Positions 1-64,000 of a DNA stretch of 64,000 nt are shown here, piece after piece. The position numbers were made by a program, and so were the translations under genes. Origin of the DNA: Actinomycetota bacterium. Its GTDB lineage: Bacteria > Actinomycetota > Acidimicrobiia > Actinomarinales > Actinomarinaceae. The stretch spans positions 11,078-75,077 of the forward strand of contig JAAZZH010000004.1 in the NCBI GenBank assembly GCA_014239265.1. Reading direction: 5' to 3'. Positions within the stretch are counted from its first letter, which is position 1; each line of letters starts with the position of its first letter. The notes under the pieces were generated by a model. The model saw only the letters and a list, made by a program, of their open reading frames with translations. It was not told where the DNA came from and did not search any database.

Positions 1-1
1 T

Positions 2-1009
2 GCCAACAGAATTGGCATAGACTCAGAATTAGATCCCGTAATATCATTAACTCTTGGTGCCGGAGCTGTAACTCCAATTGAACTCGCTTCAGCATATTCA
101 TCATTTGCAAATAATGGATATTTAGCACCCACGTATTTAATTGATAAAATAATAGACTCTAATGGTCAGATACTCTATCAACACATATCATCCCAAAGAG
201 TAACTATTCCTGATCCTGGAGCTGCCGCGGCAGTAAGAAAGACTTTAGAAGTAGCAGCTCAGTTTGGTACAGGAACTAGAGCTGTACTTGATGACAGGCC
301 TATTGCTGGTAAAACTGGAACTCATCAAGGATTCAGAGAAGCTTGGTTCATTGGATTTATCCCTCAATACACTTCCTCAGTCTGGATTGGCTTTGCAGAA
401 GAACAGCTCCCACTTACAAATGTTGAAATTAATGGTGAAGTTGTATCAAGTGTTTCTGGAGGAAGAGTACCCGCACCTATTTGGAAAGAATTTATGGAGA
501 AAGTTGTTGAAGATTTACCAATTGAAGAGTGGCCAGCTGATCCAAGTGATATTGATAAATATTATGAAATTCCAACAATTGAAATACCTCAGTTACTAGG
601 ACTTAACATCATCGATGCTGAAGAAATTGCATTTTCTGGGTATATATTACCAACAATAAAGCTCATTGATTCTGAAGAGGCCCCAGGATTAGTTCTTACC
701 CAGAGTATTGAAAGTGGAGAAGAGATGCCTGAGGGTACAGAAGTTGTACTAGAAGTCTCTGGCACAAAGTTCACAGCTGCGATTCCAAATATTCCTCCTT
801 GTGCCTATACGAAAGATGAAGCAGAATTTTTAATCAAGGACTTTATGAGAGAAACAAGTGTAATCTTGTTCTTAAAAAATTCATTTGAAGAATCTGAAAT
901 ACCAGATTGTCAGGGCAAGGTTATTGGAACAAATGTAGCCCAAGGCGGAACAGTTTCTACAGGAGATAGCCTAATTTTGATTGTTGCTAACTCCCAGGAT
1001 GATTCCTAG
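2..1009 (+). CDS. Class A penicillin-binding protein, C-terminal part (transpeptidase domain plus two PASTA-like modules); 5' end outside window
   Basis: Frame +2 is open from nt 2. My translation reads ..LTLGAGAVTPIELASAYSSFANNGY..RPIAGKTGTHQGFREAWFIGF.. (KTG box of PBP transpeptidases). Two ~65-aa PASTA-like modules follow, ending ..VVLEVSG and ..LILIVAN. Track ORF 494..1009 is only the part after an internal Met. Confidence 0.8.
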   Translation, partial: ANRIGIDSELDPVISLTLGAGAVTPIELASAYSSFANNGYLAPTYLIDKIIDSNGQILYQHISSQRVTIPDPGAAAAVRKTLEVAAQFGTGTRAVLDDRPIAGKTGTHQGFREAWFIGFIPQYTSSVWIGFAEEQLPLTNVEINGEVVSSVSGGRVPAPIWKEFMEKVVEDLPIEEWPADPSDIDKYYEIPTIEIPQLLGLNIIDAEEIAFSGYILPTIKLIDSEEAPGLVLTQSIESGEEMPEGTEVVLEVSGTKFTAAIPNIPPCAYTKDEAEFLIKDFMRETSVILFLKNSFEESEIPDCQGKVIGTNVAQGGTVSTGDSLILIVANSQDDS

Positions 1010-2342
1010 CTAAATCTTTAAAGAATTCGAATAAAGTTAACACTGAAAATCCAGTTGCACCTTTTCTATTACTAGCTCTAGCTGGTCCAGCTATATCAAG
1101 GTGGACCCAATCTAAATCTTCCACAAAATTTTCAAGAAGAAGTGCTGCTGTTATAGCTCCTCCAAAGCGTCCACCAGTATTTTTCATGTCAGCAATATCA
1201 GATTCTATTAATTTCTTATATCCTTCATGCAGAGGCAGAGGATAAAATTCTTCTCCAGATGTTTCTGTAGACTTGATAAAAATATTTTCTATATCTTTAT
1301 TATTTGAAAAAATTGCACCAATATCTAAACCTAGCGCTACATAGGATGCACCAGTTAAAGTTGCTACATCACAGATTAAATCTGGTTTTTTTTCAGAGGC
1401 AAATGCAAGAGCGTCAGCCATAATTAATCGTCCTTCTGCATCGGTATTTAATACTTCAATTGTTTTCCCATTTCTTGCAGTTAAAACGTCGCCTGGTCTA
1501 ATAGCACTACCGCTAGGCATATTCTCTACAACTGGAGTGAAGACTGATAGGCCAATATCAATTTTGTGTTTTGAAATCAAACTCATTACTCCCCAAGCCG
1601 TAGCTGCCCCTGCCATATCTGTTTTCATTGTTTCCATTCCAGCTGGAGATTTTAGAGAAAGCCCACCTGAATCAAACATTACACCTTTCCCAATTAGTGC
1701 AATTTGAAAATCTGCTTCTTTGTTGTATTCACCCACTAAAAAGTACGGTTTTCTTTCAGATCCTTTAGCAACTCCGAGAACAGCTCCAAAACTATTTTCT
1801 TCAAGCCATTCTTCGTCATGAATTTCAAGATTTATTTCAGTATTTAAATTTTTTATATTTTCTATAAAAAATTCAGGAGTTTTGTCTAGAGGTGGCGTAT
1901 TAATCATATCCCTCACCCAAAATACTGCTTCTTTTTTTAACTTATTACTGTAAGTATCTAGGCTTTCAGAAAAATTGAGCTCGATACTGTCTTTTGTTTT
2001 CTTTGTTTTATAAGAGTCAAAGTTATACTCTGAAAACATCATCCCCTGAATTAAAAGTTCTTTGTTTCCCTCAAAATTAATAATGTCAATTGTCACACTA
2101 CTTTGTATTTTTTTTCCAATTAAATACCCCAACTCTAAGAGATCAGTATTTTCAATATCCTCAGAAGAGACAAGGACCGTTTCATTTCCTCTTGAAGATA
2201 AAGATGGTGGCATCAAAAGGACTTCCTTTGAGTTTCCCTCAAAGCCGTGAGTTGTTATATACTCGCTGAATGTTTTTGAATCGACTATGAATTCATCTTT
2301 GTTTTCAAATTTTTTATTAAAAAATAATATATCCATTTTCAT
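987..2342 (-). CDS. pepA: Leucyl aminopeptidase, M17 family
   Basis: 451-aa ORF with the M17 signature NTDAEGRLIMADAL and the GKGVMFDSGG metal/substrate block. Confidence 0.9.
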   Translation of the reverse strand: MKMDILFFNKKFENKDEFIVDSKTFSEYITTHGFEGNSKEVLLMPPSLSSRGNETVLVSSEDIENTDLLELGYLIGKKIQSSVTIDIINFEGNKELLIQGMMFSEYNFDSYKTKKTKDSIELNFSESLDTYSNKLKKEAVFWVRDMINTPPLDKTPEFFIENIKNLNTEINLEIHDEEWLEENSFGAVLGVAKGSERKPYFLVGEYNKEADFQIALIGKGVMFDSGGLSLKSPAGMETMKTDMAGAATAWGVMSLISKHKIDIGLSVFTPVVENMPSGSAIRPGDVLTARNGKTIEVLNTDAEGRLIMADALAFASEKKPDLICDVATLTGASYVALGLDIGAIFSNNKDIENIFIKSTETSGEEFYPLPLHEGYKKLIESDIADMKNTGGRFGGAITAALLLENFVEDLDWVHLDIAGPARASNRKGATGFSVLTLFEFFKDLARNHPGS

Positions 2343-2885
2343 TTAATTACTCGGTGTCCAATCTTTTTCAAAATCTCTTGCAAGCATCCATAAATAGTCT
2401 GAAAGTCTGTTCAAGTATTTTATAGCTATGGAGTCTTCCATTTCGTAAGCCTTTTGCCAAGTTACACATCTTCTTTCAGCCCTCCTTGAGACTACTCGTG
2501 CCCAATCTATTTTTGATGAGATTGTATTTTCACCGGGAACAACAAAAAAATCAGGGATTCCATTTTTTTCCTCTAAGATATCAATTTTTTTTTCAAGATT
2601 TGTAATCATAATTTCTTCTACAAGGGTTTTACCTGCTTGTAGTTTATCTCTATTCTCTTTTGACGTTGCTATTTCTGCTCCAACAATAAATAACTCTCTT
2701 TGAATCTGTAATATTATTTCTTTAGTTTCGAGTGGTAAATCTTTTTCAGCTCTAATAATTCCAAGGGAGGCAACAAGCTCATCAACAGTACCGACTGCTT
2801 CAGGTTCAAAATTATCTTTGGATACCGAACCACCATAAAGAAGATTTGTATTCCCCTTATCTCCGTTTTTTGTATAGATTTTCAT
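2343..2885 (-). CDS. ATP:cob(I)alamin adenosyltransferase, PduO/MMAB type
   Basis: N-terminus MKIYTKNGDKGNTNLLYGG is typical of PduO-type adenosyltransferases. Length is 180 aa and it abuts the pepA start. Confidence 0.8.
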   Translation of the reverse strand: MKIYTKNGDKGNTNLLYGGSVSKDNFEPEAVGTVDELVASLGIIRAEKDLPLETKEIILQIQRELFIVGAEIATSKENRDKLQAGKTLVEEIMITNLEKKIDILEEKNGIPDFFVVPGENTISSKIDWARVVSRRAERRCVTWQKAYEMEDSIAIKYLNRLSDYLWMLARDFEKDWTPSN

Positions 2886-2900
2886 ATAATCAGCATAGTG

Positions 2901-3542
2901 CTACGGCAAAAGTATAAGAGTGCCTGTACCTCCAAGTGAGACTAGAAGTGAAAGATAACTTAGACCTGTTGCAGCCATGACTCCCGTGTATGATTTTTCA
3001 TTTAATGATTTTAAGGAGCCTAATGAAAGTATTCCCGATGATACATATAGACCAAGAATAATATTTCTATAGAAAATTGATAATTCTTCTGAAGCGAATC
3101 CCATTAAAAGTAATAGGCAAAGAACAACCGCTATGAATATTGATGATCTGGCTATATTTTTCATACCAATTCTGGTAATTGTTGGATCGACTAAAAACCA
3201 GTGACCAATCATCATTAATGAGAAGATGCCACTGACAAGTGTTATAGGTAAAATAGTCCAAATTAAGTTTTCTATACCTGTATTAAATGCACTTGTGATT
3301 AAAACTATAAAGCTAGTAAAAAAAGAGAGGTGGTTTAAATTATTGTTATTGTGTAGTAAAACTGATCCAAGCACTGCAAAGCCAGCCAGTACAAAAAGAT
3401 TAAAATTTATAAATAAAATTACAGAAATTACCCCGGTGAATAGTATGCTGAAGCCTTTTTTAGGGTTAGTTGAATATCTGATGTACCAGAAATAAGGAAT
3501 ACTCAATATTAAAACAAGATAGATAAATGTGCTCAAATTCAT
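2901..3542 (-). CDS. Hypothetical polytopic membrane protein
   Basis: 213-aa ORF with about 6 hydrophobic segments. No recognisable motif. Confidence 0.5.
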   Translation of the reverse strand: MNLSTFIYLVLILSIPYFWYIRYSTNPKKGFSILFTGVISVILFINFNLFVLAGFAVLGSVLLHNNNNLNHLSFFTSFIVLITSAFNTGIENLIWTILPITLVSGIFSLMMIGHWFLVDPTITRIGMKNIARSSIFIAVVLCLLLLMGFASEELSIFYRNIILGLYVSSGILSLGSLKSLNEKSYTGVMAATGLSYLSLLVSLGGTGTLILLP

Positions 3543-3565
3543 ACTCCTTTTACAATAATGTATAT

Positions 3566-3904
3566 ATGGCTAATGAAAAAAATAAAATAGACATATTTAT
3601 ATCTTTGCTTTTAGGTTTTGGAATACTTTTAGTAACTGGATGGAGTAAATTAGACATAATATTAAGTAAAAATCTTGTAATTTCACTTCTGATTTTCACC
3701 TCATTATCATTCTTTTCTCTAAAGGCTTATTCTTCATATAAATACCTTTCCATCCTTATGTTTTTAAGTATTTTTCTTCTATCTCCACAAGTTTTTACAA
3801 GCAGGCAAGGAGAGTTATTTCCTGTTACGTATATAGTATTTATGATTTATTTCTCATTGGTTCTTGGAAAGTATATGTATAAAAAATGGAAAAGTTCTCT
3901 CTAA
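3566..3904 (+). CDS. Hypothetical small membrane protein
   Basis: Track ORF 3527..3904. I prefer the internal ATG (MANEKNK..) because the upstream part overlaps the divergent gene. About 4 hydrophobic segments. Confidence 0.4.
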   Translation: MANEKNKIDIFISLLLGFGILLVTGWSKLDIILSKNLVISLLIFTSLSFFSLKAYSSYKYLSILMFLSIFLLSPQVFTSRQGELFPVTYIVFMIYFSLVLGKYMYKKWKSSL

Positions 3905-3941
3905 GCGATACAATTGCTCTAGGGTTACCTAAAATAGAATC

Positions 3942-6908
3942 ATGATTCAGGGCATAATCAAAAAAATATCTTTAATTGGAGCATTAGCTTTCATGTTTTT
4001 CCTCATGGGGCAAAATACTGCCTCAGCCCAAATCCTACCCATTCCAAACCACTCTTTCAGCTGTGCTTCGAATGCAGTTGCACCATTAAAGTCAATACAA
4101 GATATACAGACTTATTTAGACTGTAATGGTTTTAATCCTGGACCAATTGATGGAGATTTTGGAAATAGAACTACCTCAGCTATTAAAGCATTTCAAGCTG
4201 CATCGGGTCTAGTTCCTGATGGTGTTGTTGGTCCTGCGACAAAACAAGCAATGCGCTCCTACTCTGAAGAGTCTTTTACTTTTACAGGAAGCGGTTGGGG
4301 TCATGGAGTTGGATTAAGTCAGTACGGAGCGAAAGGTCTAACAGAACTAGGAGCATCTTTTTGTACTAATACAAGCTCATGTACTTCAGATGAGGTAGTT
4401 AATTACTACTTTAAAGACACTGTAGACAAACAACTTTCTGAACTTTCATTATCCTCTCCAGAAATTGCAACTGATAAGTCAGCACTTTGGGTTGGTTTAG
4501 CAAGAAATGCAAAAAATATTTCTCTAACTACTTTGCCATCTTCAAGCCCTCCAACATTATTCATATGTCAAGAAGGTCTTTCTCAAACTGCCGGTGTACA
4601 GGGATTTTTAGCCTCTAGAGGCTACGAGCCAGGACCTGTAGACGGTGCTTATGGTGATAAAACTGCAAATGCCCTCAGAAACTATCAAGCCTCTAAGGGT
4701 ATAAACCAATCGGGTGCGATAGACGATGAAACTATAGCCGCTATTAAAGGTGATGCTGCCGGTGATGGTCCGTGTGAATCTGTTTGGGGTCCCATAAAAA
4801 TTGGTGGTGGTGCAACAATCTCAGTAATTAACTCAGGTAATGGTTGTTATTTTTCCGGCCATCCATTAGTTTCGAAACAAGCTGCGAGTTGTAATGTAAC
4901 GATTAAATGGTCAGAAGGTGGAAGAATAAGAGTTGGCCCTAGAGAGCATAAGCATGGTGAGCTAAAGCTTAGATCTAAATCAGTTTCAACAGGTTTTCAT
5001 GTCGTTCTTGCAGTAAATTTAGAAAAGTATTTATATGGACTGGCTGAAATGCCATCTCATTGGAATGTAAAAGCACTGGAAGCTCAGGCACTAGTTGGTC
5101 GAAGTTATGCAGTGTTTCATTACTTAGATGAGAATATCCCAAGTCAACAAACTGTTTACGATGCTGGATTATCTGAGAAACAAAAAGCATACTGTTGGTG
5201 TCATATTGGTTCTACTGCATCGAGTCAATATTACTATGGTTACTTAAAAGAAATTGCAGGTCCAAATTGGGTTCAAGCTGTAAATAATACATCCGGAAAA
5301 GTGATTACCTATGGTGGTGGATATACAAGAAGCGGAGTGATACAGGCTTTTTACTCATCCTCAACAGGAGGTAAAACTAATGATAATGCAGTAGGATTTG
5401 GATCTTCAACAGTGTGGCCATATCTTCAAACTGTAGATGATCCTTGGTCAATCGATAATAGAGTGGGTAACCCAAAAGCAGCTTGGTCATATGATTTCAG
5501 TACCTATCAGCTCTCTAAAAATATTTTATGTGGAGATACACCTTGTTTTGATGCTATTACAGATATTTATGTTTCGGGTGCTGCAACTTCAGGTGCTGCA
5601 ACTGAGGTAACAATGAAAGGCTATAAAAATGGAACAGCAAAGACTGTAAAGAAATCTGGTAGAAATATAAAATCTCAATTAGGTTTTACTTCCCATTATT
5701 TTAAAACTTCAAGTGCTTCAGATGTTTCAACTCTAAGTGTTGGTCCAGTAACAGCTAACTCAACTTCTACATCCAGCAGCTCCAGTGGTGGAAGTGTTGT
5801 TTCTTCATCTGGAGATACTGCACAATATGCTACCTCGAGCAGTGGTCTTCTCTATTTAAGTAAAGCTGGATTACTTGACAAATGCACTCAAAGTTCTACC
5901 GCTTGCCAGAATAAAACTATTACAAGAGAAGAGGCAGCTGCAGTTGTTGCTGTTACCGGAGGCATACCTCTAGATGCTCCAAATGCTTACAGTGATGATG
6001 ATCAAAGTATTTATCAACAAGCTATCAATGGCATGCCTTATTACGGTATGCAAGTTTGTTTTGGAAGCCCTTTTCAGTATTTACCAAAAGAGTCTGTAAC
6101 TAGAGATGAATTCGCCTGTATGCTGACTAAAGCTATAAATGCAGGTACAGCTACCAATCTAACAGGTAGTTCTGATCCATATTCGGATGAAGGTGCAAGT
6201 AAGTGGACATCTAGTATTTATACTTTGGCAGCTAATGAGATTATTCCAGCATGTAGTTCCTTAGGTGATAAGTTTTGTCCGAGTAGAAAAACATCTATTG
6301 GTGAAGTTTCATTTATGATTAATAAACTTGTATCTACATCTTTAATAAGTTCTGATGTGTACAATCAAACACCCTTCCAAAGTGGTTGGGAACCAATCGG
6401 AGGTGAGGTTAATCCAGCAGCCCAAACAGCTGTATCGAATCCAAATGAGGGAAATGATGATTGTGTTGCCAAAGACAACTCAAATGTTAAATTAAGCAAC
6501 ACACTCGAAATTCAAAAGTTTTTAACAAGCAATGGTTTTAAACCAGGACCAATTGATGGACAATCTGGACCACAAACGGTGGCTGCTATAAAAGCTTTTC
6601 AAATAATAAACGGTCTATTAGCAGATGGAATTGTCGGCAATAAAACAAAAGCGTCCATGAGAAGTTACACAGGATGTGTAACTAACACCTGTAATGCTCG
6701 TGATAATCGAGATGCAAACCTTAACTCTGTTGAGGGGATTCAGACCTATCTATCAAATAATGGATTTAATCCAGGTATTATTGATGGAGAAATGGGTTCT
6801 TATACAAAAGAAGCGATAAAAGCATTTCAAAGAAAAGTTGGTCTTATTCCCGATGGAGTTGCGGGAGCTAGAACTAAATCAGAGATGAAAAAATATACAG
6901 GTTGTTAA
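3942..6908 (+). CDS. Secreted cell-wall protein: PG_binding_1 x2 + SpoIID/LytB-like domain + three SLH-like segments + PG_binding_1 x2
   Basis: Signal peptide ends ..GQNTASAQ. SpoIID-type motifs are GWGHGVGLSQYGAKG, ALEAQALVGRSYAV and FYSSSTGGKTN. PG_binding_1 repeats have the form ..NGF.PGPIDG..G..T..AIKAFQ...GL..DG..G..T. SLH-like segments contain ..TREEAAAVV, ..TRDEFACML and ..SIGEVSFMI. Confidence 0.75.
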   Translation: MIQGIIKKISLIGALAFMFFLMGQNTASAQILPIPNHSFSCASNAVAPLKSIQDIQTYLDCNGFNPGPIDGDFGNRTTSAIKAFQAASGLVPDGVVGPATKQAMRSYSEESFTFTGSGWGHGVGLSQYGAKGLTELGASFCTNTSSCTSDEVVNYYFKDTVDKQLSELSLSSPEIATDKSALWVGLARNAKNISLTTLPSSSPPTLFICQEGLSQTAGVQGFLASRGYEPGPVDGAYGDKTANALRNYQASKGINQSGAIDDETIAAIKGDAAGDGPCESVWGPIKIGGGATISVINSGNGCYFSGHPLVSKQAASCNVTIKWSEGGRIRVGPREHKHGELKLRSKSVSTGFHVVLAVNLEKYLYGLAEMPSHWNVKALEAQALVGRSYAVFHYLDENIPSQQTVYDAGLSEKQKAYCWCHIGSTASSQYYYGYLKEIAGPNWVQAVNNTSGKVITYGGGYTRSGVIQAFYSSSTGGKTNDNAVGFGSSTVWPYLQTVDDPWSIDNRVGNPKAAWSYDFSTYQLSKNILCGDTPCFDAITDIYVSGAATSGAATEVTMKGYKNGTAKTVKKSGRNIKSQLGFTSHYFKTSSASDVSTLSVGPVTANSTSTSSSSSGGSVVSSSGDTAQYATSSSGLLYLSKAGLLDKCTQSSTACQNKTITREEAAAVVAVTGGIPLDAPNAYSDDDQSIYQQAINGMPYYGMQVCFGSPFQYLPKESVTRDEFACMLTKAINAGTATNLTGSSDPYSDEGASKWTSSIYTLAANEIIPACSSLGDKFCPSRKTSIGEVSFMINKLVSTSLISSDVYNQTPFQSGWEPIGGEVNPAAQTAVSNPNEGNDDCVAKDNSNVKLSNTLEIQKFLTSNGFKPGPIDGQSGPQTVAAIKAFQIINGLLADGIVGNKTKASMRSYTGCVTNTCNARDNRDANLNSVEGIQTYLSNNGFNPGIIDGEMGSYTKEAIKAFQRKVGLIPDGVAGARTKSEMKKYTGC
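6462..6905 (+). repeat. Tandem pair of ~71-77-aa Cys-bracketed peptidoglycan-binding modules (protein-level repeat) at the C-terminus of the wall protein
   Basis: Residues 841-911 and 912-988 both start with Cys and end ..SYTG(C) / ..KYTGC. They share NGF.PG.IDG..G..T.AAIKAFQ. A closely related copy sits near the N-terminus. Confidence 0.7.
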
Positions 6909-8827
6909 TTTAGAAACTTTTTAATTTCATCACCGATATGTTGTGCCGTAAAATTAAATTTCTCTTGTAAGTTTTTAATTGGCGCTGATATTCCAAATTG
7001 ATCAATACTAAACACTTTTGTTATGTCTCCTAAATATGTTTCCCAGCCAATAGATCTTCCAAGTTCAATGGTAAAATTTAAATTACTAACTTTGAGATTA
7101 TCAATGATTTCAGGTTCAGCTTTTTCTAATTTATTTAAAATTGGAGTACTCACAATTCTTACGGATGTATCTTTGAGGTATTCCCTCACATTAAATGCTA
7201 ATTCTAATTCTGATCCTGAAGCAAATATTGTGATTTCTGTTCCATCCGCAACTACTGATGCGCCGTTTGTAAATTCTTCGTAATCATTTTCAAATTTTAG
7301 GTACTCAAGATTCTGTCTTGTTAGAACGATAGCCTTTGGATTACCCGATTTTGTAAATGCATATCTATAGGCATGCTCAACTTCAATACTGTTAGATGGA
7401 CGTATAACATCTAAATTGGGTATTAATCTTAAGGCCATTAGGTGTTCTATTGGTTGATGTGTGGGACCATCTTCACCCAGATATATTGAGTCATGTGTAA
7501 AAATGTATACTGAATCAATATCCATCAGAGCTGCAAGTCGTATGCTTGGCCTCATGTAGTCAGAGAAAACTAGAAAAGTTGACCCATAGCCCATTAAATG
7601 ACTGTGTAGTGTGATTCCATTCACTATTGCACCCATGGCGTGCTCTCTTATTCCGTACTCTAAATTTCTGCCAGAGAAATCAGATGCGGAGAATGCAGAA
7701 TCACCAATGATCTGTTTGGTTGAAGCTGTTAGATCTGCAGATCCACCAAGAATATTATTAGTGTGTTTTCCAATTTCATTTAATATATTTGATCCTGCAA
7801 TACGTGTGGCCTGTGTTGATTTTTCATAATTAAAATCTATAGACATCTCATTAGATATTAGTAAATCCCAATTCTGCATAAAGGTTGCATCACTTTTGTA
7901 TTTTTCCTGGAATAATTTTTCCCAATCACTGTATGCATGATTGTCTTCATCTCTCTTCTCAGCAAAATACTCATAAACATCTGAATCATGCTCAAATAAA
8001 TCTCCTTGCCATTTCAAATTTTTCTTAAATTCTTCCATCTCTTCAGCTCCAAGCGGTGATCCATGAATTCCACTTGTATCTTGTTTGTTTGGTGCAAATT
8101 TACCAATGATTGATTTAGCCATGATTATTGAGGGTTTATCTATAATTAACTTCGCATCCTCTAGAGCTGTAGTAATCTCATCTTCGTTATGTGCATCGAC
8201 TTCAATAACATGCCATCCAATTGCCTCAAATTTCTTTTTTTGATTAGTGGTTGATACTTTCGACACCCTTCCGTCAATTGAAATATTATTATTGTCAAAC
8301 ACATAAATTAACTTACCGAGTTTCCAAACTGCGGCTAGTTCAGCAGCCTCAAAAGAGATTCCTTCCATCAAATCACCATCAGAAACTATCCCATAAGTAA
8401 AATGATCGACGATGTCTTTTCCTAAAAGTTCTGAAAGGTATCTTTCAGCAACTGCAAAACCAACTCCTGTTGAAAACCCCTGACCCAAAGGACCTGTTGT
8501 CATATCTATACCTACAGATAAATCAAATTCTGGATGCCCAGGTGTTTTTGAGGCATATTGTCGAAAATTCTTTAAGTCTTCTTTCGTTAAATCAAATCCA
8601 TTTAAATGAAGTAAAGAATAAAGTAGCATTGATCCATGACCGGGACTCAAGATAAACCGATCTCTATTTATCCAAGAGGGATTTTCATTTGAAACTTTTA
8701 AAAACTTTTTATAAAGGACTGTTCCAACGTCAGCCATTCCTAATGGCATTCCGGGATGGCCAGATGCCGCTTCCTCAACACCTGCAGCTGCAAGAATTCT
8801 CAATGAGGTTGTGACTTTATCGAACAT
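6905..8827 (-). CDS. tkt: Transketolase
   Basis: 640 aa. N-terminal ASGHPGMPLGMADV ThDP motif, GDGDLMEG-like block (SDGDLMEGIS) and GEDGPTHQPIEH transketolase signature. Confidence 0.95.
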   Translation of the reverse strand: MFDKVTTSLRILAAAGVEEAASGHPGMPLGMADVGTVLYKKFLKVSNENPSWINRDRFILSPGHGSMLLYSLLHLNGFDLTKEDLKNFRQYASKTPGHPEFDLSVGIDMTTGPLGQGFSTGVGFAVAERYLSELLGKDIVDHFTYGIVSDGDLMEGISFEAAELAAVWKLGKLIYVFDNNNISIDGRVSKVSTTNQKKKFEAIGWHVIEVDAHNEDEITTALEDAKLIIDKPSIIMAKSIIGKFAPNKQDTSGIHGSPLGAEEMEEFKKNLKWQGDLFEHDSDVYEYFAEKRDEDNHAYSDWEKLFQEKYKSDATFMQNWDLLISNEMSIDFNYEKSTQATRIAGSNILNEIGKHTNNILGGSADLTASTKQIIGDSAFSASDFSGRNLEYGIREHAMGAIVNGITLHSHLMGYGSTFLVFSDYMRPSIRLAALMDIDSVYIFTHDSIYLGEDGPTHQPIEHLMALRLIPNLDVIRPSNSIEVEHAYRYAFTKSGNPKAIVLTRQNLEYLKFENDYEEFTNGASVVADGTEITIFASGSELELAFNVREYLKDTSVRIVSTPILNKLEKAEPEIIDNLKVSNLNFTIELGRSIGWETYLGDITKVFSIDQFGISAPIKNLQEKFNFTAQHIGDEIKKFLN

Positions 8828-8847
8828 TTTAATAGTATAGGTCCTAG

Positions 8848-10476
8848 TTACACAGAGGCAAAAGAGTCTTTTGCGTGATATGAAGACCTAACAAGTGGTC
8901 CTGACTCAATATGAGGAATTCCAAAAGATTCTCCAATTGATTTATATTTTATAAATTCCTCTTTATCAACATATCTATGAATTGGTCTATGTTTCGCTGT
9001 TGGTCTCAAGTACTGACCAATTGTCACAATATCTACATTAATTTGCGAAAGATCTTCTAAAACGGCAATTACTTCTTCAAACTCTTCACCCATTCCAACA
9101 ATGAGGCCAGTCTTTGTCTTACCTAGGAATGCTGATTCTTTTGCATACTGTAATAACGAAAGGGATCGACCATATGATGCTGCAGTTCTTATTTCACGTT
9201 GAAGCCGTGGAACTGTTTCTAAATTATGATTTAAAACCTCCGGGCTTGCTTCAATAATGTTATCTATAGCCCCTTTATCTCCTTTAAAGTCGGGAATAAG
9301 TACTTCTACACTTGTTGAAGGGTTTAATCTTTTAACTTCATTTATTGTCTGTGCGAAAAAATTTGATCCACCATCTGGAAGATCATCCCTATTTACAGAA
9401 GTTATTACGGCATGTGTAAGCTCCATAGTCAGAACACTTTCTGCAACACGCAATGGTTCTAACTCATCAAGGTCATTAGGCTTCCCAGTATTAACATCGC
9501 AGAATCCACAAGCTCTGGTGCAGGTATCTCCCATAATCATGAATGTTGCAGTGCCCATAGACCAGCACTCATATATATTTGGACATGAGGCTTCTTCACA
9601 GACTGTATTTAGTTTTTTTTCAGAGATTAAGTTCTTTAAATCTCTGTAATCTTTTCCTAGGTTTGCTTTTACCTTCATCCATTCTGGTCTTTCAGGCTCA
9701 TTAGGCAATAATCCTTTTATGGTAATTGGTACAAGATTGTTATTTTTTTGAAAAACACCCTTATCAAGCATCTCATCAATTTCATGTTTTTTGTGTTTTT
9801 TAAGTTGGGTTGGAGTGAATTGTGACATTTGTATTCCTACATCTTTGTAGCCAAATTCAGCAACAAAAGTCTCTGTTATTTTATTAACAACATCATCAAA
9901 TGAAATATCTGTATTGAAAGTGTGTACTGAGGCTACTTTCTCCTCTTGATTTCCACATGGGTTTATGAAATCAAAGCCCTCAAGTTTATCAAAAATATTT
10001 AATGCGAAACCATGATATGTTGTCCATTTACTAACTTTTACTCCTATCGATGCGATTTTCCCTTCTGGAGTCCATACACCAGTATCATCTTCCTTTGAAA
10101 AAGCCTCTATACCAAAACTACTAAGAGTTTTAATTATTGTTTGCTCAAGACTTCTTACAAAAGGTATTACTTTCTTGGGATCTTGAAGTCTCATTATTGG
10201 ATAACCAATTAACTGGCCCTTGCCGTGAAAAGTTATATCTCCACCTCTATCGGTTTCAAAAAATTCAATACCTTTTTTTTCTAATTCGTCACTATCAAGA
10301 AGTAGGTTTTTTGTATCTCCTGTTCGACCGATGGTGATGACATTATTGTGCTCTAAAAGGAGTAAGTAATCATAAGGATTATTTTCACCTGCTACAGATT
10401 CTTTTAATCCCTTTTGTAGGATTAAAGCCTCAGAGTATGGAAGGTTTCCAAGCCAACGTACGTTAAGTTTTCTCAA
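8848..10476 (-). CDS. Fused octanoyltransferase (LipB) - lipoyl synthase (LipA)
   Basis: Single 542-aa ORF. The N-terminal half has LipB blocks (LLLLEHNNVITIGR, TDRGGDITFHGKGQLIGYPI, NPCG). The C-terminal half has the LipA clusters CEEASCPNIYEC and CTRACGFCDV (radical-SAM CX3CX2C). Confidence 0.85.
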   Translation of the reverse strand: MRKLNVRWLGNLPYSEALILQKGLKESVAGENNPYDYLLLLEHNNVITIGRTGDTKNLLLDSDELEKKGIEFFETDRGGDITFHGKGQLIGYPIMRLQDPKKVIPFVRSLEQTIIKTLSSFGIEAFSKEDDTGVWTPEGKIASIGVKVSKWTTYHGFALNIFDKLEGFDFINPCGNQEEKVASVHTFNTDISFDDVVNKITETFVAEFGYKDVGIQMSQFTPTQLKKHKKHEIDEMLDKGVFQKNNNLVPITIKGLLPNEPERPEWMKVKANLGKDYRDLKNLISEKKLNTVCEEASCPNIYECWSMGTATFMIMGDTCTRACGFCDVNTGKPNDLDELEPLRVAESVLTMELTHAVITSVNRDDLPDGGSNFFAQTINEVKRLNPSTSVEVLIPDFKGDKGAIDNIIEASPEVLNHNLETVPRLQREIRTAASYGRSLSLLQYAKESAFLGKTKTGLIVGMGEEFEEVIAVLEDLSQINVDIVTIGQYLRPTAKHRPIHRYVDKEEFIKYKSIGESFGIPHIESGPLVRSSYHAKDSFASV

Positions 10477-11753
10477 TTAAGATCATCTGCCCATGGATGG
10501 TTTTCTAATTTATCTTTAATACTATTTAGAAACAATAATGCTGTTGAACCGTCAAAAACTCTATGGTCCCAGGTAAGACTAAGAACTCCTGTATTTCTTA
10601 TAGCAATAGAATCAGATCCATCCGCAGACTCTATGACAACAGGTTTTTTCTTAATGGATTCTGTGGAAAGAATTGCTACATTTGGCTGATTAATAATTGG
10701 AGATGTAATAAATGAATTAAAAGACCCATTATTAGATATTGTAAATGTACTACCTGTCACATCCTCAAGTCCGTATTCTTTATTTCTGAGTATTGAAGAA
10801 ACTTCTGTAATCTTTCTTGCTAATCCACGTAAATTGAAGGAATCTGAATCCTTTATTGTCCCAACAAGTAAACCCTCTCTATTCAAGTCGACTGCAATGC
10901 CAAGATTAATAAAATCATGGAGGTCATGCGTATTATTTTCAAGATCGAATGAACTATTAACAACAGGGAACTCCCTCAAAGCATTAATGGTTGCAACGGA
11001 TATGAATGGTAAGAATGTTAAAGAGAAACCTTCTTTTTGCTTGAATTCACCTTTTACCTTATTTCTTAGAACTGATATATTTTCATAGTCCACCTCTACG
11101 GAAGTCATGACATGGGCAGAGGTTTGTTTTGAAAGAATCATATTTTCAGCAATTCTCTTTCTGAGCCTAGGAATGGATCCTGTTGAAGTTACTTTTTGTT
11201 TATCATTTTCTGAGGAAACAAGCTTTTCTTCTTGAGGATTCTTTTCGGGAACTGATGGTGCGGGTTCAGACTTCAATAAAGCCTCGATATCTTTACGTGT
11301 TATACGCTTATTTTTTCCAGTTCCAGTAACTTGTGTTAAATCGATACTGTTATCTCCAGCAAGCTTTCTTACTATTGGTGAAAGTTTTAAATCTTTAGGT
11401 GCTTTTGCTACTATGTCAGTTTTAGAGCTCTCTATGTTGGATGTTAAATCTTCTTTTGGTAACTCTACTTTTATGGCCTCCTCAACTACTTTTGCGGCCT
11501 CTTCTTTTATTGAGTCATCTCCACCAAGTTCCATTAGCCCGACTCCAACTTCAACTGTTTCACCCTCTTCTACTAGTAAAGAGGTAACTTTTCCTGAAAA
11601 TGGTGATGGGACTTCTGTGTCTACTTTATCAGTTGAAATTTCAAGTATCGGATCATCTTCTTTAACTTCATCACCCACAGAGACAAGCCACCTCAGAATT
11701 GTTCCTTCTGTTACCGTTTCCCCCAGCTGAGGCATTTTTACAATTTCACCCAT
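10473..11753 (-). CDS. Dihydrolipoamide acyltransferase (E2) of a 2-oxoacid dehydrogenase complex
   Basis: One lipoyl domain (..LEISTDKVDTEVPSP), a peripheral subunit-binding segment (SPIVRKLAGDNSIDL) and the catalytic DHRVFDG motif. Confidence 0.9.
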   Translation of the reverse strand: MGEIVKMPQLGETVTEGTILRWLVSVGDEVKEDDPILEISTDKVDTEVPSPFSGKVTSLLVEEGETVEVGVGLMELGGDDSIKEEAAKVVEEAIKVELPKEDLTSNIESSKTDIVAKAPKDLKLSPIVRKLAGDNSIDLTQVTGTGKNKRITRKDIEALLKSEPAPSVPEKNPQEEKLVSSENDKQKVTSTGSIPRLRKRIAENMILSKQTSAHVMTSVEVDYENISVLRNKVKGEFKQKEGFSLTFLPFISVATINALREFPVVNSSFDLENNTHDLHDFINLGIAVDLNREGLLVGTIKDSDSFNLRGLARKITEVSSILRNKEYGLEDVTGSTFTISNNGSFNSFITSPIINQPNVAILSTESIKKKPVVIESADGSDSIAIRNTGVLSLTWDHRVFDGSTALLFLNSIKDKLENHPWADDLN

Positions 11754-11757
11754 AGTT

Positions 11758-13764
11758 CTATTGTAATTCTTTAATAGCTTTTATAACATTTTCAACACTA
11801 GGAATAAAGCTATCTTCCAATACTGGTGCAAAGGGAATATGGGTATTTGGTGACGTTACTTTTACAATCGGATTATCCAATGTCCAAAACCCTTTATCGG
11901 CGACGAATGAGGATATCTCAGATGCAATAGAAGAAAATGGAACATCTTCTTGCAAAATAACCAGATTAGATGTTTTCTCAACAGATTTTAATATTGTTTC
12001 TTCATCTATTGGAAAAATACTTCTTAAGTCAATAACTTCAACTGAAATACCATCATTATTTATTGTTTCTGCAACCTCAAGAGCCGTTGGGACCATTCCT
12101 GACCAAGCTACTAAAGTTACATCTGATCCATCTTTAACAATGTTTGCCTTTCCTATCTCTACTTCATATAGACCTAATGGCACTTCCATTTTTAGATCAG
12201 GTTTTCTATACAATTTTTTATGTTCTAAAAACATTACTGGATTGGGATCATTGATTGATGCTATAAGTAGTCCTTTTGCATCATAGGGGTTAGCTGGTGC
12301 AACTACTTTTATACCAGGGTGATGGGCCAAAAGTGACTCTGGACTAATCGAATGAAAAGGACCCGATCTTGTTCCTGCTCCTGTTGGTCCTCTTACAACC
12401 ATGGGAACTGGCTTTCCAGCCTTCCAGAAATACTTTGCGGCTTCGGTAGTAATCTGATCAAGTGCTGGATAAACAAAATCAAAAAATTGAAGTTCGACAA
12501 TCGGAATTTTTCCATAAAGTGCTGCGCCTACTGCTGCACCCATAAAGGCACCCTCTGAAATTGGAGTATCTAAAACCCTAGATGAGCCATATTTTTCATG
12601 TAAACCTTTTGTGGCTTTGAAAGCTCCTTCAAATGCACCTATGTCCTCTCCCATCATGAATACATCTTTATTATTGTCCATAGCTTCATCGAGTCCATTT
12701 GTAATTGCTTCAATAACGTTCATAGTCTTAGTTTTCAAACCATCATTAGTAGCCACAGGTATCGATCTAGTTTCAAAGATATCTTGGATTTCTTCTTTAG
12801 GGTCCGGATCTTCCTGATCTTTAGCCCACTCTAAAGTCTCTCTAACTTCAGTTTCAATTTTTTCAGCCAGTTGGATAAAGTCTTCCTCAGTAAAAAGCTC
12901 TTCTCTAGATAGTGATTCTTCAAATCTCAAAACAGGATCTCTATCCATCCAAAAATCTCTTACTTCATCTCCAACATATTCTGCAGGATCATGGCCAGCA
13001 TGGCCGTAGTGTCTAAAGGTTACTAACTCTATTAGCGTTGGTCCTTTACCAGAACTTGCTTTATCACGTGCCTTATGCATTGCGTTAATAACTTCATATA
13101 TGTTATTCCCATCAATAATGACAGATTCAATTCCATATCCTAAACCTCTGTCTGCAACATTTGGGGTCCCAAATTCTGTTTCATTTGGAGAGGAATAAGC
13201 AAACTGATTATTTTGAACAGTGAAAATAATTGGTAGATTGTGAACACCTGCCATATTTATACTCTCATGCCAAGTTCCGGTTGCCGTTGCACCTTCACCA
13301 CAGTTTGCAACTGCTACGACATCATTGTCCTCAATCTGAGCTGTTAATGCCACTCCCACTGCAACGGGTGCTGAATCTGGTAATGGTGAGACAACCATTA
13401 ATGTTCCTTTGTCAACAACACCAAAATGACTGTTTCCGTCTCGACCTTTTGATGGACCATCTTTTTTACCATAAAAGTTAAGAGCAATTTCTTTAAGTGT
13501 TACCCCTCTATTTATTTGTACTCCTAGATCTCTATGTGTTCCTCCAAAAACATCTTGTGGTTTCATACCAGTTCCTATACCTGCCATTGAGGCTTCTTGG
13601 CCAATACCTGGATAGACGGCTCCAGAGAGTTGACCACCTTTATACATTTTTAAGAGTCTGTCTTCAAGAATTCTTTGAGTCTTCATTGATTTATAAATAT
13701 CCCAAAGTTCATCTTTTGATAAAGATGCAGAATGTCCAAGTCGTTCAATTTTCTTTATATCCAT
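11758..13764 (-). CDS. 2-oxoacid dehydrogenase E1 component, fused alpha and beta subunits (PDH/BCKDH heterotetramer type)
   Basis: 668 aa. The alpha part has the ThDP motif GEGATATGTWHESINMAGVHNLPIIFTVQNN. The beta part has the typical ..FMMGEDIG..GAFKATKGL..DTPISE.. blocks. Confidence 0.9.
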   Translation of the reverse strand: MDIKKIERLGHSASLSKDELWDIYKSMKTQRILEDRLLKMYKGGQLSGAVYPGIGQEASMAGIGTGMKPQDVFGGTHRDLGVQINRGVTLKEIALNFYGKKDGPSKGRDGNSHFGVVDKGTLMVVSPLPDSAPVAVGVALTAQIEDNDVVAVANCGEGATATGTWHESINMAGVHNLPIIFTVQNNQFAYSSPNETEFGTPNVADRGLGYGIESVIIDGNNIYEVINAMHKARDKASSGKGPTLIELVTFRHYGHAGHDPAEYVGDEVRDFWMDRDPVLRFEESLSREELFTEEDFIQLAEKIETEVRETLEWAKDQEDPDPKEEIQDIFETRSIPVATNDGLKTKTMNVIEAITNGLDEAMDNNKDVFMMGEDIGAFEGAFKATKGLHEKYGSSRVLDTPISEGAFMGAAVGAALYGKIPIVELQFFDFVYPALDQITTEAAKYFWKAGKPVPMVVRGPTGAGTRSGPFHSISPESLLAHHPGIKVVAPANPYDAKGLLIASINDPNPVMFLEHKKLYRKPDLKMEVPLGLYEVEIGKANIVKDGSDVTLVAWSGMVPTALEVAETINNDGISVEVIDLRSIFPIDEETILKSVEKTSNLVILQEDVPFSSIASEISSFVADKGFWTLDNPIVKVTSPNTHIPFAPVLEDSFIPSVENVIKAIKELQ

Positions 13765-15131
13765 TAGTGCAGTCCCTTTCCATTTAAAGATAATAATGAT
13801 TCTCCGACAGCCTCACTCAAAGTTGGGTGAGCATGTATAAATTCAGCAGCCTCATCTGGAAGTGCCTCCCAGCCAACCATGTACATTAATTCATGAATCA
13901 TTTCTCCAGCACTTGGACCACATATACTTGCACCAACTAAGGGGCCATCTTTTTGTGCATAGACTTTGACCAAGCCTTGATTCTGATTTTGTATCATAGC
14001 TCTTCCAATTCCTGCAAAACTATGTTGAGCTTGATTAATATCAATTTCCTCTAATTTTGCTTTATCAGAGTTCAAACCTACTTCAGCAAGCTCAGGATTT
14101 GTGTAAACAACATAAGGAATTGCAGAATAGTTAATTGGACTTGGATTTCCGGTTGCAATATAAGTCACTGCTGACATAGCCTCCGCAAAAGCCACGTGTG
14201 CTAATTGGGGGGAATTACTTATGATATCCCCTGCTGCAAAGACATTCTTAGTACCTATTACTTGCATTGTTTCAAGGTTGACGTCTATATATCCATTTTT
14301 TGTAGTAACAGAGATATCTTCTAAACCAATATTCTCAGTCAGAGGACTTCGTCCAATAGCAACAAGGATTGTATCAAAGTTTTCTTTTTCTCCATCTGAT
14401 AAAAGAACTTCTTTATCGGCAACGGAATCTATCGATGTGCCCATTTTGAAAGAAACGCCTCTTTTAGTGAGTTGTTTTCTTAACTCTCCAGAAGTTCTTT
14501 TATCAAGTCCTGGAAGTATCTCCTTTTCGAGCTCAACAACAGTAACGTTTGAACCGAGGTCTATAAGAGCACTTGCAAATTCACAACCTATGGCTCCAGC
14601 GCCGACAATACAAACATTTTTTGGTGGCTGCTCCCAATTAAGGGCAGAATCAGAACTTATGATAAATTCATTATCAAATTGTAAGCTTGGTAATTCTCTT
14701 GGTTTGCTACCAGTAGCTAGGAGTATGTAATCGGATTCTATACTTATTTCCGAACCATCTTCTTTTTTAACAAGGACAGACTGTTCATTTTCTATCTTAC
14801 CCCAGCCATTTATAACATTTACCTTTTTACTTTTAAGCAGCATACCTATGCCATTAACTAATCCCGAAATGATATCTTGTCTTTTTAAGGCTGATTTATT
14901 CCAATCTATTTCTGAAGTTTCAACTTGAATACCATAGTCAGAGGCATTGTTAATTTCATGATTGAGCTCTGCGAGGTGTAGCCAATATTTTGCAGGTATG
15001 CATCCCCTGTTTAAACAAGTCCCACCAAGAATATCCGATTCTACAAGTGTTACTTCAAGGTCAAAGTTATTCGCATAAAGAGCAGCTGCGTATCCAGCTG
15101 GTCCTCCGCCAATAATGGTTAATTTTTTCAA
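13764..15131 (-). CDS. lpdA: Dihydrolipoyl dehydrogenase (E3)
   Basis: GGGPAGY FAD motif, redox-active GGTCLNRGCIPAK, and C-terminal HAHPTLSE. Confidence 0.95.
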   Translation of the reverse strand: MKKLTIIGGGPAGYAAALYANNFDLEVTLVESDILGGTCLNRGCIPAKYWLHLAELNHEINNASDYGIQVETSEIDWNKSALKRQDIISGLVNGIGMLLKSKKVNVINGWGKIENEQSVLVKKEDGSEISIESDYILLATGSKPRELPSLQFDNEFIISSDSALNWEQPPKNVCIVGAGAIGCEFASALIDLGSNVTVVELEKEILPGLDKRTSGELRKQLTKRGVSFKMGTSIDSVADKEVLLSDGEKENFDTILVAIGRSPLTENIGLEDISVTTKNGYIDVNLETMQVIGTKNVFAAGDIISNSPQLAHVAFAEAMSAVTYIATGNPSPINYSAIPYVVYTNPELAEVGLNSDKAKLEEIDINQAQHSFAGIGRAMIQNQNQGLVKVYAQKDGPLVGASICGPSAGEMIHELMYMVGWEALPDEAAEFIHAHPTLSEAVGESLLSLNGKGLH

Positions 15132-15382
15132 ATTACCTCTTTCTAGATAGGGTTTCTATCAAATCGAGATAATAACTGTACTCTCTTCAGGGGTTCCCAT
15201 TAAAAGTAGTCAAAGTTATTGTCACTATTAAATCTAGTAAAAAAGAATACATTTACCAACTTAAGATACTCCATTAATTTGATAATATATACGTATGCAA
15301 ACCAGATTCTTAATTCTTTCATCGTTGCTTACTGGTTTACTTATCCTTGTGTCTTTTGGGGTTTGGCTAATAACAAATTAAT

Positions 15383-16345
15383 ATGAACAGTTTTGAAATG
15401 CCTGATGGGATTTACCATATCCCCCTGAGGCTCCCATGGGGCACACCAAGTAATGTGAATGTTTATCTTATAGAAGATCATGATGGATATGTCATGATCG
15501 ATTGTGGCGTAAACGGGTCAGAGTATCTTGATCTACTTAATGGTCATCTAAATGAGATTGGAATAAGGTTTAGTGATATTAAATTATTAATCGGTACCCA
15601 TATGCATCTTGATCATATTGGCCTATCTGGTAGCTTAAGGGAATTTGATATACCTTTCGCCCTTTACGAAAATAGTATTGAATATCTCAACGAATATAAT
15701 GACTGGTCGGTGAGATTTAAAGACTTAATTAGAATGGCAAAGAGTGAGAGTGCTCCTGTAGATTTTATTGATGATCTTAAATCAATTACAACACCAGTCT
15801 ATGCTGGAAAACTAACAAGGCCGGATGTTCTTTTATCAGAAGGCAAAATCACTTCACTTAAAAGAAAAATTAATGTTCTATTTACTCCAGGTCATGATTA
15901 CAGCGAAATATCTCTTCACGATGAACACTCAAGAATTATATTTTCTGGTGATCACATACTTCCAAGAATTACTCCATTCATTCCAGTACAAAATGAAGAA
16001 AGTAATCTCCTTAAGGGTTTTCTTGATTCTTTAGACAAGGTACATACAGTAGATCACGATATTATTGCTCCGGGTCATGGAAATATAATCTCAACACCTC
16101 ATAAAAGAATCGAACAAATGAAACTTCACCACCAAAGAAGATCTGATAAAATTTTAGAGTTTTTAAAAAAAAGTGATTTAACGGGTTGGGAACTTACTAA
16201 TCAATTATTTCCCAGAAAACTAGATTCATTAAATCTTAGACTTGCATTTCAAGAAACTTTAGCACACCTTCATTTATTACAATCTAACAATAATGTTTCA
16301 AGTAATTTTACAAATGGAATAAAAAAGTGGTCTTTAAGAAACTAA
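15383..16345 (+). CDS. MBL-fold metallo-hydrolase
   Basis: HxHxDH motif (GTHMHLDHIG) and later PGH../..GDH.. ligand blocks. 320 aa. Confidence 0.8.
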   Translation: MNSFEMPDGIYHIPLRLPWGTPSNVNVYLIEDHDGYVMIDCGVNGSEYLDLLNGHLNEIGIRFSDIKLLIGTHMHLDHIGLSGSLREFDIPFALYENSIEYLNEYNDWSVRFKDLIRMAKSESAPVDFIDDLKSITTPVYAGKLTRPDVLLSEGKITSLKRKINVLFTPGHDYSEISLHDEHSRIIFSGDHILPRITPFIPVQNEESNLLKGFLDSLDKVHTVDHDIIAPGHGNIISTPHKRIEQMKLHHQRRSDKILEFLKKSDLTGWELTNQLFPRKLDSLNLRLAFQETLAHLHLLQSNNNVSSNFTNGIKKWSLRN

Positions 16346-16545
16346 ACTGTCTTGTATCCCCTGTTTTTAGCTTCCTCTAAGGAATCTGGTGAAAAGGATT
16401 GAATTTTATTATTTTTCAACATTTCCTTTTCTTCAAATAGGGTTTCAAGTGTTTTGAACTGGTCATCATTGTCACAGTCGTAAACCTTCATATTTAAGCG
16501 ATTTCCTAGAAATCTATAATTTTCAAACCTGTTTAAACGACCCAC
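16342..16545 (-). CDS. Hypothetical 67-aa protein (or 49 aa from the internal Met)
   Basis: ORF starts 1 nt after the stop of the upstream acyl-CoA dehydrogenase, so coupling is possible. No recognisable motif. Confidence 0.35.
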   Translation of the reverse strand: MGRLNRFENYRFLGNRLNMKVYDCDNDDQFKTLETLFEEKEMLKNNKIQSFSPDSLEEAKNRGYKTV

Positions 16546-16546
16546 T

Positions 16547-17668
16547 TTATAAATTAATTAGTTCTGCAATTTTAGATCTTGCTGACTTCGAAGAACCAAA
16601 CAATAATGAATCAGATTTAGCTTTCTTAAAATATAAATGAGCCGGATGCTCCCAAGTAAACCCTATACCTCCGTGTACCTGAATATTGTCACCAGCTATT
16701 TTGTTGTACACTTCAGAACAATAAGACTTAGCTAATAATGAACTCATCTCTAATTCCGTGGCATCATCTATATCAATCCTTACGGAATTGTAAGCTAAGG
16801 ATTTTGCACTTTCGATTTGTAGTAACATGTTTGCACATATGTGCTGTATTGCCTGAAATGAACCAATAGGTCTTCCAAACTGGATTCTCTCTTTTGCATA
16901 GTTTGTTGACATCTCCAGACATGCCTGAGAACCTCCGACCTGTTCCATTGAAAGAAAGGCTGTAGCAATATTTTGTATTTTTTTCCAAGTACTTAGTTCA
17001 TCATTCATGACAATCATTATATTTTCAGAGGAAATAGCAACATCCTTGAAAGTAATTTCGGTTAATGGTCTTGTTTGGTCAAGGGATGGTGTATTTTTCA
17101 CATTCACACCCTTATCACTAGTTTCTACAAGAACAAATTTAAATTGATTTCCATCTTTTGCTAGTACTGCAATATAGTCAGACACATCACCGAACATTAC
17201 ATATTTTTTTGTTCCATTTAGCATCCAACCGTCTCCTGAAGGGGTGAGAGAAGTTTGAATACTTTCATTGTTAATTTCATATTTATCGGTCTCGTATATT
17301 CCGAAAGTACCAATTTTTTCTCCAGTTATAATTTCAGATAAGTACGTTTTCTTAATTTCATCACTTGAGTTCAAGAGTAGATGTTTAAACACAACACCAG
17401 AACTAAAAAGAGGAATAATTGGTAAATAATATCCTGCTACCTCAGAAAGAATTGAAGCATCGACAGTCGAAAAGCCAAGCCCCCCATCATCTTCAGCGAC
17501 ATCCAAGGCTAACCAACCCTGTTCATTTACTAGTTTCCATAAATCTAAATCTAATCGCACGTCTTCATCAACTTTTTTTATAGTATCCAAAAGATCTATT
17601 TGTTCAGATAGTAGTTTTTCCGCATTTTCTTTTATTTCTTTTTGTAAGTCTGTAAGTATAAATTGCAT
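16547..17668 (-). CDS. Acyl-CoA dehydrogenase family protein
   Basis: 373 aa with ACAD-like C-terminal blocks (..RIQFGRPIGSFQAIQH.., ..QVHGGIGFTWEHPAHLYFKKA). Confidence 0.8.
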   Translation of the reverse strand: MQFILTDLQKEIKENAEKLLSEQIDLLDTIKKVDEDVRLDLDLWKLVNEQGWLALDVAEDDGGLGFSTVDASILSEVAGYYLPIIPLFSSGVVFKHLLLNSSDEIKKTYLSEIITGEKIGTFGIYETDKYEINNESIQTSLTPSGDGWMLNGTKKYVMFGDVSDYIAVLAKDGNQFKFVLVETSDKGVNVKNTPSLDQTRPLTEITFKDVAISSENIMIVMNDELSTWKKIQNIATAFLSMEQVGGSQACLEMSTNYAKERIQFGRPIGSFQAIQHICANMLLQIESAKSLAYNSVRIDIDDATELEMSSLLAKSYCSEVYNKIAGDNIQVHGGIGFTWEHPAHLYFKKAKSDSLLFGSSKSARSKIAELINL

Positions 17669-17744
17669 TTCCTTAGTCTAATTTTATTTTTTATTTTTCG
17701 TATTGAAATATCGTTTGTTTTTATTAATAATTAACATGGTATGT

Positions 17745-18470
17745 ATGTTGAAAATTACAAACTTACACGCAAACGTAGAAGATACTCCTATTTTAAAAGG
17801 AATCAATTTAGAAATTAAGCCTGGAGAGGTTCATGCGATTATGGGTCCCAACGGATCTGGTAAGTCAACCTTATCTAATGTCTTAATGGGTAACCCAGTT
17901 TATGAGGTAACAGAAGGCACAATAGTATTTAATGGTAAAGATATTACTGAAGAACCTGTAGACAATAGAGCAAAAGAAGGAATGTTCCTGGCTTTTCAGT
18001 ATCCTGAATCAATACCTGGAGTAACAATTGTCAATATGCTAAAAACAGCTCTTACCAACATTGAAAATACTGACTATTCAACCCTTGAACTTAGGCTTAA
18101 GGTTGCAGATGCAATGAAAGACTTGGGTTTATCTCCAGATTTTGTTGATAGATACTTAAATGAAGGATTCTCAGGTGGAGAAAGAAAGCGTAATGAAATA
18201 CTCCAATTAGCCGTATTAAATCCAAAACTTGCCATTCTAGACGAAACTGATTCAGGATTAGATGTTGATGGATTGAGAATAGTTGGAGAAGGTATCAGCA
18301 AGCTGAGAACACCTGAAAGGGGCTATCTTATAGTGACTCATTACCAAAGACTATTGGAGTACATAACACCTGATTTTGTGCATGTATTTGTAGATGGCAA
18401 AATTGTAGAAACAGGTGGTAAAGAGTTGTCTGATAAACTAGAAAAAGAAGGATATGAATCCTACCAATGA
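17745..18470 (+). CDS. sufC: Fe-S cluster assembly ATPase SufC (copy 1)
   Basis: MLKITNLHA.. start is typical of SufC. The track ORF from TTG 17703 adds an implausible hydrophobic leader. Walker A GPNGSGKST, FSGGERKRNEILQ, Walker B LAILDETDSGLD, and THY..LL. Confidence 0.9.
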   Translation: MLKITNLHANVEDTPILKGINLEIKPGEVHAIMGPNGSGKSTLSNVLMGNPVYEVTEGTIVFNGKDITEEPVDNRAKEGMFLAFQYPESIPGVTIVNMLKTALTNIENTDYSTLELRLKVADAMKDLGLSPDFVDRYLNEGFSGGERKRNEILQLAVLNPKLAILDETDSGLDVDGLRIVGEGISKLRTPERGYLIVTHYQRLLEYITPDFVHVFVDGKIVETGGKELSDKLEKEGYESYQ

Positions 18471-19690
18471 GTGAATTTGAAGATATTAAAAAAGACTTTC
18501 CTATTTTTAATCGTGAAGTTAATTCTAAAAAATTAACCTATCTTGACTCTGGGGCAACAGCACAAAAACCACAATCAGTTATTGATGCTATGAATAATGT
18601 TTACACTAATACGAATGCCAATGTCCACCGAGGAACTTATGTACTGTCTGCTGAAACAACACACCTTTACGAAGATGTTCGAAAAAAATGTAAGAAATTT
18701 TTAAATGCATATCACTCTGATGAAATCATTTTTACTAAAGGTGCAACTGAAGGGTTTAACTTACTAGCTAATTCTATTTCTAAAAAATTTCTCAAACCCG
18801 GAGATGAAATTTTACTTACTGAGATAGAACACCATGCAAATATCATCCCATGGCAAATGGTTGCAAGCCAATATGATTTACAAATTAAATACATAGCAGT
18901 GGATGAAAATTTTTCTATCGATTTAGAAGACCTTAAAGAAAAAATATCAAGCAAGACTAAGGTTGTTTCCATCACAGGTGAATCTAATCTTTCCGGGTTG
19001 CTTCCGGATATTAAATTAATTCGATCGCTTGTAAGAGAACATTCAGACGCATTATTTATACTTGATGGGGCTCAACTCGTTCCTCATAGAAAAGTTGATG
19101 TTCAAGCCTTAGGAATTGATTTTATAATATTCTCTGGTCACAAATTATTGGGACCCACAGGGATAGGGGTTGTTTGGGGAAGATTAGATTTATTAAATCA
19201 GCTTGGACCTGTTTCAGGTGGTGGAGATATGATTGAAGAGGTTTACTATGATCGCGCTACATGGGCACCGGTACCGCATAAATTTGAAGCTGGAACCCCT
19301 CCTTATGTAGAGGCAATTGGATTAGGTGCAGCAATTGACTACCTAGAAAATATCACAATGGAAAAAGTATCACAGCATTCAGACACACTCAGAGAATATG
19401 CTCAAGAAATATTTACAGACATTGATAGGGTTAATGTAATTCATACAAATGAAGAGTTTGCTGGCTGCACATTTAGTATGTATGTTGATCAAATACACGC
19501 AACCGATATTTCATTGATGCTAGACACATACGGAGTAGCTGTAAGAGCGGGTCATCACTGTGTACAGCCTTTCCACAGAAAATTAGGCATAGATGCAACC
19601 TTCAGAGCAACAGGGTACATTTACAATGATGAAAATGATCTTGATATTTTTAAAGATGCCCTTCTCGGCAGTATTGAAATGTTAGGTTAA
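18467..19690 (+). CDS. sufS: Cysteine desulfurase, SufS (group II)
   Basis: HHANIIPW, PLP-lysine block FSGHKLLGPTGIG, and active-site RAGHHCVQP. 4-nt overlap with sufC. Confidence 0.9.
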   Translation: MSEFEDIKKDFPIFNREVNSKKLTYLDSGATAQKPQSVIDAMNNVYTNTNANVHRGTYVLSAETTHLYEDVRKKCKKFLNAYHSDEIIFTKGATEGFNLLANSISKKFLKPGDEILLTEIEHHANIIPWQMVASQYDLQIKYIAVDENFSIDLEDLKEKISSKTKVVSITGESNLSGLLPDIKLIRSLVREHSDALFILDGAQLVPHRKVDVQALGIDFIIFSGHKLLGPTGIGVVWGRLDLLNQLGPVSGGGDMIEEVYYDRATWAPVPHKFEAGTPPYVEAIGLGAAIDYLENITMEKVSQHSDTLREYAQEIFTDIDRVNVIHTNEEFAGCTFSMYVDQIHATDISLMLDTYGVAVRAGHHCVQPFHRKLGIDATFRATGYIYNDENDLDIFKDALLGSIEMLG

Positions 19691-19693
19691 TTA

Positions 19694-20110
19694 ATGGCTA
19701 TTGATCAAAAAGTACAAGATTATAAAAAAATGTTGGATTTATTTCCAAATGCACAAGAGAAATATCAATATTTAATTGAACAAGCAAAAGATAATACTAA
19801 TTTTCCCGAAGAGCTTAGAAATGATCATTTCAAAGTTAGTGGATGTCAAAGCCAAGTATGGTTAATTCCTGAAGAAAAAGATGAAAAAGTATATTTTATG
19901 AGCGACTCTGATGCACTCATTGCAAAAGGACTAGTAACGCTCATTGCATCAATTTATTCAGATGAAACACCAGAAGATATAATCAATTCAGAAATAGATT
20001 TAATGGAAGAGTTTGAACTTGGGGTAATTTTAAGCCCAGCTAGAAGAAATGGTGCTTTTAATATGTTAAAAATGATTAAAGATTACGCGGTAAAACTCAA
20101 AAAAGCTTAA
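19694..20110 (+). CDS. sufE: Sulfur acceptor SufE
   Basis: 138 aa with the conserved persulfide-Cys block FKVSGCQSQVWL. Directly follows sufS. Confidence 0.85.
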   Translation: MAIDQKVQDYKKMLDLFPNAQEKYQYLIEQAKDNTNFPEELRNDHFKVSGCQSQVWLIPEEKDEKVYFMSDSDALIAKGLVTLIASIYSDETPEDIINSEIDLMEEFELGVILSPARRNGAFNMLKMIKDYAVKLKKA

Positions 20111-20112
20111 AT

Positions 20113-20598
20113 TTATATCCACCAATTTTCATGAGCGAACTCTATCCACACTGGATTAGTGAATTTTGCAACTTCTTTAACAAAGTAATGCGGTTCAAAT
20201 TCACTTTCGTTGTTCCACCAAAGTGACATAAATCTAACATCACATTCGTGATTAATATTTTCTTTTATATATGTAGAGAGCTTTTCGAATGTTTCTCCAC
20301 TGTCACAAATATCATCAACGATAAGTATTTTTTTATCAGATGGCCTTGGGAGATAATTTTCCCAATGTGGAAAATCTCTTGTTGAAGCATGAACAGGTTT
20401 AAATGGGACATTTAATTTATGAGACATCATGACACCTGGAATAAGGCCACCCCTACTAATTCCAACAATTACATCTGGTTGGAATTCATCTTTTTCTAGT
20501 TGTTCGCAAACTAAGCCTGTATCTTTAAATTGTTCATCCCAAGTGTAATTTAGTTTTTCCATATGATGAATAATTCTATCAAATTTAGAATCCATCAC
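20113..20598 (-). CDS. Type I phosphoribosyltransferase, purine (xanthine/guanine)-PRT-like
   Basis: PRPP-binding loop KILIVDDICDSGETF. 161 aa with a Trp-rich C-terminus, as in gpt-like enzymes. Substrate not determinable by eye. Confidence 0.65.
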   Translation of the reverse strand: MMDSKFDRIIHHMEKLNYTWDEQFKDTGLVCEQLEKDEFQPDVIVGISRGGLIPGVMMSHKLNVPFKPVHASTRDFPHWENYLPRPSDKKILIVDDICDSGETFEKLSTYIKENINHECDVRFMSLWWNNESEFEPHYFVKEVAKFTNPVWIEFAHENWWI

Positions 20599-20684
20599 GA
20601 CAATTATTTGAATAAATATTTACCTCTAAAATTAATTCGTTAGTTGTGGTTCGTTTATAATGAGCTCATGAAAAGGAGGTAAGG

Positions 20685-21692
20685 ATGCATAAAAGATGGG
20701 CGGTAGGTCTAATCTTAATCAGTATTCTTACTATGGCATGCGGTGGAGCCGCATCCGTAGACGAATATAAAGCTGCATTTGTGTATGTAGGTCCAACTGA
20801 CGATGGTGGTTGGTCTCAAGCACATGATGTAGGTCGACAATATCTAGTAGAACAAACTGGTATTCAAACAGAGTACACAGCTCTAGTACCAGAAGATGCT
20901 ACAGAATTCAGAACAGTTGCAGAAGCATATATTGAACAAGGTTACAATATTATCTTTGGAACTACTTTTGGGTATATAGATGCAATGGCGGAAATGGCAG
21001 AGGAATATCCAGATGTTATTTTCCTACACTGTTCAGGTTATCTAAATAACGATACGAACTTTGCAAATTATTTTGGGAAGATGTATCAACCTAGATATCT
21101 CTCTGGTTTAGCTGCAGGAGCGATGACTGATTCAAATAAAATTGGTTATGTTGCGGCTTTCCCAATACCGGAAGTAATTAGAGGAATTAATGCTTTTGCT
21201 GCAGGTGTAAATGAGGTAAACCCTGAAGCTACTGTTGAAGTGGTTTGGACATTCACCTGGTTTGGTCCAGAAGCAGAAACGCAAGCTGCAAATGCTTTAC
21301 TTGAAAAAGGTGCAGATGTTCTTGCGCAACATCAAGACTCCACAGCAACCGGATTAGCTGCAGAAGCTGCTGGTGCAAAATGGATATCTTACAATACTGC
21401 CTACGGACAAGACTCTGCTCCGGAAGCTTTTGTGACAGCTCCAGTCTGGGATTGGGGTCCATATTATGTAAATATTGTTGAACAGATAATAGATGGGACT
21501 TTCACAACTGAAAGTTACTGGGGAGGCATGGAAACTGGTTTAGTTTCTCTATATGACTTATCTTCAGATGTTCCATCTGATATAGCAACATTAATTGCAG
21601 AAAAAACTGAAGCTATTATCGATGGCACTTTAGAAGTCGAAATAGTTGAAGAAGAATTTATTAGTAACGTTATCGGAACAGTTAATCCGTAA
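20685..21692 (+). CDS. BMP/PnrA-family ABC substrate-binding lipoprotein (nucleoside-type)
   Basis: Strong SD (AAAGGAGG) and lipobox LTMACGG. BMP-family opening ..AAFVYVGPTDDGGWSQAHD... An ABC ATPase and two permeases of the same class follow. Confidence 0.8.
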   Translation: MHKRWAVGLILISILTMACGGAASVDEYKAAFVYVGPTDDGGWSQAHDVGRQYLVEQTGIQTEYTALVPEDATEFRTVAEAYIEQGYNIIFGTTFGYIDAMAEMAEEYPDVIFLHCSGYLNNDTNFANYFGKMYQPRYLSGLAAGAMTDSNKIGYVAAFPIPEVIRGINAFAAGVNEVNPEATVEVVWTFTWFGPEAETQAANALLEKGADVLAQHQDSTATGLAAEAAGAKWISYNTAYGQDSAPEAFVTAPVWDWGPYYVNIVEQIIDGTFTTESYWGGMETGLVSLYDLSSDVPSDIATLIAEKTEAIIDGTLEVEIVEEEFISNVIGTVNP

Positions 21693-21704
21693 CTTAGACT
21701 TTTT

Positions 21705-21736
21705 ACAATGTCCTGATCTTTCGATTAGGACATTGT
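21705..21736 (+). terminator. Intercistronic stem-loop after the binding-protein gene (14-bp stem, loop TTTC; no clear U-tract)
   Basis: ACAATGTCCTGATC-TTTC-GATTAGGACATTGT. All 14 positions pair in RNA, one of them as G.U. It lies 13 nt after the stop and 14 nt before the next ATG. Confidence 0.5.
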
Positions 21737-21749
21737 AATAATTTAATAA

Positions 21750-23246
21750 ATGAACCAAATTATTCTAGAAGCTAAAAATATATCAAAATCCTTTGGGAAA
21801 ACCCAGGCATTAAAGAACGTTGATTTTTATTTAAATAAAGCACAAATACATGGTTTACTTGGTGAAAATGGAGCTGGTAAGTCATCTCTGATGAACATTT
21901 TATCTGGAATCTATCAACCAGAAACTGGCTCTATTTACATTGAAGGTAAAAAAATTAAAAAACTAAATCCTGATCTTGCTGCAAGATTTGGAATAGGTAT
22001 GGTTCATCAAGAATTTAGATTAATTAACAACTTTAGTATCAAAGATAATTTGACATTATCAAGATCTAATATCTATAAAGATAATTTTGAAGAAGCATTT
22101 GAAAAATACTCAGATATTTTCTCACTATCTGCTGAGTCAAAAACTCTTATAAATGAACTTTCAGTGGGAGAAAAGCAGAAAATAGAAATTATGAAACTTA
22201 TTTTTAATAACAACAACATTATGTTGTTAGATGAGCCAACTGCAGTACTCACACCACAAGAAACAAATCAACTAAAAATATCACTTAAAAAACTTTCAAG
22301 TGAAGACAATAAAACTATTGTCTTAATCACACATAAATTAAAAGAGATTCAGGAATTCACTGAATCAATTTTTGTATTAAAGGATGGAGTGATGGTTGCA
22401 AAAGATTTAAAAACACAAAGCGTTACAAAAAATGACTTGATCACCCTCATGATGGGAGAAATTAAGATATCTAAAGTACGAAAAGATAATCTAAAAGGTA
22501 ACAATAAACTCGAAGTTAAAAATATTTTTTTTGAAAATAATCATTCAAACGTACCAACTTTAGAGAACATATCTCTAACAGTTCAGTCAGGAGAGGTTTT
22601 AGGAATAGCAGGAGTTTCTGGTAATGGACAAGTTGAACTCGCCAACATAATATCGGGAATAGAAAGAGAGTATAAAGGAAAAGTTATAGTTAATGGTAAA
22701 AATATCTCCAATCAGGGTGTAAGGGCGAGAAAAAATTTAAATTTATCATATATTCCTGAAAATAGACTTGGAGTAGGTCTTGCACCTGGGGTCTCCATAA
22801 TCGATAATTCTGCTGTAAAAGATTATTTTAAATCAAGACTTGGACCTCATTTATCAAGCAATAAAATGCTAGATTATTTAAATTTACTTATAAAACAATT
22901 TTCCATAAAAGCTCCTGATCCAAAAGCTGAAGTTTCTACTCTTTCTGGCGGTAACATGCAGAAATTACTCATGGGAAGAGAATTAATTTCAAATCCGGAA
23001 GTAATTATTGCTGCACAGCCAACTAGAGGTCTGGATGTAAGTGCCGTTGAGGCCTTACATGAACTTATCATCAAACAGAGAGATAATGGAGCTGCTGTAA
23101 TGTTAGTTTCAGAGGATTTGGATGAATTGTTCAAATTAAGTGATAGGATAATCGTTTTATATGAAGGACAAATAGTGAGAGAGTTCAAAATAGATGAGGC
23201 TGACATTGAAAGCGTTGGTTTAGCTATGGCAGGCTCTATTGAATAA
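21750..23246 (+). CDS. ABC transporter ATP-binding protein, duplicated ATPase (sugar/nucleoside class)
   Basis: Two Walker A sites (GENGAGKSS, GVSGNGQVE) and two signature motifs (LSVGEKQ, LSGGNMQK). Confidence 0.9.
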   Translation: MNQIILEAKNISKSFGKTQALKNVDFYLNKAQIHGLLGENGAGKSSLMNILSGIYQPETGSIYIEGKKIKKLNPDLAARFGIGMVHQEFRLINNFSIKDNLTLSRSNIYKDNFEEAFEKYSDIFSLSAESKTLINELSVGEKQKIEIMKLIFNNNNIMLLDEPTAVLTPQETNQLKISLKKLSSEDNKTIVLITHKLKEIQEFTESIFVLKDGVMVAKDLKTQSVTKNDLITLMMGEIKISKVRKDNLKGNNKLEVKNIFFENNHSNVPTLENISLTVQSGEVLGIAGVSGNGQVELANIISGIEREYKGKVIVNGKNISNQGVRARKNLNLSYIPENRLGVGLAPGVSIIDNSAVKDYFKSRLGPHLSSNKMLDYLNLLIKQFSIKAPDPKAEVSTLSGGNMQKLLMGRELISNPEVIIAAQPTRGLDVSAVEALHELIIKQRDNGAAVMLVSEDLDELFKLSDRIIVLYEGQIVREFKIDEADIESVGLAMAGSIE

Positions 23247-24300
23247 ATATCTAATCTCAAAGAAAATTGTTACTAATGACTTATCAACATTTTATTCTTT
23301 TTTGATAGGACTTTCTGTTGGTATAACTATTGGTTCAATAATTCTCTTGGTCCAGGGCCAAAATCCTATAGAAGTTTTCTCGCTTATGCTACGACTGTCA
23401 GTTGGTAGCATAAAGAGCATCAGCTCCTCACTTAATAAGGCCACTCCGTTAATACTTGCTGGGCTCGGAATCTCTATAATTAATTCAGTAAAATTATGGA
23501 ACATTGGCGCTGAAGGTCAAATATTTATGGGGGGAATAGCTTTAAATTTCATGTACATAAGCTTTGAAATTTCAAATTCAAAATTGTCAATAATTCTTCT
23601 TCTGCTTTCAGCATTTATAGGTGGTTCAATATGTATACTGCTTCCTGCTGCAGCGAAGGTTCTATTTGGAGTAAATGAAATAATTACTACGTTACTCTTC
23701 AACTACATCATTATTGGCTTTACTGTCTACCTTGTAAATGGCCCTTGGAAAGATCCTAACTCTTTAAACTTTCCTGCAGCTACATATGTTGGGAAAGAAG
23801 TATATTTACCTACAGTTTTTGGAAGATTGAGCTATGGATTTATTATCTGTATCTTGTGTACAGCTGGTGTGTACTACCTTAAAGAAAAATCAGTTTTTGG
23901 TTATGAACTGCGTATATCAGGTGGTTCAGCATTAACTGCAATTTATGCAGGTATTAACGCAAAACAGAAAGCATTTATAGCTATGTTAATTGGTGGTGGC
24001 TTGGCTGGTTTAGCTGGAGGAGTTGAATTACTAAGTCAGACTCATAGAGTCTCAACTGGATTATCACAAGGATTTGGTTATACCGCTATTATTGTCGCAG
24101 CCATAACTGGAATGAGACCATTAGGTATTTTTTTAGTCGGATCTCTATTTGGAGCCTTAACTATTGGAGGGACCGTCATACAAACTATGGGGGTTAGCAG
24201 TTATATTGCAGATGTTATCCAGGCCACAACGTTATTTGGAGCACTTATCTCTCAATTCTTTTTTACCTATAAAATAATGAAAGTTTCGGAAGATGTTTGA
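23239..24300 (+). CDS. ABC transporter permease (BPD type 2)
   Basis: 353-aa polytopic protein that overlaps the ATPase gene by 8 nt. Typical partner of BMP systems. Confidence 0.8.
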   Translation: MNKYLISKKIVTNDLSTFYSFLIGLSVGITIGSIILLVQGQNPIEVFSLMLRLSVGSIKSISSSLNKATPLILAGLGISIINSVKLWNIGAEGQIFMGGIALNFMYISFEISNSKLSIILLLLSAFIGGSICILLPAAAKVLFGVNEIITTLLFNYIIIGFTVYLVNGPWKDPNSLNFPAATYVGKEVYLPTVFGRLSYGFIICILCTAGVYYLKEKSVFGYELRISGGSALTAIYAGINAKQKAFIAMLIGGGLAGLAGGVELLSQTHRVSTGLSQGFGYTAIIVAAITGMRPLGIFLVGSLFGALTIGGTVIQTMGVSSYIADVIQATTLFGALISQFFFTYKIMKVSEDV

Positions 24301-25216
24301 TATTCAATTAATGGGCCTTCTAAATGCTACTCTGCAAGCAGGAACTTTGCTCTTCATTGCAGCTCTTGGAGAGTTAATAACAGAAAAATCAGGAATTCTC
24401 AACCTTGGAGTTGAAGGGATGATTTCAGTTGGTGCAGTAAGCGGTTTTATGGTTGCAGTAAATACTGGAAATTTATTTCTTTCAGTATTGATCGGAATCT
24501 TTTCTGCTGCCTTATTTTCATCCTTACACGCTTTTGTAACGGTTATCTTAAAACAAGACCAAACTGTTTCTGGGTTGATCTTGACAATATTAGGACTTTC
24601 TTTATCTGCCCTAATGGGGAAGAAGTATGTAGGTAAAAAATTGCCTGTAAAAATAGAAAGTCTTGTAGACATTGACGAACCAAGCAACATTTATGAAGTT
24701 TTAATAAGCCAAAATTATATTTTCTATTTGGCCATTTTTCTTATGGTTGCCACATCATTCATTCTTAAAAAAACTATGTTTGGGAGGAGACTTGAAGCTG
24801 TTGGCGAAGACTCGAGAGCAGCTGACTCAATGGGTTTAAATGTAAATAAAACACAATTTATTGCAACTTGTGTCGGAGGTGGATTTTCAGGTTTAGCAGG
24901 TGTTTATCTTACATTAAGTTACGTACCATATTGGACTGACAATATGACTTCAGGTCGTGGATGGATTGCTTTAGCATTAGTCATTTTTGGAGGTTGGAAA
25001 CCCTATAGAACAGCCATTGGTGCCGTATTGTTTGGATTTCTTGAGGCTTTAGTTCCTAGATTGCAGACTTATGGGTTTGAATTAAGTCCATATCTTGTCA
25101 AAATTACTCCTTATGCAATCACAATTATAATTCTCGTCGTCCTAACTATATACAAAGGTGGTCGCACTGGAGCACCTAACAATATTGGTATTCCATTTTT
25201 TAGAGAGAATAGATAA
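24293..25216 (+). CDS. ABC transporter permease (BPD type 2)
   Basis: 307-aa polytopic protein with an 8-nt overlap with the preceding permease. Confidence 0.8.
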   Translation: MFDIQLMGLLNATLQAGTLLFIAALGELITEKSGILNLGVEGMISVGAVSGFMVAVNTGNLFLSVLIGIFSAALFSSLHAFVTVILKQDQTVSGLILTILGLSLSALMGKKYVGKKLPVKIESLVDIDEPSNIYEVLISQNYIFYLAIFLMVATSFILKKTMFGRRLEAVGEDSRAADSMGLNVNKTQFIATCVGGGFSGLAGVYLTLSYVPYWTDNMTSGRGWIALALVIFGGWKPYRTAIGAVLFGFLEALVPRLQTYGFELSPYLVKITPYAITIIILVVLTIYKGGRTGAPNNIGIPFFRENR

Positions 25217-25291
25217 CTAAGCATTTACTTCTTAAATTTGTTACTATAAAGATGACTTTAAATGATACCTGTGAGTATCGAAAGGAATGTC

Positions 25292-25768
25292 ATGGACATA
25301 AACAAAACTCTTTATAGAGTCAGTAAAGAAATTATAGAAACAGATATTGTTAACCCTCTTTTAATTGGCATTCCAAGAAGAGGTGATCATTTAGCTAAAA
25401 GAATATCTAGTAATCTTGATAGCTTTAACTATTCTCATGATTTAGATACCGTGAACTATAAGCCTTTTAGAGATGACCTTGAAAATGAAGGCGATAAATC
25501 TTCCTTAACTATAAACCCTACAGGTCGGGATGTTGTACTTATTGATGATGTAGTTTTTACCGGGAGGACCCTAAGAGCTTCTTTGGAAGCTGTTATCTTC
25601 TCTGGAAGAGCAAAATCAATTTCTGTAGCCTGTTTGATAGATAGAGGTCACAGGGAACTTCCTATCTCTCCAAAGTTTATCGGCAAAAATATACCCACTA
25701 GTGAAAGTGAATATGTTTCTGTTTACTTAGAAGAAGTTGACGGAAAAGATGAAGTCGTAGTAAGTTAA
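25292..25768 (+). CDS. pyrR: PyrR, pyrimidine operon regulator / uracil phosphoribosyltransferase
   Basis: PRPP loop VVLIDDVVFTGRTLRA and ..IDRGHRELPI.., typical of PyrR. I prefer start MDINK.. (track ORF begins at 25262). Confidence 0.8.
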   Translation: MDINKTLYRVSKEIIETDIVNPLLIGIPRRGDHLAKRISSNLDSFNYSHDLDTVNYKPFRDDLENEGDKSSLTINPTGRDVVLIDDVVFTGRTLRASLEAVIFSGRAKSISVACLIDRGHRELPISPKFIGKNIPTSESEYVSVYLEEVDGKDEVVVS

Positions 25769-26646
25769 TGAATCACTTACTAGATTTTAAAAACATTAAT
25801 GAAACTAAAGCTTTAACAATTCTTGAAACAACATTAAAAATCCAAAACGGTGAAAAATATAATATAAACGGACATTCAGTCATAAAATTTGATGAACCAT
25901 CGACTAGAACCAAAATCTCTTTTACAATAGCGGCACAAAAACTTGGCCTAGACTTGATCTTGTTAGATGACATTACATCTTCTAAAACTAAAGGAGAATC
26001 ACTGGATCATGAAATTCAAACACTTCTTTCGCTTGGAGTAGAATCACTTGTTATACGTACAAGTAAAAATAATATTGAAGAATATAGAAATTTCAAAAAC
26101 ATTGCGATTATAAGTGCAGGTTTTGGTAAAAGTTCACATCCAACACAATCAATTCTAGATGTAGCGACATTATTGAAGTATAAAAAGTTAGATGTTGATA
26201 TTCCAATAGTTTTTATTGGAGATGTTAAACATTCACGGGTATATTCGTCCACTAAAGAACTACTTAATTTACTTGGGTTTAAAGTTGGAATCTTTACTTC
26301 CGAATTTTTTATGCCTCAGGAAATAGATGGATGTTACATCTTTAGTGATTGGGAGGAAGTAATCTCTTCAAAATCAACTATTAATCTCCTTCGAGTTCAA
26401 AGTGAAAGAATTGATAATATAGAGGATTATGACCTAAATGAATACATACAGTCGTACCAACTAACAAGTAAAATAATAGATAGAACTTCGTCTGACTTTA
26501 TGTTCCTGCATCCCATGCCAATGAATATTGGGGTTGAAATTTCTAAAGAAGCGTCTGAAAATATTAAATTTAAATATATTGAGCAGCTTGCCCTTGGTGT
26601 TCCCGCAAGAATAGCAAGTTTCTTGTATGCTTTAGGAAAAATTTAA
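25768..26646 (+). CDS. pyrB: Aspartate carbamoyltransferase catalytic chain
   Basis: STRTKISF (STRTR motif), HPTQ and LHPMP blocks. 292 aa. Confidence 0.9.
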   Translation: MNHLLDFKNINETKALTILETTLKIQNGEKYNINGHSVIKFDEPSTRTKISFTIAAQKLGLDLILLDDITSSKTKGESLDHEIQTLLSLGVESLVIRTSKNNIEEYRNFKNIAIISAGFGKSSHPTQSILDVATLLKYKKLDVDIPIVFIGDVKHSRVYSSTKELLNLLGFKVGIFTSEFFMPQEIDGCYIFSDWEEVISSKSTINLLRVQSERIDNIEDYDLNEYIQSYQLTSKIIDRTSSDFMFLHPMPMNIGVEISKEASENIKFKYIEQLALGVPARIASFLYALGKI

Positions 26647-27701
26647 TGCAAATAAATAGTTTTTTAGATCTTCATACCCATACAAGATATCCTGGTAGCA
26701 AACTTATCAAACAAGAAGACATTGAACAGGCTGCTAAGAATGGGGGTTATAGTGAAATCCTTGCAATGCCTAATTCATCAAAGATAATAGACAATTTAGA
26801 GGTATTAGAGGAGGCTCGTAAACTAGACAGTTCTTTAAGTATAGAAGTTCATAGAACAGCATCACTTACTAAAGGACTGGCAGGACAAGAGCCTATTGAT
26901 TACAAGAAATTAACTGAACATGGTGTGTTTATATTTACTGATGATGGATTATCTGTCGTAGATGATAATCTAGCTGAGACTATTTTTAGATCTATAAAGG
27001 AAGTAGGGGCAGCAGTATTTCAACATTGTGAAAAAAGTTGTCATACGATGCCGGGTGATATTGCTCCCCCTAATGATAATTCTCATTTAAAGGCAATTCA
27101 CATATCCGAAGAGACAGAAATATTAAAAAGAGACCTGAAATTAGTTGAGAAATATGGAACTAGATACCACGCTCAACATCTCTCAACAATCGAAAGTGTG
27201 GAATTAATTAGAGAAGCAAAAATAAATAATCTTCCAGTAACAGCAGAAGTTACACCACATCATGTGCTTGTTAACAATGAAAATTTGGATACAAGTGATG
27301 GCAAGTATAAAATGTATCCACCAATCAGAACTGAAAATGATAGACTTGGACTAATTGCAGGTCTGAAAGATGGAACCATTGATGTAATTTCAACAGATCA
27401 TGCACCGCATCCAAAAAATGATAAAGTAGTAAATTTTAAAGAAGCTTCAAGAGGTGTAGTTGGATTAGAGTCTTCCTTTCCGATGCTTTACTCGTCAAAA
27501 ATATTTAACTTAGATGATTTAGTTATGTTCTTAGATATAAATCCAAGAAAAATACTTTCAGACATTGGTTACAAAATAAATCAAATGAGAACTTTTGAGT
27601 GGAAAATTTGTGATAAAGAATTTTATACAATTTCAGAACCAAAAAATTCATTATTTGAAGGCAATACAACATTAATTGAAACTAACGGTATTTATGTATA
27701 A
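26646..27701 (+). CDS. pyrC: Dihydroorotase (short form)
   Basis: DLHTHTR metal motif, MPNS.., ..TPHH.. and DHAPH. Only 351 aa. Position is between pyrB and carA. Confidence 0.75.
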   Translation: MQINSFLDLHTHTRYPGSKLIKQEDIEQAAKNGGYSEILAMPNSSKIIDNLEVLEEARKLDSSLSIEVHRTASLTKGLAGQEPIDYKKLTEHGVFIFTDDGLSVVDDNLAETIFRSIKEVGAAVFQHCEKSCHTMPGDIAPPNDNSHLKAIHISEETEILKRDLKLVEKYGTRYHAQHLSTIESVELIREAKINNLPVTAEVTPHHVLVNNENLDTSDGKYKMYPPIRTENDRLGLIAGLKDGTIDVISTDHAPHPKNDKVVNFKEASRGVVGLESSFPMLYSSKIFNLDDLVMFLDINPRKILSDIGYKINQMRTFEWKICDKEFYTISEPKNSLFEGNTTLIETNGIYV

Positions 27702-28791
27702 AAAAGCTTTATTAATAAATCAAGAAGGAAAAGAGTTTACAGGTTGGACAACAGAAGACTTTCATCCATCAACTGGAGAGCTTATATTTAATACTGCAAT
27801 GACTGGATTTGTTGAAATTTTAAGTGATCCTTCTTATGTGAATCAAATAATAACTTTCACTTCATCCCATATTGGGAATTATGGACTATCTAAAACTGAC
27901 TTTGAATCTGAAAGACCAAGAATCAATGGTGCGATTGGAACTAGTTTCACAACTAGCCCGTCATCATGGAGAGCTGAGCAATCAATAACTTCCTGGCTTA
28001 AAGAATATGAGATACCATATTCAGGGGGGTTTGATGTTAGGTCGATAACTTCTTACCTAAGGGATGAAGGTTCTAGTATGTTTGCATTTGGAACTGGCCT
28101 AAATTCTTCTGAACTAAAAGAATTACTTGAGAAATCAATAAATATTATCGGGGACAACTCAGCACTTACAGCTGGCAGAAATAAATATGATACGAATTCA
28201 ACAAGAAATAAAATAGGAATTTTAGACCTAGGAGCTAAACAAAGTATTGTCAGTGTAATTAAAAACTTTGGGTTTGAATGTGTATTTGTAGATCCAAAAA
28301 CCACTGCTCAAGACATTATCTCACTTGAATTAAGTGGCTTGATTATCTCAAACGGTCCCGGTGATCCGCGATCTTTAATCAATGTAGTCGACACAGTAAG
28401 AGAACTTATTGGGAAATTACCTTTATTTGGTATCTGCCTAGGACACCAAATCCTGAGTCTTGCGTGCGGATTAAGTGTAAAAAAACTTAATTTTGGTCAT
28501 CATGGTTCAAATCACCCGGTGATGGTAAGTGGCATTAAGAATGCTCTTATTACTTCACAGAACCATGGGTTCACAGTTGAATTCCCAGAAAATGAATTTG
28601 AGCATTCAAATTTTGGAAAGATTACTGAATATGCAGTAAACCTAAATGATAGGAGTAATGAAGGAATCTCTATATGGAAATCAAATGCTTACTCTGTACA
28701 ATTTCATCCTGAATCTGGTCCTGGAACAACTGATGGCTTAAAACTATTTGACCCTTTTTTCCAAATGTTAGGAAGTAAAGTTGGCAATTGA
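27694..28791 (+). CDS. carA: Carbamoyl-phosphate synthase small (glutaminase) subunit
   Basis: GICLGHQ nucleophile elbow and ..FHPE.. His/Glu block. Start MYKKALL.. is preferred over the track start 27676. Confidence 0.9.
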
Positions 28792-31700
28792 TAAAAGTAT
28801 AAAAAGTATTTTAATTATAGGTGCTGGACCAATCGTCATTGGCCAAGCATGCGAATTTGATTATTCAGGATCTCAAGCTGCTAAAGCATTAAAAAGTGAA
28901 GGCTATAAAGTAATTTTAGTTAACTCTAACCCAGCAACAATAATGACCGATCCTTCTATGGCAGATGCAACATATATAGAACCTCTTACTACAAAGTTTC
29001 TAGAAAGGATTATTGAGAAAGAAAGACCGGATGCAATACTTCCAACCTTAGGTGGTCAAACAGCACTAAATCTAGCAATGGCCTTGTACGAAGACGGTGT
29101 ATTCGAAAAATTTAACGTAAAAATTTTAGGTGCGTCAGCTTCTTCAATTGAAATAGCTGAAAATAGATGGAAATTTAAAGAAGCAATGGAGAAAGTAGGA
29201 ATCGCAACTTTAAAGGCGCATTATGTAAAAACAGTTGATGAGGGAATCGTTGCAGGTGCACAAATTGGTTATCCACTCATGCTTCGACCATCATATATTT
29301 TAGGAGGTGGAGGAACAGGTTTGGTCTATGGAGATGAAGAACTAGTAGAGAAACTTGAAAATGCATTTAAAGCTTCTCCTACTCAAGAAGTATTAATTGA
29401 AGAATCAATCTACGGGTGGAAAGAATTCGAACTTGAAGTGATGAGGGACAATGATGGAAATGGTGTAATAATATGTGGAATTGAGAACATAGACCCAATG
29501 GGTATACATACTGGAGACTCAATAACTGTTGCTCCTATCCAAACTCTATCTGATAAAGAATATCAACTTATGAGGGATGAAGCACTTTTGTGTCTTGAAA
29601 CAATTGGAATCGCTACTGGGGGAAGCAATGTTCAATTCGCAGTGAATCCTAAAAATGGTGAAAGACGTGTGATTGAGATGAATCCAAGGGTTTCAAGATC
29701 TTCCGCACTAGCTTCAAAAGCAACAGGTTTTCCAATTGCCAAATTTGCAGCACTGCTTGCAGTTGGATATAACCTAACTGAGCTAACTAATGATATCACA
29801 GGTTCTACACCAGCTAGTTTCGAGCCAGTTCAAGACTACGTTGTAGTAAAGATTCCGCGTTTTGATTTCCCTAAATTTCCGTCAACGGACGATGTGCTGG
29901 GTACTTCAATGCAAAGTGTAGGTGAAGTTATGTCTATAGCTTCTACTTTTACTGAAAGTTTAACAAAAGCCATAAGATCACTTGAGATAGGCAAAACAGG
30001 GATAAGAAACATAGATAATCGCTTTATAAACTTAGACAGGTTAGAACTTGAAAAAGAAATAACTGTACCTCGACCGCGACGAATTTTTGCAGTGCTAGAA
30101 GCTTTAAGAAGAAACTGGAGTGTTTCCAAGATATCTAATCTCAGTTATATTGACGAGTGGTTTTTATATGAAATTGAAAAAAGTTTTAATGTTAATCAAG
30201 AAACAACACCAACGACAATTTTAAAAATGCTTGGTTGGACTGAAGACGATATAGATAACAAAGATATTAAAGATGAACTTTCAAAAAATAGAGTTTATAA
30301 ACTTGTAGACACTTGTTCAGCTGAATTTTTATCAATTACACCATACCTTTACTCAACAACAGGAACAGAAGATGATGATATTTCTAGTAATAAAGAAAAA
30401 GTAGTGGTAATCGGCTCAGGACCAAACAGAATAGGACAGGGTATAGAGTTTGATTATTGCTGTGTACATGGTGTTGATGCTCTCAAAGAAAATGGATATG
30501 AGGCAATAATGATAAACTCAAATCCAGAAACTGTCTCGACTGATTATGACACAGCCGATAAATTGTACTTTGAGCCATTGAATTGGCAGGAGGTTGAAGC
30601 TGTCTTATTGAGGGAAAAACCAAAGTCCGTAATCATCCAATTAGGTGGACAAACACCTCTTAAATTAGCAGAAAAAATTGTTGAAAAAGGATACACTATT
30701 GCTGGCTCCAGTATTGAAGTTATAGATTCAACTGAGGATAGAGAATTATTCCAAAAACTTTGTACCAAAGAAAATATAAAACAACCAATCTCAAATATTG
30801 CTGCGAATGTAAAAGAGTTATCAGATTCAGTTACTCAGATAGGATATCCTGTCTTACTTCGGCCGAGTTATGTTTTAGGGGGTAGAGCTATGAGAGTCGT
30901 TAATAACGAAATTGAACTTAGTAACTACTTAGATGTACTTTCCAAAAGTGATGAAGATGGGAATCCGTTCAATTCAGGCCCTCTCTTGGTGGATGAATAC
31001 CTTACCAATGCTATAGAAATTGACGTTGATTTAATTAGTGATGGTACTGATGTAGTTATTGCTGGAATACTTGAGCATCTTGAGCCAGCTGGTGTTCATA
31101 GTGGTGACTCTACTGCAGTGCTGCCTCCTTACAGTATTGAAGAAAAAATGCTGACTGAGATTAAAGATAAAAGTATAAAACTTGCTCTGAGTCTAAATGT
31201 AAGAGGCTTGCTTAACATCCAGTTTGCAATAAAAGAAAATGAACTATACATATTAGAAGCTAACCCGAGAGCTTCAAGAACAATGCCTTTTGTTGCAAAA
31301 GTAACAAAAAATCAAATTATTAAAGCGGGAACACTCATTATGTTGGGGCATAAAATAAAAGATATCCTCAAAGATACAGATTATTTAAGTTCAAAAACTA
31401 ACAAAATAGCAGTAAAAAAAGCAATCTTTCCCTGGTCCAGGTTTCCTGCGGAAGATACTATGCTCGGCCCCGAAATGAAAGCAACTGGGGAAGTTTTAGG
31501 AATTGGAAGTAAATTAGGCATTGCTTTGAATAAAGCATATGCAGCAGCAGGAGTAGAAATTGGAGTAAAACAACAAGGGATTTTTATTACCCTGAGCGAT
31601 GAAGATAAGAATAAATTCTTAAAAACAATAAGAAAATATATAGATTTAGAATTTAAGATTTATGCAACTGAAGGAACCTCTGAGTTTCTTTTAAAAAACA

Positions 31701-31963
31701 ACATTGAGTCAATAAAAGTTGGGAGGGCAGATGATGAAGCGCCCACTTCTCTAACAATCATGCAGAAAGATCTTATATCTCTGGTTATAAATACTCCGAC
31801 TTTTGCAAATGAATATACCGATGGGTGGAAAATTAGGAGGCTAGCACATGATTCGGGAGTAGCAGTTGTATCTTCAGTAAGAGAAGCTGAAGCTTTTATT
31901 GAAGCATATGTTGAAAGTAATAATGCGTTAGTTGATATAGGGGTGATCCAAGATGTCAGTTAA
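28781..31963 (+). CDS. carB: Carbamoyl-phosphate synthase large subunit
   Basis: 1060 aa with duplicated ATP-grasp halves (..[19 protein letters not shown].., ..[18 protein letters not shown]..). Apparent TTG start overlaps the carA stop by 11 nt. Confidence 0.95.
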
Positions 31964-32591
31964 GCCAATCTTCTTTGCCTTAGATGGGAAACATTTAGAT
32001 AATTTCTCAAGAGAGCTAGAAATCTTAAAAGGAAATATATATGGTGTAAAAGTAGGCTTAGAGATGTTTACTTCAGAAGGCCCATCTTCAGTTGAAAAGT
32101 TAAAAAAAGATGGATGGAATGTTTTTCTAGATTTAAAATTACATGATATTCCAAATACAGTTCAAGCTGCAACTATAAGTGCTGGAGATATAGGTGCTGA
32201 CTATTTAACTATTCATATAGCGTCCGGAAAAGAAGCATTACTTGCAGCTAAAGAAAGTAAATCTGAAAATCTAAAACTGCTTGGTGTTAGCACTGCGCTT
32301 ACTAGCAAAGCTTATAGTCCTGAAATAAGCCAAAAAGTATATGAAGAGTTCCTACTTGCGAAGGAGTCAAAAATAGATGGTGTTATTTGTCCTCCTTCTG
32401 AACTAGTTAAAACTAAAGAATTATTTGAGCTTATTGTTACTCCCGGAATACGTTTAAAGAATGAGGATAGTCATGATCAGAAAAATATTACTACTCCTGA
32501 AAAAGCCATAAGAGATGGTGCAAGTTATTTAGTGATGGGAAGGTCTGTAAGACAAAATATTAATTATGTAGTCGAAAAACTTAAATTATGA
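31953..32591 (+). CDS. pyrF: Orotidine-5'-phosphate decarboxylase
   Basis: FFALD.., [10 protein letters not shown] catalytic motif and ..VMGRSV... 212 aa. Confidence 0.9.
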
Positions 32592-33265
32592 AAAAGTTTA
32601 TTTCTGCCCCATTTGGTAATTACATCAAAACAAACAAAACTATTTCGGTTTCAGGAAGTTGGACAATTGAAAAAAGAACTGGTCGTATTGTACAGATTGC
32701 AAAAACTCTAAGGTACACAAAACGTGGCTGGGTTAATAAAATTGGCCTTAGAAATCCAGGAATTGAAAAAGGCATTCCTCAACATGAAGATGAGCACGTA
32801 TTGTCCATAGCTGGGATCGAAAAAGATGACTGGATTAAATTTTCAGATAAAATCCCAGATAATTTTAATTTAGAAATTAATATGTCATGTCCTAATATTG
32901 ATAAACACTACACAGGTGGGATAGAAACATTTGATCCTACTTCAAGAGAATGGTTTATTGGTAAAATCTCACCACTTACTACTTTTAAAGAACTTGAATA
33001 TTTTATTAATGTACTTAAATTTAAACAAATCCATGCCTGTAATACCTTGCCGGTTGAAAAAGGAGGGTTGAGTGGGAAAGAACTTATTCCATATACAACA
33101 AAATTCATAAAGCATATTAAAAATAACTACCCAGAGATATCAACAATTGCAGGTGGGGGAATTTATACTAAAAAAGACATAGAGTACTATCAAGATATCG
33201 GTGCAGATCATATAAGTCTGGGAACTGTTTGCTTTAATCCGCTAAAATTAAGAAAGTTATTATGA
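32588..33265 (+). CDS. pyrD: Dihydroorotate dehydrogenase, class-1-like, unusually short (225 aa)
   Basis: Blocks IGLRNPG, EINMSCPN (Cys catalytic base, class 1), GGLSG, and AGGGI....D......GA..ISLGT. No pyrK-like partner gene. Confidence 0.7.
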   Translation: MKKFISAPFGNYIKTNKTISVSGSWTIEKRTGRIVQIAKTLRYTKRGWVNKIGLRNPGIEKGIPQHEDEHVLSIAGIEKDDWIKFSDKIPDNFNLEINMSCPNIDKHYTGGIETFDPTSREWFIGKISPLTTFKELEYFINVLKFKQIHACNTLPVEKGGLSGKELIPYTTKFIKHIKNNYPEISTIAGGGIYTKKDIEYYQDIGADHISLGTVCFNPLKLRKLL

Positions 33266-33618
33266 ACTTATTTATTAAAGAAGATTTTATTTCTCATGCA
33301 GGATTGCCTTTGACATGGAAAGTTGAATGTGATGCATTAAGTGATAATGATTATGAGGCTTTAGCAAAGATTGTTAGTGAAAAAATTACTTTTAGAGCTG
33401 TAAGAGGTATTCCTAGAGGAGGAATTCCCTTTGAAAAGGCACTTAAACAATACTGTACCAATAATCCTGCCGATCCTCTTTTAATTGCAGATGATGTTTA
33501 TACCACTGGAACATCAATGAGAGAAGTCTACGAAGATGGTGCCATAGGAATAGTGGTTTTTGCCAGAAATGAAATAAAAGACGACTGGATTAGAGCTATT
33601 TGGCAGATATCTATTTGA
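33262..33618 (+). CDS. Minimal type I phosphoribosyltransferase (118 aa); possible orotate PRTase substitute
   Basis: PRPP loop LLIADDVYTTGTSM, preceded by RGIPRGGIPFE. It occupies the slot where pyrE would complete the operon but is much shorter than canonical PyrE. Confidence 0.5.
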   Translation: MNLFIKEDFISHAGLPLTWKVECDALSDNDYEALAKIVSEKITFRAVRGIPRGGIPFEKALKQYCTNNPADPLLIADDVYTTGTSMREVYEDGAIGIVVFARNEIKDDWIRAIWQISI

Positions 33619-33619
33619 T

Positions 33620-34483
33620 ATGACAATAAATAAATATACAACTTCTCTAGATGGACTCATCATAGAAAATCCTGTTAAGAGTTTTTTTGATTACTGTATA
33701 GAAAGAGAGAATATTCGTCTAAAGAGAGAAAAGGGAGAAATCTTCCCTTGGAGTGATGATGAAATTTTTCAAAAAGGAAGATTTTTAAATGTTTTTAGAG
33801 AAGATGATAAAGTCAGTAAATCTATAATATCATTTGCCGAACCTCTGAAAAATGATCTCCCAAGACTAATTCAAGCATTATTTTTTGGAAGATGGTGCAA
33901 TCGTCAGGAGACACTGGATCAATTAAATCATCAAGACTTGGAAAGTACTGATGCCCTTAGAGTGAAACTTTCAAAGTCCACACAATGGGAAAACTTTAAT
34001 GCCTACCCCGTCCAAGATGTAATGTGGATGGGGAAAACCTACAGCAGATTAGATACTGCTACTTATCTTTTTAATGAGATAAAGGAAGATCTTGTAGATA
34101 TTATTTTGAATTCAGAATTAGATGTTATCAAAGCAACAAACAATATAAATGAGTTATTTAAAATGGAGAATGACTTCCCTATTTTCATGGCTTTAATAGA
34201 TATTGCCTGGTTTAGAGAGGATGTGATTCCAATTACCTCCGAAGTTCCAACAGGGATAGGTGCACAACCTTACTTAGACAGGCTAGAAGATTATTTAGGC
34301 TTAGATAACCATCAAGATGTTGCAACTAAGATGATTTCATTACAACAAGAATACTGGCCAACCGCAAAAAGAGAATTCTATCCTATAGATATTGAATACC
34401 AATCCTGTGAATGTAGAAAATATTTTAGTTACGTAAATGGTACAAAAAAATTTGAGGGTAAAAATCTTTTAATAATTGATTAG
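33620..34483 (+). CDS. Hypothetical 287-aa protein; N-terminal block resembles the helical domain of the 5-hmdU DNA kinase / aGPT-pyrophosphorylase superfamily (unverified)
   Basis: ATG lies 1 nt after the PRTase stop. It is the last gene of the pyr string. The family call rests on the block ERENIRLKREKGEIFPWSDDEIFQKGRFLNVFREDD and on memory only. Confidence 0.35.
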   Translation: MTINKYTTSLDGLIIENPVKSFFDYCIERENIRLKREKGEIFPWSDDEIFQKGRFLNVFREDDKVSKSIISFAEPLKNDLPRLIQALFFGRWCNRQETLDQLNHQDLESTDALRVKLSKSTQWENFNAYPVQDVMWMGKTYSRLDTATYLFNEIKEDLVDIILNSELDVIKATNNINELFKMENDFPIFMALIDIAWFREDVIPITSEVPTGIGAQPYLDRLEDYLGLDNHQDVATKMISLQQEYWPTAKREFYPIDIEYQSCECRKYFSYVNGTKKFEGKNLLIID

Positions 34484-34914
34484 TTAGATAGCTTATTAAT
34501 CCGTCTTAAATATCTTTCCTCTTTTGTAAACCTTGCTTCAAGAAAAGCTGAAATTATATCCATCGCATCTTCACTGTTAATATTATTAGATCCAAGTGAG
34601 AGAACATTTACGTTGTTGTGTTCAACACTCTGTATAGCTGTAGCTTTGTCGTTTACATTTGCAGCACGTATCCCAGCAAACTTATTTGCAGCTATTGACA
34701 TACCGACTCCACTACCGCAAATCAAAACACCTCTGTAGTCTTGATTTTCAAGGATATACTCACAAACTTTGGAAGCATAATCAGGAAAGTCACAACTCTC
34801 AGTAGAGTTAGTACCAAAATCATTCACTACAATATTGCTGTCTAAATTATTAAGGATGTAATTTTTTAACTCATATCCAGCATGGTCTGAGGCAATAGCA
34901 ACTTTTGTAAACAT
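34480..34914 (-). CDS. rpiB: Ribose-5-phosphate isomerase B
   Basis: 144 aa. VAIASDHAGYELK.. and ..ICGSGVGMSIAANK.. are typical of RpiB/LacAB. Confidence 0.9.
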   Translation of the reverse strand: MFTKVAIASDHAGYELKNYILNNLDSNIVVNDFGTNSTESCDFPDYASKVCEYILENQDYRGVLICGSGVGMSIAANKFAGIRAANVNDKATAIQSVEHNNVNVLSLGSNNINSEDAMDIISAFLEARFTKEERYLRRINKLSN

Positions 34915-36284
34915 TAAATAAGTTTTTCGATATCCAAAAGATTATCTATTTCATCTTCTGACAGTAGAGCTTTCTCTAGAAGTACTTTTTTAATAGTATT
35001 ATTTGTTGCGACAGCTTCTTTTGCAATTTCAGCTGCAGTGTCATATCCAAGTTTGGGAACTAAAGCCGTAACTAGAATGGAATTCTTTTGTATATTTTCA
35101 TCTAATTTTTCTGTGTTTGCTTCTAACCCAACTATTAATTTTTCTGTAAATGTTTTTGTACCTGTAGTAAGAATGGAAATACTCTCTAAAATATTATGGG
35201 CCATAACTGGCAACATTGTATTTAATTCAAAATTGCCATTTGCTGATGAAAATGTAATTGTAGAATCATTACCAATTACTTGTGCTGAAACCTGCATCAT
35301 CATTTCTGGAATAACAGGATTTACCTTACCTGGCATTATGGATGATCCTGGTTGAAGCGCTGGTATTTTTAATTCGCCCAATCCTGATACTGGACCACTT
35401 CCCATCCATCTAATATCATTTGCTATTTTAAACAAAGATACAGCTAAAGACTTTAATGAACCGGAAAGTTGTACAATTTCTTCTCTAGCTCCCTGCCTCG
35501 TAAAATGATTTTCTACTTCTTGAAAAGAGGTTTGAAGAGATTCTTCTAATTCTTTTGAGACGTCACTACCAAAATTTTCCGGAGCATTAATGCCAGTTCC
35601 AACTGCAGTTCCACCTATTGCAAGTTTTCGTACATTATCTAAAGCATTTTGTATATCTGTAGTTCTTTCTTTAATTAAGGATGCATAACCAGAAAATTCT
35701 TGGCCAAGTGTGACTGGGGTAGCATCCATTAGATGGGTGCGTCCATTTTTATAGATTTTCTCCCAGTTTTTTGCTTTTTCTGTGAGCGACTCACTTAAAT
35801 TTTCTAACTCAGGTATCAATCCTTGTGAGACTTCTAAAACAGATGCAACATTTGTAGCTGTTGGAATAATGTCATTTGAAGATTGACTCATATTTACATG
35901 ATCATTTGGATGGATGGTGATACCGCTCATTTCAGATGCTAAATTTGCGATTACTTCATTGGCGTTCATATTTGTAGAGGTTCCTGAACCAGTTTGAAAA
36001 ATATCTAAAATAAAGTCTTTATCATGATCCCCATCAATAACCTCTTGGGCACTTTTGATAATTGCACCGGCCATATTCTCATCAAGTAGACCATTTTTTT
36101 GATTAACAACTGCACAAGCTTTCTTGATTTCAGCTAAAGATTTGATAAAAGTCCTTGAAAATCTTAATTCTGATATTGGAAAGTTGTCAACAGCTCTAGC
36201 AGTTGATGCACCATATTTAGCTGACTCTGGAACTTCAAATTCACCCATTGAGTCTTTTTCTATTCTCATATTTTCTTTGCTCAA
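34914..36284 (-). CDS. aspA: Aspartate ammonia-lyase (class II fumarase/aspartase family)
   Basis: Signature GSSIMPGKVNPVIPEMM. The VIPE continuation and the N-terminal ..NFPIS.. resemble aspartases, whereas FumC has ..NPTQCEA... Confidence 0.7.
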   Translation of the reverse strand: MSKENMRIEKDSMGEFEVPESAKYGASTARAVDNFPISELRFSRTFIKSLAEIKKACAVVNQKNGLLDENMAGAIIKSAQEVIDGDHDKDFILDIFQTGSGTSTNMNANEVIANLASEMSGITIHPNDHVNMSQSSNDIIPTATNVASVLEVSQGLIPELENLSESLTEKAKNWEKIYKNGRTHLMDATPVTLGQEFSGYASLIKERTTDIQNALDNVRKLAIGGTAVGTGINAPENFGSDVSKELEESLQTSFQEVENHFTRQGAREEIVQLSGSLKSLAVSLFKIANDIRWMGSGPVSGLGELKIPALQPGSSIMPGKVNPVIPEMMMQVSAQVIGNDSTITFSSANGNFELNTMLPVMAHNILESISILTTGTKTFTEKLIVGLEANTEKLDENIQKNSILVTALVPKLGYDTAAEIAKEAVATNNTIKKVLLEKALLSEDEIDNLLDIEKLI

Positions 36285-36286
36285 TC

Positions 36287-36982
36287 TTATTCCTGGTATT
36301 GAGTGTATCCATTCGAATCAACTTCTTCAATCAATTCTTCGCCACCAGATTTAATTACATTTCCTTGAACTACTATATGAACTTGATCAACATTTAAATA
36401 TTTTAAAATTCTACTGTAATGAGTTACCAAAATATAAGATGTATCTTCGTTTCTATTTTCATTTATTAGCCCTGATACTGACTTGATGGCATCAATATCC
36501 AATCCCGAATCAATCTCATCAAGAAGAGCAACTTTTGGTTTTTTTATTGCTAGTTGGAATAATTCTGATCTTTTCTTCTCTCCACCGGATAAATCTACAT
36601 TTACATCCCTTGAGAGAAACTGTTCTACGTTGAACTTTCTAGAAAGTTCTAATATTTCATCATTGCTCAACCCGGGATTTATTTCATTAACATATTCGTT
36701 AAGGGTTACACCTGGAAGACCAACTGGATATTGAAATGATTGGAAAATACCAGCGCTTGATCTTTCGTATTGGGGTAGTTTTGAAATATCAGTATCTCCA
36801 ATTTGTATAGACCCAGACTGCTCATAATCTGGATTGCCCATTACAGCATGGCAAAATGTTGATTTACCTGATCCATTTGGACCCATTATTGCATGAAGTT
36901 CTCCAGAAGGTACTTCCATATCAATACCTTTTAATATTTGCACCTCTCCTATGGAGACTTTTAAATTTTGAACGCTAAGCAT
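36287..36982 (-). CDS. sufC: Fe-S cluster assembly ATPase SufC (copy 2)
   Basis: Start MLSVQNLKV.. (the track ORF extends to 37072 through the Rieske gene). GPNGSGKST, LSGGEKKRSELFQ, LLDEIDSGLD. Confidence 0.9.
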   Translation of the reverse strand: MLSVQNLKVSIGEVQILKGIDMEVPSGELHAIMGPNGSGKSTFCHAVMGNPDYEQSGSIQIGDTDISKLPQYERSSAGIFQSFQYPVGLPGVTLNEYVNEINPGLSNDEILELSRKFNVEQFLSRDVNVDLSGGEKKRSELFQLAIKKPKVALLDEIDSGLDIDAIKSVSGLINENRNEDTSYILVTHYSRILKYLNVDQVHIVVQGNVIKSGGEELIEEVDSNGYTQYQE

Positions 36983-37292
36983 CTTTTTCAACTTCGATAT
37001 ATATTGAATTTTCATCGGTTGATGTTTGATAGCAAGTAACTCCTTTAGATGCAGGTGGAGTAAGAACCTCACCTGTTTTTAAGTCAAATTCAGCTCCGTG
37101 AGCAGGACATTCAACTTTACAGTCATATACTTCACCCTCTGATAAGGATTCATCTGAATGAGAACATTTGTCATCTATCGCAAAGAATTCCCCATCTACA
37201 TTAAAAACTGCTATCTCTTTATCTTCCACATTTACTACCTTGGACTGGTTATTTTCTAAGTCACCTATATTTAAAACTTTGATTTTACCCAT
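36975..37292 (-). CDS. Rieske-type [2Fe-2S] ferredoxin domain protein
   Basis: CSHSD..(17 aa)..CPAHGAEF gives the CxH...CxxH Rieske ligands. Start MGKIKVL.. overlaps the sufD stop. Confidence 0.8.
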   Translation of the reverse strand: MGKIKVLNIGDLENNQSKVVNVEDKEIAVFNVDGEFFAIDDKCSHSDESLSEGEVYDCKVECPAHGAEFDLKTGEVLTPPASKGVTCYQTSTDENSIYIEVEKDA

Positions 37293-38454
37293 TATTTGAC
37301 CTCTCCAAAACATTTTCATATTTTTTTATTAATTGATCGGCAACTTCACTATTGATAATGCCCCAACTGTCTTTGTTTATTACTTCATTAAAAAATCCCT
37401 TAATGAGTAATTTTTCAGCTTTTTCTTTATTTATTCCCCTAGACATAACATAGTGATAGAGATTTTCATCAATAGGTCCTACTGATGAACCGTGTCCACA
37501 AATAACATCGTCACACAAAATTTCCATATTGGGAACGGATTGAGCACTTGCTTTATCACTTAGGAGAATATTTCTATTTTCCTGATGAGATTCTGTTTTA
37601 GTTGCTCCTTCAGCAATATGAATAGTTCCTGTAAATATAGAGGTGCTTTCATCACCAAGTACACCTTTAGTTTGCATGTTCGAGGTTGTATTTTGTCCTA
37701 AATGATTGACGAATACTCTGTTGTCGTGAACCTGTTTATTTTCACCAAAATACACACCATCAATATTAAAATTTGATCCATTACCAATTAAATCTATATC
37801 CATTCTAGATCGTGAGAATACCCCGCCGGTACTTACAGTATGAATAGAGAGACCAGAGTCTTTTTCGAGCTTTGCATAAAGTGAGTTTATTAAATTGATT
37901 TCATGGGAAGAAGTCACTTGAATAATTAGCTCTAAATTTGAATTTACATCTAAGTAAAGCTCTATCAAAGGGTATATATTACTCTTAACTAGATTACTGA
38001 AATTCATAAAGAATTTCGCAGATTTATTTTTATTAACATTTATTCCAATATACGGAATACTGTTTTTCTCGGATTCAAAATTAATTTTAAAATAATCAAG
38101 GACATCATCATTGACGTCTACTCTAAAGCCACCAGTTGCTCTGGTTAACTGCTGAAAGAGAAATTTATCAACAGGTCTTTTAATTGACTCATCAATTACA
38201 GGTGTTGCAATATCAATTAAATCTGTAAACACTACGCCATCAACTTCCTGATTGATATTAAAAGTGTTTCCATTTGTATTTACATGAAATCCATCTGTAT
38301 TTTCTAAATTTGTATTTTCACCTAACTCAAGATTATTAATGTCTGATTGAAGGGGGACATATTTCCAGTCTTCATTTTTCGTTGTTAAATCAACAATATC
38401 CTTGTTTTCTTTACCACGTACTTTTTTATCAATTATATTCTTATTCAATATCAA
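37285..38454 (-). CDS. sufD: Fe-S cluster assembly protein SufD
   Basis: 389 aa with a SufB/D-family C-terminal beta-helix region (..NRNILLSDKASAQSVPNMEILCDDVICGHGSSVGPIDE..). Located between sufB and sufC. Confidence 0.8.
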   Translation of the reverse strand: MILNKNIIDKKVRGKENKDIVDLTTKNEDWKYVPLQSDINNLELGENTNLENTDGFHVNTNGNTFNINQEVDGVVFTDLIDIATPVIDESIKRPVDKFLFQQLTRATGGFRVDVNDDVLDYFKINFESEKNSIPYIGINVNKNKSAKFFMNFSNLVKSNIYPLIELYLDVNSNLELIIQVTSSHEINLINSLYAKLEKDSGLSIHTVSTGGVFSRSRMDIDLIGNGSNFNIDGVYFGENKQVHDNRVFVNHLGQNTTSNMQTKGVLGDESTSIFTGTIHIAEGATKTESHQENRNILLSDKASAQSVPNMEILCDDVICGHGSSVGPIDENLYHYVMSRGINKEKAEKLLIKGFFNEVINKDSWGIINSEVADQLIKKYENVLERSNNG

Positions 38455-38468
38455 CCTGTTAATCTAAT

Positions 38469-39878
38469 TTAGCCGACAGCGCCAGCTTCAATCATATTTA
38501 TTTCAATTAGTTTGTTAAATTCCATTGCATATTCCATTGGAAGCGTTTTAGTAAACTCTTCAACAAAACCTGCAACAATCATAGAGGTTGCTTCTTCTTC
38601 AGAGAGTCCTCTACTCATGAGATAAAATAACTGATCTTCTCCTACTTTTGAAACAGTAGCCTCATGACCAATTTCAGCTGTAGACTCTTCTATTTCCATA
38701 TATGGATAAGTGTCAGATCTTGAATTATCGTCAAGTATGAGCGCATCACACCTAACAAAACTTTTAGCTGTTTCAGCACCCTCCTCCACTCTTACAAGAC
38801 CTCTGTAGGCACCTCTTCCTCCACCTTTAGAAATTGATTTTGAAGTTATTAAAGAAGTTGTGTCTGGTGCTAAGTGAATCATCTTTGCTCCCGTATCTTG
38901 GTGTTGTCCTGTATTTGCAAAAGCAACGGATAATACTTCACCATGTGCACCTGGTTCCATTAAGTGAACTGATGGATACTTAACAGTTAAAGAAGATCCT
39001 AAGTTTGCATCAATCCATTCCATTGTTGCATTTCCATAGGCTTGAGCTCTTTTAGTTACCAGATTATAAACATCGTTAGACCAGTTTTGAATAGTTGTAT
39101 ATCTACAAGTTCCCGATGCTTTGACTACTATTTCTACAACAGCAGAATGTAGAGCATCTGTTGTGTAAACAGGAGCAGAACACCCTTCTATGTAGTGAAC
39201 TGAAGCTCCTTCATCTACAAGAATTAATGTTCTTTCGAACTGTCCCATATTTTCAGCATTAATTCTGAAATATGCTTGTAATGGATCTTCTACATGGACT
39301 CCTTTAGGTACATAAATAAATGAACCCCCAGACCATACAGCTGAATTTAATGCAGCAAATTTATTATCTCCGGATGGAATCACTGTTCCAAAATATTCTT
39401 GAACTAATTCTGGATACTCCCTAACGGCAGTGTCCATATCGCAAAATAATACACCTAGCTTTTCTAAGTCTTCTCTGTTTTTATGATAGACAACTTCACT
39501 ATCGTATTGTGCAGTCACACCTGCTAGATATGTTCTTTCAGCTTGCGGAATACCTAATTTTTCATAGGTTTCTTTTATATCATCAGGAACCATATCCCAA
39601 GAGTCTGTTTGTTCTTCAGCTGGTTTGACATAGTAATAAATATCATCAAAATCTAAAGCTGCAAGCTTTTCTTTTGCGACCCATTCAGGCATAGGTTTTT
39701 TTAAGAATTTTTTATAGGCGTCTAACCTATAATCAAGCATCCATTGTGGTTCTTCTTTAATTTCAGACATTTTTCTAATAATGTCTTCGTTTAAACCTTT
39801 TTCCGGTTTAAATGCGTTTTTTTCTGGGTCGGACCATCCGAGTGAATACTTTCCTAAATCTATATCTATGTTTGCCAT
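38469..39878 (-). CDS. sufB: Fe-S cluster assembly scaffold SufB
   Basis: 469 aa. Highly conserved SufB blocks (..[28 protein letters not shown].., ..[20 protein letters not shown]..). Confidence 0.95.
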
Positions 39879-39962
39879 AAGACCATTGTAGTTGAGTCCT
39901 GTTTAAATAATAAAATCTAAGGGTTATTGATTTAGAAATTTTGGAAGTATAATTTTTATATT

Positions 39963-40400
39963 ATGCCAGTTATATGTATAAATCCTGCCGATGAAATGGA
40001 TGCAACATTACTTGAAAAGTTAAATCTTCAGAACCAAGATATTCGATTATTCGTATCAGATAATGTTCAAAAAAAAACAATAGATACGTTTGTAGGTAAA
40101 AAAGCTATTGGAGATCTAACAGATGACTCCCATATTTCTACTGCAAGTAGCGGAGCATACTGTGGAGTTTTCCTTGAGTCAGATGAGGCCAGCCAAAGGT
40201 CGGTATTTTTAGAGGCGATAGGTAATAGCTCTCTTCAGCGAATTATCTGGACTTCACCATTTGAACCTTCTGAAGGTATTCTTTCTACAAAAAATCTCAT
40301 TTATATCATTTGTAAAGATAAGCAATTGGCACATGATGTCATACTTGATTTTGAAGGTAGAGCTGAAGTTGAAACAGAGGTTATTAACTTAATAAATTAG
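39963..40400 (+). CDS. Hypothetical 145-aa protein (degenerate Rossmann-like?)
   Basis: ORF divergent from sufB. No nucleotide-binding glycine motif and no recognisable family. Confidence 0.4.
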   Translation: MPVICINPADEMDATLLEKLNLQNQDIRLFVSDNVQKKTIDTFVGKKAIGDLTDDSHISTASSGAYCGVFLESDEASQRSVFLEAIGNSSLQRIIWTSPFEPSEGILSTKNLIYIICKDKQLAHDVILDFEGRAEVETEVINLIN

Positions 40401-40991
40401 AAGAGTCATTGTATTTTTTGGAAAAAGCTTACCCTTTTGATAATTCTTCCATGATTGAAGTACATACTCATATATATCTTGTGATGTACCTAAGTATTGT
40501 ATTTCAAAATGTAGATGTGGAACTGTTCCTTCTGCGTTACCTGAGTTTCCCACAAACCCAATTACTTCACCCTGTCTTACAAAATCTCCTTTTTTAAAAT
40601 CTTTTGCAAAAGCAGCACTTTTTCCACCAGCATTATCATTACCAATTACATCATCATCGAGATGTACATATAAAGACATCCATCCATTTTTATGGTCTAT
40701 TGCAATATAATATCCAGACAATGGATTGTAAGAAACAGTGTTAACTTCACCATCTGCAATTGCCACTATTTTAGAGCCTTTTGGAGCTCTGACATCTAAT
40801 CCTAAATGAAGTCTATTCCCGTTGCCTCTTTTTTCCTTCCAGTCATCATAAAAATGAGCCTTTATATGATCAACAGGAAATCTGATCTGATTTAGAAATT
40901 CATAATGTTTAGCTTCAGCTCTATCGGGTGTCATAGAGACAAGAAAAAGTGTAATTAAAGTTAATATGCTTAATTTTTTAGATTTTCTCAT
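40389..40991 (-). CDS. Secreted M23 (LytM-type) metallopeptidase
   Basis: Signal peptide, HLGLD (HxxxD) and PHLHFE (HxH) zinc motifs. Confidence 0.85.
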   Translation of the reverse strand: MRKSKKLSILTLITLFLVSMTPDRAEAKHYEFLNQIRFPVDHIKAHFYDDWKEKRGNGNRLHLGLDVRAPKGSKIVAIADGEVNTVSYNPLSGYYIAIDHKNGWMSLYVHLDDDVIGNDNAGGKSAAFAKDFKKGDFVRQGEVIGFVGNSGNAEGTVPHLHFEIQYLGTSQDIYEYVLQSWKNYQKGKLFPKNTMTLLIY

Positions 40992-41030
40992 TCGGTAATT
41001 TTAGAGGAAAATGTATCTAATATTTAATAT

Positions 41031-41876
41031 ATGAAGAAGAAATCAGTCTTTGAAACAGGTATGGGTTCAAGAAAGGGCTATGTATCTAAATTTCAGGTAG
41101 ATGAAAGCAAAACGGAAATTAAAAAAAACAATGAGTCTATTAAGAAGGATCTAATCTTTAATAAAAGTGCTGAAAAAATGGATGACCTAATTGATAATTG
41201 TGTTTCTTTAACTGTTACTTCACCTCCTTACAATGTAGGAAAATTAAGCGATAGTGACTTGAGTGACGATGATTACTGGAAACTTATAGCACAGTGTTTC
41301 AAAGAGGTATATAGAGTCACTGAGTCAGGTGGTCGGTTGGTCATTAATGTTGCAAATCTAGGAAGAAAGCCTTACATCCCATTTTCAAACATGTTTACTC
41401 AAATTATGCTCGATCTAGGTTTTCTCATGAGGGGGGAAATTATTTGGCAAAAGTCTAAAGGCGCAAATGCAAACTTTGCATGGGGAAGCTGGCTATCAGC
41501 CTCTAATCCAGTAATCAGAGATATACATGAATATTGTTTGGTCTTTTCAAAAGATGGTATGTCGAAAGGTGTTAAGGGTGTGTCTACACTAGAAAAAGAA
41601 GAATTTATGGATTCAACCTTATCAATCTGGAATATTAATCCCGCAAGAGCAAAAAAGATTGGTCATCCAGCACCCTTTCCTGTAGAACTGGCAGAGAGAT
41701 TTATTAATTTGTACTCCTACGAAAAAGACTTAATACTAGATCCATTTATCGGAAGTGGAACAACAGCGATTGCTGCACAAAAATTAAATAGGCACTATGT
41801 AGGTTATGAAATTAATAATGAATATTGTGAATTAGCTGAAACTAGAATTAAAGAGTCAAATAAACTAGCTACTTAG
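41031..41876 (+). CDS. DNA methyltransferase, N4-C/N6-A family, beta class (motif IV before motif I)
   Basis: Catalytic TSPPY near residue 64 and SAM-binding DPFIGSGTT near residue 238. 281 aa. Confidence 0.85.
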   Translation: MKKKSVFETGMGSRKGYVSKFQVDESKTEIKKNNESIKKDLIFNKSAEKMDDLIDNCVSLTVTSPPYNVGKLSDSDLSDDDYWKLIAQCFKEVYRVTESGGRLVINVANLGRKPYIPFSNMFTQIMLDLGFLMRGEIIWQKSKGANANFAWGSWLSASNPVIRDIHEYCLVFSKDGMSKGVKGVSTLEKEEFMDSTLSIWNINPARAKKIGHPAPFPVELAERFINLYSYEKDLILDPFIGSGTTAIAAQKLNRHYVGYEINNEYCELAETRIKESNKLAT

Positions 41877-43586
41877 ATTCCAAGCAGAGAATAAATCTTT
41901 ATATATTTCATTGTCGCTTAAAAGATTTTCATGATTATCAAAACCAACTAACTTTCCATCTTGCATTACTAAGATTTTTTCAGCATTCAGGATTGTTTCT
42001 AACCTATGAGCTATGACTATGGAAGTTTGATAATCCAGGAGTGTATCTGTTGCCTCAAGAATTGAATTTTCAGACTCTATATCAAGATTAGCTGTTGCCT
42101 CATCGAAAACAATAATTTCTCTTTTTGCAAGAACTGCTCGAAGAAGGGCGATAAATTGTCTTTCTCCAGCTGATACATTTGAGCCTCTCTCGCCAACTTC
42201 TTGGTCGAGGCCATTTTCGTATCTATCAAACCAACCCAATACACCAATCTCATTAAGTTCCTGCTCTAGTTTTATTTTTTGTGGATTAGAGTAGATAAGA
42301 TTATCTCGGATAGTCCCCCTAAATAGGAAACTTTCCTGTGGAACATAAGCAATATTTTTTCTGGCCCATCTTTGACTAACCTCTTTTGATGACTGATTGT
42401 AAAATTTAACATCCCCCTCTGTTGAGAGATAAAACCTTAAAATTAACTTAGCTATCGTACTTTTCCCGGCACCCGTCTCCCCTACGATTGCTATTTTTTC
42501 TCCCTTCATGATAGAAAAATTCAGATTGTGAAGAACAGTCTCTCTACCATATGAAAATGATACATTTTCAAATTTAATTACATCATTTGACTCCATATTA
42601 GGTGACTGTGAACCCAAGGTGCTTAGTACAGGTTCTTCGTCTAAAATTGAAAACACTTTTTTCATTGAGGACCCAGCAGATCTTAATAAATCATAATTAA
42701 ATGAAAGTTGAATTAATGGATCGAAAAAATAATTTAAATAAAAGAGTAAAGCAACTAACTCACCTAAGGATAAAGTACCATCGCTAATTCTTAAAGAAGC
42801 AAACCAAATTACTACAGCTATGGAGGTTACGCGTGTAATTTCTAGAAAAGGGAAATAGATGGCTATGTTTTTAGCTGATTGCATATTTGCTTTTAAATGC
42901 TCATTATTAATATCTTCAAATCTATTAAATTGAGATTTCTCATCAGCATAAGCTTGAATAATCCTGACACCAGATATGCCTTCTTGGAGCGATGATAAGA
43001 CTTGGCCGATCCACTCTCTAACTGCCCAATAAGTTTTGTCTGCATGATTTCGGAATATTTTAGTTGCTACACCAAGAAGAGGTAAAATAAGAAAAGATAG
43101 AAATGCCAACTGCACGTCTACTAAAAATACAGCAACAGTTGCTCCAAAAATCGTTAGTAAGGCGGTGATTACACTACTTGCACCTTCTCTGGCGAATTCA
43201 TTAAGACTTTGCATATCAGAAGTCATTCTTGCAACAAGAACACCTGTCTTATTCTTTTCAAAGTAATTAATATCTAAAGAAGTAAGGTGTCTAAAAAGCT
43301 TTTCTCTGATACTTCTCACATAAGATTCACCAACTAAGCCAATAGCTAAAAGTGCTTTACTAGCTACAAAGTAGAGTAAAACTAGCGTGATAAAGTAAAA
43401 GAAGCTTTGTTGTAGTAGATAATCATAATCAGACTTTAAAACTCCATCATCTATACCTCTTGAGATTAATTGTGGACCAACCATTCTTAGTCCAGAGCCA
43501 GTAAGAGCGATCATGGAACTCCAAAGGAATGGTCTACTTATCTCAGGCACTAACCTAAATGATCTTATAAAAGTATTGTTATTCAC
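41865..43586 (-). CDS. ABC exporter, fused permease-ATPase (heterodimer partner B)
   Basis: 6-TM N-terminal domain, Walker A GETGAGKST, signature VSAGERQ, Walker B IIVFDEATA. Confidence 0.9.
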   Translation of the reverse strand: MNNNTFIRSFRLVPEISRPFLWSSMIALTGSGLRMVGPQLISRGIDDGVLKSDYDYLLQQSFFYFITLVLLYFVASKALLAIGLVGESYVRSIREKLFRHLTSLDINYFEKNKTGVLVARMTSDMQSLNEFAREGASSVITALLTIFGATVAVFLVDVQLAFLSFLILPLLGVATKIFRNHADKTYWAVREWIGQVLSSLQEGISGVRIIQAYADEKSQFNRFEDINNEHLKANMQSAKNIAIYFPFLEITRVTSIAVVIWFASLRISDGTLSLGELVALLFYLNYFFDPLIQLSFNYDLLRSAGSSMKKVFSILDEEPVLSTLGSQSPNMESNDVIKFENVSFSYGRETVLHNLNFSIMKGEKIAIVGETGAGKSTIAKLILRFYLSTEGDVKFYNQSSKEVSQRWARKNIAYVPQESFLFRGTIRDNLIYSNPQKIKLEQELNEIGVLGWFDRYENGLDQEVGERGSNVSAGERQFIALLRAVLAKREIIVFDEATANLDIESENSILEATDTLLDYQTSIVIAHRLETILNAEKILVMQDGKLVGFDNHENLLSDNEIYKDLFSAWNLSS

Positions 43587-45343
43587 TTTTCAAGTCCAGA
43601 AGATTGAGTTTCAAGGAATAATGCTTTGTAGCTATCTACATTTTCCATTAATTCTGTATGGCTCCCCTGGGCTTTTACCTTACCCTTTTCAATGAAGACA
43701 ACATCGTCGCATAGTTCAATTGTTGGAACACGGTTTGTAATTATTAGTGTTGTCATGTCGGACATGACATTTTTTAGTTCTCCTCTTATTTCCTCTTCTG
43801 TTGAAGCATCTACTGCCGATAAAGCATCGTCAAGGATAAGTATCCTTGGTTTTCTCAAGATGGCTCGAGCTAAGGCTATCCTTTGTCTTTGTCCACCAGA
43901 AAGACCATAACCTCTCTCGCCAACTTTTGTCTCATATGATTCTGGTAATTGAGATATAAATTCATGAGCTTTAGCTATATTTGCCGCATCTTGTATTTGG
44001 TCTTCTGATACTTCATTAGTTCCTAAAGATATATTTTCTCTTGCTGTATTTGAAAAAAGAAAACTCTCTTCAAATGCAAGGCTTACTTCAGTTCTTAATT
44101 CGCTTAATTTGACATTGTTTATATTGACACCATCAATTTCAATATGTCCAGACTCAATATCATAAAGTCTTGGAAGTAAGTATGCTAGGGTTGACTTTCC
44201 AGAACCTGTTGAACCTACAATGGCTACAGTCTTTTTACCTTCAATTTCAAAGGAAAGGTCATCGAATATTTTTTCTTTTCCATATTTGAAATTAACATTA
44301 GAAAATTTTATAGCACCTACCCCATCTTCTGGAAAAGTTGTATCCGAATTATCGTCAATAATTGTTGGCTCTTCGTCCAGTAATTCCAATATTCTGATAC
44401 CTGCTGAAACACTGGAAGGTATCTCCGATAAAAACCAAGCTGTGATTCTTAATGGCCACAATAATAAAAACACATATTGTGTAAATGCAATAAAATCTCC
44501 GAGTGTTATCAATTCATTTATTGATAAATAACCTCCAAGCAACAGTACAAGTAACGTGATAACCATCGGTATGAGTTCAAATAGTGGAACAAACCTTGTT
44601 CTTAAGTTCAGATATTCAAGAGAGGTATCATATATATTAGATATAGCTGATTCAACTTTTGAAGATGCTAACTCTTCATTTCCAAAAGCTTTCACAACTC
44701 TTATACCTCCAAGTTGTTCTTCCACCTCGGTAGTCATTTGAGCTTCGGCCTCTTTAACCCTTAAGGAAACACCCATCGCTTTTGCAGAGAAATTAGACGC
44801 GAGCCACAACACCGCTGGTATGGAAAGTAAAACCATCGATCCCAGAGGCAAACTAAGACTTAAAAGTGTGATGCTTAATATAACCAGCAATAATACATTG
44901 GCAGTTGCTAATGGGGCAATGGCAAAAGCTAATCTAACTTGTGATGCATCACTAGACGCTCTAGCCATTAACTCGCCTGTAGGGACTTTGTCATGAAAAC
45001 TAAATGCTAATTTTTGCATGTGTGTAAATATTCTGTTTCTAATTCCAGCTTCTACATTGTAAGAAACATGCATTGAGTAAAATCTTCGTACTCCAATTGT
45101 TGTTGCTCGTATATATCCAATGATTAACATGAAAGAAATTAATACGATTAATATTTGTTGATTTTGCTCTACAATCCCTTCATCAATTATCCTTTTGATT
45201 ATGTATGGCTGAATAACTATTAAAAAACACCACACGACTGCTGAAAGCATTGAAACAATAAAGCTTCTTTTATTCTCTTTGACTCCTTGTTTATAGAAGG
45301 ACAAAGCTTTTTTAAATTCTGGTGTTTTGAAGACATTGAACAT
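43583..45343 (-). CDS. ABC exporter, fused permease-ATPase (heterodimer partner A)
   Basis: Walker A GSTGSGKST, signature LSGGQRQR, Walker B ILILDDALS. 4-nt overlap with the partner gene. Confidence 0.9.
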   Translation of the reverse strand: MFNVFKTPEFKKALSFYKQGVKENKRSFIVSMLSAVVWCFLIVIQPYIIKRIIDEGIVEQNQQILIVLISFMLIIGYIRATTIGVRRFYSMHVSYNVEAGIRNRIFTHMQKLAFSFHDKVPTGELMARASSDASQVRLAFAIAPLATANVLLLVILSITLLSLSLPLGSMVLLSIPAVLWLASNFSAKAMGVSLRVKEAEAQMTTEVEEQLGGIRVVKAFGNEELASSKVESAISNIYDTSLEYLNLRTRFVPLFELIPMVITLLVLLLGGYLSINELITLGDFIAFTQYVFLLLWPLRITAWFLSEIPSSVSAGIRILELLDEEPTIIDDNSDTTFPEDGVGAIKFSNVNFKYGKEKIFDDLSFEIEGKKTVAIVGSTGSGKSTLAYLLPRLYDIESGHIEIDGVNINNVKLSELRTEVSLAFEESFLFSNTARENISLGTNEVSEDQIQDAANIAKAHEFISQLPESYETKVGERGYGLSGGQRQRIALARAILRKPRILILDDALSAVDASTEEEIRGELKNVMSDMTTLIITNRVPTIELCDDVVFIEKGKVKAQGSHTELMENVDSYKALFLETQSSGLEK

Positions 45344-45391
45344 TACTCAATACTATCGGAATTAAAAAATTATAAATAATATACAAGACTT

Positions 45392-45407
45392 TGTGCATTA
45401 ATTCACA
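45392..45407. promoter_or_regulatory. CRP/FNR-type palindrome TGTGC-ATTAAT-TCACA in the divergent promoter region
   Basis: Read directly. The extended form TTGTGCATTAATTCACA matches the rhodopsin-upstream site at 15 of 17 positions. Confidence 0.45.
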
Positions 45408-45426
45408 AGCGTATTATTGTTAAATT

Positions 45427-46944
45427 ATGAACAAAGTTTTAAATAGCAAAATAGAAAACGTCTTAGATTCTGCCGACAGAATGTTTATTGCGACAAGTGT
45501 TGGTGGTAACTCCTCAGGTGCGTCTGTCTTCTTCAGTAGAGATGGTGAAGACTTAGTATTCTTCACATTTAACCCCACACGAAAAGCTGAACAGATTCGT
45601 TTAAATCCAAGAGTACACGTTGTTATTTGGCCAAAAGGTCAAGAAGGCATTGAGGGTCTACAAATTGATGGTGAGTGCTACAAAATCAAAGATGAGGATG
45701 AAAAAAAGAAAGCTTATGAGCTTGTATTAAATACTACCGAAGCATTCAAAGAATACATGGAAGATGAATTTTTAATTAACAATGATGTCGTTGGTTACTA
45801 TAGAGTAAAACCTACGACTATTAAATATGTAAACTTTTTTGAGGAAGAACAATTTCAATGGAAAACTATTCCTGGGAATAAGACTTCTGCACTTAAAATG
45901 GCATTCAAACTTGGTTTAAAAAGAATTGGTTTGTGGTTGAGAACAGTTAGAGCCCCCTTTCTAACGGCTACATTTGCTCCAATATTTATTGGCGCAGCTG
46001 TGGCATGGAGCGATCTCAAAGATAATGGTATTGCCGAGAGCTGGTCATGGAAAATGTTCTGGTTAGTTCTCGGTGGTGCATCTTTAGCTCAAATTGCAAC
46101 CAACTCATCAAACGACTTTTTTGACCATACATCAAATGCTGATGAGATTAACAAAGTAGCTAGTCCTTTTAATGGTGGAAGTAGAGTTATTCAAGTTGGT
46201 TTAATGACACCCGGACAAGTCCTGATTACAGCTTTAGTAAGCATCATAGGTACAATCGGAATTGGTTTGTACCTAAATGAACAAGTGAGTGGTAATTATT
46301 TCGGTAACACCCCTATTTTGTGGACAGGTATAATTGGAACATTCTTAGCTCTAGGTTATACAGGTGATCCTGTAAGACTTGGATACAAAGGATTTGGAGA
46401 GATAGCTATTGCACTTGGATTTGGCCCGATCATGGTCATGGGTGCACACTATGTGTTGACCGCTCCAATCCACAATAATGATATACATCAATGGAACTGG
46501 GTAGAAGCACTAATTGCCTCAGTACCTATTGGAATTTTGGTGATGCTTATTGTTTGGATTAATCAATTTCAGGATGCCCCCTCAGATGCAGCAGTGGGTA
46601 AAAACACATGGGTAGTCAGAACAGCAGTAGATGATGGCTGGATGAGAATGGAAAAACCACTTTCTCTTTATAAGCAATTCATGGTTGAAGCATTTTTATC
46701 TGTTGCAGCTATTGGTTTCTTGGGTATGTTTACAGACTTCGGAACAGTGTACGCTTTCGCAGCACTACTACCTGTCTTACTCGTTTGGAAAGCCTTCAAA
46801 ATGGCTGATGAGTGGATGATTAAATGGAATAATCCTGATGCTGATAGACAAAAAGTTCCTTATGAGCTCTTACTTGTCAATGTATCAACAATAGGTATTC
46901 ATTTTTTAACAGGAATTTTACTTTCTGTTGCCTACATACTCTAG
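45427..46944 (+). CDS. Fusion: PNPOx-like (pyridoxamine-phosphate-oxidase/GSP26 split-barrel) domain + MenA-type UbiA prenyltransferase
   Basis: N-terminal ~140 aa is a soluble split-barrel-like domain (..RMFIATSVGGNSSGASVFF..). The C-terminal ~350 aa is polytopic, with MenA Asp-rich motifs NDFFDHTSNAD and NQFQDAPSDAAVGKNTWVVR. Confidence 0.7.
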   Translation: MNKVLNSKIENVLDSADRMFIATSVGGNSSGASVFFSRDGEDLVFFTFNPTRKAEQIRLNPRVHVVIWPKGQEGIEGLQIDGECYKIKDEDEKKKAYELVLNTTEAFKEYMEDEFLINNDVVGYYRVKPTTIKYVNFFEEEQFQWKTIPGNKTSALKMAFKLGLKRIGLWLRTVRAPFLTATFAPIFIGAAVAWSDLKDNGIAESWSWKMFWLVLGGASLAQIATNSSNDFFDHTSNADEINKVASPFNGGSRVIQVGLMTPGQVLITALVSIIGTIGIGLYLNEQVSGNYFGNTPILWTGIIGTFLALGYTGDPVRLGYKGFGEIAIALGFGPIMVMGAHYVLTAPIHNNDIHQWNWVEALIASVPIGILVMLIVWINQFQDAPSDAAVGKNTWVVRTAVDDGWMRMEKPLSLYKQFMVEAFLSVAAIGFLGMFTDFGTVYAFAALLPVLLVWKAFKMADEWMIKWNNPDADRQKVPYELLLVNVSTIGIHFLTGILLSVAYIL

Positions 46945-47572
46945 ATTGCCTAAGTCTGCTAATTTCTCAAAAATATACAGATTCTATGATGGCATAAACT
47001 CTCTACTCACACTTGGGTTTGATAAATCCTGGAGAGAAAAAGCGTCTCAGCAACTTACTGGTTCAACTGTTTTAGACCTTGGTAGTGGTACTGGTGCGGC
47101 TGAAAAACAACTTATTGGCTATGAAGTGACGGCATTAGATCCTGATGAAAGAATGTTGTCTTTAAATAATTTTTCTAATAAGATTTTAGGCTCTGCAGAG
47201 GCCTTACCTTTCGACGATAAATCTTTTGATAATATCTACTGTGCATTCGTCTGGAGAAATGTCTCAGATACTGATAAAGCTTTTAAAGAAATAAAAAGAG
47301 TTCTTAAAGATGACGGTAACTTTGTGTTGCTTGATATGACGAGGCCATTAAATATGTTCACCAAAAGATTGCATAAGTTGGGCACATTCATAACGTTACA
47401 TTTGATTGGTATCGTAACATTCAGCTTTAAACAATATAGATTTCTTTACACGTCTTTAGACAAACTAGAAGCTCCTGAATCATTTCTTAAAGAATCTGGA
47501 TTCAATAGTTACACCCTCGAGAGAATGGGAATATTTGGTTTTGTATATTTATCTGTACTGAAAAAAAGCTAG
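46928..47572 (+). CDS. Class I SAM-dependent methyltransferase, UbiE/MenG-like
   Basis: ..YRFYDGINSLLTLGFDKSWR.. resembles the UbiE N-terminal block. Motif I VLDLGSGTG. Apparent TTG start overlaps the upstream gene by 17 nt. Confidence 0.65.
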   Translation: MPTYSRLPKSANFSKIYRFYDGINSLLTLGFDKSWREKASQQLTGSTVLDLGSGTGAAEKQLIGYEVTALDPDERMLSLNNFSNKILGSAEALPFDDKSFDNIYCAFVWRNVSDTDKAFKEIKRVLKDDGNFVLLDMTRPLNMFTKRLHKLGTFITLHLIGIVTFSFKQYRFLYTSLDKLEAPESFLKESGFNSYTLERMGIFGFVYLSVLKKS

Positions 47573-47578
47573 ATGCTT

Positions 47579-48211
47579 TTATCTGCTTTCTAAAGCTAGC
47601 TGAACTAAAAGTTGACCAACTGCGTCTTGTGGTAAGCTACCAGTTCTTCGTGCCTTAACATTTAATTCATTATCAAGAAATACCCAGTATGGAAATGATG
47701 TAAGACCATATGCATCTCCAATTTTTTTATCTAGATCATATATCTGAGTTTCACTCCAGCCTTCTCTTTCTAGCCAATCGTGAGGAGGATAATTACCTCT
47801 TGATCTGTCAATTGAAGTGGCAACTGCAATTATATCTATACCCTCTGGAACTCCTATAGTATCAATCCATTCTTGTACAGATGGAACTTCTGCTTGGCAG
47901 TAATTACACCAATGAGCAAGAAAAAGTATAGCTTTAGCATTACCATTTTTTTCAAGTGCGATTATTTCAGAATTTTCATTTGGTCCAGAAAACGTTGGAG
48001 CTGAAAGCCCAATTGCAACATTATCATCATTTTCACCAGCATAAGTTGGTAGCGGATCTCCTGTAACAGTGGTCTCTCCTTCTGGAAGACCAGCAGTTAA
48101 AGGTTCAGTACTTAAAGTAACCCCTACTGCGACAGCAAAGCCAATCACTAAGAGAACACCTGCGGCTATTAAGAAATTTTTATTCAATGTTTTGTCTCCT
48201 TGCATAGTCAT
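47579..48211 (-). CDS. Membrane-anchored thioredoxin-fold thiol:disulfide oxidoreductase (TlpA/ResA/BdbD-like)
   Basis: N-terminal TM anchor and active site AHWCNYCQAE (WCxxC). Confidence 0.75.
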   Translation of the reverse strand: MTMQGDKTLNKNFLIAAGVLLVIGFAVAVGVTLSTEPLTAGLPEGETTVTGDPLPTYAGENDDNVAIGLSAPTFSGPNENSEIIALEKNGNAKAILFLAHWCNYCQAEVPSVQEWIDTIGVPEGIDIIAVATSIDRSRGNYPPHDWLEREGWSETQIYDLDKKIGDAYGLTSFPYWVFLDNELNVKARRTGSLPQDAVGQLLVQLALESR

Positions 48212-48704
48212 AATACAATAAAGATATAAATATCGTTAAAAACCCAGTAGCACCCATTACTGGAATACTAATAAAACCGAATATGTCTACATATTTGAGA
48301 TTACATGGAATGTCTACTGCGCAAGACCCTCCACCGCCACCACCATTTTGAAGATAAATATGGTACAAACTAACAAAGAGGCCACCTAAACTAATAAAGC
48401 CAAATTTGTATAAATCCTTTTTAAAAAGTGAAAGAATAAGTATTAATGCTATTGGATACATTAAATAACGTTGGTACCAGCAAAATTTACATGGGATAAA
48501 TCCAACAACTTCAGAGTAAATAATACTTCCAACGGCAGAGAAAGTAGCGACACTTGTTGCGAAGTATAAAAACTGATCAGTAATAAATTTATTAAAAGTT
48601 TTTTTCGTTATATATAGGTATAGAATGCCTGTCGAGATTATCCATGCAGTGACTGTAAAAAACCCAAAGAGAGTATTGAAAAAAATAATTTTATCCATGA
48701 CCAT
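48180..48704 (-). CDS. DsbB/BdbC-family disulfide bond formation protein
   Basis: 4 TM segments. First Cys pair in PCKFCWYQR (the CxxC-x-QR hallmark) and a second pair in SCAVDIPC. Confidence 0.75.
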   Translation of the reverse strand: MVMDKIIFFNTLFGFFTVTAWIISTGILYLYITKKTFNKFITDQFLYFATSVATFSAVGSIIYSEVVGFIPCKFCWYQRYLMYPIALILILSLFKKDLYKFGFISLGGLFVSLYHIYLQNGGGGGGSCAVDIPCNLKYVDIFGFISIPVMGATGFLTIFISLLYYDYARRQNIE

Positions 48705-48716
48705 AATTGTACCTAT

Positions 48717-48747
48717 AAAAAAAGATAGGCGGACATTGCCGCCTATC
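48717..48747 (-). terminator. Rho-independent terminator of the rhodopsin gene
   Basis: On the minus strand: GATAGGCGG-CAATGT-CCGCCTATC (9-bp GC-rich stem) followed by TTTTTTT. It begins 24 nt after the stop codon. Confidence 0.8.
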
Positions 48748-48770
48748 TATAAATTTAATAAGAGTTAAAG

Positions 48771-49436
48771 TTAGACTTTTTCTCCTGATTGAACTTTTGC
48801 CATATTAAGAACTAATACACCAAGACCGACTTTGTTAATAATGTCAGCAACTGTGTATAGAAGCTCTCTCAAGTCCATTAAGTCTGGACTCACTGCTGGT
48901 GCTAAGAATCCTAATGGATAGATTATCCAACCAATAAGAATAAGATTCTTGATTTTTTGGAATGCTTCACCTGCATCACCTGTTAGTGATGTACCTTCAG
49001 CTTGTAGTGCTCTCATTAGAAATGCATAAGCAACCATTGATACTACAAAACCAGTCCAGTATTGTGCATCTCCAGCTTCTGCTGATACTTCTCCGTAATA
49101 TCCTCCACCAATCATTACAAGTGCAGCTGCACCCATAGTTCTGACTTTTTGGGCATACTCTGCACCTTTAGATGTTACTGCAAGAACTTCTACGAACATT
49201 AATGGAACGGTTAGTACCCAATCAACATATCGCAAAGGTGTGTCAAAGTCTCCTGATGCAAAAGATACTGTCATTTTTTGGTAGTGATACCATGCAATTC
49301 CAGTCACTAATGCTGAGATATATACACCTCTTCTGAATTTCGGATCAACTTCTCTTGATGACATCAGTAAATATACTGTTCCTGCAAGCATACCTGCAGT
49401 TGCCACCATAAAAAGTCTGTATGTAAGTTCGGCCAT
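48771..49436 (-). CDS. Microbial type-1 rhodopsin, proteorhodopsin/xanthorhodopsin-like outward proton pump (DTE motif), compact 221 aa
   Basis: 7 TM segments. Helix B LVTGIAWYHY (His as PR H75). Helix C RYVDWVLTVPLMFVE gives D72/T76/E83, with Met80 at the spectral-tuning position. Helix G YTVADIINKVG gives D198 and Schiff-base K202. Good SD (AAAGGAGA). Confidence 0.9.
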   Translation of the reverse strand: MAELTYRLFMVATAGMLAGTVYLLMSSREVDPKFRRGVYISALVTGIAWYHYQKMTVSFASGDFDTPLRYVDWVLTVPLMFVEVLAVTSKGAEYAQKVRTMGAAALVMIGGGYYGEVSAEAGDAQYWTGFVVSMVAYAFLMRALQAEGTSLTGDAGEAFQKIKNLILIGWIIYPLGFLAPAVSPDLMDLRELLYTVADIINKVGLGVLVLNMAKVQSGEKV

Positions 49437-49470
49437 TTTTAAGCGTCTCCTTTATATAGCTTTTAAATAT

Positions 49471-49490
49471 CTTATAATCACAATATAGCA
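49471..49490 (-). promoter_or_regulatory. Candidate -10 elements of the rhodopsin promoter
   Basis: Minus strand reads TGCTATATT (extended -10-like, 49490..49482), then TGATTATAAG (49480..49471). No transcript data. Confidence 0.3.
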
Positions 49491-49494
49491 CGCT

Positions 49495-49510
49495 TGTGAA
49501 ATAATTCACA
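49495..49510. promoter_or_regulatory. Perfect CRP/FNR-type palindrome TGTGA-AATAAT-TCACA upstream of the rhodopsin
   Basis: Read directly. It lies 59-74 nt upstream of the rhodopsin ATG and 33 nt downstream of the photolyase stop. Confidence 0.5.
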
Positions 49511-49542
49511 TGATTTTGGGTATTTTTAACTTTGCAGGTTAT

Positions 49543-51012
49543 CTATATTTTGGAGCCGTATTTTTCAAGATAACCGCCAAGTTTAAATTTCTTAGCAGTA
49601 TTTTCAGAGGTCATATAACGAATTTTTCCATAAATTTTTCTTTCTGGCCCCCACGCTCTATCGTACCTGCCTAGTGACCAGAATACCCCTGAGTATGAAT
49701 TTGGATCTCTACCATCTAAAGCAAATCTATCATTTAAATCAATCATATACGACAAAGCTAATTTAGGATTTGGTGCCCACTCTAATATTTTTTTTGCCCA
49801 GAGCATTCTTAAATAATTATGAATAATACCCTCTTCTCTTAATTGTGTTTGAGCTGCATTCCATATTTCATCATGAGTTTCAGAATTGACTAATTGTTGT
49901 AGTGAATAAACATACTCTCTGGGATCATTCGCATGTTCCTCTAGAGTTTTAATTGCCCATTCTGGAAGCGAGGAATACTGGTCATAATTGGCTCGCGTAA
50001 CGCAAGTATGATATCCAAGTTCTCTCCACGTAATAAGCTCGTCAAAGAAACTTTCTAAATTCTCTGATCCGCCCCACCAACCTTGCCTTCTCCCAACAAA
50101 AGCAGGGTTAACATTTTCCATAGACCAGGATTCGAGTTCATTAACTTTGACAAAAATTTCATATGGCGAAATATGGCCAGCATGTAAATATGGTGATAGT
50201 TGACTACTTGCATCTTCAGATGGATGACTTCTTAATGTTGCGTAATCGTTGTACCCATTTTCTAAAAAGTAATCTAAACGCTCTTTTGCTTTTTTATAGC
50301 CTCCAATAATGGGGCTCTCTTTGACAGTTTTATCGATATTTAAATTGTTTAAAAAGTCTTCTTGATTGAATGTTTCGAAATTTATTTTATTCCACTTACT
50401 ATCTATATCTTTGATTAACTTATCATCAAATTCCACCTCTAATTTGTTAAGAGGATTCTCTTCAGGAACATCCACAAGAAAATCTAATAGATTTTTATGC
50501 ATGTATCTGCGAAAGTCATGAGCCCTTACATACTCTTTTTCTGCAATACGAATTGGAATTAGTCCATTGGCATCGATAATTTCATAGCGTGTGTTAATAA
50601 CTCCTTTTGCTTTTGCAGTCATTTGAGGAACAAAATAGGTTGGGTAATCATCAGTGACTACTACGGCAGCTTTTGAAGATAGTATCGTAAGGAGATCTTC
50701 ACTTGCATTTGGTGTTTCCTCTGCGTATGGGTAGTAAAAAGCTTTAGTTTTTGAAATATCTTCATCAATATCCTTCATACCCTCAAGAAAGAATTTATGG
50801 AACCTTACGCTGGACATTGGATAATCAAGAATTAATGGATCGAAAATCAGTAGTGGTTTATTAAGTTTATTTGCCCATTCGACAGCACGTTGAAGGGCAA
50901 AGTTATACGATGTTCTTTTAAAATTTATTACCCAATAAAGAACGAATTCTTTATCAACATCTGGCTCAATATCTTTTAATGCAGTAATTCTGTTATCAGG
51001 TACGAGATTCAT
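49543..51012 (-). CDS. phr: Deoxyribodipyrimidine photolyase, class II CPD type
   Basis: 489 aa. Class-II-like C-terminus ..WGPERKIYGKIRYMTSENTAKKF.. and an FAD-binding helical-domain block (HNYLRMLWAKKILEW). Confidence 0.8.
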   Translation of the reverse strand: MNLVPDNRITALKDIEPDVDKEFVLYWVINFKRTSYNFALQRAVEWANKLNKPLLIFDPLILDYPMSSVRFHKFFLEGMKDIDEDISKTKAFYYPYAEETPNASEDLLTILSSKAAVVVTDDYPTYFVPQMTAKAKGVINTRYEIIDANGLIPIRIAEKEYVRAHDFRRYMHKNLLDFLVDVPEENPLNKLEVEFDDKLIKDIDSKWNKINFETFNQEDFLNNLNIDKTVKESPIIGGYKKAKERLDYFLENGYNDYATLRSHPSEDASSQLSPYLHAGHISPYEIFVKVNELESWSMENVNPAFVGRRQGWWGGSENLESFFDELITWRELGYHTCVTRANYDQYSSLPEWAIKTLEEHANDPREYVYSLQQLVNSETHDEIWNAAQTQLREEGIIHNYLRMLWAKKILEWAPNPKLALSYMIDLNDRFALDGRDPNSYSGVFWSLGRYDRAWGPERKIYGKIRYMTSENTAKKFKLGGYLEKYGSKI

Positions 51013-51076
51013 TAATCAAGTATAAGTGTGAAATGATTTTTAAAAAAATTAGTTTATGTTTAAAATAAGTACAGTT

Positions 51077-52252
51077 ATGGGTGCAATAAAAATTACAGAT
51101 GTTGGAAAAATTTATCCTAATGGCACGCGTGCTCTTGGAGATGTAAATATAGAGATTAATGATGGAGAATTCGTTGTCCTTGTAGGCCCTTCAGGTTGTG
51201 GTAAAACAACCTTACTTCGCATGGTTGCGGGATTGGAAGACATTACAGAAGGAGAAATTTTTATTGGTGAAAAAGTAGTCAATGAAGTTGCTCCAAAAGA
51301 TCGTGATATCGCCATGGTTTTTCAAAATTATGCTTTGTACCCCCATATGTCTGTTTATGACAATATGGCTTTTTCTCTTAAACTGAGAAAACTTTCGAAA
51401 GAAGAAATAGATAAAAAAGTTAAGGATGCAGCTCGTACTCTGGAAATTAGTGAACTTCTTGAAAGGAAACCAAAGGCTTTATCAGGTGGACAAAGACAGC
51501 GTGTAGCTATGGGTAGGGCAATAGTTAGAAGTCCCCAAGCGTTCTTAATGGATGAACCTCTCTCTAATCTCGATGCCAAATTGAGAGTTCAAATGAGAGC
51601 AGAATTAGGACAACTACATACTCAGCTTGAAACAACAACTCTTTATGTAACCCATGATCAAGTGGAAGCGATGACAATGGGTGATAGAGTTGCAGTTATT
51701 AGAAAAGGGGAACTGCAACAAATAGATACTCCTCGAGAAATATATTTATATCCAAAAAATATATTTGTTGCTGGTTTTATTGGTAGCCCCTCAATGAACT
51801 TTGTATATGCAGATGTAAAAGTTTCTGGAAATGCTGTGGAATTATCTTTTGAGAATGAAACAATTAAATGTTCTGGAGATGCTGTTAATAAACTTAAAAA
51901 CGTAGATGGAAAGCAAATAGTTTTAGGGATAAGACCAGAGGCTTTTGAGGATTCAGTCTATGCAAAAGATAGCGAGTATACGGAGTCAATTAGTATCAAA
52001 GTTACTTTGTTAGAGCAGCTAGGTTCAGACTCTTACATTCACTTTTATAAGGATATAAAACCTGTTCAAACTGAAGCAATTGAGGAAATTCTTGCTGATG
52101 AAGGGGAGGATATAAGTGTCTTGGGGGATGAAACTAAATTTATTGCAAGAATAAATCCTAACTCTACTGTTAAAGAGGGTGAAGAGATTAATCTCTCAAT
52201 AGATCCATCTAAATTGCACTTTTTTGATCCCGAATCGGGTAATGCGCTCTAA
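51077..52252 (+). CDS. Sugar ABC transporter ATPase, MalK/UgpC/MsiK type
   Basis: GPSGCGKTT, LSGGQRQRVA, FLMDEPLSNLD and a C-terminal regulatory (TOBE-like) domain. Start MGAIKIT.. is preferred. Confidence 0.9.
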   Translation: MGAIKITDVGKIYPNGTRALGDVNIEINDGEFVVLVGPSGCGKTTLLRMVAGLEDITEGEIFIGEKVVNEVAPKDRDIAMVFQNYALYPHMSVYDNMAFSLKLRKLSKEEIDKKVKDAARTLEISELLERKPKALSGGQRQRVAMGRAIVRSPQAFLMDEPLSNLDAKLRVQMRAELGQLHTQLETTTLYVTHDQVEAMTMGDRVAVIRKGELQQIDTPREIYLYPKNIFVAGFIGSPSMNFVYADVKVSGNAVELSFENETIKCSGDAVNKLKNVDGKQIVLGIRPEAFEDSVYAKDSEYTESISIKVTLLEQLGSDSYIHFYKDIKPVQTEAIEEILADEGEDISVLGDETKFIARINPNSTVKEGEEINLSIDPSKLHFFDPESGNAL

Positions 52253-53518
52253 TTAATAACTAGCGTCAAGTTCTTCTGTTACTTCGTCTATATATAAACT
52301 CTTTAGTTCAATATATTTCATTAACGCATACCATAAGCTATCAGAGCCTATTCTTCTTTCCATTAATTCAGATGCATCATATCTAAAAAGATTTTCTCTA
52401 AGTGCTGTTGTAATTAATTCTGTTTCTTTAATTGTCATGGGGTTGGTAAGTAAATCTGTAGATGAATTCATGTTTGCAGAGATGTACTGGGAGTCATTTT
52501 TAGCAAGCCATGTACCTCCAAAGTCTGTCGACACAAGTTGCTGAATAACATTGGCTGTGTTGGTGCTGCTGTTAAGCCCTATAACTACATCTCCAATACC
52601 TACCATTGCATTCTTGTACTCTAAAGAGGGAAATTTGAAAAAATCATAATCACTACCGTACTCTGCATCCTCTGGAAAATAGTAACTTGCAAAATGCCCT
52701 GACCAACTAAAAGTACATGAAATATCTTCATCTAATAAATTACGATAATTATTTCTGAACTCTTTTCTAACCATTCTTTTATGGCCACCATAAACCGCAT
52801 CTTCAATAAAAATTAATTTTCCAATATCTAAAATTGATAATGTTACCTCGGGTGAGCTAGAAAACTTCTCTTGGAGGAACCACTCATCATATAATATTGG
52901 TCCGTACTTGTGTAAAAGGGTGTCCTCTAACCAATTGGTAGCAATCCAACCTGTTGAAGCTCCACTTTCAATGTCCATACACCATAAAGGTTTGTCCTTT
53001 TCTGAATTCAGTTGAGTAAATTCAACCATTTCTTCATAACTATTGAAAACTGGACTGCCGAGATTTTTGTATTTAGTAGTGTCATACCAAATTAATGAAT
53101 TTGGAATAACTCTGAACCATGCTCCATAATTGTGATTGTCTACTTTAGAAGTGGTTATGTCTATTAAGTGTTGAGAGAAATTCGTAGTAATAAATTCATT
53201 ATCTAGAAATTCATTGATAGGGACAGCTAGCCCTCGTTGGCCTAAATTTACAACACCTTGCGGATTGGGGATTATGGCTATATCTAAATCATGATTTGGA
53301 TTCTCAATAAGGTGAGTTTCTATATCGCTAAAAGCCTGATATTGTATTGTGATTCCCAATTCGTCTGAAAGTAAATCTATCTCCTCTTGGAAGTAGTCTA
53401 TCTGGGGAAAATTTGGCCCACCTATGACAACATCAATAGGCTTATATCCAATAAATGAGAAGACCATTGTTGTAGATAGAAATATTAAAGCGAATATACT
53501 ATTTTTACTTAATCCCAT
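52253..53518 (-). CDS. Extracellular solute-binding protein (family 1), membrane-anchored paralogue
   Basis: N-terminal TM anchor. Shares blocks with the 57202..58500 protein (S[IL][IV]WY, GAS.GW[IL]AT.W[LM]ED, YD.W). Confidence 0.6.
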   Translation of the reverse strand: MGLSKNSIFALIFLSTTMVFSFIGYKPIDVVIGGPNFPQIDYFQEEIDLLSDELGITIQYQAFSDIETHLIENPNHDLDIAIIPNPQGVVNLGQRGLAVPINEFLDNEFITTNFSQHLIDITTSKVDNHNYGAWFRVIPNSLIWYDTTKYKNLGSPVFNSYEEMVEFTQLNSEKDKPLWCMDIESGASTGWIATNWLEDTLLHKYGPILYDEWFLQEKFSSSPEVTLSILDIGKLIFIEDAVYGGHKRMVRKEFRNNYRNLLDEDISCTFSWSGHFASYYFPEDAEYGSDYDFFKFPSLEYKNAMVGIGDVVIGLNSSTNTANVIQQLVSTDFGGTWLAKNDSQYISANMNSSTDLLTNPMTIKETELITTALRENLFRYDASELMERRIGSDSLWYALMKYIELKSLYIDEVTEELDASY

Positions 53519-54402
53519 AAAAAAGCTGCACCTCTAACTCCACTGCTGTTCCCATGTATGGCCTTTACTATAGGGGTAAGAAAAAAGTTTGAAGCCAAAT
53601 AAGGAATGATTCTTTTTGGAACTTCTTCATAAAGTTCATCTATGTCTGACATGCCACCTCCACAAATGATTATTTCAGGATCTAAAATATTAATAAATGA
53701 GCTGAAGCTCCTAGCAACTCTTTCAAAGTAATCATTCATTACAATTAGAGCCGTTTCATCTTGTTCCCTATATAAAGTTACAATCTCTCTAGAAGACAAT
53801 TTGTTGTTACTCAGAAATTCATAATACTGTTCTAATCCTGGACCGGAAATGAAAACCTCAATTGCTCCAACTCTTCCACAATGTCTCTTAACACTGCTCT
53901 CATATTTATCCATTGGACCAGGAATTGGGTTTTGTCCCCATTCTCCTGTAAGTTTATTGGGGCCTTCAATTAATTTTTTATCTACTACATACCCTGCGCC
54001 AACACCTGTTCCCAAAATAACAGCGAAGACACTTTTATAATCTTTCCCTGCTCCATCTATAGCTTCTGAAAGAGCAAGGCAATCTGCATCATTAGCAATT
54101 TTAACCTCATACCCCAAAGCAGCTTCCAAATCACTTTTTACAGGTTTGTTTTCTAAAACTTTTGTGTTTGAAACCTGAACTAATCCTGTCTCAGGATGAA
54201 GAGAACCAGGCATGCCTATCCCAACAGTAAAATTTTCGACTGGTGATGATATTTCATTTATCAAACTGACAATACTTCGAATAATGTCTTCATAATCACC
54301 TTGAGGAGAATCTATTCTTATTCTGTTAACCTCAGATTTATCGTGGGCATTAATCAGCACTGCCTCTATTTTTGTGCCGCCCCAGTCAACTCCGATTTTC
54401 AT
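53509..54402 (-). CDS. ROK-family sugar kinase (NagK/Mak-like)
   Basis: MKIGVDWGGTKIEAV ATP-binding start and ANDADCLALSE. The zinc motif is degenerate (see findings). Confidence 0.8.
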   Translation of the reverse strand: MKIGVDWGGTKIEAVLINAHDKSEVNRIRIDSPQGDYEDIIRSIVSLINEISSPVENFTVGIGMPGSLHPETGLVQVSNTKVLENKPVKSDLEAALGYEVKIANDADCLALSEAIDGAGKDYKSVFAVILGTGVGAGYVVDKKLIEGPNKLTGEWGQNPIPGPMDKYESSVKRHCGRVGAIEVFISGPGLEQYYEFLSNNKLSSREIVTLYREQDETALIVMNDYFERVARSFSSFINILDPEIIICGGGMSDIDELYEEVPKRIIPYLASNFFLTPIVKAIHGNSSGVRGAAFLWD

Positions 54403-54403
54403 G

Positions 54404-55000
54404 TTATTTACTCAGTTCAAAATTTAAGCTATATTTTTCTATTTTAGTAGTACCAAGCACTTCAATTTGATTATTTTTGTTAACATACCAGACATAAGGC
54501 GCATCAGGGAAATTTTTGGCATAATCAGTTGCTACACCAATTTGAATTTTTTCAGCGTCCTCTAGGTTTACTGTAAGAAATCTTAGATAGTAATAAAAAT
54601 TGTTACACTCATCACTACTTTCCTCGTTAACTTTGCCCGATACAGAATCTATGAAGTTATTACTTTTAAGGAGGTTAAGAGTAACCTCACCAGGCCCGAA
54701 ATTATCCCAGACCGGTCCAACACAAATACTGCCTATGTCGGATTCATAATCTTCTCTAAACTTTAAATCAAATACCAGCGAGTAACTGTTGATGAGATCT
54801 GGATTTACTGGGAAACTCTGTACTTGAAGAATTACCTCTTCACGTGATTCTTCAATTGTGTACACAAGCTTTGTATCAATATGTTCAATAATATCTACAT
54901 CTGTGTATTTTTCTGAAATCTCTATTTCATATTCAACTACGTTATTAGATGAACAAAAAACTATGAGCAAGAGTAAAAAAGGTTTGTATGGGTATTTCAA
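54404..55000 (-). CDS. Hypothetical exported/lipid-anchored protein
   Basis: 198 aa. Signal-like N-terminus ..FLLLLIVFCSSNN. Translationally coupled on both sides within the sugar operon. Confidence 0.5.
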   Translation of the reverse strand: MKYPYKPFLLLLIVFCSSNNVVEYEIEISEKYTDVDIIEHIDTKLVYTIEESREEVILQVQSFPVNPDLINSYSLVFDLKFREDYESDIGSICVGPVWDNFGPGEVTLNLLKSNNFIDSVSGKVNEESSDECNNFYYYLRFLTVNLEDAEKIQIGVATDYAKNFPDAPYVWYVNKNNQIEVLGTTKIEKYSLNFELSK

Positions 55001-55899
55001 CCCTTTACTGCCCCACCAATTAAACCTCTAATGAAGAATCTTTGTAATCCGAAGAAAACAGCTAGCGGAACAATTATAGAGATAACCGCACCTGAAGTTC
55101 TTAAGTGCCAGGCCTCACCAAAACGTCCAACTACTATCTGAGACATGTGTGATGTTACAACCAAGTTTTCTGGCTTATATATTCCTAAAAATACATTAGC
55201 TACTAAGAAGTCATTGTATACCCACAAGAACTGAAAAGTACCAAATGCAGCAATACCAGCTACCGATAGGGGCAGTACCAATTTAAAGAAAGTTGTGAAA
55301 TGGCTAGCTCCATCAATTTTTGCAGACTCAATAACACTCTTAGGTAAACCCATCATAAAGTCTCTCAGAAGGAAGGTAGCCAATGGCAACCCAAACCCTG
55401 TATGGGCAAACCACGTTGCTACGAATGTACCATTTAAATCAAGAGCTGGGATGATTGGTATGCCAGCAATTTCAATTCCATCTTTAAATAGTTGTACAAG
55501 AGGGATTAGTGACATTTGAAGAGGAATAATCATCGACCCAACAACAAAAAGAAATAAAATATCCTTTCCTTTAAATTCCATAAATGCAAATGCATACGCA
55601 GCAAACGCTGCAATTGTTATAGGTATAATTGTTGATGGAATAGTCACGGCTAATGAGTTGTAGAAAGATCGATCAAGATTTTCTGCTCTAAAAACTTCTA
55701 CATAATTATCAAAACTAAGTTCTGACCAAATTGTTCCTGTATAAATAGCATCCCACCAGGAAGTTCTTTTAATACTTTCACCAGGCCTAAAGGAACTTAA
55801 TAAGAAACCAAATAGCGGGAACATCCAAGTTATAGCAATAGTTATGAGAATTAGCTTAGTTGTAGGTTTGTCATACCATTTTTGGTTATTTCTTGTCAT
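54997..55899 (-). CDS. Carbohydrate ABC transporter permease (MalG-like)
   Basis: Start MTRNNQKW.. gives a 4-nt overlap with the upstream permease. EAA-like loop ..ESAKIDGASHFTTFFKLVLP... Confidence 0.85.
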   Translation of the reverse strand: MTRNNQKWYDKPTTKLILITIAITWMFPLFGFLLSSFRPGESIKRTSWWDAIYTGTIWSELSFDNYVEVFRAENLDRSFYNSLAVTIPSTIIPITIAAFAAYAFAFMEFKGKDILFLFVVGSMIIPLQMSLIPLVQLFKDGIEIAGIPIIPALDLNGTFVATWFAHTGFGLPLATFLLRDFMMGLPKSVIESAKIDGASHFTTFFKLVLPLSVAGIAAFGTFQFLWVYNDFLVANVFLGIYKPENLVVTSHMSQIVVGRFGEAWHLRTSGAVISIIVPLAVFFGLQRFFIRGLIGGAVKG

Positions 55900-57119
55900 G
55901 AGCGTGAATTTTCCCTTTCCCTCAAAGCAGTACCGACTATCACTGGCAACACACAAACGAATATTAATACGGCAACGACTGATGACCTACCAAAATTTCT
56001 ATATTTTGAAAATTCATCCAACATTTTTACTGCCAACAAGTTTGTTTCTAGGTCACCTCTAGTGGAAACATAAATTATATCAAAAGCTTTCAGTACTGTT
56101 ACAACCATATAGGTGGAAACAACAATCACTGTACTTTTGATATAAGGAATAACTATTGATCTGAAAATTCTTAATTCAGAGGCACCATCTATCTGTCCAG
56201 CCTCCATAATCTCTCCGGGTATAGCCTTAATGCCAGCTGAAAATACTACTGCAGCAAATCCTGTGTACATCCAAACCATAATGATCATCAATAACATGGT
56301 GTTAATAGGAAGGTTTATTAACAAATTTGAAAACCATCCGCCACTTTCTAGTGAATCAGCGATTGGAAGGTTTGATAAATCTCTTTGTTGGAGCCAGCCA
56401 ACAGCATTTTCACAACTTGCATCATCGTATCCTTCAAGAACGCCATCAATAATTCTGTTGTTGTAACACTCTTCCCCTCTTGAAACCCTTATCCCATTAA
56501 TAATTCCAATTTGTGTCAATGGAGGTGGACGATATTCATAGATAAATTTGAAAATAGCAGTTGCACCAACTGCAGAAATTGCCATTGGCATAAAGACAAT
56601 TGATTTAAAGAATGACTCACCCTTATTTAATCTGTCTGTAAGCCAAGCTACTATCAAACCAATAAAAACTGTCAAAAGAACAACGGAGATTAACCAGACA
56701 ATCTGATTCCTTATGGTGGTAATCATTTCCGCATCTGTAAAGGCCCATTTATAATTTTCTAAACCAATAAAGTCATTACTGTATCTATCTTTGAAACTTA
56801 GATAAATAGTTCTCATGGCAGGATAAAAAAGAAATAGAAATATCATAAAAATTGAAGGGCCAACAAACATTCTTGCCTCTAACACCTCACGAGAATCTCT
56901 TGGAACTAATTTAATAAGTCTGTCCATCCCTAGGAATAATAAAAAAACTAGAGTTGAACCTAAAGGAATTGCGATTAAAACTAGAACATTTCTTGTAACT
57001 TGTTCTGTGAGTTCTCTAAATAAAATAGCTTGTGATAAAAACCAAGCTAAAGGGAAAATTACAAGTGCTAACGTAGATATCCCAAATGTAAATAATTTTT
57101 TTTCTTGAGTTTGTTTCAT
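55896..57119 (-). CDS. Carbohydrate ABC transporter permease (MalF-like) with a large extracytoplasmic loop
   Basis: Start MKQTQEKK... The track extension to 57179 translates the terminator hairpin. EAA loop ..EAGQIDGASELRIFRSIVIP... Confidence 0.85.
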   Translation of the reverse strand: MKQTQEKKLFTFGISTLALVIFPLAWFLSQAILFRELTEQVTRNVLVLIAIPLGSTLVFLLFLGMDRLIKLVPRDSREVLEARMFVGPSIFMIFLFLFYPAMRTIYLSFKDRYSNDFIGLENYKWAFTDAEMITTIRNQIVWLISVVLLTVFIGLIVAWLTDRLNKGESFFKSIVFMPMAISAVGATAIFKFIYEYRPPPLTQIGIINGIRVSRGEECYNNRIIDGVLEGYDDASCENAVGWLQQRDLSNLPIADSLESGGWFSNLLINLPINTMLLMIIMVWMYTGFAAVVFSAGIKAIPGEIMEAGQIDGASELRIFRSIVIPYIKSTVIVVSTYMVVTVLKAFDIIYVSTRGDLETNLLAVKMLDEFSKYRNFGRSSVVAVLIFVCVLPVIVGTALRERENSRS

Positions 57120-57146
57120 GCTAGTGGTTAATTTTAGCTCATTGAT

Positions 57147-57177
57147 AAAAAGATAGCCACCCAGATGGGTGGCTATC
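57147..57177 (-). terminator. Intra-operon rho-independent terminator/attenuator after the binding-protein gene
   Basis: Perfect 11-bp stem GATAGCCACCC-(4 nt)-GGGTGGCTATC, followed on the minus strand by TTTTTAT. It lies between the SBP stop (57202) and the permease start (57119). Confidence 0.8.
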
Positions 57178-57201
57178 AAAATTAATTAATACGTATTTGG
57201 C

Positions 57202-58500
57202 TTACGGCCAAGAAGTATCAATATTTGCTAGTGCAGTATCAATGTAGCCTGGGCCTTCGACTGCTAAGTTCATCATTTCTTTCCAGAAAGAACCAGCACC
57301 AACCTCAGGTGGCATTAAGTCAGATGCATCAAATCTAAATGCATCGGCTGCTAAAGCATCAGCAATGATAGTTCCTAATATTCTATTAATGTCTTTTGAA
57401 TATAGTGAAGTATCAAATCCTGTATGAGCACTTAATCTTGCATTGTTAGGCATTGCTGCTGCAGCTGCGTGGAATTCTGCGCTAAGCATATATTCCGCGA
57501 CGGCTTTTGTAGCATCTCTGTCATTAAATGCACCCCACATGTCACCAGCACCTAATGCAGCCTTTGGAAGGCTTTCATCAATTACTGGGAATGGGAAGAC
57601 CGTTGTTTCTACTCCAACTCCTGCCTGAGCTGCCTCTGGCCAGAAAGAAGGAATGAAAGATGCTTGTCTATGCATGAAACAACCTGGGTTGCCATTTGCA
57701 TCTTTTGAGAACATTGGGTCTTGTGCGTTACCGAAGTATGTTGAGACGATAGCATCTGTGCCACCAACAACATAATTTTCAGTATGCATGATTTGGCTTA
57801 AAAGTGAAGCTGCATTCTTTACGATTGGATCTTCGAACTTAAGTTCGTTAGTGACCCATTGGTCGTAAGATGTAGTTCCGTTACCGGTACGAAGCATAAT
57901 ATCTTCCATCCAGTCTGTTGCTAACCAACCTGATGCACCGTTTGAGTACATACCGAAACAGAATGGATTCATTCCGTCTGCAACAATTTGATCTGCAAGT
58001 GCAATCATTGCATCCCATGTTTCAGGAACTGCATAGCCTCTTGCCTCAAACTCTGCTGGTTGATACCAAACAATACTCTTAAGGTTAGCTGCATTTGCAC
58101 CACCATATATTGAACCATCAACAGTTCCTAATCCTACAAGGTAGGATGAGAAATTTGTTTTATAAGCATCTATATCGATTTCTAGATCCTCAAGTGATGT
58201 CAACATACCTCTTTGCGCAGCATCTACTACTGCACCAGGTTGTGGCCATAATGCGAAGTCTGGTGTATCACCAGATTCCATTTGAATTTGAATTTCTTGC
58301 TCAAAGTTGTCTGATCCTTGATAGGTGACAACAATCCCTGTCTCCTCGGTAAAGGATTCAAAGTTAGCTCTAAAACCTTCTTGATCTTCTCCGATGAGAG
58401 CACCAGTGATGGTTACTTCTTCACCTTCGAGGCTTGCACCACCGCAAGCTCCAAGAATTAGAGTTAAAAGCAAAAAAGTCATTAATAATGATTTTCTCAT
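57202..58500 (-). CDS. Sugar ABC substrate-binding lipoprotein (family 1)
   Basis: Lipobox LILGACGG and strong SD (AAAGGAGA). 432 aa, Ala/Gly-rich. Confidence 0.85.
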   Translation of the reverse strand: MRKSLLMTFLLLTLILGACGGASLEGEEVTITGALIGEDQEGFRANFESFTEETGIVVTYQGSDNFEQEIQIQMESGDTPDFALWPQPGAVVDAAQRGMLTSLEDLEIDIDAYKTNFSSYLVGLGTVDGSIYGGANAANLKSIVWYQPAEFEARGYAVPETWDAMIALADQIVADGMNPFCFGMYSNGASGWLATDWMEDIMLRTGNGTTSYDQWVTNELKFEDPIVKNAASLLSQIMHTENYVVGGTDAIVSTYFGNAQDPMFSKDANGNPGCFMHRQASFIPSFWPEAAQAGVGVETTVFPFPVIDESLPKAALGAGDMWGAFNDRDATKAVAEYMLSAEFHAAAAAMPNNARLSAHTGFDTSLYSKDINRILGTIIADALAADAFRFDASDLMPPEVGAGSFWKEMMNLAVEGPGYIDTALANIDTSWP

Positions 58501-58613
58501 TATTTATTTCTCCTTTGTTTACGTACGTAGCCAAAGACATAATCTTTAACTTTTTTAATTTTATAGAGTTTTTGCATATCTGCATAGTGAAAGTGGTTTT
58601 TTTAATATATATG

Positions 58614-58697
58614 TGCCCGGGGGGGGACTCGAACCCCCACATCCTTTCGAATAACGGATTTTAAGTCCGTCGCGTCTACCAATTCCGCCACCCGGGC
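58614..58697 (-). tRNA. tRNA-Leu (anticodon UAA), type II with long variable arm; CCA not encoded
   Basis: The reverse complement folds as a cloverleaf. Acceptor GCCCGGG/CCCGGGC plus discriminator A. D-arm GCGGAATTGGTAGACGC. Anticodon arm ACGGA-CTTAAAA-TCCGT. Variable arm TATTCGAAAGGATG. T-arm GGGGG-TTCGAGT-CCCCC. Confidence 0.95.
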
Positions 58698-58710
58698 TAC
58701 CTATCTAAAC

Positions 58711-59622
58711 TTAATAATTTTTTAAGATTAGCCCTTCTAAAATATCACTTTTTGAGACTTTTAGCTCCTGAAATTTAAATTTTTTCATAATATTACAAAC
58801 TATTAATACTCCCGTTGATAATGTTTTTGCCCGTTTGGGATCTAAGGAGGGATAGCTGCTAATTATTTGGGCCTCAGTCATTTGATTTAATTCTGATGAT
58901 AAATTCTGTATCCATGAATTATTTAAGGTAGTCAGGTGTATTTCCTCTTCATTATAAGTTTTTTGCTCCAAGTAAATTGACGCAATTGAAGTAAATGTGC
59001 CTGATACCCCAATCATAGAAATATTCTTTGTGTCTATTTCCAAGTTGAGACTTTGTTGAATTAAATTATCTCCTTCATTTCTGTCAGCTTCACTCATAGG
59101 GTTAATGTTTGATATACGTTCTGTTAAAGAAACTACTCCCAAATCAAGAGAGTGAACATTTGTTCTGTTTTCGGAGTCATAAATTAATTCTGTGCTTCTA
59201 CCTCCGATATCAACTATGAAAAAATCTTTGTTAATAGCTCTGGATGACAATACTCCTAGTGAAGTTAAGTATCCTTCTTCTTGGCCACTGATGACTTGAA
59301 TTTCTAGATCAAGTTTTTTTCTTATCTCTTCGATAACTTCTTCAGAGTTATTAGCATCTCGAAATACTGCTGTACCTGTTATAAAAATTTGATCAACATT
59401 TTCTGTATTAATTCTTTTTAAATATTCTCTTAGAACCTTGATAAGTCTGTTTTTTGCATCTTTAGATATCTCACTTGATAACTCAAGTCCCTCTGAAGTT
59501 TTAGTAACCTTGTGTGTTTTAAATAGAGGAAATAACTCTCCCGCTCTAGCTTCTGCAATTAAAAGACGGGTAGAGTTTGAACCACAGTCAATTGCGGCAA
59601 CTTTTACCATTCGACTTTCCAA
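58711..59622 (-). CDS. ppx: Ppx/GppA-family phosphatase (exopolyphosphatase)
   Basis: N-terminal VAAIDCGSNSTRLLI and ..DIGGRSTEL.. ASKHA-fold motifs. 303 aa. Confidence 0.85.
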   Translation of the reverse strand: MESRMVKVAAIDCGSNSTRLLIAEARAGELFPLFKTHKVTKTSEGLELSSEISKDAKNRLIKVLREYLKRINTENVDQIFITGTAVFRDANNSEEVIEEIRKKLDLEIQVISGQEEGYLTSLGVLSSRAINKDFFIVDIGGRSTELIYDSENRTNVHSLDLGVVSLTERISNINPMSEADRNEGDNLIQQSLNLEIDTKNISMIGVSGTFTSIASIYLEQKTYNEEEIHLTTLNNSWIQNLSSELNQMTEAQIISSYPSLDPKRAKTLSTGVLIVCNIMKKFKFQELKVSKSDILEGLILKNY

Positions 59623-60134
59623 GACTTATTTTTTTCAAGTTGTTGTTCGTCAATACATGGTTCTTGGCAATTAAATCCACCAACTAACTCTTCAACAATC
59701 TGTCCTACAACATTTTTGCCAGTAGCAAGCTGATCGGCTAAATGTGAGTGAAGACATTTTATACTTTCACGAGCCCCTCCAACACCGCCGTACGGATGAA
59801 TCTTGGTAGTATCATTTATCTCTTGAGTACGTTCTGTCTCGTAAGAGTGTTGCCTGTTGGACCATTGTTCATGTAAATTTTTATCTTTTTGTATTTGATC
59901 ATCTAGTTCTTTGATTAACCCTGTTGATTCGAGAGATCCGACTTTTTTGGTATACATTGGGCACGAAAGCCAATAAGTAGTTGGAAAAGGTGTTCCGTCA
60001 TCTAAGTTGGGTGGTACTTTAATGACTACGGGAAGATTGAAGTGACATTTTGTAACAACATTTACAGAACTTCTTAACTTTCGACCAAGTTGGATTTCTA
60101 CTATTTGCTTATTGTGATTCATTATTAGTACCAA
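59604..60134 (-). CDS. DUF501-family protein
   Basis: About 170 aa, located between ftsB-like and ppx as in the conserved actinobacterial eno-ftsB-DUF501-ppx block. The call is based on position and size. Confidence 0.55.
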   Translation of the reverse strand: MVLIMNHNKQIVEIQLGRKLRSSVNVVTKCHFNLPVVIKVPPNLDDGTPFPTTYWLSCPMYTKKVGSLESTGLIKELDDQIQKDKNLHEQWSNRQHSYETERTQEINDTTKIHPYGGVGGARESIKCLHSHLADQLATGKNVVGQIVEELVGGFNCQEPCIDEQQLEKNKSWKVEW

Positions 60135-60507
60135 TGATATATTCTACAAATAATTCAAAAGCACTTTTACTTCTTTCACGTCCGATTGTTTCTTCTAATG
60201 GTGTTACTGCCTCGGGTACGTCAAATTTATGAAGGACTTCACCATCTTTACCGTATCCATGCTCTTGTAGAATTAAGTCCAATTTATCGGGATCGTTTAA
60301 ATTATCAATTTTAACTTGATACTCAGTAATCTCTTTTTTTAAGGTTTCTGAGTGTTCTATTCTATTTTCTAGTGTTGTTTGCATTGACCTATAATTTTTA
60401 TAACTTACTTCATACGTATCAAACACAAAATATAACGCAGAAAAGGTAATCGTAAATATGATGAGTTTAGAAACTAGGTTTCTTCTGAAAGTGTTTACTT
60501 GTTCCAT
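60109..60507 (-). CDS. Septum formation initiator (FtsB/DivIC-like)
   Basis: 132 aa with a single N-terminal TM followed by a coiled-coil-like segment. Immediately downstream of eno. Confidence 0.55.
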   Translation of the reverse strand: MEQVNTFRRNLVSKLIIFTITFSALYFVFDTYEVSYKNYRSMQTTLENRIEHSETLKKEITEYQVKIDNLNDPDKLDLILQEHGYGKDGEVLHKFDVPEAVTPLEETIGRERSKSAFELFVEYIIGTNNESQ

Positions 60508-61763
60508 TTTTTATTATTAAAGTTGTCGAGTCCAATAACTTCACCAATGCGAAGTAGCTCATTGTATTTAGCTGTTCTTTCTGATCTAGCCGGAGCTCCT
60601 GTTTTAATTTGTCCACTAGAAGTTCCTGCTACTAAATGACTGATAAATATATTTTCTGTTTCCCCGGACCTATGGGAGACCATCGAGGTGAAGTCACTTT
60701 CCTTTGCCAGCTGCATCGTCTCATAAGTCTCGCTTATACTTCCAACTTGATTGACTTTAATTAATATTGAATTTGCTGATTTCTCTGTAATCCCTTTTTC
60801 TAGCATTTGAGCCTGTGTGACGAATAAATCATCTCCAACGAGCTGAGTAGTGTCGCCAATTTTTGACGTTAATTCATTCCATCCGTCCCAATCATCTTCA
60901 GCAAGTCCATCTTCTATCGAGACAATAGGAAATTTAGTACTTAGGTCAATCAAATAACTAACCATTTCGCTTGAGTTAAGCTCTTCCTCTTCTATTAGAT
61001 ACTTACCTTCGCTGTAGAATTCTGATGATGCAGCATCTAGAGCAATAGATACCTGCTCCTCCATTTTGTAATTTGCTTTTTCTACTGCTTCAATAATTAT
61101 TTTTAATACTTCTTCTGAGGAGTTTAAATTGGGTGCAAATCCACCTTCATCACCAACATTTGTTGCCAACCCTCTATCTTTGAGTAATTTTTTAAGTGTA
61201 TGATAAATTTCCACTCCTGCTCGTAAAGCTGAATCAAATCGATCAAAACCATGAGGAACAATCATAAACTCTTGTATATCAACTTTATTATCCGCATGAG
61301 CACCACCATTTAATATGTTCATAAAAGGCACTGGTAAAGAAGGTGCACCATAAATATTTGGTACAAGCTCATACATGTTTTTTCCAGTTGCATTTGAGTA
61401 GGCATTTAAAGTTGCCATTGAAACTGCAAGGATTGAGTTTGCTCCAAGGTTACTTTTATTTGGAGTCCCGTCATGATCGATCATCAATTTATCTATATTG
61501 TTCTGATCACCAGCATCATGACCTTTAAGCAGTTCAAAAATCTCTGTATTTACTTTATCAATAGCTTTGGTAACGCCCTTGCCAAGAAAATCTGTATCTC
61601 CATCTCGAAGTTCATGGGCTTCTAGTTTTCCTGTTGAGGCACCTGATGGAACCGAAGCTCTGCCCCAAGAACCATCTTCTAAGGTAACTTCAGCTTCCAC
61701 AGTGGGATTAGCTCTTGAATCTAGGACATACCTAGCGTGAATTTTATTAATATTTGTATTCAT
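60495..61763 (-). CDS. eno: Enolase
   Basis: 422 aa. ..ILDSRANPTVE.. and SHRSGETE signatures. Confidence 0.97.
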   Translation of the reverse strand: MNTNINKIHARYVLDSRANPTVEAEVTLEDGSWGRASVPSGASTGKLEAHELRDGDTDFLGKGVTKAIDKVNTEIFELLKGHDAGDQNNIDKLMIDHDGTPNKSNLGANSILAVSMATLNAYSNATGKNMYELVPNIYGAPSLPVPFMNILNGGAHADNKVDIQEFMIVPHGFDRFDSALRAGVEIYHTLKKLLKDRGLATNVGDEGGFAPNLNSSEEVLKIIIEAVEKANYKMEEQVSIALDAASSEFYSEGKYLIEEEELNSSEMVSYLIDLSTKFPIVSIEDGLAEDDWDGWNELTSKIGDTTQLVGDDLFVTQAQMLEKGITEKSANSILIKVNQVGSISETYETMQLAKESDFTSMVSHRSGETENIFISHLVAGTSSGQIKTGAPARSERTAKYNELLRIGEVIGLDNFNNKKWNK

Positions 61764-61800
61764 AACCCTGTTAATTAAAATTTAACAGAATTTTTGAAGT

Positions 61801-62541
61801 TTACGACTCTATTTGCTTATTCTTTGCTTCCTGCCAAAGCTCATTAATATCTGCATCTTCATGATAATTTTGCTCAACATATCTGGCTCTATTTATGAAC
61901 CTGTCGATTGAGCGTTTTAGTTGTACTTCTGGATCAGCTTCTAGATATCTTGAAACATTGAGTAGTGAAAAATATACATCCCCCAACTCACTCTTTCTAT
62001 CTTCTAAATTAGTAGCTTCTTTTAATTCCTCTACTTCGGAAATTAAGTCTTCTAAGGCATCTTCATAGGTTGGATAGGTTAGTTTTAGACTTTTTGCTTT
62101 TCTTTGAGCCTTAAAAGCAATATTTACAGGAGGCAAACTATGGTTAAGGTCATCAAAAATAGAGTTATTATCTTGTTGTTTGATTTTCTCCCATTGTTTT
62201 TCTACATCTTCAGCGGAGTCAAGGTTTGCATTTTCAAAAATATGTGGATGTCTTTTAATGAGCTTTAAACGTAAATTTGTCATCACATCATCTATATTAA
62301 AAAACTCTTTCTCCTCGGCTATCTTCGAATGAAGGAAGACTTGCAGTAAAACATCTCCTAATTCACTTTTAAGCTCTTCGAAGCTTTCTGGTGATGAGTC
62401 TAACTTGGATATGGCATCTAGTAGTTCGTACGATTCTTCAATGAGGTGTTTTGCTAATGACTCATGTGTTTGTTCTTTGTCCCATGGACATTCAGTTCTT
62501 AATTTTGTAACTATTTGTACTAATTCCTCAAACTCAGACAT
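61801..62541 (-). CDS. mazG: MazG nucleoside triphosphate pyrophosphohydrolase
   Basis: ..LRTECPWDKEQTHESL..EESYEL..ELGDVLLQV.. EExxE/D motifs, plus a second degenerate MazG repeat. Confidence 0.85.
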   Translation of the reverse strand: MSEFEELVQIVTKLRTECPWDKEQTHESLAKHLIEESYELLDAISKLDSSPESFEELKSELGDVLLQVFLHSKIAEEKEFFNIDDVMTNLRLKLIKRHPHIFENANLDSAEDVEKQWEKIKQQDNNSIFDDLNHSLPPVNIAFKAQRKAKSLKLTYPTYEDALEDLISEVEELKEATNLEDRKSELGDVYFSLLNVSRYLEADPEVQLKRSIDRFINRARYVEQNYHEDADINELWQEAKNKQIES

Positions 62542-62544
62542 AAT

Positions 62545-63549
62545 TTAGTTTTCGCCTCTTATCTCGAGTTCTAATAGGTTTTGATCTATCAGCCAGCTGA
62601 TAATTTTATGAATAAAACTATCTACATCTATGTACTCTAATTTAAGTTCTTTTTCAGCTTTTGCGCCATCATATACATGTCCATGAGTAAGAACTCTGAC
62701 TGATTCTTTACAAATGATTGAGTCTCCAGAAGATAATAGGGAAACAAGATCAAAAATAGGTCCTGCTGTCTTCAATAAGTTTTTTGGAATATAAATTGGT
62801 GATCCATCCCAGTTAGTAATTTTTTTCACCTTACTGATTAGCTCTTCTGAAGTGACATGAAAGCTATTAAGAACATATCTCTCATCATCTACCCCATACA
62901 AAAGTGCGTTGTAGTGTCCATCAGTACAGTTATCGATATCTATTATCGAGATATTATTTTTAAGTAATGGAGGATATTTTTTATTCAAAGATGAGATTAA
63001 TAATTTTGCAGTTCCTGAAACACGTCCTGGACCCTGAACTGAAGAAGGGTTCACTGAGACAAATTCAAATTCTTTATCAAACTTAAATGCCTCCACTTCT
63101 GCTTCATATTTAGATTGTTCATAGTTACTCAAAAAACTTCCTCTATGGGTAGCATCTTCATTACCAGGAAGTCCCTTTTCTTCACCTAGGGTGACTGCTG
63201 ATGATGTATAAATAAACTTTTTGATACCGAGTTTATTCCCAAGTGCTAGCATTTTTTTCGTACCTTCAATGTTGATATTGAACATAGCTTCAGGATTTTT
63301 TGCACACATTTTATTCATACCAGCTACATGGAAGATTGCATCAATGTCATGTTCCGCCAACTGTTCATGAAGAGTGGAATCAAATAAATCCCCTCTGATT
63401 GGGGTGACGTTTAAGTCTTTTAAGCTTTTTTCTGTTTCTGCGCTTCTTGTTAGGGCATAAATATTATGATTATGATCTTTTAGTTTTTGTAATAATGGTT
63501 TACCTACAACACCCGTTGCACCGGTAATAAATATATTTTTATAATCCAT
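62545..63549 (-). CDS. NAD-dependent epimerase/dehydratase family protein
   Basis: Rossmann motif ITGATGVVG and SDR-type YxxxK (YEQSKYEAE). Confidence 0.8.
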   Translation of the reverse strand: MDYKNIFITGATGVVGKPLLQKLKDHNHNIYALTRSAETEKSLKDLNVTPIRGDLFDSTLHEQLAEHDIDAIFHVAGMNKMCAKNPEAMFNINIEGTKKMLALGNKLGIKKFIYTSSAVTLGEEKGLPGNEDATHRGSFLSNYEQSKYEAEVEAFKFDKEFEFVSVNPSSVQGPGRVSGTAKLLISSLNKKYPPLLKNNISIIDIDNCTDGHYNALLYGVDDERYVLNSFHVTSEELISKVKKITNWDGSPIYIPKNLLKTAGPIFDLVSLLSSGDSIICKESVRVLTHGHVYDGAKAEKELKLEYIDVDSFIHKIISWLIDQNLLELEIRGEN

Positions 63550-64000
63550 TATTCAGCTGAATTATATGCAGCGAAATATTGATAACCTGAAACAATTGAG
63601 AAGAGTACTGCTAAATAGACAATGATGGTATCCAAGCTCACTCCCGCTATATCTACTGGGAAGTCCATTAATACAAATCCAATAGCCCAAAATTGTAAAC
63701 TTGCTTTTATCTTACCCAGCGGACTTGGAGGTATGAGCTTGCCTTCATTGCCAGCCAGTCCTCGTAAACCAGTTACAATAAATTCTCTTGAAATCAATAA
63801 AACGGTAATCCATATGTTAACTCTGTCTATATATGTAAACCCAATAAATATGCACGTTACGAAAAGTTTATCGGCAATAGTGTCTAAAAAAGCACCTGTT
63901 TTAGTTGAGACATCCCACTTTCTAGCTAATTTTCCATCAAAAAAATCAGTCCAAGCAGCTATAAATGCAAGAATGGCTGGGGTGAGCATTAGCCCACTTT
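63549..64000 (-). CDS. CDP-alcohol phosphatidyltransferase (PgsA-like), N-terminus outside window
   Basis: Motif DFFDGKLARKWDVSTKTGAFLDTIADK (D-G-x2-A-R-x8-G-x3-D-x3-D). The frame stays open to the window edge upstream of the first Met. Confidence 0.8.
   Translation of the reverse strand, partial: SGLMLTPAILAFIAAWTDFFDGKLARKWDVSTKTGAFLDTIADKLFVTCIFIGFTYIDRVNIWITVLLISREFIVTGLRGLAGNEGKLIPPSPLGKIKASLQFWAIGFVLMDFPVDIAGVSLDTIIVYLAVLFSIVSGYQYFAAYNSAE

Follow-up and report, generated by a model that had tools for sequence, protein, structure and literature searches.

Organization of the Locus

Within the 64-kb stretch of DNA that was analysed (the window), an ORF of 287 codons runs on the forward strand from an ATG at 33620 to a TAG stop codon at 34481-34483. 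The ORF and its immediate surroundings comprise the following features.

25262 to 33618, forward strand: pyrR-pyrB-pyrC-carA-carB-pyrF-pyrD-like-PRT-like operon, assigned from the ORFs and from the Pfam families of orthologous loci
33262 to 33618, forward strand: PRT-like ORF of 118 aa, directly upstream of the 287-aa ORF (Pribosyltran score of 18.8 bits, below the cut-off)
33620 to 34483, forward strand: 287-aa ORF, a stand-alone, kinase-less HMUDK_hel (PF18723) gene of Candidatus Actinomarina, characterised by ORF, Pfam, AF2, Foldseek and orthologue analyses
34480 to 34914, reverse strand: rpiB (LacAB_rpiB), convergent, overlapping the stop codon of the 287-aa ORF by 4 nt

The PRT-like ORF ends with a TGA at 33616-33618, and the single base 33619 separates it from the ATG of the 287-aa ORF. 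At the other end, the stop codon of rpiB at 34480-34482 produces the 4-nt overlap. The 287-aa ORF is the ninth in a same-strand, essentially gap-free string that starts with pyrR at 25262 and continues through pyrB, pyrC, carA, carB, pyrF, a short pyrD-like ORF and the PRT-like ORF. These coordinates and this gene order confirm the first-pass annotation of the DNA, which had placed the ATG 1 nt after the PRTase stop, noted a 4-nt convergent overlap with rpiB and described the gene as the ninth of a gap-free pyr string. The same annotation had reasoned that the gene has no promoter or terminator of its own. A promoter and terminator scan of 33000-35200 showed nothing above the shuffled expectation, which agrees with a gene lacking its own signals in this genome. 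No sequence match to the 118-aa PRT-like ORF was found in the PDB. In the lineage of the window, the genes around the ORF include, besides the PRTase, the pyr operon and rpiB, a nucleoside ABC uptake system of the Bmp/PnrA type.

Family Assignment and Predicted Structure

The 287-aa protein matched the Pfam family PF18723 (HMUDK_hel) by hmmscan with a score of 59.2 bits (cut-off of 25; E 5.3e-16). The match spanned residues 19-269 of the protein, corresponding to positions 4-272 of the 281 in the profile. PF18723 was the sole Pfam match and there was no NCBIfam match, and thus no homology to a canonical pyrimidine-biosynthesis enzyme was seen, in keeping with the first-pass annotation. The protein also matched PHROG 2396 (E 1e-19), and its tblastn matches were thymidine-hypermodification clusters of M6/PaMx11-like phages. 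The precomputed Pfam assignment was PF18723 for 120 of the 120 orthologue clusters listed.

The AF2 model of the protein (pLDDT 95.9, pTM 0.91) consists of 15 helices and one short hairpin. When the model was used as a Foldseek query, the best viral match was the SP10 5-hmdU DNA kinase (TMq 0.75, E 3.5e-7). The top matches were the HMUDK_hel proteins of SP10, phiRSL1 and PhiW-14 (E 3.5e-7 to 5e-6), followed by Pplase1 and AADT models (AADT TM 0.53-0.60, probability 1.0). The first-pass annotation had pointed to the phage thymidine-hypermodification helical family, and the Pfam, PHROG, tblastn and Foldseek results all agree with that assignment.

A Foldseek search of the PDB gave no match at E up to 0.001, and the crystal structures of PUGT and YuA Pplase2 were not recovered. 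Sequence searches of the PDB, with the single protein and with a 21-sequence profile, gave nothing meaningful. There was no match of the 287-aa protein to PF18724 (AADT) by hmmscan at E up to 1, whereas gp46 and Sonora gp039 both matched this profile. The 287-aa ORF is a real gene under strong constraint, and its product has a single domain that belongs to HMUDK_hel (PF18723), the all-helical sister family to the phage amino-acid:DNA transferases (AADT, alias aGPT-Pplase).

Conserved Residues and Putative Active Site

The 104 full-length orthologues obtained from genomes and metagenomes contained no internal stop codons, which indicates that the 287-aa ORF is not a chance ORF. The 81 positions that were invariant among the orthologues included every family-wide invariant. 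In an alignment of 21 phage, fusion and stand-alone sequences, the invariant residues were R29, W44, D47, N57, R60, D63, Y129, G214, E259, C263, E264 and K267; the core of this set recurred in an alignment of 111 sequences. Three segments of the gene are of particular relevance.

33695 to 33817, forward strand: N-terminal hallmark block (aa 26-66) with the family-invariant residues R29, W44, D47, N57, R60 and D63
34166 to 34204, forward strand: helix segment (aa 183-195, ENDFPIFMALIDI) with invariant F186 and D194, aligned weakly by hhalign to FGPWIGFKVAD of the amino-acid:DNA transferases
34394 to 34423, forward strand: C-terminal motif E259-Y-Q-S-C263-E264-C-R-K267-Y268, with a putative metal-binding Glu and a putative catalytic Cys

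The hallmark block to which the first-pass annotation had drawn attention is present at aa 26-66 as CIERENIRLKREKGEIFPWSDDEIFQKGRFLNVFREDDKVS. Its columns were invariant in the 21- and 111-member family alignments and in the 104 orthologues, with the exception of D47, which was replaced by N in two orthologues. Residues F186, D194, E259, C263, E264 and K267 were invariant in the 111 family members and the 104 orthologues.

The protein was compared with the transferases using hhalign in local mode, against AADT profiles built from 5 and then 47 sequences; the resulting alignments were consistent with one another and statistically weak. The global mode was uninformative for the same comparison. 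E259 and C263 fell opposite E243 and C247 of PaMx11 gp46 (PUGT) in three weak runs (P 0.013-0.07, probability <4%), and D47 fell opposite Asp24 of gp46 in a weak alignment that was collinear with this pairing. The glycine-binding Trp146 and the donor-binding Lys150 of PUGT fell opposite F186 and M190, respectively, again in a weak alignment, and the Lys was not conserved, which may point to another second substrate. Base flipping, Cys247 and Asp24 have been described for PUGT (PMC11472151), and Pplase2 depends on both its Cys and the Glu/Thr of its metal site (PMC13458397); the roles of the transferase Cys and metal site are treated in both studies (PMC11472151, PMC13458397).

The pI of the Actinomarina protein is acidic (4.8), and that of the DNA-binding PUGT is 5.7. 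Net charge and pI were discarded as a proxy for DNA binding, as the cytosolic neighbours of the protein and PUGT are likewise acidic and the measure is uninformative.

Relatives and Genomic Context

The HMUDK_hel gene is chromosomal in Candidatus Actinomarina, and its orthologues in SAR406/Marinimicrobia share 62-64% identity with it. The closest non-orthologues were HMUDK_hel + AAA_28 fusions (50-60% identity over the entire helical domain) in Myxococcota, Lysobacterales and other Proteobacteria MAGs; the taxonomic picture for the more remote cellular members is based on few source names. The Actinomarina and SAR406 proteins were placed beside or within the fusion clade in a neighbour-joining tree. 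The Actinomarina protein seems to be a derivative, lacking the kinase, of the family of HMUDK_hel + NadR-like kinase fusions. The DNA downstream of the HMUDK_hel gene was searched for remnants of a kinase domain and gave chance-level matches only.

Genome loci were surveyed for the best 80 of 187 relatives, and 79 of the 80 could be scored. The first-pass annotation had suggested pyrophosphate-transfer chemistry together with the small PRTase, or a modification fed directly by de novo UMP synthesis, and had named a lack of conserved linkage to the pyr genes as evidence against this. The survey contradicts the suggestion, with a pyr context in only 20 of the 79 scored loci. Elsewhere in this set of the best 80 of 187 relatives, the gene followed umuC in 27 Actinomarina loci, and in approximately 29 SAR406-type loci it followed lptF/G or was found in other contexts. 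Three Actinomarina loci of the same set (L009, L012 and L051) had lost the whole pyr operon and kept the HMUDK_hel gene; a relic of the 3' end of the PRT gene was still present upstream of it in L009. The converse arrangement was seen in the metagenome, where the PRT-like gene abutted rpiB and the HMUDK_hel gene was absent in 34 of the 62 informative contigs.

The 1-nt junction between the PRT-like and HMUDK_hel genes was present in the window, in 20 genome loci (best 80 of 187 relatives) and in 28 metagenome contigs. The HMUDK_hel gene was without a PRT-like gene in approximately 59 loci among the best 80 relatives. As the PRT-like gene is missing beside the HMUDK_hel gene in these loci and occurs alone in the 34 contigs, the 118-aa PRT-like ORF is a neighbour and not a partner of the HMUDK_hel protein. 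In every lineage, the HMUDK_hel gene was the last of some operon and faced a convergent gene. Attachment to the end of the pyr operon is a lineage-specific trait and represents transcriptional hitch-hiking, not a functional tie; for a gene without a promoter in a streamlined genome, the end of an operon is a fitting place.

In all 27 of the 'group B' Actinomarina loci, the HMUDK_hel gene was located 35 nt downstream of a gene for a umuC-like Y-family polymerase. A umuD-like S24 gene lies beside this umuC-like gene in divergent orientation, and the intergenic region carries a conserved 18-bp palindrome. The palindrome is a candidate SOS operator. A canonical Gram-positive LexA box (GAAC-N4-GTTC) was not found near the umuC-linked copies. 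Given that the HMUDK_hel gene always closes an operon, its association with umuC may be just as incidental as that with the pyr genes. In one SAR406 locus, a gene for a PNP_UDP_1 phosphorylase was directly downstream of the HMUDK_hel gene.

The partners of the phage genes were also sought. Both the PF18748 kinase and the helical gene were present in 37 of 50 phage loci, almost always adjacent to each other. No kinase was found in the 64-kb window or beside the approximately 80 orthologues (best 80 of 187 relatives). Searches of the window by tblastn with PaMx11 gp51 (dUMP hydroxymethylase) and gp46 (AADT) gave chance-level matches (E above 6). Nor did the window reveal a kinase, hydroxymethylase or TET/JBP protein from which programmed 5-hmU could arise.

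Proposed Activity and Alternative Explanations

It is highly probable that the 287-aa protein belongs to HMUDK_hel and is not an enzyme of the pyrimidine pathway. With regard to its activity, we propose that a 5-substituted uracil nucleotide would be bound in a pocket, after base flipping in the case of a DNA substrate. The putative catalytic Cys263 would add to C6 of the uracil base, and a divalent metal on E259 would help the group carried by the 5-methylene carbon to leave or be exchanged. Transferase-like chemistry is proposed because E259-x3-C263 and D47 match the Glu, Cys and Asp of the transferases in a weak, repeatable alignment, and Cys/metal chemistry at C5 of a uracil-type nucleotide appears somewhat more probable than not on this basis. 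The outcome would probably not be the transfer of an amino acid, because the donor residues of the transferases are not conserved in the weak alignment.

The substrate would most likely be a 5-hydroxymethyluracil-type base (oxidised thymine) in the cell's own DNA, and the role would be one of maintenance and not of pyrimidine biosynthesis. Because the window showed no route to programmed 5-hmU, the base acted upon would need to arise by damage. This role in the maintenance of 5-hmU in DNA is the weakest step of the proposal and is doubtful when taken by itself; the NadR-like kinase of the fused relatives, being of the small-molecule type, points to a free nucleoside or nucleotide as much as to DNA. 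The best overall explanation, namely an HMUDK_hel protein outside the pyrimidine pathway that may apply Cys/metal chemistry to a 5-substituted uracil in the maintenance of DNA 5-hmU, is tentative.

The strongest alternative is an enzyme acting on a free nucleoside or nucleotide, in the salvage or detoxification of a modified pyrimidine from seawater such as 5-hydroxymethyl-dUMP or 5-hmdU, with the NadR-like kinase of the fused relatives phosphorylating the nucleoside first. The abundance of nucleotide metabolism around the gene in the window (PRTase, Bmp/PnrA-type uptake, pyr genes and rpiB) could be consistent with such an activity, as could the PNP_UDP_1 phosphorylase gene directly downstream in the one SAR406 locus; however, neither the other Actinomarina group nor SAR406 shares this metabolic setting, the gene was kept after deletion of the pyr genes, many intact pyr operons are without it and the fusion proteins occur in unrelated, variable contexts. 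The fused kinase is AAA_28/NadR-RNK-like, a nucleoside-kinase type and not the phage DNA-kinase type (PF18748), and the best, although insignificant, fold match in the PDB is to QNG1/DUF2419, a glycosylase-like protein that acts on a free nucleotide. In contrast, all of the characterised relatives in the superfamily act on DNA (PMC8989533, PMC11472151, PMC13458397). A free-nucleotide enzyme is, on balance, rather unlikely.

A wider form of the preferred DNA-maintenance reading is more speculative and is considered unlikely. The cellular HMUDK_hel domain, stand-alone in Actinomarina and SAR406 and fused to a NadR-like kinase in many other bacteria, would be a catalytic core for handling 5-hydroxymethyluracil without base excision, and would have been the cellular stock for recruitment by phages. 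The 5-CH2-OH group would be activated, and the substituent would then be replaced or removed with the help of the Cys-C6 adduct. In the 27 umuC-linked Actinomarina genomes (best 80 of 187 relatives), the gene would be the third of a damage-inducible umuD/umuC unit.

A non-catalytic or sensing role for the protein, whether as a reader of hypermodified or 5-hmU DNA, for example in anti-phage defence, or as a targeting accessory, is improbable. The Glu-x3-Cys-Glu-x2-Lys residues are invariant across the phage, fusion and stand-alone forms and are active-site-like. The gene is syntenic and core-like, lies in housekeeping operons and not in defence islands, and has no adjoining effector gene; moreover, the window protein, a fusion relative and PaMx11 gp50 had no match in PADLOC-DB. 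The suggestion draws on the inclusion of aGPT-Pplase domains among unvalidated predicted defence domains (PMC13092281), on the lack of a detectable catalytic role for phage gp55 in vitro (PMC8989533) and on the presence of thymidine-hypermodification clusters in many marine phages (PMC8989533).

Programmed thymine modification of the cell's own DNA is very improbable. It is suggested by the homology to components of the phage T-hypermodification clusters, and would require a 5-hmdU source and a kinase encoded elsewhere in a genome of approximately 1 Mb, of which the examined DNA represents 64 kb. In the phages, however, the kinase is almost always adjacent, with the hydroxymethylase and AADT within a few kb (37 of 50 loci), no partner was found in the window or in the approximately 80 orthologous loci (best 80 of 187 relatives), and a 1-Mb streamlined genome is an unlikely host for a dispersed multi-gene pathway.

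Least credible of all is a ninth enzyme of the pyrimidine operon, transferring pyrophosphate with the 118-aa PRTase on a pyrimidine nucleotide or a PRPP-derived intermediate: the recurrent 1-nt junction (window, 20 of the surveyed genome loci and 28 contigs) speaks for it, but the PRT-like gene directly abuts rpiB without the HMUDK_hel gene in 34 of 62 contigs, the gene outlasts deletion of the entire pyr operon, including PRT, in three lineages, 27 Actinomarina loci and all SAR406 loci among the best 80 of 187 relatives place it elsewhere, and the name 'pyrophosphorylase' reflects a 2013 prediction that was superseded experimentally (PMC8989533).

Significance

Cellular homologues of the family have been mentioned previously (PMC5889632), and a full-text literature search found no paper discussing the cellular HMUDK_hel forms. 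The family is already in Pfam, and the name given by NCBI is 'nucleotide kinase domain-containing protein'. The present analysis adds that the form without a kinase is found in Actinomarina and SAR406 as an intact and conserved gene at the end of operons, that its closest relatives are widespread bacterial kinase fusions, and that it keeps what appears to be the catalytic motif of the phage transferases. Actinomarina and SAR406 are two of the most abundant groups of streamlined bacterioplankton. If the substrate is of the 5-hydroxymethyluracil type, the protein would reveal that the thymidine-hypermodification chemistry of phages has a counterpart in cells, from which it may even have originated, and would represent a new kind of enzyme for the reading or editing of 5-hmU. 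For annotation, the locus demonstrates that, in streamlined genomes, a gene can be joined tightly to an operon purely as a hitch-hiker, as the gene and the operon here each occur alone.

Comparison with Known Systems

To our knowledge, no activity has been shown for any HMUDK_hel protein. The phage HMUDK_hel proteins have no demonstrated activity, and M6 gp55 was dispensable in an in vitro reconstitution (PMC8989533).

The superfamily has been called glycosylase-like (PMC8989533, PMC13458397), and the all-helical, two-lobed architecture of HhH DNA glycosylases (Ogg) and QNG1/DUF2419 is likewise seen in the model of the 287-aa protein. This likeness was insignificant in the Foldseek search of the PDB (best E 0.5, probability 0.1-0.3; 7ugk, TM 0.28-0.34; 3i0x, TM 0.21). 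The AADT proteins (aGPT-Pplase2, PF18724) compared were PaMx11 gp46 (PUGT), M6 gp51 and the Pplase2 proteins of YuA and SH-Ab 15599. They have the same fold class by Foldseek against predicted models; they differ in that the 287-aa protein has no PF18724 match and the profile-profile relation is marginal. Experiments have replaced the 'pyrophosphorylase' of the family name with a mono-phosphorylation that precedes amino-acid transfer (PMC8989533).

The phage HMUDK_hel proteins compared were PaMx11 gp50, M6 gp55, gp042 of the Stenotrophomonas phage Sonora, those of PhiW-14 and phiRSL1, and the helical part of the SP10 5-hmdU DNA kinase. They share with the 287-aa protein the same full-length Pfam domain, the same invariant residues and the same fold (TMq 0.63-0.75), although the identity is only 23-27%. 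The phage gene is almost always directly downstream of, or fused to, the PF18748 5-hmdU DNA kinase, and the phage cluster also holds the dUMP hydroxymethylase and AADT, whereas the Actinomarina gene is without these partners, chromosomal and core-like.

The nearest resemblance is to the fusions of approximately 490 aa, in which HMUDK_hel is joined to an AAA_28 NadR-like P-loop kinase and which are annotated as 'nucleotide kinase domain-containing protein' or 'predicted ATPase'. Unlike the fusions, the Actinomarina and SAR406 proteins stop right after the helical domain. Like the Actinomarina gene, the fusions are single genes without conserved partners, in unrelated and variable contexts, and all of their invariant residues are held in common with the Actinomarina protein.

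Position and Integrity of the Gene

The gene is the last of nine ORFs in a string on one strand, comprising pyrR, pyrB, pyrC, carA, carB, pyrF, a 225-aa pyrD-like ORF, a 118-aa PRT-like ORF and the gene itself. The placement described in the first-pass annotation (a 1-nt gap after the PRT-like ORF, a 4-nt overlap with rpiB and ninth place in the string) was all seen in the sequence:

33262-33618, + strand: PRT-like ORF, 118 aa; stop at 33616-33618, 1 base before the ATG of the gene
33620..34483, + strand: HMUDK_hel gene, 287 aa; ATG at 33620, TAG at 34481-34483
34480..34914, - strand: rpiB, convergent; stop shares 4 nt with the TAG of the gene

A consensus scan around the gene found no promoter or terminator above the shuffled expectation. 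The ORF is clearly a genuine gene: genomes and metagenomes yielded 104 full-length orthologues, all free of internal stops and sharing 81 invariant positions. Source names on the orthologues at 79-100% identity included 'Candidatus Actinomarina sp.' (OCS155, Actinomarinales), and the window protein had a 100% match in two assemblies. In one metagenome contig (L113, 589-1476), the sole such case among approximately 105 copies, two frameshifts split the gene into three pieces; this copy has either decayed to a pseudogene or been misassembled.

Family Assignment and Predicted Structure

The only Pfam family matched by the window protein was PF18723 (HMUDK_hel, '5-hmdU DNA kinase, helical domain'). 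The score was 59.2 bits (cut-off 25), and the match joined aa 19-269 to positions 4-272 of the 281-position profile. NCBIfam had no model for the protein, and PHROG 2396 (function not known) was matched at E 1e-19. A tblastn search of phage genomes gave full-length matches at 23-27% identity in M6/PaMx11-like Pseudomonas phages; partial hits came from Stenotrophomonas and Ralstonia phages, among others. The phage counterparts, gp50 in PaMx11 and gp042 in phage Sonora, lie directly 3' of the P-loop 5-hmdU DNA kinase (PF18748) and adjoin a thymidylate-synthase-like dUMP hydroxymethylase, with the amino-acid:DNA transferase (AADT, PF18724; PaMx11 gp46) a few kb away. The family had been named in the first-pass annotation, on an N-terminal block located here at aa 26-66, and the Pfam score, the PHROG match and the phage loci bear this call out.

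An AlphaFold2 model of very high confidence (pLDDT 95.9, pTM 0.91) was built from 111 aligned sequences, which comprised Actinomarina orthologues, bacterial fusions and a diverse set of stand-alone members. It consists of 15 helices plus one short hairpin. Foldseek comparison, which had been suggested as a check on the family, matched HMUDK_hel, Pplase1 and AADT models among viral predictions.

Foldseek matches among predicted viral structures
SP10 5-hmdU DNA kinase, helical part: TMq 0.75, E 3.5e-7
phiRSL1 HMUDK_hel protein: TMq 0.70, E 3.3e-6
PhiW-14 HMUDK_hel protein: TMq 0.63, E 5.2e-6
Pplase1 models: TMq 0.58, E 1.7e-3 and 6.7e-3
AADT models: TMq 0.53-0.60, prob 1.0, E 4.1e-3 to 5.7e-2

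The model has the fold of the HMUDK_hel/Pplase/AADT superfamily, which has been described as glycosylase-like yet structurally distinct (PMC11472151, PMC13458397). Foldseek against the PDB gave nothing significant, the top entries being QNG1/DUF2419 and clostridial Ogg at probability 0.1-0.3, and sequence searches of the PDB gave no match.

Relatives and Origin

An exhaustive search identified 928 relatives among 50%-identity representatives. The nearest non-orthologues (50-60% identity) were fusions of approximately 490 aa, in which the same helical domain is followed by an AAA_28 P-loop kinase weakly similar to the ribosylnicotinamide-kinase part of NadR. They formed >100 clusters at 90% identity; the few clusters with source names came from Myxococcota, Lysobacterales and other proteobacterial MAGs, and the fusion genes were solitary, in contexts unrelated to one another.

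A scan of species-representative genomes returned 187 relatives, and the best 80 of these, from approximately 50 Actinomarina and 30 Marinimicrobia/SAR406 genomes, were taken further. The SAR406 proteins were 62-64% identical to the window protein (comparison at loci L043 and L062-L086), which equals the distance to the most divergent clade of Actinomarina; the gene has therefore crossed between two phyla. Both partners in the implied transfer, Actinomycetota (Actinomarina) and Marinimicrobia/SAR406, are streamlined marine bacteria. No kinase domain or relic was detected near any orthologue. In a neighbour-joining tree, the proteins from Actinomarina and SAR406 grouped next to the fusion clade or inside it, and the 287-aa form is therefore best read as a kinase-less derivative of the fusions.

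Genomic Contexts

The context census covered 79 of the 80 genome loci.

Genomic contexts of the gene
Actinomarina, pyrF, pyrD-like, PRT-like, gene, rpiB, fumC (the window arrangement): 20 loci
Actinomarina (L009, L012, L051), nucleoside-ABC permeases, gene, rpiB, fumC, with the entire 8.4-kb pyr block absent: 3 loci
Actinomarina at 66-73% identity, umuC-like Y-family polymerase 35 nt upstream of the gene: 27 loci
SAR406, lptF/G end overlapped by the gene: 15 loci
SAR406, OYE-type flavin oxidoreductase upstream: 5 loci
SAR406, glycerophosphotransferase upstream: 2 loci
SAR406 and unassigned MAGs, other contexts: rest of the 79 loci

The three pyr-less loci represent separate sub-lineages. One of them (L009, 7921-8000) retained, directly ahead of the start codon of the gene, a relic of the 3' end of the PRT-like ORF, approximately 40 nt long, and the pyr block (window 25262-33618) was thus deleted and the gene spared. 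These cells are probably pyrimidine auxotrophs that rely on nucleoside uptake. In the reverse test, metagenomes scanned with the PRT-like protein yielded 62 informative contigs (among L095-L160). The 0.86-kb gene stood exactly between the PRT-like ORF and rpiB in 28, and was absent from the other 34, where the PRT-like stop abuts the convergent rpiB stop (gap approximately 2 nt). The operon end is a clean presence/absence polymorphism for the gene in these contigs. Given the census and the reverse test, the gene and the pyr operon each occur without the other. The first-pass annotation had proposed a pyr-operon function that would fall if linkage to pyr genes were not conserved; with the pyr context in 20 of 79 loci and the gene missing from 34 of 62 pyr ends, the operon-based function is refuted. 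The observed placement and the family assignment are confirmed.

The pyr-linked and umuC-linked forms were interleaved in the tree, and the gene has therefore relocated within the genus. In all arrangements it ends an operon with a convergent gene opposite, a position that we read as hitch-hiking on the promoter of a neighbour where the genome leaves next to no space between genes; for this reason the umuC linkage is no more than a hint. In one Actinomarina clade (L066, 8867-12727, and L054), unrelated ORFs stand 3' of the gene in place of rpiB and fumC, in what looks like a flexible island beginning directly after the gene. Among their products are a Thr/Ser-rich protein of 393 aa and a P-loop protein of 593 aa.

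The polymerase of the 27 umuC-linked loci has IMS, IMS_C and DUF4113 domains and scored 425 bits with the UmuC model (cut-off 431). A divergent umuD-like S24 peptidase gene adjoins it (166 bits, cut-off 110), and an MFS transporter gene lies downstream, convergent. An 18-bp near-palindrome, GAATAGTGTACAGTATTC, was perfectly conserved between the divergent genes in 27/27 loci (L014, L016-L042; for example, L016 6657-6674) and did not occur in the 64-kb window. This element may be an SOS-type operator, outside the GAAC-N4-GTTC box pattern.

The PRT-like protein was the best conserved of the operon (86-92% identity vs 64-80% for its neighbours), had no above-threshold match in Pfam, NCBIfam or the PDB, and lacks the stretch where OPRTases have their flexible catalytic loop. 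Homologues of 140 aa (L161-L166; for example, L162 1486-1908), with 49% identity and the first 30 residues nearly identical, lie amid small unknown ORFs on phage-like metagenome contigs. The pyrD-like ORF (window 32588-33265) is just 225 aa, with class-1B dihydroorotate dehydrogenase motifs at both ends and a shortened mid-barrel; all of its NCBIfam scores were far under the cut-offs, and a PyrK partner was absent from the operon. Window 20113-25216, 5' of the operon, holds a 160-aa Pribosyltran gene (- strand), a Bmp/PnrA-type substrate-binding protein, an ABC ATPase and two permeases. These genes form a nucleoside uptake system, and the region is a nucleotide-supply neighbourhood.

Conserved Residues and Proposed Mechanism

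An alignment of 21 phage, fusion and stand-alone sequences contained 12 invariant residues (R29, W44, D47, N57, R60, D63, Y129, G214, E259, C263, E264 and K267, window numbering), which were essentially fixed among the 104 orthologues. The invariant core of the 111-sequence alignment largely overlapped, including E259, C263, E264 and K267. In AADT enzymes a conserved Cys is essential and is proposed to add to C6 of a flipped-out pyrimidine, activating C5; an essential divalent metal is held by a Glu/Thr pair, and in PUGT (PaMx11 gp46) Asp24, Trp146 and Lys150 bind the glycine donor (PMC11472151, PMC13458397). When the window protein was aligned with gp46 profile to profile, all three runs were collinear and statistically weak (P 0.013-0.07); they set gp46 E243 and C247 opposite E259 and C263, Asp24 opposite D47, the FGPWIGFKVAD segment opposite the F186...D194 segment, and the donor-binding Lys150 opposite M190.

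Judged from these residues, the window protein may use metal-assisted Cys-C6 chemistry on a 5-substituted uracil nucleotide, and either its second substrate or the outcome would be other than in amino-acid transfer. In the main rival to a substrate in DNA, the protein would act on modified pyrimidine nucleosides or nucleotides in free form, a reading favoured by the NadR-like kinase of the fusions and by the nucleotide-metabolism surroundings in the window lineage (PRTase, Bmp/PnrA-type nucleoside ABC importer, pyr operon and rpiB). The most economical physiological substrate would be 5-hydroxymethyluracil formed when thymine in cellular DNA is oxidised, which would fit the umuD/umuC linkage in 27 genomes. 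Actinomarina-type bacteria live in sunlit surface water, a life that such a substrate would also fit. The gene suits biochemistry, as the product is small, soluble-looking and confidently modelled, with an obvious residue pair to mutate.

Comparison with the Phage Hypermodification System

In the phage system, the kinase gp54 by itself phosphorylates 5-hmdU in DNA, and the M6 homologue of the window protein, gp55, was present in a five-lysate mixture and dispensable for product formation (PMC8989533). Subsequent papers on structure and biochemistry are silent on the HMUDK_hel family (PMC11472151, PMC13458397). The pyrophosphate-transfer chemistry earlier suggested for the window protein derives from a 2013 'pyrophosphorylase' prediction, since superseded by experiments in which a single phosphate is added first and an amino acid or amine is then transferred (PMC8989533).

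Among 50 phage loci gathered via the AADT gene, AADT, kinase and helical gene occurred together in 37, 33 of which also carried the hydroxymethylase, and kinase and helical gene were adjacent in almost all cases. No AADT, kinase or hydroxymethylase partner was detectable within the 64-kb window. The locus therefore stands outside the phage-type hypermodification system, although the protein belongs to one of its families, and the gene is a cellular, kinase-less, core-like variant of a known but functionally uncharacterised family.
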